Part shown: positions 1-64,000 of the stretch, one piece after another
How positions within the stretch are numbered: the stretch's first letter is position 1
How the letters are laid out: every line of letters begins with the position of its first letter
Assembly (NCBI GenBank): GCA_038087875.1
Contig: CM075990.1
Location: 744,001 to 808,000 of the forward strand
DNA length: 64,000 nt
Origin: Malacoraja senta
Taxonomy: Eukaryota
Direction of reading: 5' to 3'
Notes under the pieces: generated by a model
What the model saw: only the letters and a program-made list of their open reading frames with translations
Told to the model about the DNA's origin: nothing
Database searches by the model: none
Made by a program: the position numbers and the translations under genes

Positions 1-1338
1 TTTGGATAGCAGTAAAAGGATTAGTCCAAGTCAACATGGATTTATGAAAGGGAAATCATGCTTGACTAATCTTCTGGAATTTTTTGAGGATGTGACAAGT
101 AAAATGGATGAAGGGGAGCCAGTGGATGTAGTGTATCTAGACTTTCAGAAAGCCTTTGATGAGGTCCCGCACGGGAGACTGGTGACTAAAATTAGAGGTC
201 ATGGTATTGGGGCTAGAGTGTTGACGTGGATAGAAAATTGGTTGGCAGACAGGAAGCAAAGAATAGGAGTGAACGGGTCCTTTTCAGAATGGCAGGCAGT
301 GGCGAGTGGAGTGCCGCAAGACTCGGTGTTGGGGCCGCAACTGTTTACCATATATATACATGATTTGAAAGAGGGAATTAGGAGCAACACTAGCAAGTTT
401 GCAGATGACACAAAGCTGGGTGGCAGTGTGAACTGTGAAGAGGATGTTAGGATGTTGCAGGGTGACCTGGACAGGTTGAGTGAGTGGGCTGATGCGTGGC
501 AGTATAATATAGATAAATGTGAGGTTATCCACTTTGGTGACAAAAACAAGGGGGCAGATTATTATCTCAATGGGGTTAGGTAAGTGGGAGGTACAGCGAG
601 ACCTGGGTGTCCTTGTACACCGGTCACCGAAAGTTAGCGTGCAGGTACAGCAGGCAGTGAAGAAAGCTAATGGAATGTTGGTCTTCATAACAAGAGGATT
701 TCAGTATAGGAGTAGAGAGGTTCTTCTGCAGTTGTATAGGGCTCTGGTGAGACCACATCTGGAGTATTGCGTAGAGTTTTGGTTTGAGGAAGGACATCCT
801 TGTGATTGAGGCAGTGCAGTGTAGGTTCATGAGATTGATCCCTGAGATGGCGGGACGGTCATATGAGGAAAGATTGAAAAGACTAGGCTTGTATTCACTG
901 GAGTTTAGTAGGATGAGGGGGTATCTTATAGAAACATATAAAATTATATAAGGACTGGACAAGCTAGATGCAGGAAAAATGTTCCCAATGTTGGGCGAGT
1001 CCAGAACCTGGGGCCACAGTCTAAGAATAAAGGGGAGGCCATTGAGGTGAGAAAAAGAACTGAGGTGAGAAAAAACGTTTTCACCCAGAGAGTTGTGAAT
1101 TTGTGGAATTCCCTGCCACAGAGGGCAGTGGAGGCCAAATCACAGGATGGATTTAAGAGAGAGTTAGGTAGAGCTCTAAGGGACTAGTAAAATCAAGGGA
1201 TATGGGGAGAAGGCAGGCGCGGGTTATTGATTGGGGACGATCAGCCATGATCACAATGAACGGCGGTGCTGGCTCGAAGGGCCGAATGGCCTCCTCCTGC
1301 ACCTATTTTCTATGTTTCTTTGTTTCTATGTGTCTATG
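1..1338 (+). mobile_element. CR1-clade LINE, 3' half of ORF2 (RT) plus 3' UTR; frameshifted and cut by the window edge
   Basis: ORFs 2..583 and 519..809 give [38 protein letters not shown] and RPHLEYCV. Ends in the GGGCCGAATGGCCT hairpin and a (CTATGTTT)n tail. Confidence 0.95.
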
Positions 1339-1595
1339 ATCCTGACTATGAGTGCTGTCTGTACGGAGTTTGTACGTTCTCCCCGTGACCATGTGGGTTT
1401 TCGCTGAGATCTTCAGTTTCCTCCCACACTCCAAAGATGTACAGGTCTGTAGGTTAATTGGCTTTCTATAAATGTAAATTGTCCCTAGTGTGTGTAGGAT
1501 ACAAGGGTAGTGTTAATATGTGCGGATCGCTGGTCGGTGCAGACTCGGTGGGCCAAAGAGCCTGTTTCTATGCTGTATCTCTGAACTAAAAAAAA
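1339..1595 (+). mobile_element. 5'-truncated HE1/V-SINE-like SINE
   Basis: Core GCTGTCTGTACGGAGTTTGTACGTTCTCCCCGTGACC...CTCCCACACTCCAAAGA and CR1-like tail GGGCC..AG.GCCTGTTTC. The same sequence recurs at 15040, 35372, 36550 and 61055. Confidence 0.8.
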
Positions 1596-1651
1596 AGCAG
1601 TTGCCATACCAAGCTGTGATATACCCCAATATGTTTTCTATGGTACATCTG

Positions 1652-3187
1652 TATAACCATATAACCATATAACCATAACAGCACGGAAACAGGCCATCTC
1701 GGCCCTTCAAGTCCGTGCCGAACATTTAAATTTTTTTTTTATTTATTTTTTTTAATTAAAAATAAATACTTCCCCCTAGTCCCATCTACCTGCACTCAGA
1801 CCATAACCCTCCATTCCTTTCCCGTCCATATACCCATCCAATCTATTTTTAAAGGATAACATCGAACCTGCCTCCACCACTTCCACTGGAAGCTCATTCC
1901 ACACAGCTACCACTCTCTGAGTAAAGAAGTTCCCCCTAATGTTCCCCCTAAACTTCTGTCCCTTAATTCTCAAGTCATGTCCCCTTGTTTGAATCTTCCC
2001 TACTCTCAATGGGAAAAGCTTATCCACGTCCACTCTGTCTAACCCGCTCATAATTTTAAAGACCTCTATCAAGTCCCCTCTTAACCTTCTGCGCTCCAAA
2101 GAATAAAGACCTAACTTGTTCAACCTTTCTCTGTAACTTAGTTGCTGAAACCCAGGCAACATTCTAGTAAATCTCCTCTGTACTCTCTCTATTTTGTTGA
2201 CATCATTCCTATAATTAGGCGACCAAAATTGTACTTCATACTCCAGAATTGGCCTCACCAATGTCTTGTACAATTTTAACATTACATCCCAACTTCTATA
2301 TTCAATGCTCTGATTTATAAAGGCCAGCACACCAAAAGCTTTCTTTACCACGCTATCTACATGACATTCCACCTTCATGGAACTATGCACAGTTATTCCT
2401 AGATCCCTCTGTTCAACTGCATTCCTCAATTCGCTACCATTTACCGTGTACGTCCTATTTTGCTTTGTCCTGCCGAGATGTAGCACCTCACATTTGTCAG
2501 CATTAAACTCCATCTGCCATCTTTCAGCCCACTCTTCCAAATGGCCTTAATCTCTCTGTAGACTTTGAAAATCTACTTAATTATCCACAACACCACCTAT
2601 CTTAGTATCATCTGCATACTTACTAATCCAATTTTCCACACCATCATCCAGATCATTGATGTACATGACAAACAACAGTGGACCCAACACAGACCCCTGA
2701 GGCACCCCACTAGTCACCGGCCTCCAACCTGACAAACAGCCATCCACCATTACTCTCTGGCATCTCCCATTCAGCCACTGTTGAATCCATCTTGCTACTC
2801 CACCATTAATACCCAACAATTGAATCTTCTTAACCAACCTTCCATGAGGAACCTTGTCAAAGGCCTTACTGAAGTCCATCTAGACAACATCCACTGCTTT
2901 ACCCTCATCAATTTCCCTAGTAACCTCTTCGAAAAATTCAAGAAGATTAGTCAAGCATGACCTTCCAGGCACAAATCCATGTTGACTGTTCCTAATCAGA
3001 CCCTGCTTATCCAGTTGCTTATATATATTATCTTTAAGTATCCTTTCCATTAATTTGCCCACCACTGACGTCAAACTAACAGGTCTATAATTGCTAGGTT
3101 TACTCTTCGAACCCTTTTTAAACAACGGAACAACATGCGCAGTACGCCAATCCTCCGGCACTATTCCCGTTTCTAATGACATTTGAA
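1652..3187 (-). mobile_element. CR1-clade LINE of a second subfamily, 3' ORF2 fragment with stops
   Basis: Minus-strand ORFs 2880..3263, 2577..2879 and 1776..2540 contain [30 protein letters not shown] and KYADDTK. (ATAACCAT)n tail at 1652-1678. Confidence 0.93.
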
Positions 3188-3202
3188 TGTAGAAATTGTT
3201 AA

Positions 3203-3706
3203 TGGGCCTGTCCCACTTAGGCAACTTTTTAGGTGACTGCAGGAGACTATGCAGTCGCCGCATGGTCGCCAGATTGTCGCGGGTGGTTGCCGGGGAGCCG
3301 CCTTCATGGTCGTGAGGAGTTCCCGCATTCTGGGAACTGGTCGCGGCCTCATTATGGTCGCCGCAAATTTTTCAATATGTTGAAAAATTAGCGGTGACCA
3401 GAATTAAGCCGCCATGGAGAGTAGCGAGAATTCTCGTGCCGTAGGTGGGTCGCCAGGAGGTCGAATGTTCTCTAAGGTTCTCGTAGGTTGCAGCCTGTGC
3501 TGACCGGTGAATTTCATTGGCTCATTGGGGGAAAAAACGTAAGCAGTAGGATTTTCAGAACCAAGGATAACCGACCGGTAATGTTAAATGTCCGCCGAGC
3601 TTCACAGCCATGTATCTCTGGCTTCTTAAAAGTTGTCTCCACTCCTTCTCCCTGCTTCTCCCCTTTCTCCGTCCCCTCTCCCCCCCCCCCTCTTTTAAAG
3701 GACTTT
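3203..3706. mobile_element. Harbinger-type MITE, one-ended (truncated)
   Basis: Starts TAA|TGGGCCTGTCCCACT. Internal sequence (CATTGGCTCATTGG...AACCAAGG..AACCGACCGG...CTCCACTCCTTCTCC) matches the element at 32810. No matching right TIR seen. Confidence 0.7.
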
Positions 3707-3741
3707 TAAAAGTAATTGGAAACATGCCAGTGAGTTCCTAA

Positions 3742-4270
3742 AAGGCCTGTCTCACGAGTCTGCGGTCATTGGCGGTGAAACAGGAAGTATCTACCGCTCG
3801 TGGACCGCCAGAGACCGCGGGTTCGGTCAAACGCACACTGCCGGGGCCATGCGGCGTTGGTCCCAACACTGCACGGTGCTCACAAAAAGTCAACAATGTC
3901 TAAAAATATTTTCCTACCGCACAGCCGCCGCCAGTGAGGCACGAGTGCGGCACGGTCACCGCTACAGCTGCCGCCAGTGTGGCACGAGCGCCATGAGTCG
4001 AACCTTCACCGCCACAGCCCCCGCCAGTGAGGCACGTGTGCGGCACGGCCGCCGCCACAGCCCCGCGATCCGAAAGACGTCATCGCGTAGCGCGTCGCGT
4101 TGCGCGATGACGTCATCACCCGACGCCGCAAGCTCGTGGAACTGGCCATACGGAGATCACTCGGCCCCCGCGCAGCATCCGTGTGGTGCTCTCGTGGTTG
4201 CCGTGCGGTCCCCTCTTCCAGCGACGCCGCGCCTCACCGCCAATGACCGCAAACCCGTGGGACAGAGCCT
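3742..4270. mobile_element. Harbinger-type MITE with about 37-bp imperfect TIRs
   Basis: Left AAGGCCTGTCTCACGAGTCTGCGGTCATTGGCGGTGA is the reverse complement of right TCACCGCCAATGACCGCAAACCCGTGGGACAGAGCCT. Flanked by TAA and TTA. Confidence 0.8.
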
Positions 4271-4929
4271 TTAGCTTTCTGAGGATGACTGGGTCCGTGG
4301 GATCGCTGCGTGCACCAGAAGGCTGCTACATTTCGCCACAGTGACCATGTTTCAAAAATACTTCATTAGCTGTAAAGATGAGGTTGTAAAAACCACAAGA
4401 TAAAATTGAATTACTTTCCCTTTCTGCTTTATATATTTAATTGGAATCCATATCAAATGTACTCTACTGTGAGATTAAATTAATTTGGAAAATGCTGAGT
4501 TTTGTTGCAGTAAGATATTTATGCTGGCTATGTTTCGGCTACTGTTGAATAATGGGTTGTTAAACTTCTCATTTAGATGAAGAGTTAACAGATTCACATG
4601 TACAAAGGTGGGGAAAGACGATTAATCTGCTTCTGAAATGAACATGATGTCTACGGAATATTAACTACACGGGTAAAATGAGATCGAAAAAAACTTTTGC
4701 AATGTATCTTTAAAAGAACAGTGTTGTTCTGTCTAAAAATGTCCAGGAAAATAGTTTTCTGAAATACGTAATAATAGAATTAATTAAACACTACTTGTTG
4801 ACCTGTGTATCAGATCTTGCTGTCTTCCTTTGAGTGAAAAATCCAAATCTGTTTAAAGATAGGGCAAGGCGAAATGGTGGAGAAGTAGTTAAAGTGATTA
4901 TGTGGAGACAACTGAACCTCCTTGTCTTC

Positions 4930-6750
4930 CTGATCAAATCATCCTCCACGATAATCCTCAACACTGGTGCTCTGCAAGGACGCGTTCTCAGCCCCCTTCT
5001 TTACTCCTTGAACACCCACGACTGCGCAGCCCTGTTCAAATCCAATTCAATTTTCAAATTCGCAGACCACACCACCATTGTGGGCCAGATATCAAATAAT
5101 GATGAGACGAAGGAGATTGAGAACCTCATGTCTTGGTGTCGCGACATCAACCTTTCTCTCAATGTCAGCAAGACTAAGGACATAGTGATCGACTTCAGGA
5201 AGCGAAAGGGTACATATACTCTGGTTTTCATTGACGGCGCCAAAGTAAAGATGATTGAAAACATCAAATTCCTAGGAGTAAATATCACCAACAACTTCTC
5301 CTGGACCACCCATTTTGAAGCAATGGCCAAGAAAGCACACCAACACCTCTATTGCCTTAAAAGCCTTTGGAAGTTCAACATGTCCCTAACAACTTTCACC
5401 AACCTTTATAGATGTGCTTTAGAAAGCATTTTATCAGGATGGATCACAGCATAGTTTGGGAACAGCTCCATCCAAGACCACAAGAAATTGTAGAGAATTG
5501 TGGATGCAGCCCAAACCATCACACAAACCAACTTACATTCCATTGACAGTTTCTTCCAAGCTGTTGTCAAGCAACTGAACAATCCTGCCGCAATTAGAGA
5601 CCAGTTCTGAACTGTTTAAGAAAGAACTGCAGATGCTGGAAAAATCGAAGGTAGACAAAAATGCTGGAGAAACTCAGTGGGTGAGGCAGCATCTATGAAG
5701 CGAAGGAATAGGTGATGTTTCGGGTTGAGACCCTTCTTCAGACCTTTGTGGGGGTTGGGGGGGGGACGGGGCGGCAAGAAGAAAGGAGGAGGCAGAGACA
5801 GTAGGTTGTGGAAGAGCTGGAAAGGGTAAGGGAAGGAGGGAGAAAGCAAGGACTACCTGAAATTGGAGGTCAATGTTCATACCGCTGGAGTGTAAACTAC
5901 CGAAACGAAATATGAGGAGCTCCTCCAATTTGCAGCGGGACTCACTCTGGCCATGGAGGAGGCTCAGGACAGAAAGGTTGGATTCGGAATGGGAGGGGGA
6001 GTTGAAGTGCTGAGCCACCGGGAGAGCAGGTTGGTTAATGCGAAGTGAGCGGAGGTGTTGGGTGAAGCGATCGCCAAGCCTGCGCTTGGTCTCACCAATG
6101 TCTAGTTGACACCTAGAATGGCGGATGCAATAGATGAGGTTTGAGGAGGTGCAGGTGAACCTCTGCCTCTCCTTGAAAGACTGCTTGGGTCCTTGGATGG
6201 AGTCGAGGGGGGAGGTAAAGCGACAAGTGTAGCATTTCCTGCGGTTGCAAGGGAAAGTACCAGGGGAGGGGGTGGTTTGGGTGGGAATGGACGAATTGAC
6301 CAGGGAGTTACGGAGGGAGCGGTCTCTGCGGAAAGCCGAAAGGGGAGGAGATGGGAAGATGTGGCCAGTGGTGGGATCCCATTGGAGGTGGCTTTCTCCC
6401 TCCTTCCCCTTCCCAGCTCTCCCACAGCTTACTGACTCTGCCTCTTCCTTTCCTCTTCACGCTCCCCCCCCACCCCCCCCACATCAGTTTGAAGAAGGGT
6501 CTCGACCCAAAACGTCACGTATTCCTTCGCTCGATAGATGCTGCCTCACCCGCTGAGTTTCTCCAGCATTTTTGTCTATCTTCCAGTTCTGAACTAATAT
6601 CTACCTTATTGGAAACTCTCGACTATCTTTGATCTGACTTTACTGGGTTCATCTTGAACTAAACGTCATTCCCTTTATCATGTATCAGTGCACTGTGAAT
6701 GGCTCGATTGTAATCGTTTATTGTCTTTCCGCTGACTAGTTAACAAACAA
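4930..6750 (+). mobile_element. Rex1/Babar-type LINE 3' fragment, interrupted by a Penelope insertion at 5614-6582
   Basis: ORF 4834..5454 contains LNTGA.QG.VLSPLLYSL.THDC, KFAD.TT.VG and NVSKTK..VIDFRK. The 3' UTR resumes at 6583 and matches the uninterrupted copy at about 51400-51680. Confidence 0.8.
5614..6582 (-). mobile_element. Penelope-like element 3' fragment (Zn-finger linker and GIY-YIG endonuclease) with inverted pseudo-LTRs
   Basis: Minus strand reads GTFPCNRRKCYTC, NLIYCI, IGETKRRLGDRF.QH, VAQHFNSPSH and GMNID. 6390-6582 is an inverted copy of about 5650-5850. 13-bp TSD CCAGTTCTGAACT at 5601-5613 and 6583-6595. Confidence 0.88.
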
Positions 6751-8280
6751 CAACAAAACAACAACAACGGGTGGTTATAAACTGAATAAGGGGGGGGGTG
6801 TCAAATGGGATAGTCGAGGTCAGAGTTAAAGGGAAAGAGAGTAAAGGGATGGTTAATGACCCCAGAATTAATGGGAAAGGAAGCTCACAAAGGGATAGGA
6901 GAGTATGGCCAAGTGTAATAGGGATCGATGTGAAAGGTGAGCTGCGTAAGGAATTAAAAGTATTGTATATGAATGCGCGAAGTATAAGAAGTAAAGTAGA
7001 TGAGCTTGAGGCTCAGTTAGAGGTTGGTAGATATGACATTGTGGGGGTTACTGAGACGTGGCTGCAGGAGGATTGGGCCTGGGAACAATATTCAGGGTTA
7101 TATATCCTATAGAAAGGACAGGCAGGTGGGCAGAGGAGGGGGGGTAGCTCTGCTGGTGAGGGATGGAATTCAGTCCCTTGCGAGGGAAGACATAGGGACT
7201 GACGAGGTAGAGTCACTGTGGATTGAGTTGAGGAATTGTAAAGGCAAGAAGACACTAATTGGTGTTCTCTACAGACCCCCAAATAGTAGCCCGGATGTAG
7301 GGTGTAAGTTGCAGCAGGAGTTAAAACTGGCATGTAACAAAGGTAATGCCACTGTGGTGATGGGGGATTTCAATATGCAGGTAGACTGGGAAAAAAAGGT
7401 TGGTTCAGGACCCCAAGAAAGAGAGTTTGTAGAATGCCTCCGAGATGGATTCTTAGAGCAGCTTGTAATGGAGCCGACCAGAGAAAAGGCAATTCTGGAT
7501 TTAGTGTTGTCCAACGAACCAGATATGATGAGAGAACTCGAGGTAAAGGAACCGCTTGGAGGTAGTGATCATAATATGATTCGTTTTAATCTGCAATTTG
7601 AGAAGGAGAACGTTAAATCGGAAGTGTCAGTGATGCATGAAGGCATGAGAGGGGAGCTGGCCAAGGTAGACTGGAAAGGGATCCTAGCAGGAATGAGAGT
7701 GGAACAGCAATGGCAGGAATTTCTGGGCATAATCCGGAAGAAGCAGGATCATTTCATTCCAAAAAGGAAGAAAGATTCTGAGGGGAGTAGGAGGCAACCG
7801 TGGCTGACAAGAGAAGTTAGAGATAGAATAAAACTAAAAACAAAGATGTATAACACAGCAAAAAGTAGCCGGAAGCCAGAGGATTGGGAAACGTTCATAG
7901 GACAACAGAAGGAAACAAAACGGGCAATACGGGCTGAAAAGATGAAGTACGAAGGGAAGCTGGCCAGGAATATAAAGAAGAACAGTAAAAGCTTCTTTAG
8001 ATATGTTAAGGGAAAAAGAGTGGCAAAGTCAAATGTGGATCCCTTGAAGGCTGACACGGGTGAAATTTTACTTCGGAGTCACGTGAGTGACTACGTGAAG
8101 AGCCCGTCCAGCACGCATGCGTGACATTAGCGTTCACGCAGTGCAACAGCGACGACCGGGAGTACAGGCGCTCCCGCTACAAGTCGGTGGAAAATAAACA
8201 GCGGACCATCAGGTAAGTCTTACTCTGTGGTCGTAATCAGCAAGCTGTGCTCTGCTCTGTATTCCAGGGGAACTGGAAAA

Positions 8281-9500
8281 ATGAGTAACACGGCAAAGGA
8301 AGAAAACCGCCCCCCGTTCGACTCCAACAGAACGGGAGTGTTCCATCAGTGGGGGGCGAGAGGCGGCACCTGGACCGCACATGCTGCGGCACACCCTCAT
8401 CGAGACCGAGCCGAGCCCAGTCCTGCTAGCGCAGCCTGACCAACAGCAGCGGGCTGGAGGCAAATCAAGGCACAAAACATACCGGCCGGTTATGTCTCAC
8501 TCCGATGAGGGGGCTCTCCGCCTTAGAGCGGCAGAGCTAGCTGCCTGAGCCGCATGGAAAGGCTCATGGAGAAAATGCTCCAGCGAGACTTGCTTCGGGA
8601 GCTGGAGCAGTCTCGCCAAGGGAACTCAGGCACTCCCACATCAGTGCTCTACAATGCACTGGCCATCGCTTTCCCCTCAAGCGAGGGCAGCGTTGGCGAC
8701 CAGGGCTGGGCTGGTCAGGAACAGTGGTCATTGGCTGAAGATGTCGGGAGTACGCTTGGGGTACAGGATCAGGAAGAGCTGCTGGGTGTGGAGATTCGCT
8801 ACGTGGTTACACCACGAGCAGGGCGGCTGTTGCAGCCAAAACTGGCGGCCAGCATTAACCACCTGTCCCCCAAACCCCTACAAGACAGGTACTTAATGAG
8901 GCACTAGAGCTGGAAAACTGCAGTTCGCTCAATGTACCGGCTGTTAACAGCCAAATCTGGGGGGGGGGGGGGGGGTATGTGGGACAGAGTATCCGGAACC
9001 AGGAGCTAAAATCCTCAAGCTCCTGACGACAGGGATAACAGCCTATGCTCGTACCGTGGATGGGGTGGATATGACCACAAACCAGCAAGACACTCTGGCT
9101 CTGCTGTGCAACACCCAATATGAGATAAACAACCTCCGCAAGGAGAGAATAAGACCTGCCCTCAATCCCAGGTTTGCAGGACTGTGTAAAACACCGGCCT
9201 CAGAGCCGCAGATCCTGTTATTTGGAAGGGCAAGTGAAAGACCTGGAGGAGAGTCCAAAGCATTTGGCCTCATGAGGGCAGGCCCCGGAACGAACAGACC
9301 CACACACAAAACCAGACGGCAGTACCCCACCGCGTCCACCACTCAAGGTCAAATTTATGGAACTGGTGAAAGCTCGGGGTCCGCATACTATCCCCGAAAG
9401 CCTTTTTAGGCCAGGGCCCAGAGTGGACCCCATGGAAAATGCGCCACCCCCAATCAACGGTACATCCAGCAGTACTACGACGGATGAACAAACGGAAGAA
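8281..9500 (+). pseudogene. DIRS ORF1 (gag-like), disrupted
   Basis: ATG at 8281. Fragments MERLMEKMLQRD, NCSSLNVPAVNSQIW and EINNLRKERIRPALNPRFAGLCK are similar to the ORF1 fragments of the second DIRS (49170-50248). Confidence 0.7.
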
Positions 9501-9517
9501 GGAACACTACCATAACT

Positions 9518-11440
9518 ATGGAGGTAGGTGGGTCTGGTTCCTACCAGCATGTAAAAATGGGGGAACTGTACTAACATGGGGGAGATTACACCTGTTCATT
9601 GAAGCATGGAGGTGTCTCACAAATGATAGTTATATACTTAACAGTATTCGGGGATACAAAATAGAGTTCATTCAAGAAAACATGCCACCAGTTTAGCACG
9701 TACCCCAAAGGGTCTTTACCCTCTCAGTCAAAGAGAACTAGAGGCTCAAGCAGAACTGGTGAGGTTACTTACAAAGGGTGTCATTGAGAAATCCAAACAT
9801 GAACCTTTGGAATTTGTCTCAAATATATTTACCAAAAGCAAAAAAGATGGTGGATGTCGCATCATCATTGACTTAACCTCACTAAATACCTTTGTTAAGT
9901 ATGTACATTTCAAAATGGTAACATTTGTAACTGCTAAACAACCGATTTCCAAAGGATACTTTATGGTAAGCATTGATTTAAAAGATGCCTACTATTCAGT
10001 ACCCATTCACAAGGGTCATCGCAGATACCTGAAATTTACCTGGATGGGGCAACTACGGCAGTATAAAGCGTTGCCTAATGGGTTGACATCAGCCCTAGAC
10101 TATTTACCAAGATATTAAAACCAGCCTTGGCAACATTAACGAAACAAAGACATATTGTCATGGCATAACTTGATGATATCCTAATAGTAGGCAAAACCAT
10201 GGAGTTGGCTAAATCAGCTGTATTAGCTACCAAACAATTGTTTGAAACCCTGGGTTTTGTCATACATCCAGATAAATCTAAGTTGACGCCATCCACAACT
10301 ATGGACTATCTGGGATTCACAATTAACTCAATCCACATGTCTGTAACGTTGCCAAAAGGTAAAGCAGCAGAATTGGCACAGACGTGCAACAATTTAATGG
10401 TAAACAATCGACCAACCATCTGACAAGTGGCAAGAGTAATTGGCAAAATGGTAGCAGCATTTCCAGCTACACAATTTGGACCCCTGCACTATCAGCACCT
10501 ACAAAGGGCAAAAGTACAGGCGTTGAAACGACATGCAGGTCACTTTGACCGAACCATGAAACTACCCATTGAAGCAATATCAGAGTTACAATGGTGGATA
10601 ACACATTTGGCATAGTTCCAGCCCTATCATCATCAATAACCCAACGTTAACTATACAAACAGATGCCAGTGCTCAAGGCTGGGGAGCAACTAATACCATA
10701 TCCAGCACAGGTGGTAGATGGACTAACCTAGACTCATCTTTACTACAAACACTGGGCATAAATTATTTGGAAATGTTGGGTGCGTTTTATGGTTTAAAAG
10801 CATATTCTAGGAATATGCACAATTTGCATGTTCGTTTACAAATTGATAATATCACGGTGGTGGCCTATATTAACCATATGGGCGGAATAAAATCGATATC
10901 ATGTGACAATTGGGTCAACACAATCTGGTAATGGTGGGTCAATAGACATATTTGGCTATCAGCAACTTACCTACCAGGTAAGCTAAATACAGTGCCAGGT
11001 CACGCAAATTCAATGATAAACACCGAATGGATGTTAAATCCTAGAGCTTTTGCTAAAATTACAAACCAATATGGCACACCAGATATCGATCTCTTTGCAT
11101 CCAGACTAAATCACCACGTACCAATGTATGTCCCTTGGGAACCACACCCTGAGGCAGCAGCGATAGATGCATTCGCACTGAACTGGGGGACCTATTTCTT
11201 CTATGCTTTCCCCCCCTTCTGCCTTAATCTGTAGGGTACTACGCAAAATACAGATGGACTCTGCTTCAGGTATTTTGATAGTACCAACTGGCCTACACAG
11301 CCATGGTTCCCACTGGTCCTCGACATGGTCATCGAAACTCCTATGACCTTTCCCAGTAGCCCAGACCTATTGACGCACCCTGTATCAGGCATAAGTCATC
11401 CATGCCATGACAAAATTAACCTACTGGGTTGCAGATTATC
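9518..11440 (+). pseudogene. DIRS pol: RT, RNase H and adenine-methyltransferase-like domain, disrupted
   Basis: KKDGGCRIIIDL, IDLKDAY, LPNGL, .LDDIL, QTDAS..GWG, DN..VVAYINHMGG, DIDLFASRLN and YAFPPF in ORFs 9759..10118, 10199..10423 and 10992..11234 and the sequence between them. Confidence 0.9.
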
Positions 11441-12270
11441 AAAAGACCACTGCTGGGACTGGGATTGTCTGACAAGGACCATCAACATGATGACACCGTA
11501 TGTCCACCAGGAAACAATACCTATCGAGCATCAGGAAGTGGGAAAGATACTGCTCGACTACTGGGACAACGTACTCATCTGCAACCATAACCAATGTACT
11601 GGAGTACCTGGGGGGCCTTCACCAGAATGAAGGATTGAGCTACAGCGCCTTCAATACTGCCAGACGTGCGCTGTCAGCCTACTTAAAACAGGTGCCAGGA
11701 CAACAGGCCATAGGGTCTCACCCGCTGGTGATCAAACTCATGAGGAGTATCGTCAACTCCAACCCTCTTAGACCTAGGTATACACAAATCTGGGATGTCA
11801 GTGTGGTCCTGACATACCTAAGGGGATGGTCCCCAGCCAGGTCTCTCATCCTGGAAAAGCTAACCCTGAAAACGGTCATGCTGATGCCACTAGTCTCAGC
11901 ACAAAGAGTCCAGTCCCTCCACTTACTGCGACTGGACAACATGGTTATAACACCAGACCACATCAACACAACAAGAGATTCTCGAGGGAGAAAAAAGGGA
12001 AAAAAAAAAAAGAAAAAAAAAAAGAAGCCTTATGGGTCAGCCACAAGAAACCTCATGGTTGGGTGTCGAGCCAAACCATCTCGAGATGGCTCAAGCAGGT
12101 ACTGGGAGCTGCTGGAGTAGATACTGATGTATATACATCTCACTCCACCAGGGCAGCATCCAACATCGGCGGCTAAAAGAATGAACATGGAGAAAACGTT
12201 CCAAACGTTCTACCACAAGCCGCTAGCAGAACCTGTGTTATTTGCAGAAAGAGTTTTAAAATCTACAAAA
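11435..12270 (+). pseudogene. DIRS tyrosine recombinase, internally deleted
   Basis: STRKQY...W, RPRYTQIWDV..VL.YL, LTLKTVML..LVSAQRVQ, SQTISRWLKQVL and HSTRAA (ORFs 11500..12120 and 11826..12176). The middle is replaced by an A-rich tract near 11990-12025. Confidence 0.85.
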
Positions 12271-12446
12271 AATATATAATTTAAGCCCAGGGGAGCATTT
12301 TGTCTTTTGTTATTGTTTAATAGATACCATTATTGTTTACAAACAGATTATGGTTGATTACGATAACATACTTCCTCCCTTGAATGACTTCGGCAGCGAG
12401 TGAAGTATGAACTGTTACACGGTTTGAAATCACAGAGCTTTAAAAT

Positions 12447-12523
12447 CTTCACGTAGTCACTCACGTGACTCCGAAGTAAAATAGTAAGATTAAACGAGAA
12501 CTTACCAGTTTGAAGTTTGATCT
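12447..12523 (+). other. DIRS internal complementary region (ICR)
   Basis: CTTCACGTAGTCACTCACGTGACTCCGAAGTAAAAT is the reverse complement of 8065-8100. It is fused to AATAGTAAGATTAAACGAGAACTTACCAGTTTGAAGTTTGATCT, the reverse complement of 12698-12741. Confidence 0.95.
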
Positions 12524-13281
12524 CCGCTCCCACCCTCAATTATAGATCAACTGGTATCTTAGTTCTCCTTTTCTTTACTATGTTTATTTCAATTATTGTG
12601 TTTCCTGTGATTCCACACCGCTGCTTTGAAGAATGTCGCGCATGCGTGCTGGACGGGCTCTTCACGTAATCCCTCATTGTAACTCCTCATAAAATACAGA
12701 TCAAACTTCAAACTGGTAAGTTCTCGTTTAATCTTACTATTATTATGGGCAAGGAAATGGCAGAAGAGTTGAATAGGTACTTCGGAACTGTCTTCACTAA
12801 GGAAGACACAAACAATCTCCCAGATGTACTGGAGGACAGAGGATCTAAGGTGGTAGAGGAACTGAAAGAAATTTTAATTAGGCGAGAAATAGTATTGGCT
12901 AGGCTATTGGGACTGAAGGATGATAAATCCCCTGGGCCTGATGGTCTGCATCCCAGGGTCCTCAGGGAGGTGGCTCTAGAAATAGTGGATGCATTGGTGA
13001 TTATTTTCCAATGTTCAATAGATTCAGGATCAGTTCCTGTGGATTGGAGGATAGCTAATGTTATCCCACTTTTCAAGAAAGGAGCGAGAGAGAAAACGGG
13101 GAATTACAGACCAGTTAGCCTGACTTCGGTGGTGGGAAAGATGCTGGAGTCAATTATTAAAGAGGTAATAATGGGGCATTTGGATAGCAGTAAAAGGATT
13201 AGTCCAAGTCAACATGGATTTATGAAATGGAAATCATGCTTGACTGATCTTCTGGAATTTTTTGAGGATGTGACAAGTAAA

Positions 13282-13611
13282 GAACAAAGTGGCGAGTCCA
13301 GAACCAGGGGCCACAGTCTTAGAATAAAGGGGAAACCATTTAATACTGAGGTGAGAAAAAACATTTTCACCCAAAGAGTTGTGAATTTATGGAATTTCCT
13401 GCCACAGAGGGCAGTGGAGGCCAAATCACTGGATGGATTTAAGAGAGAGTTAGATAGAGCTCTAGGGGCTAATGGAGTCAAGGGATATGGGGAGAAGGCA
13501 GGCACGGGTTATTGATAAGGGACGATCAGCCATGATTACAATGAATGTCGGTGCTGGCTCGAAGGGCCTAATGGCCTCCTCCTGCAACTATTTTCTATGT
13601 TTCTATGTTTC
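13282..13611 (+). mobile_element. Short 5'-truncated CR1 3' end inserted into a CR1 of the same subfamily
   Basis: The host RT reads EDVTSK|MDEG across it. The insert has ESRTRGHSLRI...GTGY*, the 3' UTR and the tail. TAAA is present on both sides. Confidence 0.85.
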
Positions 13612-14820
13612 TAAAATGGATGAAGGAGTGCCAGTGGATGTAGTGTATCTATACTTTCAGAAAGCCTTTGATAAGTTCCCGCACGGGAGACTGGTGACTA
13701 AAGTTAGAGCACATGGTATTGGTGGTAGGGTGTTGACATGGATAGAAAATTGGTTGGCAGACCGGAAACAAAGAGTAGGAGTGAACGGGTCCTTTTCAGA
13801 ATGGCAGGCAGTGGCGAGTGGAGTGCCGCAAAGCTCGGTGTTGGGGCCGCAACTGTTTACCATATATATTAATGATTTGGAAGAGGGAATTAGGAGCAAC
13901 ACTAGCATGTTTGCGGATGACACAAAGCTGGGTGGCAGTGTGAACTGTGAAGAGGATGTTAGGATGTTGCAGGGTGACCTGGACAGGTTGAGTGAGTGGG
14001 CAGATGCGTGGCAGATGCAGTAAAATATAGATAAATGTGAGGTTATCCACTTTGGCAGCAAAAACAAGGGGGCAGATTATTATCTCAATGGGGTTAGGTT
14101 AGGTAAGGGGGAGGTGCAACGAGACCTGGGCGTCCTTGTACACCGGTTACTGAAAGTTGGCTTACAGGTACAGCAGGCAGTGAAGAAAGCTAATGGCATG
14201 TTGGCCTTCATAACAAGAGGATTTCAGTATAGGAGTAAAGAGGTTCTTCTGCAGTTGTATAGGGCTCTGGTGAGACCACATCTGGAGTATTGTGTACAGT
14301 TTTGGTCTCCTAATTTGAGGAAGGATATCCTTGTGATTGAGGCAGTGCAGCGTAGGTTCACGAGATTGATCCCTGGGATGGGGGGACTGTCATATGAGGA
14401 AAGATGGAAAAGACTAGGCTTGTATGGAGTTTAGGATGAGGGGGATCTTATAGAAACATATAAAATTATAAAAGGACTGGATGAGCTAGATGCAGGAAAA
14501 AATTTCCTAATGTTGGGCGAGTCCAGAACCAAGGGCCACAGCCTTAGAATAAAGGGGAGGTCATTTAAGACTGAGGTGAGAACAAATGTTTTCACCCAGA
14601 GAGTTGTGAATTTATGGAATTCCCTGCCAAGTCACTCGATGGATTTAAGAGAGAGTTGGATAGAGCTCTAGGGACTAGTGGAGTCAAGGGATATGGGGAG
14701 AAGGCAGGCACGGGTTATTGATAGGGGGCGATCAGGCATGATCACAATGAATGGCGGTGCTGGCTCGAAGGTCCGAATGGCCTCCTCCTGCACCTATTTT
14801 CTATGTTTCTATGTGTCTAT

Positions 14821-14950
14821 CCCGGAGAAATCCCACACAGGCCATGGGGAGAACGTACAAACTACGTACAGACAAGCACGCGTAGTCAGGTTTGAACCCA
14901 GGTCTCCGGCGCTGTAAGGCAGCAACTTTACCGCTGCGCCACCATGCCAC
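14821..14950 (-). mobile_element. HE1/V-SINE-like SINE 5' part
   Basis: Reverse complement GTGGCATGGTGGCGCAGCGGTAAAGTTGCTGCCTTACAGCGCCGGAGACCTGGGTTCAAACC shows tRNA-like A and B boxes followed by the core. Confidence 0.75.
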
Positions 14951-15039
14951 CCATAAAGTAAGGAGGAATGATAAGAATGGCAAGGGAAGAGAACCTTGGG
15001 ATGACCAAAGAGGTAGTAAATTTGGTCAAAAATAAAATG

Positions 15040-15350
15040 AAGTTTAGTTTAGTTTAGAAATACCACGTGGAAACAAGCACTTCTGCCCACCGGGTCCAGC
15101 GATCCCCGCATATTAACACTATCCTACACACACTAGGGACAATTTTTCCATTTACCAAGCCAATTTACCTATATACCTGTACGTCTTTCGAGTGTGGGAG
15201 GAAACCGAAGATCTCGGAGAAAACCCACGCAGGTCACGGGGAGAATATACAAACTCCGCGCAGACAGCGCCCGTAGTCTGGATCGAATCCGGGTCTCCGG
15301 CACTGCAAGCGCTCTAAGGCAACACCTCTACCACTGTGCCGCCGTGCTGC
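15040..15350 (-). mobile_element. Full-length HE1/V-SINE-like SINE
   Basis: tRNA-like head (GGCACAGTGGTAGAG...GGATTCGATCC), core and (CTAAA)n tail. Sits in a decayed CR1 remnant spanning about 14960-16480. Confidence 0.8.
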
Positions 15351-15569
15351 CTCTTATATTTAGTGTATGTAAGGTTCAGAAAGATTGTCAGATGCGGCCT
15401 TTGAGAATATATAGAATGAGCAGGGAAGAACTCTAGCAGGCAATTAGAAGGGTCAAAAGGGGCCAAAAAGTAATTGGCAAAATAGAGCAATATAAATCCC
15501 AAGGGTTTAATTGTGTACATTAAAAACAAGAGCGCAGCGCGGGAGAAGGTCAGACCAAAGAAGGATAAA

Positions 15570-16342
15570 AGGGCCTGTTCCACTTTGGCAACCTAATCCG
15601 TGAGTCCAGAAGAGTGCCTTCGACCTTCAAGCTCGAGGGCACTCCTGGAAAGCCTCGAGCTGGATCGACCGGCCACGTTGAAACCACAGGCTGGATCAAC
15701 TGAACTGGGACCGCACACACAAACACATCGCGAAGGTGGCGGCCAGGGAAAGCGGAGGAGCGCTGTCTGTGCGATGAAGAGGAAAGTAAACGGCTGCCAC
15801 AGAGTACCGTAAGTCCTTTAGAGAGCGCGGTGTGGGGGGGGGGGGAGAAGGGGAGAGAAGGAGAGAGAAGGAGAGAGGGGAGAGAAGGAGAGAGAAGGGG
15901 AGAGAAGGGAGACAAAAGGGGAGAGAAGGGGGAGAGAAGGGGGGACAAGGGGAGAGAAGGGGCGAGAAGGGGAGAGAAGGGGGGAGAAGGAGTGGAGACA
16001 CTTTTAGGAAGTTTAATAAAGTTTAGCGGAAACTCCAATAAACCAATCAAAATGGCCGGTCAGTGAAGGAGATAGCCTACGGCTGCCCTCGAGTGCTTGT
16101 AAGTAAATAGCGACCCCACTCCACTGCACTACGAGTAAAAAAGACCCATGCCGACCAAATTTTACTTGCGGAAAAATTTTCAATATCCTGAAATTTTTTC
16201 CGCGACCTCCCTCAAGCATGAAGGAGAGTTCCAGCCACCTCATACGACCTCCTAGGACCTCGTGTTGACCATGCTGCGAGTTTGAGTCCAGGGCAAACTC
16301 TTCTATACTAGCAGCTTAAGTCGCCCAAGTGGGACAGGCCCT
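15570..16342. mobile_element. Harbinger-type MITE with an internal (GGAGAGAAG)n purine-rich repeat
   Basis: AGGGCCTGTTCCACTT...AAGTGGGACAGGCCCT termini with TAA flanks. The host CR1 reads KKD|KGGNL across it. Confidence 0.85.
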
Positions 16343-16520
16343 TAAAGGAGGGAATTTATCATTGGAAACAGAGCATATAGGTGAAGTACTAAAAGAGTAT
16401 TTGGTATCGATATTCACCAAGGAGAAGGACATGGAGGATAGTGAGATCAGTGTGGGGAGGACTAATATGTTTGTACAATTTGTTCAGAATGCTGATAAGT
16501 GGTTGATGGTCGGTTTCAAT

Positions 16521-17318
16521 TGTAATTATGCTCCTACAGCTTACCCCCTTAGTCTAGTTCAGTAAAACACTGAGTCAAGCACTGGATCAACTAACTCTTT
16601 ATTCTCACTCACACAAAAGAACTTCCTATAGGATACCTAACCAACACCGCGGGTCCAATCCTTGTCTCTACTCGTCCAAGCCCTTCAGCCTCATGCGAAT
16701 AGACACCACCAGACAGTCAACACAGTCCCAAGTGCACGTCCAGAAGATCGACTCCGATCCATGTTGTGTCCCCTCTTTTATACTGTATCAGACCCGTGGC
16801 GTGAATATACATGGGGGGGGGGGGGGGCAACCCTGACAAGCTAATCACAAATAAAGATCATATAATACATTTATTAATAGTTCCCTAACCCAATCACAAA
16901 ATACCCCATTACATTGTTTCCCCAGAAGGTTCTAGTTGGAAGACAGTTCACCAAAGTAAAGAAACATTTCCCCAGATAGTATAAACAATTTGAACAAGGC
17001 TCCATACTTTGACCAATCACAAGATAACAGCACAAAGACTCTGCAACATAACTAGCAATACTTTACAACACCCCATTCTATAACCAATCCTAATCATGAA
17101 TTTGCAACCCAGATCAGCTCTTTCTGCAAAACCCTCATACACATTAACAATAGAGGGGACATCTGGACATCACCTTGTACTTAACTTCCTCCCTGGGTCC
17201 AGACACCCTGGAACCATGAGACTCATGGGTTTGCAGCTTTTCACAGAAAGAGAAAAAGCAGGCTTTGCAAATGCAGAGATTCCCCATTTTGTGACATATT
17301 TGTTTGGCCAATATTATA
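16521..17318 (-). repeat. ERV 3' LTR
   Basis: Direct repeat of 23531-24190. Ends ...TTACA on the minus strand. Minus-strand AATAAA at 16598-16603 and TATAAAA near 16776-16782. Preceded by the PPT. Confidence 0.9.
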
Positions 17319-17319
17319 A

Positions 17320-17332
17320 TTCCCCTCTTTTA
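17320..17332 (-). other. ERV polypurine tract
   Basis: Minus-strand AAAAGAGGGGAA immediately before the 3' LTR. Confidence 0.75.
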
Positions 17333-17599
17333 TCATACTATGATAACCAAAACATAACAATAACCTTATTCTAGCCAGATATCCTAACATGAAGATGCTG
17401 ATGTAATTTCTCAGAATTTCACCAAGCTTCCCGAGTTTTCATGGGTGTAGCTTCATGATTCCTATCTGATGAGTCTCCACCTCCCGAGTTTTCATGGGCG
17501 TGAATCCCCTCCATCCATCCTGTCAGGTGCATCTGTTTTTGACTCTTCAAAGAGTATGATGCTTTCTAAGAGAATCTTAAACAAAATAAGTTAGCACCC

Positions 17600-20500
17600 T
17601 ACTCTCCCACTGATACTCTTGCAGTGGTGGAGATGCATCCATGCATTTCTACCTTCTACCTTCACTGCTGTTGGAGTCATTAAGAGAACCTGCTAGGGTC
17701 CTTCCCAGCGAATCTCCAACCCTTTCTTTTCCCACTTCTTTATAAGGACATAGTCACCAGGCTCCACCTTAGTAGAAACGGTCAACAAAGGCAACTCACC
17801 ATACGCTGCTCTTACCCTACAATGTGATTCTCTAAAGAGTTTGAGTAGACGGTCATCTCCGTAGTCATATGATGGAAATTTATAACTTTCATCACATTCT
17901 GGTTCCAAGGTGTTCTTAGGGATCTACCATAAACAATTTCAGATGGGCTCAGTCTAAATTTCCCTGCAGGCGTGACTCGCATTTGAAATATAGCTATGGG
18001 GAGTAATTTAATCCAAACAATTTCCGGTCTCTGCCTTTAATTTAGCTAATTTAGTTTTCAGGGTATGATTTTACCTTTCTACAAGTCCAGCAGCCTGTGG
18101 TCGATAAGCACAGTGTAACTGCTGCTGGATGCCCAGCTGTTCACAAAACTCTTTATTAACTTGCCCAATAAAATGTGGACCATTGTCTGAACTAAGTCGA
18201 ATGGGGGTGCCAAATCTAGGGACAATTTCTTTAATTAACACCTTGACAACAGTAGCTGCTTTATTATCAAGCTTCGATCCACCTGCTGAATACATCGACT
18301 ATGACAAGTACATATCTGTATCCCTGGCACCTTTCTAACTCGATGTAATCCATTTGTAATGTCTCAAAAGGACCCATGGGCAACAGTGTCTTTCCATCTC
18401 CACAACCTATTTCTTTTCCAGGATTGTATTTCTGGCAACCAGGCAACTACTACTTACTTTTTGAGCTAATGTTTGTAACCTTGGATGCCACCAAGTAGCC
18501 AAAAGAGTGTCTCCTACTGCTTTTGCACCGCAATGAGTTGCATAGTGCATGCACTCTATAACCCATACTGCCAGAGAATCTGTCATGCAAGTTTGCCCTG
18601 CCGGAGTGGTCCATAATCCTGTCATACAATCCAAGTTGCCTCCATCATTCTTTATCCCTTTCAGTAGCCTCCTCCTGCAACTGAACAATCTCTTGGATGG
18701 TTGGCATCGGCTTCTCCGAGGGGGACCTGTTACTTAAACTTTTAGTCTGCCTCATCTTTGGTACCACCATCTTACGTTCCCGGGATACTTCTTTTGCTGC
18801 CTGATCGGCACTATGATTTCCAATGTCTGTTGGGGTCTGTCCTCTTGTGTGTGCACTACATTTCATGACTGAAATTTGTCTGGGTAGCATCAGGGCCTTT
18901 AATAAATCCATCACCAATTGTTTGTTTGATATTTGAGTCCCCGCTGAGGTAAGAAATCCTCTAGTTCTCCATAATTGTCCGAAATCATGCACTACTCCAA
19001 ATGCATGTCTAGAATCTGTATATATGTTTACCCTTAAATTTTTCCCCATAATGCAAACCCTAATTGAAGCAAATAATTCAGCCTGTTGTGCTAAATAAGG
19101 TAAATCAAAGGCAGCTGCTTCTACATTTTCCCCAATTATATGATTAATAATTGCATACCCAGACAATTTCTCACCCCAGGGTCCAATGGATGCACTCCCA
19201 TCTACATACAATGTCATGTCAGGGTCCTCTATAGGTGTGTCTCTCAAGTCCTCCCTCACAGATGTCTCCTCCTCAAATATAAACAAACAGTCATGTCCCG
19301 CCTCTGACTCTAACAAGAAAAGATGCCGGATTAATTGTTGTACAATGCCTTAAACTGAAACTTCGGGTTATTTAATAAGTAGATTTCATATTTGTTCATA
19401 TTTGTTCTGACGAGCGATTGTTAGGTGCTGAGTCTGGAGTTGCCCGAACTATATACTACTATCTCCTGCTGTAGGGTCAAATTTGCAGCAGACTAAACTA
19501 TTATAAATGGTGGTCAGAATTTGGGTGCATTATGGGTGTCCCCTTGCTACTGAAGGTGGCGCTGTCCTGAACGGCTGCCAGTCCTGCGGCTGTCCGTTTT
19601 TTCCACTTCTTTTTTATTATTTTTAGTATGTTAAATTGTGTAGTGGGGGGTCCAATCTTTTTATGTGTGGGGGGTGCTGGGGGGGAAGGGGGTAACTGCT
19701 TTTTCAAGTCCCTGCCTGGTCGGAGAGGCTGCTTTCCTCCGAGCAGCATCTTCGACCCGTCCTCGCGGCTTTACCAGCGGGGCCTGGAGCGGCGTTTCCT
19801 GAGGGGACCTGGCCAGAACCTCGGCTTCGGTGGCAGCACAGCGCTGGAGCGCTATCGCGGAGTGGGCGATGCCTTGTCTGGGTCACCACGCTGGAACTCC
19901 GGTATGCTGGGACCGCCGATAAAAACATCGCGGAGCCGCGGGGTTGTGGAGCGGCCAGCGGCGGGCTGCAGCGCTGACTTTAACATCGCGGAGCCTGGGA
20001 TCTCTCGCCGAGATCGCCAGTATGTGGAGTGGCCAGCTGCGGGCGGCAGCGCTGACTTTAACATCGCGGAGCCTGGGATCTCTCGCCGAGATCGCCAGTA
20101 TGTGGAGCTCCGTCCAGCTAAAACCACACTACTCCTCAATCAGGCACCTCCAGCGCGGCCTGTTGGCTTGGAAGCCGCGGTCTCCGGTAAGGAGGCGGCC
20201 GTTCCTGGCACCCCTAGCCGCTGAGAGGGTTCTCCCGACGCCGGAGTACCATCACCCGGCGAGAACGGCCAGGAACATCGAGCCTCCGTAGCGGCGACTG
20301 TGGAGGCCTCAATAGGCCCGACTATGGGTGGACATGGGGATGGGGGCTGGACTTTGTGCCTTCCCCCACAGTGGGAACCATTGTGGGGGGGTGTTATTAT
20401 GTTTTAATGTTAAACTTCTTTAATGCTATGTTGTATTTTTATTAGTGTGCTGCAAGGACATCTGAATTTCCCCTGAATAAGGGGATTAATAAAGTATTTA

Positions 20501-21710
20501 TCATATCATATCATATCATATACTGGGTCAAGTTTGGATGAATAATAGGCCACTGGTTTATGCCTATCCCCATGTTTTTGAGTAAGGACTGCCGTCGAAC
20601 ATTCAGAGAGAATAGTGCAATAAAGTTGGAAAGGTCTGTCATAAAGTGGTCTTCCCAATGCTGGGGCCTGCATCAGCGATTTCTTCAGGTTCTCAAAAGC
20701 CTTTGGGCTTCCTTAGTTAGTTAAAATTCACACTCTTTACTTGTATAGGGTGTCAGCTCTTTCGTTTCTAAAGCTATGTTAGGGATCCAAGGTCTACAGT
20801 AATTGACCATACCAAGCCATTGCCTCATTTCTTTTGCTTCTTTAGGAATCGGGAATTCACAAATTGGTTTGAGTCTGCTTTTTTCTAGACTCCTTTCTGT
20901 TGCTGAAATTATGACTCCTAAAAATTTCACTTTCTCCTGGGCCATCAGTACTTTTGACTGGGAGACCACATATCCCAAATTTGCTAAATGATTAAGTAAT
21001 TGGGCAGTATCTTCACGGTTGCTTGGTTCATCTCTGCTGGCCACTAATAAGTCATCGACGTACTGCACTAAGGTAGATCTTCTCCTAAAATTAAAAATAC
21101 TAAATTGTTCCCGTAGACATCGGGAAAATAAAGTAGGCGAATTGGTGAATCCCTGAGGCAATCTGGTCCAGGTGTATTGCTGGCCCCTATATGTGAAAGC
21201 AAACAAATATTGGCTGTTCTTATGGAGAGGCAAGGAGAAGAATGCATGTTGCAGGTTGACTATTGAGGAGATTCTTGCTTCAGCTGGGATTAGAGCTAAG
21301 ATGTGAGCAGGGTTTGGCACTAGAGCTTGGAGTGGTTCTACACCTGAGTTAATCGATCTTAGGTCTTGGACCAATCTGTACTGGCCCTCCTTCCCTGGTT
21401 TCGGAACTGCAAGGATTGGTGTGTTGCAAATGGACTGGCATTTTACTAAGATGTCTTGTTCCAGAAATCCCCGAATTAATTTGTCTATGCTGTTAATGGC
21501 CTGTGGTTTCAATGGATACTGCTGTATCGAAGGCAGTGTTACCCCTTTCTGGAGAGCTACTTGGATGGGATCAATGCGAACACATCCTACTCTCGGGATC
21601 CTCTATTGTATCTCGATCGACCTGATTTCCCATTGTTGCCAACAATGGACACAATCTCTCAACGATTCACACAATATCCCAACAATTCACACTCCACTCG
21701 CAATCTTCTA
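17600..21710 (-). pseudogene. pol: ERV pol (RT, RNase H, integrase), disrupted
   Basis: ORFs 20721..21512, 18645..19316, 18407..18688, 18071..18295 and 17693..17908 carry retroviral motifs. Interrupted at about 19503-20520. Confidence 0.9.
19503..20520 (+). mobile_element. GC-rich non-autonomous retroposed element inserted in ERV pol
   Basis: Abrupt rise in GC and CpG. Ends AATTTCCCCTG..AAGGGGATTAATAAAG followed by (ATCAT)n. Internal tandem duplication of about 78 bp. Left boundary approximate. Confidence 0.65.
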
Positions 21711-23511
21711 GACTTATCAAACTCGCTCCCAAACAATGGCCAAATGTTCCGCGGTGCATCAGCAGGTCTCTCACTTACTCAAAACACAATCACACAATCA
21801 AAATCTCCTTTAAAACCTGGGTACCCAAAAATTCCTTCACAGTCTCACACAAGCTTTCAACCCTGTAAACAATTTCAAGTAACAATCCTTGGTCGACAAA
21901 CAAGTTAAGGTGCTTCAACAAAACAATAAAACACACTTCAGCGGCAAATCTCCAACACTCGAAACACCTTAATCTATACACAGACAAATGACTCGTAAGA
22001 CGCAAGCAAGATTGTACTTAGACAAGAAATTATACCACTTATTACTATCATGCAAAAACACACTCCAATATAAAGCACAAGCATTTGTCTAATATCGCAT
22101 TTGTTAACTGTACAGTCCGAAAAACAAATCATAGTATATTTTGAACTCATATCGTGCTGTTTTCAACCAATGGAACCCCTCCCTTGGATAAAGGAGACTT
22201 TCTCATAGTACTTGTTCACTGAGTGGTACGTTCCCTTCAAGATACTCTTTTCTAACAGGTTCTTTCTCCTCTTCTAAGTTTATATACTTAGTGGTACACT
22301 TCTCATCAAGATACTCTTTTCTAACAGGTACTATTTCCTCTACCACAGTTACTTTTTCCACTAAAAGGTACTAATCAATGGATCCAACCCTTGATTGAAC
22401 AGCCACGATTCAGACTCCAATTATAACAGTAGTCTTAATCACACTATATCAATATACAGTCACGATTGGAACCACGATTACAACAGTGTATCTAACACTT
22501 TAAATCAACGGCAAGATACAGTAAATACAATAAAGCAATGGCAAAATTTTAAACACTTTAAACTGTAAATCAACAAAACCTTAACAATTCCAACAATATA
22601 TTTTTATTACACACACGTTAACCAACGATCTAATATATACACTTTTATTAATGTACAATAGCCACTGCCCTCAATACGAAAGCCCGGAATAGACCAATAA
22701 AGGATTTCTATGCAATAACCAGTCCTTCAAAAGCCCGAATTTGGTAGAATTTGAATTGAAGAATTTAGACCTTTACTTTATTTATTACTGTACCCCACTA
22801 TTTTAGCTCCCTTTCCACTAATTTGAGTAATTATAATAGGCGCGTCTTTCAATTTCAATCAATCCTCAGTGTTGCCCCCGAGTATTTTCTTCAGCCAATT
22901 ATACTCCAACACTGGGTTCCCAGTACCGTTACCTCATCTTATCCAAAGTTCTAGTACTATTCACACAGGCGGGGCCTTCAACCCCCTAGGCTCCTTCCTT
23001 CCAACCTGCTGTACTGGGCTACAGCATGTGTCCACTTCTCGCTGGCGTTCGATGCCGATCTTTAAAGTGCCTTTCCAATTGCACCCTCAGCAACGATACA
23101 GTACTTCTCCTCTTTGTGCTGTTCCCCACGCAGCCCTGTCCCTTAAGATATCCCAGTCTGAGCGGGGCCTCCAACCCCTTAAATCTCTCTTTGATGTCAC
23201 GCCAACTCAATGGTACCTGACCGCAACCGCTGTTGACTAACTAGGTGTGGGGTCTCGAACCTTGTGAGCCTAACTCCCATCACACCCTTAGGCAAGGACT
23301 CTCTATCTCTCCTTACCCTCAGTGCTTGCTAGACTACTGTTCTTGGATCTCCTTGGGAACCGCAACACAAGCGTGTGAATGATCGATTCGTCCCGATCAG
23401 CGAAGTGGGGAAAACCGATGCGAAAACTGCACCGTGGCGCCAATTTCACCCCTTGCAATCTGGAACGACTCAACTCCCTGATCGCAAACTTCTGTCTGGG
23501 GCTCCGTTGAG

Positions 23512-23529
23512 ATCCTGGATGAGCCCCCA
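23512..23529 (-). other. ERV primer-binding site, tRNA-Pro
   Basis: Minus-strand TGGGGGCTCATCCAGGAT versus canonical tRNA-Pro PBS TGGGGGCTCGTCCGGGAT (two CpG-type changes). Lies 1 nt from the LTR end. Confidence 0.9.
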
Positions 23530-23530
23530 T

Positions 23531-24190
23531 TGTAATTATGCTCCTACAGCTTACCCCCTTAGTCTAGTTCAGTAAAACACTGAGTTAAGCAATGGATTAA
23601 CTAACTCTTTATTCTCACTCACACAAACAAACTTCCTATATGATACCTAACCAACACCGCGGGTCCGATCCTTGTCTCTACTCGTCCAAGCCCTTCAGCC
23701 TCATGCGAATAGACACCTCCAGACAGTCAACACAGTCCCAAGTGTACTTCCAGAAGATCGACTCCGATCCATGTGGTGTCCCCTCTTTTATACTGTATTG
23801 GATCCGTGGCGTGAAAATACAAGGGGGGGGGGGGGGGGACCCTACAAGCTAATCACAAATAAATATCATATAATACATTTATTGACAGTTCCCTAACCCA
23901 ATCATAAAATACCCCCATTACATTGTTTCCACAGAAGGTTCCAGTTGGAAGACAGTTGACCAAAGTAAAGAAACATTTCACCAGGTAGTATAAACAATTT
24001 GAACAAGGCTCCATACTTTAATCAATCACAAGATAACAGCACAAAGACTCTGCAACATAATTAACAATACTTTACAACACCCCATTCTATAACCAATCCT
24101 AATCATGCATTTGCAACCCAGATCAGCTCTTTCCGGAAAACCATTATACACATTAACAATAGAGGGGACATCTGGACATCATCTTGGAAC
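23531..24190 (-). repeat. ERV 5' LTR, U3 end truncated by the adjacent CR1
   Basis: Matches 16521 to about 17178, then switches directly to CR1 ORF1 sequence (LEQQLDDLR). Confidence 0.9.
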
Positions 24191-24997
24191 CTGGAGCAGC
24201 AGCTCGATGACCTCCGTCTGGTCAGGGAGAGCGAGGAAGTCATTGAGAGGAGTTACAGGGAGGTGGTCACTCCAAGACCACAGGAGGCAGGCAAGTGGAT
24301 CACGGTTGGGAGAGGCAAGGGGCAGAGGCAGGGACTAGAGAGTACCCCGGTGGCTGTACACCTTGACAATAAGTACTCCTGTTTGAGCACTGTTGGGGGG
24401 GACAGCCTACCTGGGGGTAGCGACAGCGGCCGGGCCTCCGGTATAGAGACTGGCCCTGTTGCTCAGAAGGGTAAGGAAAAGAAGAGGAGGGCAATACTAA
24501 TAGGGGACTCTATAGTTAGGGGGTCAGACAAGCGATTCTGTGGACGCAGTCGGGAGACCCGGATGGTAGTTTGCCTCCCTGGTGCCAGGGTCTGTGATGT
24601 GTCTCAACGTGTCCAAGATATCCTGAAAGGGCAGGGAGAGGAGCCCGAGGTCGTGGTACATATAGGTACCAATGACATAGGTAAAAAAAGAGAAGAGGTC
24701 CTGAAAGGAGAATTTAGGGAGTTAGGAGGGGAGTTAAAGAGAAGGACAGCAAAGGTAACAATCTCGGGATTACTGCCTCTGCCACGCGACAGTGAGAGTA
24801 GGAATGGAGTGAGGTGGAGGATAAATGCGTGGCTGAAGGACTGGTGCAGAGGGCAGGGATTCAAATTTCTAGATCATTGGGACCTCTTTTGTGGAAGGTT
24901 CGACCTGTACAAAAAGGATGGGTTGCACTTGAACCTGAGGGGGACCGATATCCTGGTGGGGAGATCTGCAAAGTCTACTGGGGAGACTTTAAACTAG
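24191..24997 (+). CDS. CR1 ORF1 protein, C-terminal SGNH/GDSL esterase-like domain (N-terminus missing)
   Basis: ILIGDSIVRG, CLPGA, VVHIGTND and DGLHLN in ORF 24263..24997. The frame is open from the truncation point. Confidence 0.88.
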   Translation: MEQQLDDLRLVRESEEVIERSYREVVTPRPQEAGKWITVGRGKGQRQGLESTPVAVHLDNKYSCLSTVGGDSLPGGSDSGRASGIETGPVAQKGKEKKRRAILIGDSIVRGSDKRFCGRSRETRMVVCLPGARVCDVSQRVQDILKGQGEEPEVVVHIGTNDIGKKREEVLKGEFRELGGELKRRTAKVTISGLLPLPRDSESRNGVRWRINAWLKDWCRGQGFKFLDHWDLFCGRFDLYKKDGLHLNLRGTDILVGRSAKSTGETLN

Positions 24998-25145
24998 AAT
25001 GGTTGGGGGGAGGGACTCAAATAGAGAATGCTATTAGACAGTGTGTGAGGCAAGAGGCAGAGAAGGAAAGCACTCAGACCCAACATGTAGGGGGGAAAGA
25101 AGAAAACAATAATAAACAGAGAATAAGAGGTGGTGGGGTTCTTAA

Positions 25146-28112
25146 ATGGGTGAGCAGAGAAACAGAGAATGTAAAATGCGGGCGGAAGCAATAGGTAGCA
25201 AGGTGAAAAGTAAAAGTGGCAGGCAGACAAATCCAGGGCAAAAATCAAAAAGGGCCACTTTTCAACATAATTGTATAAGGGGTAAGAGCGTTGTAAAAAC
25301 AAGCCTGAAGGCTTTGTGTCTCAATGCAAGGAGCATTCGTAAAAAGGTGGATGAGTTGAACGTGCAGATAGCAATTAATGATTATGATATAGTTGGGATC
25401 ACGGAGACATGGCTCCAGGGTGACCAAGGCTGGGAGCTGAACATCCAGGGATGTTCAATATTCAGGAGGGATAGAGAGAAAGGAAAAGGAGGTGGGGTAG
25501 CGTTGCTGGTTATAGAGGAGATTAACGCAGTGGAAAGGAAGGACATTATCTTGGAGGATGTGGAATCGGTATGGGTAGAGCTGCGAAACACTAAGGGGCA
25601 GAAAATGCTGGTGGGTGTTGTGTACAGGCCACCTAGCAGTAGTAGTGAAGTTGGGGATGGCATCAAACAGGAAATTAGAAATGCGTGCAACAAAGGCAAA
25701 ACAGTTATAATGGGTGACTTCAATCTACATATAGATTGGGTGAATCAAATTGGCAGGGGTGCTGAGGAAGAGGATTTCTTGGAATGTATGCGGGATAGTT
25801 ATCTAAACCAACATGTAGAGGAACCAATGAGAGAGCAGGCTATTCTAGACTGGGTATTGAGTAATGAGGAAGGGTTAGTTAGCAGTCTTGTTGTGCGTGC
25901 CCCCTTGGGCAAGAGTGACCATAATATGGTTGAGTTCTTCATTAGGATGGAGAGTGACATTGTTAATTCAGAAACAACGGTTCTGAACTTAAAGAAAGGT
26001 AACTTTGAGGGTATGAGACGTGAATTGGCCAAGATTGACTGGCAATTAGTTCTAAAAGGGTTGACGGTGGATATGCAATGGAAGGCATTTAAAGACTGCA
26101 TGGATGAACTACAAAAATTGTTCATCCCAGTTTGGCAAAAGAATAAATCAGGGAAGGTCGTGCATCCGTGGATAACAAGGGAAATCAGGGATAGTATCAA
26201 AGCAAAAGATGATGCGTACAAATTAGCCAGAAAAAGCAGCATACCAGAGGACTGGGAGAAATTCAGAGACCAGCAGAGGAGGACAAAGGGCTTAATTAGG
26301 AAAGTGAAAATAGATTATGAAAGGAAACTGGCAGGGAACATAAAAACTGACTGCAAAAGTTTTTATAGATATGTGAAGAGAAAGAGATTAGTTAAAACAA
26401 ATGTAGGTCCCTTGCAGTCAGAAACAGGTGAATTGATCATGGGGAACAAGGATATGGCGGACCAATTGAATAACTACTTTGGTTCCGTCTTCACTAAGGA
26501 AGACATAAATAATCTGCCGGAAATAGCAGGGGGCCGCGGGTCAAAGGAGATGGAGGAACTGAGTGAAATCCAGGTTAGTCGGGAAGTGGTGTTGGGTAAA
26601 TTGAATGGATTAAAGGCCGATAAATCACCAGGGCCAGATAGGCTGCATCCCAGAGTACTTAAGGAAGTAGCTCCAGAAATAGTGGATGCATTAGTGATAA
26701 TTTTTCAAAACTCTTTAGATTCTGTAGTAGTTCCTGAGGATTGGAGGGTACCAAACGTAACCCCACTTTTTGAGAAGGGAGGGAGAGAGAAAACGGGGAA
26801 TTACAGACCAGTTAGTCTAACATCGGTAGTGGGGAAACTGCTAGAGTCACTTATTAAAGATGGGATAGCAGCACATTTGGAAAGTGGTGAAATCATTGGA
26901 CAAAGTCAGCATGGATTTACGAAAGGTAAATCATGTCTGACGAATCTTATAGAATTTTTTGAGGATGTAACTAGTAGAGTGGATAAAGGAGAACCAGTGG
27001 ATGTGTTGTATCTGGACTTTCAGAAGGCTTTCGACAAGGTACCACATAAGAGATTAGTATACAAACTTAAAGCACACGGTATTGGGGGTTCAGTATTGAT
27101 GTGGATAGAGAACTGGCTGGCAAACAGGAAGCAAAGAGTAGGAGTAAACGGGTCCTTTTCACAATGGCAGGCAGTGACTAGTGGGGTACCGCAAGGCTCA
27201 GTGCTGGGACCCCAGCTATTTACAATTTATATTAATGACCTGGATGAGGGAATTGAAGGCAACATCTCCAAGTTTGCGGATGACACTAAGCTGGGGGGCA
27301 GTGTTAGCTTTGAGGAGGATGCTGGGAGACTGCAAGGTGACTTGGATAGGCTGGGTGAGTGGGCAAATGTTTGGCAGATGCAGTATAATGTGGATAAATG
27401 TGAGGTTATCCACTTTGGTGGCAAAAACAGGAAAGCAGACTATTATCTAAATGGTGGCCGATTAGGAAATGAGGAGATGCAGCGAGACCTGGGTGTCATG
27501 GTACACCAGTCATTGAAAGTAGGCATGCAGGTGCAGCAGGCAGTGAAGAAAGCAAATGGTATGTTAGCTTTCATAGCAAAAGGATTTGAGTATAGGAGCA
27601 GGGAGGTTTTACTGCAGTTGTACAGGGTCTTGGTGAGACCACACCTGGAGTATTGCGTACAGTTTTGGTCTCCAAATCTGAGGAAGGACATTATAGCCAT
27701 AGAGGGAGTGCAGAGATGGTTCACCAGACTGATTCCTGGGATGTCAGGACTTTCATATGAAGAAAGACTGGATAGACTTGGCTTATACTCGCTAGAATTT
27801 AGGAGATTGAGAGGGGATCTTATAGAAACATACAAGATTCTTATGGGGTTGGACAGGCTAGATGCAGGAAGATTGTTCCCGATGTTGGGGAAGTCCAGGA
27901 CAAGGGGTCACAGCTTAAGGATAAGGGGGAAATCCTTTAAGACCGAGATGAGGAAAAACTTTTTCACACAGAGAGTGGTGAATCTCTGGAACTCTCTGCC
28001 ACAGAGGGTAGTTGAGGCCAGTTCATTGGCTATATTTAAGAGGGAGTTAGATGTGGCCCTTGTGGCTAAGGGGATCAGGGGGTATGGAGAGAAGGCAGGT
28101 ACGGGATATTGA
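25146..28112 (+). CDS. CR1 ORF2 polyprotein (APE endonuclease and reverse transcriptase), 988 aa, uninterrupted
   Basis: [67 protein letters not shown]. Confidence 0.96.
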   Translation: MGEQRNRECKMRAEAIGSKVKSKSGRQTNPGQKSKRATFQHNCIRGKSVVKTSLKALCLNARSIRKKVDELNVQIAINDYDIVGITETWLQGDQGWELNIQGCSIFRRDREKGKGGGVALLVIEEINAVERKDIILEDVESVWVELRNTKGQKMLVGVVYRPPSSSSEVGDGIKQEIRNACNKGKTVIMGDFNLHIDWVNQIGRGAEEEDFLECMRDSYLNQHVEEPMREQAILDWVLSNEEGLVSSLVVRAPLGKSDHNMVEFFIRMESDIVNSETTVLNLKKGNFEGMRRELAKIDWQLVLKGLTVDMQWKAFKDCMDELQKLFIPVWQKNKSGKVVHPWITREIRDSIKAKDDAYKLARKSSIPEDWEKFRDQQRRTKGLIRKVKIDYERKLAGNIKTDCKSFYRYVKRKRLVKTNVGPLQSETGELIMGNKDMADQLNNYFGSVFTKEDINNLPEIAGGRGSKEMEELSEIQVSREVVLGKLNGLKADKSPGPDRLHPRVLKEVAPEIVDALVIIFQNSLDSVVVPEDWRVPNVTPLFEKGGREKTGNYRPVSLTSVVGKLLESLIKDGIAAHLESGEIIGQSQHGFTKGKSCLTNLIEFFEDVTSRVDKGEPVDVLYLDFQKAFDKVPHKRLVYKLKAHGIGGSVLMWIENWLANRKQRVGVNGSFSQWQAVTSGVPQGSVLGPQLFTIYINDLDEGIEGNISKFADDTKLGGSVSFEEDAGRLQGDLDRLGEWANVWQMQYNVDKCEVIHFGGKNRKADYYLNGGRLGNEEMQRDLGVMVHQSLKVGMQVQQAVKKANGMLAFIAKGFEYRSREVLLQLYRVLVRPHLEYCVQFWSPNLRKDIIAIEGVQRWFTRLIPGMSGLSYEERLDRLGLYSLEFRRLRGDLIETYKILMGLDRLDAGRLFPMLGKSRTRGHSLRIRGKSFKTEMRKNFFTQRVVNLWNSLPQRVVEASSLAIFKRELDVALVAKGIRGYGEKAGTGY

Positions 28113-28815
28113 GTTGGATGATCAGCCATGATCATATTGAATGGCGGTGCAGGCTCGAAGGGCCGAATGGCCTACTCCTGCACCTATTTTCAATGTATCT
28201 ATGTATCTATGAACTAGGTGTGGGTGGGGGCACAAGGCATCTGTTGTTTAAGAGTGTCGAATGCTCTCTGCTTTTGTTCATGCCAGGAGCACACAATGTC
28301 TTTGTGAGATAGCAGGCACAGTGAGGTCGATAGTTCGCTGAAATTCAGAATGAATTTCCCCAAGTAGTTTACTATACCAATGAATCAATGCAGGCTGGTC
28401 ATGTCTGTGGGTGCTGGTGAATCATTGATTGCAATAGTCATTGATGGATCTGGTTTGAGACCGTCACTGGTAAATACATGACCCACGTGGTTCACCTCAC
28501 TCACCTGGAATTTGCACTTTAGGGTGTTAAACTTGAGGTTGATCACTTTGGCGCGGTCTAGAGTCCTCTTTAAGTTTGCGTCGTGTTCTTGGACATTTTG
28601 TCCAGCAATGGGAATGTAATCAACAATAATTGAGCATGGGTAACCAGCAAATAGTTGTTCCATGATGCGCTGAAATACTTCACATGCCGAGTTTATGCCG
28701 AACGGCATGCGCAGAAATTTGTAATGTCCAAAACGTATACTGAAAGTGGTTAGCTTGAAGAGTTGTCGTCCAACGGAATCTGCCAGAATGAACTCCTTGC
28801 ATTTAGAACTGAAAA

Positions 28816-29090
28816 CTGATCTCCTTCTATTTTCTTTTCTTCTCATCTTTTCTTTTATTCTCTCTCTTCTATTTTCTATGTCTCAACTTTCTTATTTCAT
28901 TCTTTATTTTTATTTTTCACACACTATATATCTCACATTTTTCTATTTTTCATTATCTAACTTTTTTCTTTTTCTTCTTTATTTCAAATTTTTTTTTAAA
29001 TAAGAAGCTGTACATGAAAGGTATTATGAAAATATGATTGTATACAATTGTACTTACTTCTAATAAAATAAAAAATTAAAATTAAAAAAA
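28816..29090 (+). mobile_element. L1 3' UTR fragment inserted in the Gypsy RT
   Basis: T-rich UTR ending CTTCTAATAAA plus poly(A), like 39720-40060. 11-bp TSD AGAACTGAAAA at 28805-28815 and 29091-29101. Confidence 0.8.
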
Positions 29091-30029
29091 AGAACTGAAA
29101 ATACTGTTGCCTTGCCCAGCTGCGTTGTGACATCTTCCACTGTGCACATGGGATTGTGTGGTCATTTAATGGCATTGTTTAAATCTTTGGGATTAATACA
29201 TATCCGTATTTCTTCCTTGTACTTTTTGGTTGCTACTACCATGGTTGAGACCCCGTCCAGTGGATCGACAGCAGGAGTAATCACACCCAGAGTCTCCATC
29301 TTGTTGATGTATCCTCTTTTTGTACGCGATCCTGCATAGCATGTGGAATCCATTGGGCAGGACGGACAACTGGCAGGACCTCTGTGTCGGTCATGATTGT
29401 GCACTTAATGGGAAGCTTGCCAAGCTTGCCGTCTAAGAGATTTCTGTATTGTAACAGGAACTGTTGAGTGAAGCCATGTGTGGGGGACAGTTGATGAACC
29501 GCTCTACCAAAGGTGACCAAACCTAGGTCATCGATGCCTAGCAGAGAAGTCACTTTCTTTCGGACAATGAAGAAGCTCAGATTGTATACCCATGACTCTA
29601 GATGACATTGTAACTTGACTATTCCAACAGGGTTCACTGCACCCCCTCCAAAGGGAAGTAACGTAGCCGTTTGATGGCTTCAGCATTCCGATCCTGTGGA
29701 GCTCAGATAAGTATAGAACATTGCAACATGCTCCAGTATCGGGTTTAGCAATAACACTCGCTCCGTTAATGAGGAGAGTGACCATAGGATCTCGGTGTTT
29801 ATAAGACAAATCCTACAAGGAATGTATATTGACATTCAGTCCATTGATAGCAGGCAGCACCTCATCGTTAGACAGAGGGATTGCTGTGGGTGTTATCTGG
29901 GAAGGTACTGGCTGTAGCAGGTGCACTGATTGCTTTGTTTGTTGCTTTGTCTCTACTGTGTTCCCACGCGAGCGACAGCAGTGGATGAAGTGATTTCTGA
30001 ATTTACAGTAATGACACATTTTTCCATAA

Positions 30030-30334
30030 AGGGTCTGTCCCAAAATACGAGTTTACCCAAGAGCTCTCCCAAGTTAAAAAAAAAATCAAACTCGTGATAA
30101 GTACGTAGAATATACGTAGCGGGTATGTCGGAGCTCGGGACATCTCTCAGCGGCTCGTAACGCTAACGGCAGGTACTCGTGAAACGCGGTAAGCTCGTGA
30201 AGTTTTTTCAACAGTGAAAAATGTCCACGAGAGCCCCGAGTACCTACGAACGGCTATTACCGTAATTCTCCTAGTTCGAATCAGGGGAAACTCAGGAGAA
30301 CTCTTGAATTACCTCGTGCAGTGGGACAGGCCCT
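30030..30334. mobile_element. Harbinger-type MITE inserted in the Gypsy gag zinc knuckle
   Basis: TAA|AGGGTCTGTCCC...GGGACAGGCCCT|TAA. Removing it restores CPAYGKMCHYCKFRNHF. Same family as 62202-62530. Confidence 0.9.
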
Positions 30335-31141
30335 TAAGCAGGGCATTGTTCATGAATGCCTGCATGCGAACCTCCACAGTTCCCACAATTATTGATAAAT
30401 CCGGCATTGGATCTGCCGGGCACTTGTGAAGGCTGGCGCTGGACTGGTAAAATGTGCTGGCAACATTTACATCATTAAAGCAGAGTGGAGACTTTAGTGT
30501 GAGAGTCTGTCAACTCTGCAACTCTGCAACATGACAGTGATTCTCAGCCCTTTCCAGAGCGAGGTCTGCATCACATATCAGCTCATCTCACACCTTGTCA
30601 TTGAGAATACCAAACACCAGTCTGTCATGGATGAGACTATCACACAGGATTTTGAACTCGCACCGGCTAGCGATGTGCTTTAAAAAACTGATATAGGCTT
30701 CGACGGGCTCACCTTGCCTTTGGCTGCGCGCAAAAAATCTATGGCGCTACATTATGAGATTGGTGCCTAGCTCACACAGCTGTCTGAACTTGTTCAGTAG
30801 GCAGAAGGGATCATCTATAGATTCCGCAGGGACAATCTGAACACCCGTGGCATTCACCTGAGCCGGAGCGTAGTGGAATTGGCGTGCATGTCGAATGGCT
30901 TCTGTACCAGCCAATTTGAGGGGAATAGAGGCACGAATGTCTGGCGCTGCAGCATGATGTGCTGCACGGATATATACGGTGAAGTCCTCTTCGCAGGTGC
31001 GCCAACGCTCAGCGAGGTCGCATTCAAACGCAAGCGGTTCAGGCTTAGGAAACGTAGCAGCCATTGCGAGATAACAAACAGAATGAAAAAAATAAACTAA
31101 AACAAACCGGAACCAAACTAGGCGAGTAAGGGGTCCAAACT

Positions 31142-31152
31142 TTCTGACACCA
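31142..31152 (-). other. Gypsy PBS, probably tRNA-Leu(CAA)
   Basis: TGGTGTCAGAA is complementary to the 3' end ...TTCTGACACCA of tRNA-Leu(CAA). Confidence 0.65.
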
Positions 31153-31305
31153 TGTTGTGTAATGAGACTCATACACAGGAGTAACAACTCATAGTCGTTA
31201 TTGCAACACATGCTATCGCCTCCGTGGTCAGCATCTAGTCTGACCATGAGGCAGTGACGTGTTGTAATAATAGTCCAGGGTAAGGATGACGATCCGGACT
31301 GGACC

Positions 31306-31770
31306 ATTCAATTCAATTCAATTCAATTCAACTTTAATGTCATTGCACAAATACTGAGTATGGGTACAACGAAATGCAGTTTTGCGTCAGTCCGTAGTAG
31401 TAGTGCAATACAGAAATTTAAAAAAAAAAAGAGGATACAGAATAATCAAAAATACAGAATAATTAACAATGAGGACGGAGGGACCGGAGGAATCTATCGG
31501 CGGGACTCCGAGTTCAGCAATGCGACGGTATAATTGTAGAAGCTGTTCCTCATCCTACTGGTACGAGACCTGAGGCTCCTGTACCGCCTCCCTGATGGGA
31601 GGAGGGCAAACAGTCCATGGTTGGGGTGGGAGGGGTCTTTAATGATCTTCCCAGCCCGTTTCAGACACCGTTTTCGGTGGAGGGCATCCATGGCAGGGAG
31701 CGGGGCACCGATGATGTGCTGCGCGGTTTTCACCACCCGTTGTAGTGCCTTCCTGTCCGCAACAGTGCGG
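31306..31770 (-). mobile_element. Rex1/Babar-type LINE 3' end
   Basis: DRKALQRVVKTAQHIIG...DPSHP.HGLF.LLPSGRRYRS...RT.R.RNSFY. AATAAA-like signal and (GAATT)n tail. Confidence 0.85.
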
Positions 31771-32374
31771 ACAGGAAGGCATATTCCATATATGGAATAT
31801 GAAGCATGCATAATATGTGTGGTGATAGATAGAGTAAAGGCAGACTAATATGGTTAATCAACACCTCTCCAGCACTTCTTCAAGTCAAGAATGTTTTCAT
31901 GTCGTTTGACTGGAAATGGAACAATGACATTCTTACAGGTTTATGGATCCTCGTCCTTTCTCTCCCAAAGTTTACTATCAGTTCCTTGGTCTTCCTGATG
32001 TTGAGAGTAAGGTTGATGTTCTGGCACAATTCGGTCAGTCAATCGATCTCTCTCCTATACCTTCACTCACTGTCATCTGTAATTCGTCCAACAACGGCGA
32101 ATTTGAAGATGGAGTTCGTGCTGAGTCCGGCTACATAGTCGTGAGTATAGAGTGAGTAGAGCAGGGGGCTGAGCACACAGCCTTGAGGTGCTCCTGTGCT
32201 GATAGTTATCGAGGAAGAAGTGGTGCTGCTAATTCGTACAGATTGTGGTCTGTTGATGAGGATGTTGAGGATTCAGTTGCAGAGGGATGAGCGGAGACCC
32301 AGTTCTGCAAGCTTGGTAACCAGCTTGGAAGGGATGACGGTGTTGTACACCGAGCTGTTGTCTATGAACAACAA

Positions 32375-32606
32375 TGAAGACAGACACAAAAAAGCTGGAG
32401 TAACTCAGCGGGACAGGCAGCATCTCTGGTGAGAAGGAATGGGTGATGTTTCGGGTCGAGATCCTTTCTTCAGTCTGAAGAAGGGTCTCGACCTGAAACA
32501 TCACCCATTCGTCTCACCAGAGATGTTGCCCGTCCTGTTGAGTTGTTCCAGCAGTTTGTGTCTATCTTCGGTATAAAGCATCTGCATTTCCTTCCTACAC
32601 ATTTCA
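32375..32606. mobile_element. Short fold-back element of two inverted Penelope pseudo-LTR ends, each with a hammerhead-like motif
   Basis: Symmetry axis at 32474 (TCTTCAG-T-CTGAAGA) with arms of about 95 bp. 14-bp TSD TCTATGAACAACAA at 32361-32374 and 32607-32620. Confidence 0.85.
32475..32502 (+). ncRNA. Minimal type I hammerhead-ribozyme-like motif (representative copy, degenerate)
   Basis: CTGAAGA-A-GGGTC-TC-GACCT-GAAA-CATC. The consensus over copies in the window is CTGAAGAAGGGTCTCGACCCGAAACGTC (CUGANGA, stem II, GAAA, GUC). Confidence 0.6.
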
Positions 32607-32809
32607 TCTATGAACAACAACCTGACGTATGTGTTTTTATTGTCCAAGTGGTCCAGGGCTGAGTGACCTGGTGGGGCGGGAGGCCAATTGTAATGGGTCC
32701 AGGTTCTTGAGGTAGGAGTTAATATGTGCCATAATAAACCTCTCAAAGCACTTCATCACATCATGACATTAGTGCCACCGGTCAGTAATCATTGAGGCAC
32801 ATCACCTTA

Positions 32810-34374
<1,565 letters not shown>

Positions 34375-34899
34375 TTACTCTTTCTCTGTTGCTTTTACAT
34401 CTTTCTGTAATCTGTTTATACTGTATATATTTCCCTCTATCTCCCACTGACTATTTTATAATCCCATTAAAGTGATGGCAGCCTTTTTATTTTTGAACTC
34501 CAACCATATTGCCTCTACCACATTCCCATCAACTCTGCCCACCCCTAATTCTACCACTCACCTACATACTGAGGGTAATTTACAGTGCTCAATTACCTCA
34601 TCGGATGTGGGAGGAAACCAGAGCACCCAAAGGAAACAACAATGGATTTTGTCAGGCACTGAAACGACTTGTCACCTCAGCCCATTCCTGAAACTTGTCT
34701 GGATCTTGCTCCCGGAGGAGCTGTGAATGGAATCGAACTTTAAGCTATCATCAGTGAACACCTGCCAACTTCTGATATTCTGATGAAACTGCTGAAGGTG
34801 GATTGGCCTGGGTTATTGCCCTGAGGAACTCCTTTACTGCTGCCCTGGTGGAAGTGAATGACCATCAACAACCACAACCATTTTTTCTTGGTGGGAAAC

Positions 34900-35350
34900 A
34901 TGACAGACTGCAGATGCTGGAATCTGCAGCAATAAACAAACTGCTGGAGGAAACCTTGCAGGTCAGGTAACACCTGTGGAGGCAAAGCGATGGTCAACGT
35001 TTCAGGTTGTGACCCTGCATTAGAACTGTGAGTGTAGAGGATAGACGCAATATACAATTGGGAGGGAGAAGTGAAAAAGGGGCAGGTAGATGATAGGAGG
35101 AACCAGGTGAGGTGAGGGACGTTGGCCAGATGGAGCTAGGTGGAAGAGGGAAGGGGAAATGTAGAGACAAAGGCTGGAAGATGGTGTGTGAAACCAGAAA
35201 AGGGAAGGATGAAGGGCAGATGGAACCGTGGGGAGGGTAACACATCTAAGTGACAGGGAGAGCACATTAGAAAATTTGAATAAAGGGAGAGAGTATAGGT
35301 AGACTGGTGTAATTGGCAGAGGAAGTGGATGGGTTAGCTTTAACTGAAAA
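34900..35350 (-). mobile_element. Older Penelope pseudo-LTR-like fragment
   Basis: CTGCAGATGCTGGAA motif, a degenerate hammerhead-like motif (CAACGTTTCAGGTTGTGACCCTGCATTAG) and a purine-rich tract. Confidence 0.55.
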
Positions 35351-35371
35351 ATTCAGTGTCATATCATTGTG

Positions 35372-35681
35372 GGCGGAACAGTGATGCAGCAGTAGAACTA
35401 CTGCCTTACAGCGCCAGAGACCTGGGTTCGATCATGACTATGGGTGCTGTCTGTACAGAGGTTGTACGTTCTCCCCGTGACCTATGTGGGTTTTCGCCAA
35501 GATCTTCGGTTTCCTCCCACACTCCAAAGACTTACAGGTTTGTAGGTTAATCGGCTCGGTATAAATGTGAACAAAAATTAGCCCTTGAGTGTGTAGGGTG
35601 GTGTTAATGTGTGGGGATCGCTGGTCGGCACGGACTTGGTGGGTCGAAGGGCCTGTTTCCGCGCTGTATCTCTAAACTAAA
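35372..35681 (+). mobile_element. Full-length HE1/V-SINE-like SINE
   Basis: tRNA-like head (B box GGGTTCGATC), core, and tail GGGTCGAAGGGCCTGTTTCCGCGCTGTATCTCTAAACTAAA. Confidence 0.85.
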
Positions 35682-35844
35682 TCATTGGTTCTTGCTCCAT
35701 GTTTGGATCTAGATTGTAATGAGGTCTGGAGCAGAGTGTTAAACCCAGGTTAGACACCCATATGCAGAATGTGCTGCTTGAGACCATGGTCTATCATTGT
35801 GCTGATAACTGAGTGTCAACTGAAAGGGCTTTATTGGATTTGTC

Positions 35845-36018
35845 TGAAGATAGACACACAAAGCTGGAGTAACTCAGCGGGTCAGACATCATCTCTGGAG
35901 AAATGGAGAAATGGAATAGGTGATGTTTCGGGTCGAGACCCTTCTTCAGATTGAAGTGTGTCTTGTACTTTGTGTCTCTCTTTGGTTTAAACCATCATTT
36001 GCAGTTCCTTCCTACACA
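35845..36018. mobile_element. Short Penelope-derived fold-back element with a hammerhead-like motif
   Basis: Motif on the minus strand at 35922-35949 and a partial inverted arm. 13-bp TSD TATTGGATTTGTC at 35832-35844 and 36019-36031. Confidence 0.8.
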
Positions 36019-36089
36019 TATTGGATTTGTCCTACTTTTGTGGATCACTGTCAGGTAGGGCTCAATTCTGTAACTATACTGGAACAGCT

Positions 36090-36430
36090 ATAATAATAAT
36101 AATAATGGATGGGATTTATATAGCGCCTTTCTAATACTCAAGGCGCTTTACATCGCATTATTCATTCACTCCTCAGTCACACTCGGTGGTGGTAAGCTAC
36201 TTCTGTAGCCACAGCTTCCCTGGGGCAGACTGACGAAAGCGTGGCTGCTAATTTGCACCTACGGCCCCTCCGACCACCACGAATCACTCACACACATTCA
36301 CACGCAGGCAAAGGTGGGTGAAGTGTCTTGCCCAAGGACACAACGACAGTATGCACTCCAAGCGGGATTCGAACCGGCTACCTTCCGGTTGCCAGCCGAA
36401 CACTTAGCCCATTGCGCCATCTGTCGTCCC
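36090..36430 (-). mobile_element. tRNA-derived SINE of a different family (CORE-like centre, L2-like tail)
   Basis: Minus strand has A box TGGCGCAATGG, B box GGTTCGAATCC, GTGTCCTTGGGCAAGACAC, tail GTAAAGCGCCTTGAG...GAAAGGCGCTATATAA and (ATT)n. Confidence 0.8.
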
Positions 36431-36549
36431 GAGGCATACCTAGTTCTACAGTAGGATGGTATCTGATCCCAGGACCTTTATTGTAGCCAATGTTCCAGCT
36501 CTTCCTTGAATCAGGTACAATGAATCTGGCTGAGAATTGGCATGTGTGT

Positions 36550-36840
36550 TTAGTTTAGTTTAGTTTATAGATACAGAGCGGAAACAGGCCTACCGAGTCC
36601 GCACCGACCAGCGATTCCCGCGCAGTAAAACTATCCTACACACACTAAGGACAATTTTACATTTACACTAAGCCAATTAACCTACAAACCTGTATGTATT
36701 TGGAGTATGGGAGGAAACTGAAGATCTCGGAGTAATCCCATGCAGGTCAGGGGAAAACGTACAAACTCCATACAGACAGCAACCGTTGAACCCGGATCTC
36801 TGGCGCTGTAAGGCAGTAGCTCTACCGCTGCGCCACAGTG
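36550..36840 (-). mobile_element. HE1/V-SINE-like SINE
   Basis: Reverse complement of the 35372 element, with a (CTAAA)n tail. Confidence 0.85.
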
Positions 36841-36999
36841 TGATAATGGAAATCTCAGGAGGAAGCTGAGGTGATTGATCCACATTTCTGGCTGACCATA
36901 TCTGCTCATGCTTTAGTCTTGTTGCTAGATTTTGTTTGGTATTGATCCAGAAGACATTCCAACCAAGAATGTATTGTATTAGACTGGTGAAACTTGCTG

Positions 37000-37640
37000 G
37001 ATTCCAGTCACATAGCTGCAACAAACTAAAGGTGAAAGATATCACAGAATGTTTGCAGGGATTCTAAAGGGCAAAATTAAAGAGCCATAGGTCGTAACTC
37101 ATGTTGGTACTGACAAAGTGACTAAAAGAGGGATGAGACTCACAACATGAATTTATGGAACTTGATCACATATTGTGAACAGGAACACGTCCAACTACCT
37201 TGCAGGCAGTTAGCCAGTGCTGTTGAAGGGGGAGGTTTTAAACTAATTTGGATGTAGAAGGGTACACAGCTGGGAAGGACATGCTATTAAATATAAAAGA
37301 AAAACTAAATCAATCTAGGCAGAACATACATGGATGTGGTAAAGCATATGGGAGGAATGCAAGTCTAAATTGGATCTATTTTGATGCAAGATGTCTGACT
37401 AGTAAGGTAAATGAACTGGGAGCATTGATTGGGCGTATTGTCGCTATCATAGAGACATGATTGAAATCTGGGCAGGACTAACAATTCAATGTTCTAGGAT
37501 ATAGAACCGTCATGTGTGACAGGGAGGTATCTAAAAGAGGAGGGGACATTGCAATATTGATTGAGGAGGTCATTAATCATTTTATTCAAAGGGTGATCAC
37601 TTTTCTGAGGTTATACAGCAAACCTTTGAAGAGTCAGTAG
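37000..37640 (+). mobile_element. Highly decayed CR1 ORF1/APE remnant
   Basis: ORF 37248..37460 ends YFDAR.LTSKVNEL...IVAIIET, which resembles the CR1 endonuclease start. Confidence 0.55.
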
Positions 37641-38003
37641 GAGAGAGAAGCAGATGTCAAAAGTTAAGAGAGACAGAAGAGTGTTTAATAGTAAGATTAA
37701 ATGAGAACTTACCAGTTTGAAGTTTGATCTTTATTTTATGAGGAGTTACGATGAGGGATTATGTGAAGAAGGCCGTCAGCACACATGCGCGTCAATCTTC
37801 AAAGCAGCGGTGTGAAATCACAGATAACAGTTGTTGAACTAACATAGTAAGATTAGAGATGACTAGAACTACCAGATGATCTTTATGATACGAGGATTGG
37901 GAGCAGAGGGCACGTAATCGCTCATCTGGACCCGTTGCGCTATAAGCATGACTACCTTAAGAGTGAGATTAGGCAGAGACAGAGATGAAGCTGCAGCCCA
38001 CTG

Positions 38004-41000
38004 AATAGAATAGAATACGTTTATTGTCATTGCACAATACTGTGCAACGAAATTCCATTGCATCTCCTCCGGTTAAAAAATACAAACACGACAACCATTG
38101 ACACATATGTACACTTATTAGTAAAAATAATAAATAAGTATTTAAAAATAATTTTAAAAGAATGTTGCATTTCTTGGAATTACATTTTGCTTCCCCAGTG
38201 TTCTCTGTTGGAATTAAGTTCTTTTATCGCACATGGGTAGAAACTATTTTTTAGTGCGAGCCTTCAGAGACCCGAATCGCCTCCCAGAGGGTAGCAGAGT
38301 GAAAAGGTGGTTGGCAGGGTGGATGTGTCCTGCTTGATGTTTATGGCCCGGCGCAAGCATCGGGCCCTATATATATATCATCCAAGGAGGGCAGTTGAGC
38401 GTTTGTGATGCTCTGTGCAGTTTTTATAGCTCTCTGCAGTGCCCTCCTCTCAGCCACAGTGCAGCTAGCAAACCACACCAGGATGCCATAGGAGAGGATA
38501 CTTTCCACGGCGCATTGGTAGAAGGACAGCAGCAGCGGCTGTGAGACGTTTGCTCTCCGCAGAGACCTCAGGAAATACAGCCGCTGCTGTGACTTCTTCA
38601 CGAGAGTGACGGTGTTCATTTGCCATTTGAGGTCCTGGGAGATGTTTATTCCCAGGAATTTAAAGCCAGTGACTCTCTCCACCATGTCTCCTTTGATGTA
38701 TAGAGGAGCAGGTTCCTCTCTCCTCTTCCTCCTGAAGTCAACGACCAGTTCTTTTGTCTTTGATGGGTTGAGTACCAGGTTGTTTTTGGTACACCAGACA
38801 GTCAGTTTTTGGACTTCATCTCTGTAGGCAGACTCGTCGTTGTTGTTTATCAGTCCCACCGCAGTCGTGTCGTCCGCAAACTTGATGATCCTGTTTGTAC
38901 TGTGTGTTGGTGTGCAGTCATAAGTGTATATTGTAATACCTCAACAGTTGTATTGGATGAAGCAATGCAGATAAAAGCTGAATCAGCAAACTTAATATCA
39001 TATTTGTATAATATTATTTTAAATGTAGAAATACCATCTACGGAAGGTATTAGAAGAGACTGGGAACAAGAATTAGCTATTAAAATCTCAAAGGAAAGGT
39101 GGAATGAACATTTATTAAACGTGCATAAATGTTCGATTAATGTAAGACACACTTTAATACAATTTAAAATTTTACATAGATTATATTATTCTAAAACTAA
39201 AATCAATAAAAATTTCCCAAATGTATCATCAATTTGTGGTAAATGTCAATCTCAACAAGCTACTATAGCGCACTCATTTGTTTTCTGTACAAAAATTCAA
39301 AAATTTTGGATTTAAATTTTTGAAATCTTTACAAAATTATTTAAAATTAAACTGATACCCAAAGCAGAATGGATTATCTTCGGAACAACGGAAGATAGTC
39401 CAGAACTAAATGTGTTGCAAAAGAAATTAATAGACTATGGGATAATAACTGGAAAAAAGTTAATCCTAAAATTCTGGAAAAACGCTCCAATACCAACTAT
39501 AAACATGTGGATTTCAAATATGTTCGAAACATTACACCTAGAAGAGATAAGACTCCTCCTGGCAGGTAAACCAGATCACTTCCACCTGACGTGGTCTGCA
39601 TTTATAGAATTATTACAAGTATAGGGTGCAAAAGTACTAAAAAAATACTAAAAAAACTGAGGTCAGGTAAGGGGGGATGAAAGCTGGAGAGTTGGTATGT
39701 CCCATTTGCGTGATGCTTACAAAAAAGTATTTGTTTTTCTCTTTTCCCTCTTTCTCTTTTTTCTTCTTTGTTAGGGTCTATTTCTTAACTCTTTCCTTTT
39801 GTTTTTAATTTCTTTTTTTATAGGATCTTTGTCTTTTGTTTTTGTTTTTTGTTGTCACGTTTTTTACACTTTCACTTTTTTCCTTCACTTTCTTCTTTCT
39901 CTCAATCTCATCCTTTCCCTTTATTAGTGTAGAAAATAAATGGAGTACATTAATTGTAATAAGATATATGTGATGAGTACTAGTGTAATTGGTTGTAATG
40001 TAATGTACTTCTAATAAATACAAATTTAAAAAAATTAAAATTTAAAAAATATATAAAAAAATAAGTGTATATTGTGTACAAGATGGGACTCAGCACACAA
40101 CCTTGTGGCGCTCCTGTGCTGAGCGTCAGGACTGGGGAGTAATTGGACCCCATCCTGACAGTCTGTGGGTGGTCTGTTAAGAAGTCCTTTATCCATCTGC
40201 ATGTGTTTGCATTAACACCCAGATCAGACAGTTTGTCCACCATTCTGCTGGGGATGATGGTATTAAATGCAGAACTAAAGTCTACAAATAACATGCTCAC
40301 ATATGAGCCAGGGCGCTCCAGATGTGTCAGTGCGGAATGTAGAGCTATGTTGATGGCATCTTCCGTTGACCTATTTGCTCTATTTGCAAACTGGATGGGA
40401 GTGAGGACTTAATGTGGGCCAGGACCAGCCGTTCAAAACACTTCATCACAGTTGAAGTGAGAGCAACAGGTCTGTAGTCATTCAAGCTGGTAATGGATGT
40501 TTTTTTGGGTACAGGCACGATAGTAGCAGTCTTGAAGCATTTAGGGACAGTGCACGTTGACAGAGAGAGGTTAAAGATGTCGCTAAGAACCTCCACTAAC
40601 TGGTCTGCAGAGTCCCGCAATACTCTTCCTGGGATGCCATCTGGGCCAGCAGCCTTCCTGGGGTTGACCCTGTGGAGTACTCTTCTGACATCCTCCGGGG
40701 TGAGAAAGAGTGATAGATGGTCAGACTGGCCGAGGTGAGGGAGAGAGGAGGCTTTGTATCCATCCTTAATGTTGCTGTATACGTGATCCAGTGTATTTTG
40801 ACCTCTCGTCGGACACGCGACATGCTGGTGGAATTTAGGGAGGACAGTTTTTAGATTAGCCTAGTTGAAGTCTCCAGCCACGATGAAAATCCCATCAGGG
40901 TGCGCAGTCTGTAGTTTGTTGATTGATGCTAGCAGGGTGTTCAGTGCTAGCTTGACGTTAGCGCTTGGTGGAATATAAACAGCCAGAATAACGACAGCTG

Positions 41001-41689
41001 TGAACTCCCGCGGCAGATAGAAGGGTCGGCATTTCAATGTGATAAACTCTATGTCTGGTGAACAATGTCTCTCGACAACGTTTACATTTGTGCACCATTT
41101 GTCATAAGAGTAAATACATAGCCCCCCTCCTCTGCTCTTACCGGAGTCACTGCTCCTGTCGGCCCGGTGTGCTGTGCGACCTACCAGACTAATGGCCACA
41201 CCCGGGATCCCAGCGTGAAGCCAGGTCTCAGTTACCACCATAATCGAGCAGGTTTGCACAGGTTTGCACAGTTGTATTTTCTTCATTGATCAGCTCCAGC
41301 TCGTCCATCTTGTTGCTGAGCGATCGGGCGTTCGTCAAAAAAATGCTGGGTAGCGCCGGTCTGTAAGGAGCTTCCTTTAGCCTAGCGTGAATGCCGGCTC
41401 GACAACCGCGCTTCTGCCGCCTCCGTCTGCGCCGCCTCCCGCACCGTCCGTTCGATATGGTGATCCACTCGGACTCCGCTGGGCGTGTGATTTCTGGCGG
41501 GATATAGTCGTTGTGGGAGCTTCTCACGAACTCTAGTTCGCTACACTGCGTCCCAATCCTTAAATACATCCTGCCGGTTGTATGTCGAGTCGCAGTCCAC
41601 AGACAAACGGACAAAACAGACAAAAACAACAACATCCACACGGGGGAGAGCAAAGCCGCTGCATTCAGGTGCGCCGCCATTTTTGCCAA
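38004..41689 (-). mobile_element. Full-length Rex1/Babar-type LINE (APE and RT, frameshifted) inserted in the DIRS YR
   Basis: 5' [63 protein letters not shown] and KFADD. (TTCTA)n tail. TSD CCACTG at 37998-38003 and 41690-41695. Confidence 0.9.
38935..40060 (+). mobile_element. 5'-truncated L1-clade LINE (ORF2 C-terminus and 3' UTR) nested in the Rex1 element
   Basis: QFKILHRLY...C.KC....TIAH.F..C..I..FW zinc motif, T-rich UTR, AATAAA and A-tail. 15-bp TSD ATAAGTGTATATTGT at 38920-38934 and 40061-40075. Confidence 0.92.
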
Positions 41690-43088
41690 CCACTGGCGAA
41701 GCAGCGTGAGTAGCAGCGTGAGTACCACGCTCATATCCCATATCTGTGAATATCGGGGCCTAGGGGGAGTAGAGTTAAAATGCCCTTCATAAATCTTGTA
41801 ATTAAGGGGTGAGATCCGACAGTGTGGTTTCCTGACCGCAGCCATAAGTAAGATGATAATGCGCTCCTAGCATTATTTATGGCGCTATAACTGAATTTCT
41901 GATCGTAGAATAGTGTAGATAGGAACTTCAAAACATCCGTAATGGAAGCCGTGTCATACGAAATTATCGAGAGAGAGCAGTACATCTCCCATTTCCTTAT
42001 ATGAGCGATGTACTGTTTCTGGGTACTCTTCCTCCAGGCTGCAGTGATCACATCTACCGTACGATCTGAAAGTCCGAGCCCCAGGAACGGTCTCCTCACA
42101 ATCTGCAAACCAATAAATTGATTCGGTCATGCAGTGGATGGTTTTCCCCTGTCACAGGATGAACCAGCAGATTTCTGCTTTTGGGGACAGCCATAAAAGG
42201 CTGTGTAATCATACCTAGGACGAGTGGGAACCAATGCTGTGTAGGCCAGTCTGGTACTCCCAATATGCCAGAGACGGAGTCTTGCTTGATCTTGGCCAAG
42301 CACCGACTGATGAGGCAAAATGGGGGAAAGGCATACAAGAACTTTCCACCCCAGTGTAGCGAGAATGCATCTACTGCCACTGCCCCTGGGTCTGGTTCCC
42401 ATGAAACGTAATTTGGTAACTGGTGATTTAGTCTAGATGCAAACAAATCGATCTCCGGTACGCCCTACCAAGCGACAATGTCGTTAAACATTTCATGATT
42501 CAACATCCATTCTTTGTTGTCATTGAATTCCGTGACCTGGTGTCCGCCACCATGTTATATCTACCTGGTAAGTACATAGCTGAAACCCAGATGTTTCTCG
42601 TAATACACCAGTATACAAGTGGTAAATTCACATGATGCATATTGCTACAATAAGCCTTTAGCCCATGGAGTGCTCCCAACAACTCTAAGTAGTTAATACC
42701 ATGTGACGGAAGAATTGATTATTCCTGCATATTCCATCTGCCACCGCAGCTTGAGAAGGTGTTGGTAGCACCCCATCCTAGAGCACTAGCATCGGTTTGT
42801 AGGATAACTGATGGTGTATCGATTAAAATTGTACTGGAGCAATGCCGAATATTGGTCACCCACCATTGTAACTCAGCAATGGCTTCAGCTGGCAACCGCA
42901 TAGGTCTACCGAAGTGACCTTTATGAAGTTTGATTGCCTGCTCCTTTGCACGTTGTAAGTTTTGGTAGTGCAAAGGCCCGAACTGAGCAGCTGGGAAATC
43001 AGCCACTAATTTGCCAATTATACTAGCCACATGTCTAATAGAAGGTTGGTCCTTAACAATGAGATTGTTGCAGGCTTCAATTAATTCT

Positions 43089-46000
43089 ATTGGTACATAA
43101 GACATACTCACGTATAGACTACTTTCTGCTGGATACAAAATTAATCCCCCAAACATCTAATGCAATATACCACACAAACCCAATTTCAGACCATTCTCCA
43201 CTAACTTTCTTTTTGAACCTGGAAGGATTGTCTAAGAATAAATCGTTTTGGAGATTTAATTCTCAAATTCTAAAAGATCCACAAGCGAGTATATATTTAA
43301 AAGAACAAATGGAGGTCTTTTTTCAAATAAATGATACTCCAGATATATCGCCTACTGTACTATGGGAATCTTTTAAAGCATACATTAGGGGTATTATAAT
43401 TTCATATCAAGCTTTTCAAAATAAAAAGAATAAGAATGAACAAAGACAGTTAGAAGAACTTATTAGACAAATGGATATAGATAATGCTAAAGATCCATCA
43501 ATAGATAAACATAATAAAATAATAATTTTGAAATTTAAATTAAATAAATTATTATCTGCCAAACTTATAAGACTTTTTCAAATTACAAAACAAGAGCACT
43601 TTGAATTTGGGGATAAACCGCATAAACTTTTGGCTCGCCAGCTAAAAAAAACGAGAAAAGGGACATACTATACCAAAGATCAAATCAGATAAAGGGGAAT
43701 TATTAACAACACCGAAGGATATTAATAATCGATTTGCGCAATTTTATGAGAATTTGTATACATCTAAAACGACAATTGATTCCAATAATATCACAAAGTT
43801 CTTGGATACCTGTAATCTTCCAAAGTTAGAGCTGAAGGAACAAGAGGAACTGGGTGCACAAATCTCAATTAAGGAATTAGAAGATACAATAAACTCACTA
43901 AAGAATGGAAAAACACCAGGCCCTGACGGATTTACTAATGAATTTTATAAAAACTTTTATGATAAAATAATACCAAGATTACAAAAAATGTACCAATATG
44001 CTTTTAAAAAACGAATACTACCTGATACATTAGCGGAATCAACGATTACATTAATACCTAAGAAAAATAAAGACTTAGAAGAACCTGGTTCATATAGAGC
44101 AATAGCATTGTTAAACACAGATCAAAAAATATTAGCGAAAACATTAGCTAGAAGATTAAGTAAATACATTAGTAAATTAATAAACCCAGATCAGACGGGG
44201 TTTATCCCTAAGAGATACTCATCTAACAATATGAGACGTCTACTCAACATAATGCACTCACACAAATCTGAAGATCAAGAATTATCAATTATTTCGCTGG
44301 ATGCTGAAAAAGCATTTGATCAAGTAGAATGGAATTATATGGACAAAGTATTACAAAAATTTCAACTGGGGGAGAATTTTATTCTATGGATCAAGTTACT
44401 ATATAACAAACCTACAGCTAGAATACTAACTAATAACATATTATCCTCGAAATTCCAACTATCAAGGGGAAATAGACAAGGATGCTCATTATCACCACAG
44501 CTGTTTGCTCTCATTATTGAACCGCTAGCAGAAAAAATTAGAATACACCCTGATATCCATGGATATAATACTAAAGATTCATATAATAAAATATCTTTAT
44601 ACGCGGATGATATATTACTGTACATTACAAAACCTCAAATCACTATACCAAATATATTAAATTTAATTGAAGACTTTGGATCTTTTTCTGGATATAGAAT
44701 AAATTGGAATAAAAGTGAAATTATGTCAATAAAACCGAAAGATTCAACACATCTTTTAAAATTCCCTTTTAAAATAGCTACAGAAAAAATTAAATATTTG
44801 GGAATCGAAATTACCAGAACATATCAAGGTATGTTTAGCGCAAAATTTTGACCCCCCTACTTAATAAATTAAACACACTAATTAAATTCTGGAAAACGCT
44901 CCCGATGTCTTTAATAGGCCGAATAAACGCAATAAAAATGATCTTTTTACCACAAATTTTATACCTATTTCAATCAATTCCTATATACTTACCAAAGAAG
45001 TTTTTTAAAAAACTCGACTCAGATATCACTAATTTTATATGGGACTATAAATCACATAGAATACAAAAAACTCATCTGAATAAACCTAAAGTATTAGGGG
45101 GTTTAGCACTACCTAATTTTATTTATTATTATTGGTCAGTAAATATTAAAAATATGATTCACTGATGGATAACTCCGCCCAGCAAGTGGATTGGATTGTA
45201 ATGGAGAAGAGGATTGCTCCTCTAGAAACATTGGAGCGATCCTCCTTTCTCCAATGAAATTGAATAACATAAATTATAAAAAGAACCCAATTATTCATAG
45301 TACAATCCGAATTTGGAAACAAATAAAACAAAATTCAAATTAAGAAATTTATCACTTTTATTACCTATAGTCAATAACCCTTCATTTAATCCTTCTATTA
45401 TAGATAAAGCTTATACACAATGGGATAGACTAGGAATTAAAATGCTTGGTGACTTGTATGAAACTGAAAATTACTTTCATTTCAACAATTACAAATAAAA
45501 TATAAACTCGGAAATAATCAATATTTTAAATATTTTCAAATATGCGACTATTTGAAAAATCATACAAAAGATCATTATAATAACCCAGTAGATGTATTGG
45601 ACGAGGCAATGCAGATAAAGCGGAATCAGCAAACTTAATATCATATTTGTATAATATTATCTTAAATGTACAAATACCATCTACGGAGGGTATCAGAAGA
45701 GACTGGGAACAAGAGTTAGCTATTAAAATTTCAAAGGAAAGTTGGGAATGAATACTTATTAAACGTGCATAAATGCTCGATTAATGTAAGACACACTTTA
45801 ATACAATTAAAAATTTTACATAGATTATATTATTCGAAAACTAAAATTCATAAAATTTTCCCAAATGTATCATCTATTTGCGATAAATGTCAATCCCAAG
45901 AAGCTACTATAGCGCACTCATTCGTTTTCTGTACAAAAATTCAAAAATTTTGGAATTAAATTTTTGAAATCTTTACAAAGTTATTTAAAACAAGACTGAT

Positions 46001-46303
46001 ACCCAAAGCAGAATGGATTATCTTCGGTATAACGGAAGATGGTCCAGAACTAAATGTGTTTCAAAAGAAACTAATGGACTATGGGTTAATAACTGGAAAA
46101 AAGCTCATTCTAAAATTTTGGAAGAAGGCTCCAATACCAACTATAAATATGTGGATTTCAAATATGTTTGAAACATTACACCTAGAAGAGATAAGACTCC
46201 TCCTAGCAGGTAAACCAGATCACTTCCACCTGACGTGGTCTGCATTTATAGAATTATTACAAACATAGTACTTAATTATTACAAAAAGTACTTTAAAAAA
46301 AAA
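43089..46303 (+). mobile_element. L1-clade LINE ORF2 (end of APE, RT, zinc motif), frameshifted, no 3' UTR
   Basis: YSRIDYFL, ISDHSP, KTPGPDGF, SLDAEKAFD, RG.RQGC.LSP and LYADD (ORFs 43090..43692, 43754..44851, 44848..45165). C-terminus very similar to the 38935 copy. Confidence 0.93.
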
Positions 46304-46304
46304 G

Positions 46305-49165
46305 TACTCAATCTTCTAAATTCTAGCGAGTACAAGCCGAGTCTATCCAGTCTTTCTTCATATGAAAGTCCTGACATCCCAGGAATCAATCTGGTGAACC
46401 TTCTCTGTACTCCCTCCATGGCAAGAATGTCTTTCCTCAGATTTGGAGACCAAAACTGTACGCAATACTCCAGGTTTGGTCTCACCAAGACCCTGTACAA
46501 CTGCAGTAGAACCTCCCTGCTCCTATACTCAAATCCTTTTGCTATGAATGCTAACATACCATTCGCTTTCTTCACTGCCTGCTGCACCTGCATGCCTACT
46601 TTCAATCACTGGTGTACCATGACACCCAGGTCTCGTTGCATCTCCCGTTTTCCTAATCGGCCACCATTTAGATAATAGTCTACTTTCCAGTTTTTGCCAC
46701 CAAAGTGGATAACCTCACATTTATCCACATTATACTGCATCTGCCATGCATTTGCCCACTCACCCAGCCTATCCAAGTCACCTTGCAGCCTCCTAGCATC
46801 CTCCTCACAACTAACACTGCCCCCCCCAACTTTGTGTCATCCGCAAACTTGGAGATGTTGCATTCAATTCGCTCGTCCAAATCATTAATATATATTGTAA
46901 ATAGCTGGGGTCCCAGCACTGAGCCTTGCGGTACCCCACTAGTCACTGCCTGCCATTCTGAAAAGGAACCGTTTACTCCTACTCTTTGCTTCCTGTTTGC
47001 CAGCCAGTTCTCTATCCACATCAATACTGAACCCCCAATACCGTGTGCTTTAAGTTTGTATACTAATCTCTTAAGTGGGACCTTGTCGAAAGCCTTCTGA
47101 AAGTCCAGATATAACACATCCACTGGTTCTCCCTTATCCACTCTACTAGTTACATCCTCGAAAAATTCTATAAGATTCGTCAGACATGATTTACCTTTCG
47201 TAAATCCATGCTGACTTTCTCCAATGATTTCACCACTTTCCAAATGTGCTGCTATCCCATCTTTAATAACTGACTCTAGCAGTTTACCCACTACCGATGT
47301 TAGACTAACTGGTACGTAATTCACCGTTTTATCTCTCCCTCCTTTTTTAAAAAGGGGGGTTACATTAGCTACCCTCCAATCCTCAGGAACTACTCCAGAA
47401 TCTAAGGAGTTTTGAAAAATTATCACTAATGCATCCACTATTTCTGGGGCTACTTCCTTAAGTACTCTGGAATGCAGCCTATCTGGCCCTGGGGATTTAT
47501 CGGCCTTTAATCCATTCAATTTACCTAACACCACTTCCCGGCTAACCTGGATTTCACTCAGTTCCTCTATCTCATTTGACTATTTCCGGCAGATTATTTA
47601 TGTCTTCCTCAGTGAAGACAGAACCAAAGTAGTTATTCAATTGGTCTGCCATGTCCTTGTTCCCCATGATCAATTCACCTGTTTCTGACTGCAAGGAACC
47701 TACATTTGTTTTAACTAATCTCTTTCTCTTCACATATCTATAAAAACTTTTGCAGTCAGTTTTTATGTTCCCTGCCAGTTTTCTTTCATAATCTATTTTC
47801 CATTTCCTAATTAAGCCCTTTGTCCTCCTCTGCTGGACTCTGAATTTCTCCCAGTCCTCTGGTAGGCTGCTTTTTCTGGCTAAATTGTACGCTTCATCTT
47901 TTGTTTTGATACTATCCCTGATTTCCCTTGTTATCCACGGATGCACGGATGCCTGATTTATTCTTTTGCCAAAGTGGGATGAACAATTTTTGTAGTTCAT
48001 CCATGCAGTCTTTAAATGCCTTCCATTGCATATCCACCGTCAACCCTTTAAGAATCAATTGCCAGTCAATCTTGGCCAATTCACATTTCATACCCTCAAA
48101 GTTACCTTTCTTTAAGTTCAGAACCCTTGTTTCTGAATTAACAATGTCACTCTCCATCCTAATGAAGAACTCAACCATATTATGGTCACTCTTGCCCAAG
48201 GGGCCACGCACAACAAGACTGCTAACTAACCCTTCCTCATTACTCAATACCCAGTCTAGAATAGCCTGCTCTCTCGTTGGTTCCTCTACATGTTGGTTTA
48301 GAAAACTATCCCCCATACATTCCAAAAAATCCTCTTCCTCAGCACCCCTGCCAATTTGATTCACCCAATCTATATTTAGATTGAAGTCACCCATTATAAC
48401 AGTTTTACCTTTGTTGCACGCATTTCTAATTTCCTGTTTGATGCCATCTCCAACTCCACTACTACTGTTAGGTGGCCTGTACAAAACACCCACTAGCGTT
48501 TTCTGCCCCTTAGTGTTTCGTAGCTCTACCCATATCGATTCCACATCCTCCAAGCTAATATCCTTCCTTTCCATTGCGTTAATCTCCTCTCTAATCAGCA
48601 ACGCTACCCCACCTGCTTTTCCTTTCTGTCTATCCCTCCTGAATATTGAATATCCCTGGATGTTCAGCTCCCAGCCTTGGTCACCCTGGAGCCATGTCTC
48701 CGTGATCCCAACTATATCATAATCATTAATATCTATCTGCACATTCAACTCATCTACCTTATTATGAATGCTCCTTGCATTGAGACACAAAGCCTTCAGG
48801 CTTGTTTTTACAACGCTCTTACCCCTTATACAATTATGTTGAAAAGTGGCCCTTTTTGATTTTTGCCCAGGATTTGTCTGCCTGCCACATTTACTTTTCA
48901 CCTTGTTACCTATTGCTTCTACCCTCATTTTACACCCCTCTGTCTCTCTGCTCACACATTTAAGAAACCCACCACCTCTTATTCTCTGTTTATTATTTTT
49001 TTCTTCTTTCCCCCCTACCTGTTGGGTCTGAGTGCTTCCCTTCTCTGCCTCCTGCCTCACACACCGTCTACAAGCTTCCTCTATTTGAGTCCCTCCCCCC
49101 AACCGTTCTAGTTTAAAGTCTCCCCTGTAGCCTTTGCAAATCTCCCTGCGAGGATATTGGTCCCC
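46305..49165 (-). mobile_element. CR1 LINE (end of ORF1 to RT), same subfamily as 24191-28210, 3' end missing
   Basis: ORFs 47912..49102, 47572..48000, 46680..47534 and 46279..46605 are nearly identical to the 988-aa ORF2 but frameshifted. Confidence 0.95.
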
Positions 49166-50929
49166 CTCGATCTGGCGATCCGTCTGGTGTTGAGAGGAGC
49201 ATAGGGGTGCTGCCGCCGGAAAGATGAAGTCTTGGAAGATGTTGGGACCTTCATAAGCCCGACCGCTTAAGCCCCATCATCCAGCTCCCTGACCTGCTTT
49301 GGCAGATCTTCCCCGAACAAGAGGTTTGGTGGTTGGATGTTCCCAGCCTTGCATAATGCTGCAAATTTGGGGTTCAGAGCAGGACGGATGGCATTCTTTC
49401 GTAGGCAATTTATCTCAAAATGTGCATTGCACATTAATGCCATGACTGCTGAACATCCGAGAGGGGCCCCCCATCCACCGACCTGGCAAAGGCCGTGATG
49501 CCTGAGGCGAGCAATCTTAATATTTTTTGTAATTTTACCTCCTAGGCTCTGACGCCCCCTCCAATGTAACCCCAGATGGAATGATTTACCGCCGGGACAT
49601 TCAATGAGGCACAGTTTGCAGGGGTATGGTACTTGGTGGTGGTTTCCTCCATGGCCTGATCTTGGAGCTGGTGAGAGGCCAGGTAATTAATGCTCATGGC
49701 TAAATCCTCTCCCAGCGGTTCCCCTGTTAGGGACGGTATAGCAAATTTGGATGCCATTGGGGGCACTTCCGATTCTTGCCCTTCATGCCTAGAAGCATGC
49801 TCCCCAGCTGTGCCTCCGAACTCTGTGTAGAACTGACCTTGTATGCTCCCCTCCTCAGAGAGGGAGACATTGTGCGGCCCTGAGACAGGTGCTGCTGCCG
49901 CAGGCTCTCTAGAATACCCGGGCTCAGATAGCTCCCTCCTTTGGAGCATATCACTTTCGAGCAACCTCTCCATCAGGTGCTCCATGTGGGTCAGTCGCCC
50001 ATAGACGCTGCCCATTGAAGGAGGTGAACCCTCCTGGCCCGACTCGTCCGAGACCACGGGCCTGACAGACTTCTTGGTGGCTTTCCTCCCCAACGGAGTA
50101 GCCAAGGTGCTTTCTATCGGCATCAAGTCTGTAGCTGCTGGCTCCACTGCCAGCGACCGGAAGGCGAAATCGGTGGCCGCCCGCTAGCCGCAGTCCCGCG
50201 GTCTTCAGTAGTCGGTTTCACCGCGGCCCGCCTCTTCACCTTAGACATGGTCTCCGCAAAGTTCGAATACTTTCTGTAACAGAGTAAACGAACCGGGAGC
50301 AACGACCTCAGAGAGAGTATAAGCACTTACCTGAGGGTTTTAAACTTACCGCTGGAAGGAGCGACGCGCCCGCCAGGCAGTCGTTGCGCAATGCGTTAGA
50401 CGTAATGACGCGCATGCGTGCTGACGGCCTTCTTCACGTAGTCACTCACGTGACTCCGAAGTAAAATTGTCATGTAGACAGGGATTAGAACAATGAAATT
50501 CTTACTTTGTGTTGAAGATTATTACTATGTGTTGAATGTAGATGTGCTGTGTGTGTTGTGTGATTGTGCAGTGTGTCTGTGAGATGCGTGTGTTGGTTGA
50601 TTGTGCAGTATGCGTGCTGCTTATGTTTGTTGATTGTGTCTCTTTTTTTTTTTTTTTTTTTTTTAGAAGCTACTGTAATGCGCCCTTTTAAATTGCCCCT
50701 CAGGGACGAATAAAGTGCTTTGTATTGTATTGTATTGTATTGTATTTGCTGCAGCTTTACATGTGCATTAAACGCAATGCCATTTAAACATAGAATAAGT
50801 TAGCAGTTACTCTAGATGAATCAGACCATGATCATGCACATGTACGTAGAACAACCATATTAGTCCAAAGTCCATACTAGTTTGGTGCTGGCAGCATTAG
50901 TGGATGCTAATCTTCTCTGCAATCTTTAC

Positions 50930-53900
50930 AGTTGCATCGTTCCTATAACAGTGAGAATTAAACTGAATACAATACTCAAAATGTGGGCTCTCTAATGTTG
51001 CTACAGCTGAAGTATAATGTCCCAACTTCTATACTCCTTCTCTGAAGGCTTGCATGCCAAATCCTTCTTTACTACGCTAGTTAGCTGCAACACCATTTTC
51101 AGGAAACTATGCACTGGCGCTCCTAGATCCCTCAGCTCTGCAACACTCCCCAAGGCCATACAGTTGACTGTGAAGGTTCCATTTCCTAAAGTGCAACATC
51201 TCTCACTTACCTTAATTAAATTCCATTTGTCGTTCTTCTGCATACTTGCCCAGCTGATCAAGATTCTGCCGTAATTCTTGATAACCACCTTCATGGTCCA
51301 TGATATCACATATTTTAATGTAATCTGCATTATGTCTTGTCCTATACTAATCATGTCTTGTACATTCTAATCCTAATCAATGATATAGTTGACATGCCAC
51401 ATCTCTTCAAACTTCTTCCGATCTGTTATCAGGCAACTGAACCATCCTACCTCAACTGGAGAGCAGTCCTGAACTACTATCTACATCATTGGAGACCCTC
51501 GGACTATCTTAGATCGGACGGTACTGACTTTATCTTGCACTAAACATTATCCCCTTTATCATGTATCTGTACACTGTACACTGATCATGTATTGTCTTTC
51601 TATTGATTAGTTAGCTCGTAACAAAAGCTTTTCACTTTTCACTCGATACATGTGACAATAAATTACATTATACTAAACTAAACTTAACTAAACTTCTGAG
51701 AAAGTAGAGGTTTTAATTATTTTGCTTTGTAATTGCTTTAATGTGCTGGGCCCAGGACAGATTATTAGATATGTGTAAGACCAGAACATAAAGCTGTTGA
51801 CTCTCTACACTACTATCCTGCTGATGAAGTTGTATAAACAAATCAGAGGGAGATGAAAGAGTTATAGAGATACAATCATCGGGGATTTCATCTTACCCAA
51901 TATTAACAGATTCCTCTTTAGTCTAAAAGGCATAAGCCAGCATGTAGATGTTTCCATGAGAGTAGGGGCAGTGCATTATCTAACCTTCGGGGATGTAGCT
52001 AAACAAGTGGCTGAAGCGTCAATGAGCTAATATTTTTCTCACTGAGAAAGTGTCAATGAATCACACAGCTTTACAACTTGGTAACAGGCCCATCGACTCA
52101 ATTCGTCCACGCTATCCAACGTTATCCCAATTACATGTGCTTGGCCCTTCAAACCTCTCCCATGCATACACTTCTCCAAATGTCTTTAAGATGTTGTAAA
52201 TGTACATGCCTTTGCCACTTCCTCAGGCAGCTCGTTCCATAAACCCACCATCCTCTGTGTGAAAAAGTGGCCCCTCGGGTTCTCTTCAATATTTCTCCTC
52301 TCACCTTAAACCTATGCTCTCTAATTTTACGCCATCCCTCCCACTTACCCTGGTGAAAAGACCGCGTTGTCTTGTGATTTGATAAACCTCTATAAGGTCA
52401 CTTCCCAGCCTTATACCAAAATGCAAAAACCTCATATTTATCTGTATTAAACTCCATTTTCCATTCCTTGGCCCATTGATCCAGTTGATTAAGATCCAGT
52501 TATAATGATCAATAACCACTTTCATTGTCCGCTAGACCTGTCACTACTTTCACATCCTAATCATTAAAGTAAGTAACAAATAACAGCTGACTCAGCACCG
52601 ATCTCTGTGGCACACCACTCATTACAGTCTGGAAAACAACTCTCTACCACCACCCGCTGTCTCCTACTTGCAAACCAATCTTGTATCCAGTTAGCTAGGT
52701 TGCCCTGGAACTCATGTGATCTCGTCTTCCGGAGATAATGACAATACCTGTAACTCTATATGTTTCAAAGTAGTTATTGAAAAAAATAAGGATGGTCCAG
52801 AAGTTAATGTCCTGAATTGGGGCAGGACACCATTAATATCACAAATCAGGAACCTGGTAAAAATAAACTGGTAGCAGTTACCCAAGGTAGGTCTAAATGG
52901 ACAAGTGGGAGAAGTTAACACACAGAAGATGGAACAGAACCACACAAGAACAGGCTTTTTGGCCCACAAAGTTTGTGCTGAATCTGATGCCAAGGCCAAC
53001 TCTTATCTGCCTGCACATGATCCATATCCCTCCACTCCATGTATAGCAATATACCTCTCATATCTGCTTTAACCACCATCATCGGCAGTGCATTCCAGGC
53101 ACTCACCATCATCTGCGTAAAATAAAATTTGCCTTTAAAATTTGCCCCTCTTAGCTTGAACATATGCTCACTAGTATTTGATTTTTCCGTACTGGGGAAT
53201 AGAGACATAGAGTCATAGATTCATACAGTGTGGAAACAGGCTCTTTGGCCCAACTTGCCCATGCCAACAATATGCCCTATCTACACTTGTCCCACCTGCC
53301 TATGTTTGGCCAGTATCCTTCTAAACCTATCCTATACATGTACCTGTCCAAATGTCCTTCAAAATGTTATGATAGTACCCGCATCAATGACTTCTTCTGG
53401 CAGCTCGTTCCATATACACACCACCCTCTGGGTTGAAAAAGAAGTTGCCCCTCGGGTTCCTATTAACTCTTTCCCCCCTCACTTTAAACCTACTGTATGT
53501 CCTCTGATTCTTGATTCCCTTACTCTGGGTAATTTTCTCTGCGCATATACCCAATCTAATCCCGTCATGATCGTATAAACCTTATATACACTATGATAGT
53601 CCTCAGATCACCCCTCATCCTCCTGGACTCCAAGGAATAGAGTCCCAGCCTACTCAACCTTTCCCTATAGCTTAGACCCTCTAGTCTTGGCAACATCCTT
53701 GTAAATCTTCTCTGCACCCTTCCAGCTTCACAACACATTGCCTCAGAAATGTCTTGTGCAACTGCAACATGACCTGCCAACTTCTATACTCAAAACTCTT
53801 ACTCATGAAGGCCAATGTTCCAAAAGCCTCTTGACAACCCTATCAACCCTATCAGCTCCAGCACATCTCCAACGTATGATGTTACAACTACAGAAGTATG

Positions 53901-54800
53901 ACACCCTGTCGTGAGCTCCACGTTAAGGGGCTGTCCCACTTCGGCGACCTAATTGGCGAGTCTAGAAGAGTTTAGGAGAGTTTGAAAAAATGTCATGTTG
54001 AAGACCTCCTTCGACTATGTAGAAGACCTCCTTTGACCCCCTTCGACTATGTTGAAGACTAGCTTCGACTAGCTACGACTAGCTTCAGGAAAATTGGACA
54101 CCGAACAGTGGAGAGTGAAGACGACCTCCTTCGATCTCCTTCGACCTCCCTTCGACTATGTTGAAGACTATCTACGACTACCTTCGACTACCTTCGATTA
54201 CCTTTGACTACCCTCGATTACCTACGAATAACATGCCGACCTACTTCGACTAAACCTACGAGTAAAAAAAATATTGATTTTTTTTCATGGTGACCTTTTT
54301 TACTCGCGGGCATTTTTCAGCATGTTGAAAAATAGTCCGCGACCTAGCTGAGGCCTCGAGTACGCGGGGACTACTCTCGAGCATGAAGGAGAGTTACAAA
54401 GACCTCTTAGGACCTTGTGTCGACCATGCTGCGAGTATGAGTCGACGGCAAACTCTTCTAAACTCGCCAATTAGGTCGCTGCAGTGGGACAGCCCCTTTA
54501 CTCTATGCTTCCTTCCATGAAGCTGATTCTCTATTCACTCTGCTAGCTCTCTGTGGATCCCATGCATCCTAACCTTCAGAGCAGCCAACCAGCCTTATCA
54601 AATGACTTGTCAAAATAGGTTCCGATTGTTTACTCTATCTATGCCTCATCATTTGATATACTTCTATCAGGCCGTTCCGCAACCTTGGTATTCAAGAGAA
54701 AACAATCCAACTCTGTCCAAGCTCTCCCTGCAGTGCCCCTAAATGAAGTATCATTCTGGTAAACCTCTTCTGCATCCTTTCTGTGCGTCTGTGACATTCT
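50930..54800 (-). mobile_element. Mosaic of old, decayed CR1 3' fragments, with a Rex1-type 3' UTR at about 51400-51680 on the plus strand
   Basis: Remnants such as EYRSWDIILQL and RVQRRFTRMLPRLEGLSYRERLSRLGLYSLE, plus CR1 3' UTRs. Boundaries approximate. Confidence 0.7.
53926..54497. mobile_element. Harbinger-type MITE with long TIRs and internal (CCTTCGACTA)-type repeats
   Basis: TTA|AGGGGCTGTCCCACT..GCGACCTAATTGGCGAGT.TAGAAGAGTTT ... AAACTCTTCTAAACTCGCCAATTAGGTCGC..CAGTGGGACAGCCCCT|TTA. Confidence 0.92.
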
Positions 54801-55103
54801 CCTTCATCAGCTAATCCTCTGTCTCTTTATCACACTTTCTATCATGTCTGAAACATCTGACTCCTGGAACTTTGAGCTGCCCTTCTTGCCCCTCCTTCAT
54901 TTAAGTCTTTGTAATAGCCTTAATATTGGAGTTCTATACCTTAATCTAGACTCCAAGTTCATCGGCCTTATCTGTAATATTCTTTGCGTTGAAATATATA
55001 CACTTCAGCCTATCTCTCCATTGTGTTTATTGACATCAACATTTCTGTCCTTACTTCTAGTTTTACTTGACCTAATCTCTACCTTGCCCTCAATCCTACT
55101 GCA

Positions 55104-56247
55104 CTTAGTACGGGAGACAAGTGTACTGACTGTGTGGGCAGTCACTTTGGTAGTGATTGCCCATGCGATTCACTGTCGAGGACTTCATAATGCTGGGAGC
55201 ATTATAAACAGTGGAGCGATTAACCCTGCAAAGGGGGGAGACTTCTCTCTGCGTTGGAACCAGGAAACAGAAGCAGGAATTTTCTTGAGGTTATTAACGA
55301 CAGATAAATGGATGGGAATGGTTTAGAGGGCTATGGGCCACATGCAGGCAAATAGGACTACCCCAAGACGCCAACTTGGACGGCACGGCCAAGCTGGGCC
55401 GAAGGACCTGTTTCCGTGTTCTACAGCACCATGACTAAGGCCTATCCAGTGGGATTGACATATTTTGTATTTTTCCTTTCTAAAGATGCAGTGTATTTTG
55501 GTGACTATTGCACACTGCAGACCAGAAGCGCCTTCAATACCCAGAGAGAAGGGATGGGTAGGTTAGGTGAGCAGGAGAGTGGGGTTGTTTGCAGTTGCAG
55601 AGGGAGGGGGCAAGAGCGGTACAGTTCCCAGTCTCAGCTCCTGTTCTACCGAGCGTGTGGACGTGGACGGGTGGCTTGGTTGGCGGCGGCCCATGGTGTG
55701 GCAGAGCCGGCGTGCCCGCTGACTCCCATCCCCCCCCCCCCCCCCGGTCCGGGGCCACGCTGGGAGAGAGCCCCCGAGCATCTGCCCCGGGGCGACTGGC
55801 ACTGACCTGCTGGCATCGCCGACGTGAAGACAGTGCAAAGCCCCCGCGCCTGGTGCAATGGGCGGGGAGCTGGAGAGGGGAGGGAAGGGGTCACACACAT
55901 GGCCGGGAAGCAGGGGGGTGGGGGTGGGGGTGGCGACAGACAGGGCCAACAATGAGATGGAGAAAGACAGAAACACCGACGTGCAAAGGAGACCTACAAT
56001 AGTGCATGATGTCTCTCGCGTTATGGCGGGTGATTGTCGCCTGCCCGCTGTTTCTGACGTTAAAGCCTTGGGATCGTTGCCCTTCATGTTGGCGTGGAGG
56101 GGGAGGGGGGTATTGTGCTGTTTGATCGCCCCCTGCTATCCCAGGGACAGGCAGACACGGCGGCTTTTGAGACTGGTGGACAATCACTACCAAAGTGTCT
56201 GCCCACACAGTCAGTACACCTCTCCTACACTTGTCTCCCGCACTAAG
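55104..56247. mobile_element. Unclassified non-autonomous DNA element with about 60-bp TIRs
   Basis: CTTAGTACGGGAGACAAGTGTACTGACTGTGTGGGCAGTCACTTTGGTAGTGATTG is inverted at 56180-56247. GC-rich interior, with a CR1 tail inserted at about 55285-55435. Confidence 0.75.
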
Positions 56248-56931
56248 ATCATCCCGCAGAGAATGATCCCAGCCTAACCCAAGAGCCTTGTCACCCCAGA
56301 CAGATTAATGACGCCCGCGCATCCCCCCCCCCCCCAACCTCCCTCCACCTCAACTCACGCCTGGGCACCAAGCAGCTCAGGAGGCGAACCCTGAGCTCCG
56401 TCTCCCAACAATCTGATGCGCAACTGATGTGAAAGAACAGCGGCTGCGGCCGGCCGGCACCCGGCATGGACTTTTCACACCCTCACAGTGTGTAGACCTG
56501 GCAGTAAATTCAATTAAAATATAGCAAACCTCTGCCCGCTGGTCTTCTAACTACTTGATGTGTGTTTCAAACAAATCATAAGTATAACTGCTCTGGCACT
56601 GGATGGTGCGCATTTACCCTTTGTAGGTCAAATCAATAGATGCGGCCGCGCTGAATTCTATCTTTAACTCAAAGCCGCAGGATGGAGATATCTTCTTTAA
56701 CGCTGTTGCTTATTAAAACAGACCTTCATTCACGGTTGGCTCAAGAGTAACTCGGGGGAGGAACTTGGAACATCGCAGAAATGACAAGTAAACGGCAAAC
56801 TTAGTCATACCCGTGGGAACTCGGTTAAACTCTTGATCATACACTTGGAATCTCGTACACAACCACGAGTCTTTCACTCGGGGTACCTCGTGGGTCAGCT
56901 CACACCGTGAGACAGGGCTTTAATTCTCTAA

Positions 56932-56933
<2 letters not shown>

Positions 56934-57022
<89 letters not shown>

Positions 57023-57102
57023 TGTGTGTGTGTGTATGTGTGTGTATATACATATGATCTGTATATATGTGTATGTGTGAGTATGTGTATATATATACAC
57101 AC
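56934..57102. repeat. (TG)n/(TA)n microsatellite
   Basis: Directly visible. Confidence 0.97.
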
Positions 57103-57689
57103 ACTGACATTTTTTTCTTGTTTATTACATTGTTTACAGTGCATTATGTTTACATACACTGTATTCTGTTGTGCTGCTGCAAGTAAGAATGTCATTGTTC
57201 TATCTGGGACATATGATGATAAAACACTCTTGACTAGAACCACATCCTACTTGCCACATTTGTTATTGCTTATTAACCCAGAACTTCTTTCTTTTCTCAA
57301 ATCTCTCAATCTCAGTTGGGAAAATTGGGATTGCTTGGAGTCAGCAACATTGGCACAGAAAATCCATTGGAGCGCAGGAGGATGGGGGTGATCTGAGGAG
57401 GTAGTTGAGGCAAGGACTAAGCCAACAGTTAGACAGGTATATGGATTGGATAGGTTTGGATGGATATGGGCCAAATACAGGCAGGTGAGACTAGTATAGC
57501 TGGGACATGTTGTCCAGTGTGGGCAGGTTGGGCCGAAGGGCCTGTTTCCACGCTATGACCATATGACTATGATTTTAGAATGTATGGGTTATTAAGCGAT
57601 AAGGGATATTTAAAGTATATCTGTTGTAAAAATTGGGTGGGGGAGACAAGCACTTTAATTCGCCTTCCCATTCAGACCTTTCTGTCCTC

Positions 57690-58680
57690 CTCCATTCACA
57701 AAGTTGGAGGAATAGTACCTCATATTTCACTTGAGCAGTTTACACCCCAGTGGTATGAATATTGATTTCTCTTACTTCAAGTAACCCTTGCATCCCCTCT
57801 CTCTCTGTCCCTCCCCCACCCAAGTCATTGTCTGTAACTCGTTTTCACCTAGCCCACAGCTAACAATGGCCTGTTTCCTTCATCATCATTACTTTTTGCA
57901 TCTTTCATTCATTTGTTCTATATCTCTCTGTATAACCATCTATATCTCTCGTTTCCCTTTCCCCCGACTCTGCCTGAAGAAGGGTCTCAACCCAAAACGT
58001 CATCTTTTCCTTTTCTCCAGAGATGCTGTCTGACCCGCTGAGTTACCCCAGCTTTTTAATGCCTATCTTCGGTTTAAATCAGCATCTGCAGTTCCTTCCT
58101 ACACAGTTGCAAGTTTAGGAGTCTTAACAGGCAAAGATGAGATACAGTACATGGATTCAAATGCAGAGAGAAGTGAGTAACAGATACTTGAAGTATGGGG
58201 AATGCACCTCCATGTCTACTTCTGGGTCTTTCCTAATAATGAGGGGACTATCATGGGAATAGATATGTGTAGGAAAGAACTGCAGATGCTGGTTTAAATC
58301 GAAGGTAGACACAAAATGTTGGAGTAACTCAGCGGGACAGGCAGCATCTCTGGCGAGAAGGAATGGGTGACATCTTGGGTCGAGACCCTTCTCAAAATGA
58401 AACGAGCTTGAGGAACTACATGACAGACTCCTGTCCCTTGATAGGGTTGGGAATTGGCATCATCCAAATGTATACACACTGGAAAAGCCACATACAGGAG
58501 GGTTTCATTCAAAGTGTACTTCATAACTGGCACTAAATACCCTTTATCTCAGGTTACTCCAGCTTTTTGCGTCTACCTTCGGATTGAACCAGCATCTGCA
58601 GTTCCTTCCTACCCATTCCTTCCCTCCAGAGATGCAGCCTGTCCTGCTGAGTTACTCCGGCTTTTTGTGTCTATCTACAC
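57690..58680. mobile_element. Cluster of Penelope 3'-end and pseudo-LTR fragments in both orientations
   Basis: SLHPSGMNIDF coding end at about 57737-57770, hammerhead-like motif at 57974-58001, inverted copy at 58265-58395, and partial copies at 58550-58680. Confidence 0.75.
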
Positions 58681-59404
58681 TTTATCTCTCTCTAGCTTTC
58701 AGGGAACTGTTGTGAGAAGAAACGTGGGCGTTTTGTTAGGGTTCTGGGCATCTCCGTGATCCACGATCTTCTGCTCCTCAGTACCAAAAGGGACATTGAC
58801 AGACGTTAAATGGAGTTCATCATACAGAGGTTGGCATGGCTTCAACAAAATACATCATTCATTCTGTTTTCATGTCAGGATAACTCAGTAAATCAATAAG
58901 CATCAGTGTAGAGCAAAGAATGTGATAGAAATGTGCACCTGTGCAATGAACTGTACCTTTGGACAGGTTATTTCTGGGTCTTACTTTCACTTGACATATA
59001 AACGTGCCTAAGGCCACACACTGTGATGTCAAGCAGTGTGCTTCTGCAAAATCTATTCACACCTTGTGTCCTACCCATGTCATAGAATCAGAGAATTACA
59101 TAGTATGGAAACAGGCCCTGTGTCTCAATTCTTCCATGCAGATGAAAATGTATATTTGGGCGAGTGCCATTTACCTGCATTACCCTATCAACCTTTATTT
59201 CCATGTAGACACAAAATGCTTGAGTATGGAAAATCGAGTTCCATGTACCCGTCCAAATGCCTTTTCTCATTGGAATTTTAGTCACCTCTGCAGCTTCCTC
59301 TAGCATCCCATTCCATATATTCACGACCCTCTGTAGGAAAATGTTACTCCACAGGTGCCTTTTAATTCTTTCCCGCTCTAACTTCAAACTTATGCCTAAA
59401 AAAA

Positions 59405-60215
59405 TGGCACAAAGTGCTGGAGTAACTCAGCGGCTCAGGTATCACCTCTGGAGAGAAGGAATGCGTGACATTTCGGGTTGAAACCCTTCTCCAGACAAGA
59501 AGATGAGATGCAGATGAGGTTACAGGAGGTACATGTGAATCTCCGTCTCATCTGGAAGGACTGTTGGGGTCACTGGATGGATGTGAGACAGGAGGGATAG
59601 GTATTACATCTCCGGTGGTTGCTGAGGAAAGTAGCTGAGGAGAGGATGGTTTGGGTGCGAAGGGGTGAGTGAACCAGGGTGTTGCTGAGGGAGCTGTCTC
59701 TGCAGAAGGCACAAAAGGGTAGGGATGAGAAATATGAATGGTGGTGGGATCCCATTGGAGATGGCAAAAATGTCTGGGAATGATGTATTGGATGCAGAGG
59801 CTAGGCGAGTGGGGTTCAAGTTGAGGACAGGGAAACTATCCTTGTTCCATCTGGGGGGGTTGGGGGTAAGGGAGCAGGAGCAGAACTATGGAACACAGAG
59901 GAGACATAGATGAGGGATCCATCTATGACATGGAGAGGTGACCACATTTACTAAAGAAAGAGGACATCTTGGATGGAAAACCTTATTCTGGGAGCAGATG
60001 CGACAGTGATGGAGAAATTGAGAGGACATCATCTTTGCAAAAGACAGGGTGGGAGGAGGTGAAGTCCAGATAACTGTGGGAATCAGGTTTGTAATAGATG
60101 CCGGTTGATAATCTGTCCCTTGTGATGGAGTCAGAGAAATCAAGAAAGGGGAGAGATATGTCAGAGATAGTCCATGTGAATTTGAGGGCAGTGTGGGAGT
60201 TACTGGTAAAGGTAA
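59405..60215 (-). mobile_element. Decayed Penelope-like RT/linker fragment with a pseudo-LTR piece
   Basis: Similar to 6150-6390 (GGTGGTGGGATCCCATTGGAG) and to the reverse complement of 63600-63900. Degenerate motif at 59467-59493. Confidence 0.7.
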
Positions 60216-61054
60216 CTTTTAGTTTAGTTTAAAGATACAGCACGGTAACAGGCCCTTCGGCCCTACAATAGCTCAACCACTACACCACCGTGCCACCCGG
60301 TTATAACATGATGTCATTAACTTCTGTACTCAGTGCTTTGACTGATAAAGGCAGGCAATCCGAACGCTTTCTTCATCATCCTGTCTCCACTTACAGGGAA
60401 CTGTGTACTTGCACTATATCACTCTGTTCTAAAAACTCTCCAGGGCCCTGCAACTTACAGTGTAAATCCCGCCCAGGTTTTATGTACTTTTTCCTAAATG
60501 CAATACGTGACACTTACCCGAGTTAAATTTAATCTGCCATTCCTTATCCAATTCTTCTGTTCACTTAGATCCTGTTGTAGTATTGTAGAGAGGTACCTTT
60601 TTTGCACAAAGGGTGGTGGGTGTATGGAACAAGCTGCCAGACGAGGTAGTTGAGGCAGGAACTACACCAACATTTAAGAAACATTTAGACAGGTACATGG
60701 ATAGGGCAGGTTTGGAGGGATATGGGCCAAATGCGAGCGGGTGAGGTGGGCCGGTGTGGGCAAGTTGGGCTGAAGGGCCTGTTTCCACGCTGTATCACTC
60801 TATGAACTGATGACTCTAGTCTAAGATAACTATATTCTATGTCCACTACACCAACTATTTTGGTGTCATCTTGCAAACATACAAAACTGTTCAAATCGTT
60901 CTCAAACAAATTATTAACATGAACAGGGCACACTGTTCGTCTCGGGCCTCCACCATCACCCTCTGACTCTTTCAACCAAGCTAATGTTGTTATTGCTATT
61001 GGTATTGGTTTGTTATTTTCTCATACACCGCAATACCGAGAAAAACTTTATTTA

Positions 61055-61320
61055 GTTTAATTTAGTTTAGTTTAGAGATACAACACAGAAACAGGCCCTT
61101 CAGCCCACCGAGTCCGCGCCGACCAGCGATCCCCGCACATTAACGCTACCCTTCATACACACCAGGGACAAACTTTACATTTATACCAAGCCAATTAACC
61201 TACAAACCTGTACATTTTTGGAGCGTGGGAGGAAACCAAAGATCTTGGAGAAAACCCACGCAGGTCACGGGGAGAACATACAAACTGCCTATGGACAAGC
61301 ACCCCTAGTCAGGATCGAAC
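61055..61320 (-). mobile_element. HE1/V-SINE-like SINE
   Basis: (CTAAA)n tail, CR1-like 3' end and core, as in the other copies. Confidence 0.8.
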
Positions 61321-61484
61321 AGCCTGACAGGTAATAGGTTGATACAGGTGGGTTCTTGGATATGTGAGACAAAACGATTGAAGATTTGAAAATTGTGAAG
61401 AACGGAATGCAGATGGAAAGAGCAGGGTAGAGGAGATATAGGTGCAAGTCCAAGTGGGACACAGGGGACAGGGGAGAAGTGTGA

Positions 61485-61950
61485 AGAAAGTATCTATCTC
61501 TGCCTTAAAATTATCAATTGACTTGGCCTCCACAGCCTGCTGTGGCAATGAATTCCACAGAATCACCACCTGAGACGAAAGAAATTCCATCTCATCTCCT
61601 TTCTAAAGGTACAGCCTTTTATTCTGAGTGGAACATCCTCTCCATATCCATTCTATCCAGGCATTTTACTATTCAGTAAGTTTCAATGATGTGTCCCCTC
61701 GTCCTTCTAAACTCCAGTGAATACAGGCCCATAGATATCAAATGCTCATCATACATTAACCCAATCATCCCCAGGATCATTCTCGTAAACCTCCTCTGGA
61801 CCCTCTCCAATGCTAGCACATTCTTCTTCAAATAAGGGGCCCTAAACTGCTTATAACGCTCCAAAGGCAGTCCTGACGAGGCCCATATAAAGCCTCACCA
61901 TTACATTCCTGTTTTTATAGACCTCTCGAAATAAATGCTAACTTTGCATT
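61485..61950 (-). mobile_element. Decayed CR1 3' fragment
   Basis: ORF 61673..61864 reads LERVQRRFTRMI...GLYSLEFRR.RG..IETY. Confidence 0.75.
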
Positions 61951-61954
61951 TAAG

Positions 61955-62830
61955 ATATGATAGGATACGATACGATACGATACGATACGATAAAACTTTA
62001 TTCATCCCCGGAGGGAAATTGTTCTGCCGACAGTCACAACACACAAGGTACACAAAAACATGTTATTTAAAGTGCAAAAAAAAAAGAAAAGGACAAGCCA
62101 CTGTTGTTTGGCTGCCGTGTGCACAGCGCCTTCACCGGAACATACCGGAACAAACAACAAACAAACGAACGCAGGCTTATCTCCTGGGCAGAGGATTCTA
62201 AAGGCCCTGTCCCACTGTACGAGTTCATTCAAGAGCTCTCCCGAGTTTAAAAGAAAAATCAAACTCGTGGTAAGCACGGAGAATGAACGTAGCGGGTACG
62301 TTGGAGCTCGGGGACGTCTCTTGGCGGCTCATAACGCGAATGGCAGGTACTCGGGAAGACTCGCTAATGGCAGGTAAGCTCGGGAAGACTCGTGAAGATT
62401 TTTCAACGTTGAAAAATGTCCACGAGAGCCCCGAGTACTTACGAGCGGCCATTACCGTAAATCTCCGCGTTCGAATCAGAGCAAACTCGGGGAGCACTCT
62501 TGAATGAACTCGTACAGTGGGACAGGGCTTTAAAACTAGAGTGTCCCCCCACACTGGGTCCCCCTTTGTTCTCCCACCATCCCTCCTGGCGGTCCCCCCA
62601 CGCCGTGTCCTCCATTGTTTTTCATGGTGGTACCCTCCCCCCCTCACGTTTCACCACCACAGAGGCTCCCGCTGCAGCTGAGGCCCCATCACTGCCAAGG
62701 CTCCCATTACTGTCGATGCTCAAGCTACCGCCGAACTCCCGCTGCCGCCGCTGAGGCTCCCATCGCCGCCGCCGCTGAGGCTCCTTTAACCCAGGCAGGC
62801 CTCGTCGTCCGGCTTCACCTCAGTCCCCAG
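61955..62830 (-). mobile_element. GC-rich non-autonomous retroposed element with a (TATCG)n tail, interrupted by a MITE
   Basis: Minus strand ends AATTTCCCTCCGGGGATGAATAAAG followed by (TATCG)n, the same tail architecture as 19503-20520. 5' boundary uncertain. Confidence 0.55.
62202..62530. mobile_element. Harbinger-type MITE
   Basis: TAA|AGGCCCTGTCCCACTGTACGAGTTCATTCAAGAG...CTCTTGAATGAACTCGTACAGTGGGACAGGGCTT|TAA. Confidence 0.92.
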
Positions 62831-63061
62831 GGAGACCTGTGGCGCGAGTCAGCGCCGCGGTTGTTCGGCAGGCTGTTACTCCCAACTCTGTTGGCTCCTC
62901 AACCTTCCTGTAGTGTGGTGATCAGTGCTGAGTGCTGTCTAATCACCCAAATTCATGCTCAGTGTTTTGACAATAATATTTATCTTGTTGTGGGGGGTCA
63001 ATTTTAAATTTCACTTCTCAGACTTCACCAACAAATTATGAAATGACTGACCTTACAATAA

Positions 63062-63305
63062 TAAAGATAGACACAAAATGCTGGAGTAACTCAGTGGGAC
63101 AGGCAACATCTCTGGAGAGAAGAAATAGGTGGCGTTTCGGGTTGAGACCCTTCTTCAGATTGAGAGTCAGGGGAGAAAAAAACACAGAGATATGGAAGGG
63201 TAAGGTGTGAAAATGAAACATTAAAGGGGACGAAGTTCAAGGAAAATGTAGAATAGATCATTGTTAACTAGGGGAAGGTGACAACAAAGCATACAAAGAT
63301 AAAAT
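63062..63305 (-). mobile_element. Penelope pseudo-LTR fragment with a hammerhead-like motif
   Basis: Motif at 63131-63158. Reverse complement of about 57850-58070. Confidence 0.75.
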
Positions 63306-63439
63306 AGTGCAATAGTGTTTTACTTGCTAAGGTTTAGATGTTACGTGGAAGGTTTTTGTTTTCACAATTGTACTTCATGCAGATGCAGGTAGAATGGGGC
63401 TGTTGTTCAGCCAGGGTGCTGATGAATTTTACATGGCAT

Positions 63440-64000
63440 GGAAGCAGATCCAAAATGCTGGTGTAACTCAGTGGGACAGGCATCATCTCTGGCGGGAAGG
63501 AATGGGTGACGTTTCAGGTCGAGACCCTTTTTCAGGCTGATGTCAGGGGAGTGGGCAAGCATCGATGCTACCTCCTGCACCCATGGAGAACTCACTCAGT
63601 TCATCAACTTCACGACTAATTTCTATCCTGCACTCAAATTCATTTGGAGCATCTCCGACATCCCCCTACCGTTTCTAGATCTCACCATTTCCATCACAGA
63701 AGACTGACTATTGACTGACACCTATTACAAACCCACTGACTCCCATTGCTATCTAGACTACACATCTTTCCACCCTGCTTCCTGTAAAGTCTCTATCCAC
63801 TACTTCCAATTCCTCCGTCTACGCCGCATCTGTGCCCAGGGTGAGGTTTTCCATTCAAGGTCATCAGAGATGTCCTCATTTTTTAGGAATGGGTGTACCC
63901 CTTTTCCATTTTAGATGAGGCACGAACTAGGGTCTCCTCAATATCCCGCAGCTCCGCTCTTGCTCCCTCTCCCCATTCATAACAAGGACAGAGTCCCCCT
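63440..64000 (+). mobile_element. Penelope-like RT C-terminal fragment preceded by an inverted pseudo-LTR
   Basis: FHPALKF-like, PFLDL, YYKPTDSHCYLDYTSFHP and QFLRLRRIC (ORF 63711..63914). Inverted motif at 63508-63535. Confidence 0.85.

What the first reader, a model, noticed from the sequence alone, without database searches (positions are those of the whole stretch)
8213..8283. Conserved 55-57 nt GT-AG intron-like segment just upstream of gag in both DIRS elements
DIRS-1 reads CAG|GTAAGT (8213)...CTCTGTATTCCAG| (8267), with ATG at 8281. DIRS-2 (minus) reads CAG|GTAAGT (50330)...CTCTGTTACAG| (50274), with ATG at 50248. The leaders are otherwise diverged, yet a consensus donor, a pyrimidine-rich acceptor and the spacing are kept. 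Inference: these DIRS use splicing, either a very small leader intron that separates mRNA from genomic RNA, or a donor that also joins downstream acceptors. One candidate is TTGCAG at 11429-11434 (42103-42108 in DIRS-2) at the start of the YR frame, which could explain how the recombinase is expressed.
Basis: partly seen in the sequence, partly recalled or inferred. Interest (0 to 1): 0.7.

Follow-up and report, generated by a model that had tools for sequence, protein, structure and literature searches.

The report
Splice signals in animal DIRS retrotransposons
Two decayed jumping genes carry a tiny intron-like piece in front of their first gene, and their relatives show that this kind of element probably makes its integration enzyme by splicing out the whole reverse-transcriptase gene, which would answer how that enzyme gets made.

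Summary
Observation confirmed: CAG|GTAAGT occurs twice in the window, once in each DIRS leader, and both 55/57-nt segments beat all 300 shuffles. No RNA shows them spliced. The leader intron is optional: 5 of 23 mapped invertebrate leaders, 0 of 14 unmapped ones. The acceptor at 11434 looks real, but the leader donor cannot supply a start codon to it. A second donor fits better: 9524, at the start of pol. Among 69 related families, 51 of 58 have such a donor, 45 of the 51 in the phase that joins the recombinase frame. 47 of 55 have an in-phase acceptor, with pyrimidines kept at silent sites. A -1 slippery site lies upstream in 35 of 38. Best reading: unspliced RNA gives Gag and Gag-Pol; removing pol as a 1.9-kb intron gives Gag-recombinase. 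Four RefSeq models and one protein from short contigs show joints of this kind. My literature searches found no such report for DIRS1-like elements; this scan noted spliced recombinase retroelements on other DNA before.

The parts
8066..12741 (+). DIRS-1: full-length but decayed DIRS1-like element, inserted into a LINE
   Evidence: Self-matches of ends and ICR; RT and integrase N-terminal Pfam hits below cut-off; LINE endonuclease left and RT right of it; stops and frameshifts
8066..8128 (+). left inverted terminal repeat (probable promoter; inferred)
   Evidence: 86% inverted match to 12632-12695; first 37 nt complementary to ICR 12446-12482
8213..8267 (+). 55-nt leader intron candidate (donor D1, acceptor A1)
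   Evidence: predicted hairpin over the donor, p = 0.048; not seen spliced
8281..9515 (+). gag region, broken by stops and frameshifts; TAA at 9513-9515 is the likely stop (inferred from relatives)
9401..9414 (+). U-rich tract at the gag/pol overlap: place of the -1 slippery site in relatives; also scores as an acceptor (AG at 9414, 8.3 bits)
   Evidence: copies differ in length here (table 4)
9518..9529 (+). ATG GAG|GTAGGT: donor D2 (first intron base 9524, 9.3 bits), phase 0 in the pol frame
   Evidence: closest full pol P0001 starts MEVG; conserved in relatives
9524..11434 (+). predicted 1911-nt intron holding pol (RT, RNase H, methyltransferase-like part), broken in this copy
11421..11435 (+). 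acceptor A3 (TTGCAG|A), phase 0 in the recombinase frame; weak in this copy (5.0 bits), 8.1 bits in DIRS-2
11435..12280 (+). tyrosine recombinase region, frameshifted and partly deleted
12446..12523 (+). internal complementary region (complement of the 5' end joined to complement of the 3' end)
12632..12741 (+). right terminal repeat and right extension; holds a donor-like CTG|GTAAGT at 12716
50274..50330 (-). 57-nt leader intron candidate of DIRS-2
   Evidence: predicted hairpin over the donor, p = 0.014
37686..50467 (-). DIRS-2: left end 50467, gag to about 49170, pol/recombinase piece 43100-41720, right end 37885-37686; nested LINE pieces replace the gag/pol junction, so D2 cannot be checked here
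42102..42116 (-). acceptor A3 of DIRS-2 (last intron base 42103)

Best explanation
Both copies are DIRS1-like retrotransposons that use the host spliceosome. (1) The 55-57-nt segment is a real but optional 5'-UTR intron: sometimes removed to give a gag-led mRNA, otherwise kept in the full-length RNA that is reverse-transcribed, which is why DNA copies retain it. A hairpin over the donor may limit its use. (2) The conserved core of the programme lies downstream. Unspliced RNA gives Gag and, by a -1 ribosomal frameshift near the end of gag, Gag-Pol. Splicing from a donor just behind the gag stop (9524) to an acceptor at the start of the recombinase frame (11434) removes pol, so that the same frameshift now gives Gag-recombinase. 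Shown here: the signals, their phases, their conservation and the turnover of the acceptor. Inferred: that either intron is excised in this organism, the frameshift, the fusion proteins and the role of the hairpin. My odds: D2/A3 are working splice sites 0.85; recombinase made as a frameshifted Gag fusion 0.6; leader segment excised at least sometimes 0.65.
For: Leader: p = 0.003 in both copies; 5 of 23 invertebrate leaders at p <= 0.05 (binomial p = 0.005), four of them 64-67 nt, three with CTAAC. D2: best donor >= 7 bits within 260 nt before the pol anchor in 51 of 58 families, 45 in phase 0, 5 in phase 1, 1 in phase 2; a donor >= 9 bits in 50% of families in the last 130 nt against 0-10% in the 37 other sense-strand windows. 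A3: recombinase frame is -1 to pol in 55 of 55 clear cases; in-phase acceptor >= 6.5 bits in 47 of 55 against 27 of 55 for the two other phases pooled; the frame opens exactly at the acceptor's TAG in 12 families. Silent sites: Pro third bases in FPPF are pyrimidines in 76 of 94 where AG follows, 15 of 28 where it does not, 405 of 800 elsewhere; the recombinase frame is open back to FPPF in 39 of 42 AG families and 4 of 12 others. Frameshift: pol is -1 to gag in 36 of 38, slippery heptamer in 35 of 38, ATG before D2 in 8 of 38. Joints: 3 of 151 proteins are Gag+recombinase without RT, all RefSeq models; P0201 (RefSeq isoform X1) and P0224 (Logan, longest contig 1781 nt, too short to hold pol beside a 455-aa frame) join a gag-end piece to the FPPFS acceptor.
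Against: No RNA joint for this family: none at 8212>8268, 9523>11435 or 8212>11435 among the 15 joints shown (10 not shown); X4 contig 25 spans the leader unspliced; the kind of all four runs is unknown. 18 of 23 mapped and 14 of 14 unmapped leaders show no significant intron, including five of the six nearest loci; L008 is marginal at p = 0.043 with a weak donor. 55-57 nt is under the 65-nt threshold given for human introns (PMC4463651, abstract), and no branch point was found. P0201 and P0224 fit the +1 frame of gag, not the -1 frame, so they show use of the acceptor, not the Gag-recombinase fusion. RefSeq models may be ab initio; I could not see their evidence. 10 of 151 proteins and the 13 Mytilus models join pol to the recombinase by other donors. 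25 of 45 families have an in-frame ATG between acceptor and conserved W, and the window family has its own ATG before D2. Families are related, so counts are not independent, and the AGY 49:1 bias is partly historical lock-in (one search shows other Ser columns locked at 64:0).
Confidence: 0.6

Rival explanations
1. The leader donor is a retrovirus-type major donor: it joins A1 for gag, an acceptor at 9409-9414 for pol (start at the ATG before D2), and, with D2>A3 as a second splice, gives the recombinase a short Met-Glu start.
For: AG at 9414 ranks second among DIRS-1 acceptors (8.3 bits); ATG GAG lies directly before D2, and P0001 starts MEVG; an acceptor >= 7 bits lies before D2 in 15 of 38 families.
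Against: Only 8 of 38 families have an ATG in the pol frame before D2, 35 of 38 have a slippery site, some of them A-rich (A AAA AAC), which cannot be a pyrimidine tract; most families lack a leader donor.
Confidence: 0.15
2. The leader site binds U1 snRNP but is rarely or never excised; it promotes transcription or blocks early polyadenylation, and the acceptor-like tract is incidental.
For: Very short segment, no branch point; predicted hairpin over the donor; a donor-like motif with no known partner sits at the 3' end of 22 of 23 families; a section heading of PMC5580714 reports U1 blocking early termination in the plant element EVD (outline).
Against: A pyrimidine-rich AG at a near-constant distance in both copies and in four invertebrate families, three with CTAAC; human introns of 37-65 nt are spliced (PMC4463651, abstract).
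Confidence: 0.2
3. No splicing: the recombinase is reached by a frameshift at the pol/recombinase overlap or from an internal ATG, and the motifs are by-products of protein sequence and terminal-repeat constraints.
For: A review quoted in PMC13003380 (passage) proposes frameshifting for the recombinase of Ngaro elements; the FPPFS tract is protein-coding; 25 of 45 families have a usable ATG; no RNA joint here.
Against: Silent-site pyrimidine bias tied to the AG; stop codon at the acceptor itself in 12 families; substitute in-phase acceptors where the AG is lost; P0224 from contigs too short to hold pol.
Confidence: 0.07

Closest known systems
DIRS1-like superfamily of tyrosine-recombinase retrotransposons (PMC3266345, passages)
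   Same: Inverted terminal repeats, right extension, ICR with 3-bp junction, NTT ends, gag / RT-RNase H-MT / recombinase, no target duplication.
   Different: That paper has 0 hits for 'intron' and describes a 'long ORF overlap' in half of 28 elements without a mechanism in the passages seen; here the overlap tracks the position of a splice acceptor.
Plant Ty1/Copia EVD (PMC5580714, abstract and section headings)
   Same: A retrotransposon that keeps an intron and uses alternative splicing to set the ratio of its proteins.
   Different: EVD splicing makes a short gag-only RNA; here splicing would remove pol and bring in the recombinase, in combination with a frameshift.
Retroviruses and gypsy-type elements (leader donor, -1 frameshift for Gag-Pol, spliced env); recalled, only search listings seen
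   Same: Donor in the leader upstream of gag; U-rich slippery site; last gene reached by splicing out pol.
   Different: No env; the spliced gene is the recombinase; the conserved donor lies behind the gag stop, not in the leader, and the product would be a Gag fusion.
LAP2alpha exons of TMPO and ZNF451 (PMC4495291, parts 1-2 of 3 read)
   Same: [quoted passage not shown]
   Different: Those exons come from a LAP2alpha-type gag; no Pfam family was found in the gag pieces here. I did not test whether that clade has the leader acceptor.

Membership tests
DIRS1-like retrotransposon | inverted terminal repeats with a right extension | tested here: met
   8065-8128 vs 12632-12695, 86%; extension to 12741
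DIRS1-like retrotransposon | ICR complementary to both ends, overlapping by 3 bp | tested here: met
   12446-12482 and 12480-12523, 100% each; missing from DIRS-2
DIRS1-like retrotransposon | RT/RNase H frame followed by an overlapping tyrosine-recombinase frame | tested here: met
   RVT_1 E 3e-05 and Phage_int_SAM_4 E 3e-05 / 7e-06, under the curated cut-offs because the copies are broken; 72% identity to intact pol P0001
DIRS1-like retrotransposon | no target-site duplication, NTT ends | tested here: met
   read from the sequence: ends TTT...ATT inside a LINE whose halves flank it
U2-type spliceosomal intron (leader, 8213-8267) | consensus GT donor and pyrimidine-rich AG acceptor | tested here: met
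   12.9 and 8.3/9.0 bits; p = 0.003
U2-type spliceosomal intron (leader, 8213-8267) | branch point | tested here: not met
   no YTRAY within 45 nt of the acceptor in either copy; vertebrate branch points are degenerate (own knowledge), so this weighs little
U2-type spliceosomal intron (leader, 8213-8267) | excised in RNA | tested here: inconclusive
   contigs only, run kinds unknown, no joint among those shown
U2-type spliceosomal intron (pol, 9524-11434) | donor and acceptor conserved and in matching phase | tested here: met
U2-type spliceosomal intron (pol, 9524-11434) | excised in RNA | tested here: inconclusive
   no joint for this family; indirect support from relatives
retrovirus-type major splice donor | one leader donor serving several downstream acceptors | tested here: inconclusive
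   leader donor absent from most families and leader without ATG; no RNA
-1 programmed ribosomal frameshift site | X XXY YYZ heptamer in the upstream frame, within a -1 overlap | tested here: met
   35 of 38 related families; no shuffle control was run; degenerate in the window copy
-1 programmed ribosomal frameshift site | stimulatory structure downstream; measured frameshifting | tested here: inconclusive
   9395-9470 folds no better than shuffles (z 0.23); one decayed copy only; frameshifting cannot be measured here

The most novel reading that the evidence does not exclude
Most animal DIRS1-like elements of this clade, from marine invertebrate relatives to this genome, express three proteins from one promoter by coupling a -1 frameshift to alternative splicing: pol is an intron, the recombinase is made as a Gag fusion, and the 'long ORF overlap' is simply coding sequence between the acceptor and the end of pol. 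One sub-clade with gag-pol in a single frame replaces the frameshift by two donors 5 nt apart (Gag alone or Gag-recombinase). A structured leader donor gates a tiny intron, and its acceptor would explain why DIRS gag was captured twice as an alternative exon in mammals.
Probability: 0.45. Interest if true: 0.75.

Novelty: new variant of a known kind. Interest (0 to 1): 0.58.

Why it matters
How DIRS elements express their second and third frames is unsettled: the one proposal I found is frameshifting, for Ngaro elements (quoted in PMC13003380). This gives exact, testable joints (8212>8268, 9523>11435, and their equivalents in about 50 families) that any RNA-seq set from an animal with active DIRS can confirm or reject. 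It also implies that reverse transcription must prefer unspliced RNA, and that gene predictors mis-join these elements in invertebrate annotations.

Tried and rejected
No whole genome is held, so conservation of GT/AG across copies in this species could not be counted. No RNA holder listed. Viral contigs: nothing by protein or by the terminal-repeat pattern. TCAG|G at 'LSG' in pol was considered as the acceptor and dropped: many families have TCC there and it is out of phase. Leader donor joined directly to A3: dropped, no start codon. Counting G/R/K-compatible codons to fix the frame of P0224/P0201 did not discriminate; a composition score was used instead (clear for P0224, P0201 and P0111, margins of 2-4 bits for P0141 and P0140). 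A G-E-V motif was not found in 8 other single-frame gag-pol proteins or models, so tandem donors are limited to the L005 clade (4 of 5 loci; L048 is probably a broken copy). Hairpin over the donor is not general: 4 of 50 D2 donors at p <= 0.05, and 2 of 7 invertebrate leader donors, only L020 covering the donor as in the window. The tree is a quick search without bootstrap, 62 of 69 families plus 6 proteins (the 7 left out had too little pol). Literature: 9 searches; none listed a report of native splicing in DIRS1-like elements; term look-ups in PMC7192593, PMC3266345, PMC9210276, PMC3950715, PMC3783388, PMC4157794, PMC3537659, PMC9341512 and bioRxiv 2026.05.21.726589 gave only marker introns, unrelated uses or no hits. 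The reviews by Poulter and colleagues and Repbase entries were not seen, nor any supplements; they could hold such a statement.

Full report
What is there. The window holds two decayed DIRS1-like retrotransposons. DIRS-1 (8066-12741, +) has inverted terminal repeats, a right extension and an ICR complementary to both ends, broken gag, pol and recombinase frames, and sits inside a LINE. DIRS-2 (50467-37686, -) is split by nested LINE pieces that removed its gag/pol junction; its right end is the fragment at 37885-37686. The two are 68-69% alike in pol DNA. The host looks to me like a cartilaginous fish; that is recall and was not tested.

The observation. All coordinates are right. CAGGTAAGT occurs twice on both strands of the window, once in each leader. 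With splice matrices built from recalled textbook frequencies, it is the best donor in DIRS-1, and the donor-acceptor pair beats all 300 dinucleotide shuffles in both leaders. The segments are homologous, with a shared interior motif. That interior pairs with the bases before the donor in the predicted fold of both copies (p = 0.048 and 0.014 with the donor fixed and flanks shuffled; a test made after seeing the fold). No branch-point motif was found, and 55-57 nt lies under the 65-nt threshold reported for human introns, although 15 introns of such size were validated there (PMC4463651, abstract).

RNA. No genome is held. I laid four runs, all contigs of unknown kind, on 8060-11760. None of the 15 joints shown matches a predicted splice; 10 were not shown. 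One X4 contig spans the leader unspliced. This neither supports nor refutes splicing.

Relatives. 95 loci from metagenome and genome contigs (the best 80 of 438 and 15 of 15) fall into 69 families. Of 23 leaders with a mapped left end and usable length, 5 have an intron-like pair at p <= 0.05 (L008, L010, L020, L042, L067; binomial p = 0.005), four of them 64-67 nt. Of 14 further leaders without a mapped end, none does. Among the six loci nearest to the window's family only L008 scores, weakly. L010, L020 and L042 are close kin. The leader intron is therefore recurrent but optional.

A second donor. Before searching earlier notes I had marked ATG GAG|GTAGGT at the start of pol (first intron base 9524). 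In relatives the best donor within 260 nt before the pol anchor reaches 7 bits in 51 of 58 families; 45 are in phase 0 of pol, 5 in phase 1, 1 in phase 2. Half of the families have a donor of 9 bits or more in the last 130 nt, against 0-10% in all other sense windows. It lies 2-54 nt behind the gag stop in 36 of 38 families.

The recombinase acceptor. The recombinase frame is -1 to pol in 55 of 55 clear cases (7 unclear, 7 without anchor). In most families the acceptor is the AG of the Ser codon in pol's FPPFS motif. Ser is AGY there in 49 of 50, but two-family codons lock in, so I weigh this little. Better controls: silent Pro positions in FPPF are pyrimidines in 76 of 94 when AG follows, 15 of 28 when it does not, and 405 of 800 elsewhere; the recombinase frame is open back to this point in 39 of 42 AG families and 4 of 12 others; in 12 families the frame opens exactly at the acceptor's TAG. 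Families without the AG mostly have a substitute in-phase acceptor (L092 weak, L093 none), at several separate places in the tree. One clade (SH-aLRT 100, quick tree) uses TGCAG at the end of pol; it holds L001, L003, L008, L024 and P0001/P0004, the closest proteins to the window. Phase 0 at D2 matches phase 0 at A3.

How the joint is translated. pol is -1 to gag in 36 of 38 families, 35 have a slippery heptamer in the gag frame within the overlap, and only 8 have an ATG before D2. A -1 frameshift upstream of D2 would therefore give Gag-Pol on unspliced RNA and Gag-recombinase on spliced RNA. In the L005 clade gag and pol are one frame; 4 of 5 loci have two donors 5 nt apart, against 2 of 52 others, and the phase-1 donor would stop gag within 1-2 codons in 5 of 5 (17 of 42 others within 3). 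These five are kin. Another group has gag and recombinase in one long frame (P0114, P0119, P0123), which suggests that a Gag-recombinase fusion is a natural product.

Joints in protein records. P0111 (XP_072015819.1) is Gag ending in KGE joined to the recombinase at the FPPFS acceptor, the joint predicted from L005. P0141 (XP_046546323.1) and P0140 (XP_071502116.1) are also Gag+recombinase without RT (3 of 151). P0201 (XP_022110667.1, isoform X1) and P0224 (Logan; 2 contigs, longest 1781 nt) join a piece best read as the +1 frame of a gag end to the same acceptor. P0224's contigs cannot hold pol, so they come from a spliced RNA or a precisely deleted copy; its phase fits the gag-terminating donor, not the fusion. 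Against a single rule, 10 of 151 proteins and 13 Mytilus models join pol to the recombinase from other donors. I could not see whether any model rests on RNA.

Splicing is likely and A3 is right. The leader donor is not the likely partner of A3: the leaders have no ATG beyond the repeat, and the first Met after A3 in DIRS-2 lies past the conserved W. In this family an ATG does precede D2 and an acceptor-like AG lies at 9414, so a major-donor role remains possible (rival 1).

Known and new. Splicing-based expression is known for EVD (PMC5580714, abstract) and for retroviruses (recalled). For DIRS-order elements I found only a frameshift proposal for Ngaro (passage in PMC13003380) and an inferred acceptor for the coloniser of TMPO and ZNF451 (PMC4495291). 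Nine searches of an open-access library found no report of native DIRS1-like splicing; the main reviews, Repbase and supplements were not seen. This scan has six unchecked notes on spliced recombinase retroelements in other genomes, mostly of a one-donor, several-acceptor plan; look-ups by sequence, place and my specific wording found nothing. I class it as a new variant of a known kind, interest 0.58.

Noticed in passing
window 12713-12721 (+), its ICR copy at 12505 (-), 37712 (-); related loci: A donor-like GGTAAGT lies 19-25 nt inside the 3' end in 22 of 23 families, often within a palindrome (ACTTAC..GTAAGT). It may bind U1, serve an antisense transcript through the ICR, or be a recombinase site. 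Unexplained.
   Followed up: partly
L005, L012, L025, L033 near the pol start: Single-frame gag-pol clade with two donors 5 nt apart that would give Gag alone or Gag-recombinase.
   Followed up: partly
proteins P0114, P0119, P0123 and similar: Another DIRS group in which gag, the frame overlapping all of pol, and the recombinase form one open frame of about 1300 aa.
   Followed up: no
L081-L095: 15 DIRS loci in bacterial metagenome-assembled genomes, probably animal DNA binned by mistake (inference).
   Followed up: no
related loci, sense strand, 0-780 nt into pol: No donor of 9 bits or more in six successive windows, against 3-6% of families on the antisense strand: cryptic donors seem to be avoided inside the pol intron.
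   Followed up: no
window 8066-8128 vs 12632-12695: The right repeat differs from the left mainly in the part of the left end that matches the ICR at 100%, as expected if the left end is copied from the ICR.
   Followed up: no
window 24937-27811 (+) and 46307-49168 (-): Two LINE copies 91-96% alike in opposite orientation; the first holds a 988-codon endonuclease-RT frame, the second is nested in DIRS-2.
   Followed up: no
window 33380-34257: Long GT-rich microsatellite, about 220 units of 4 nt; it explains the six long open frames there.
   Followed up: no
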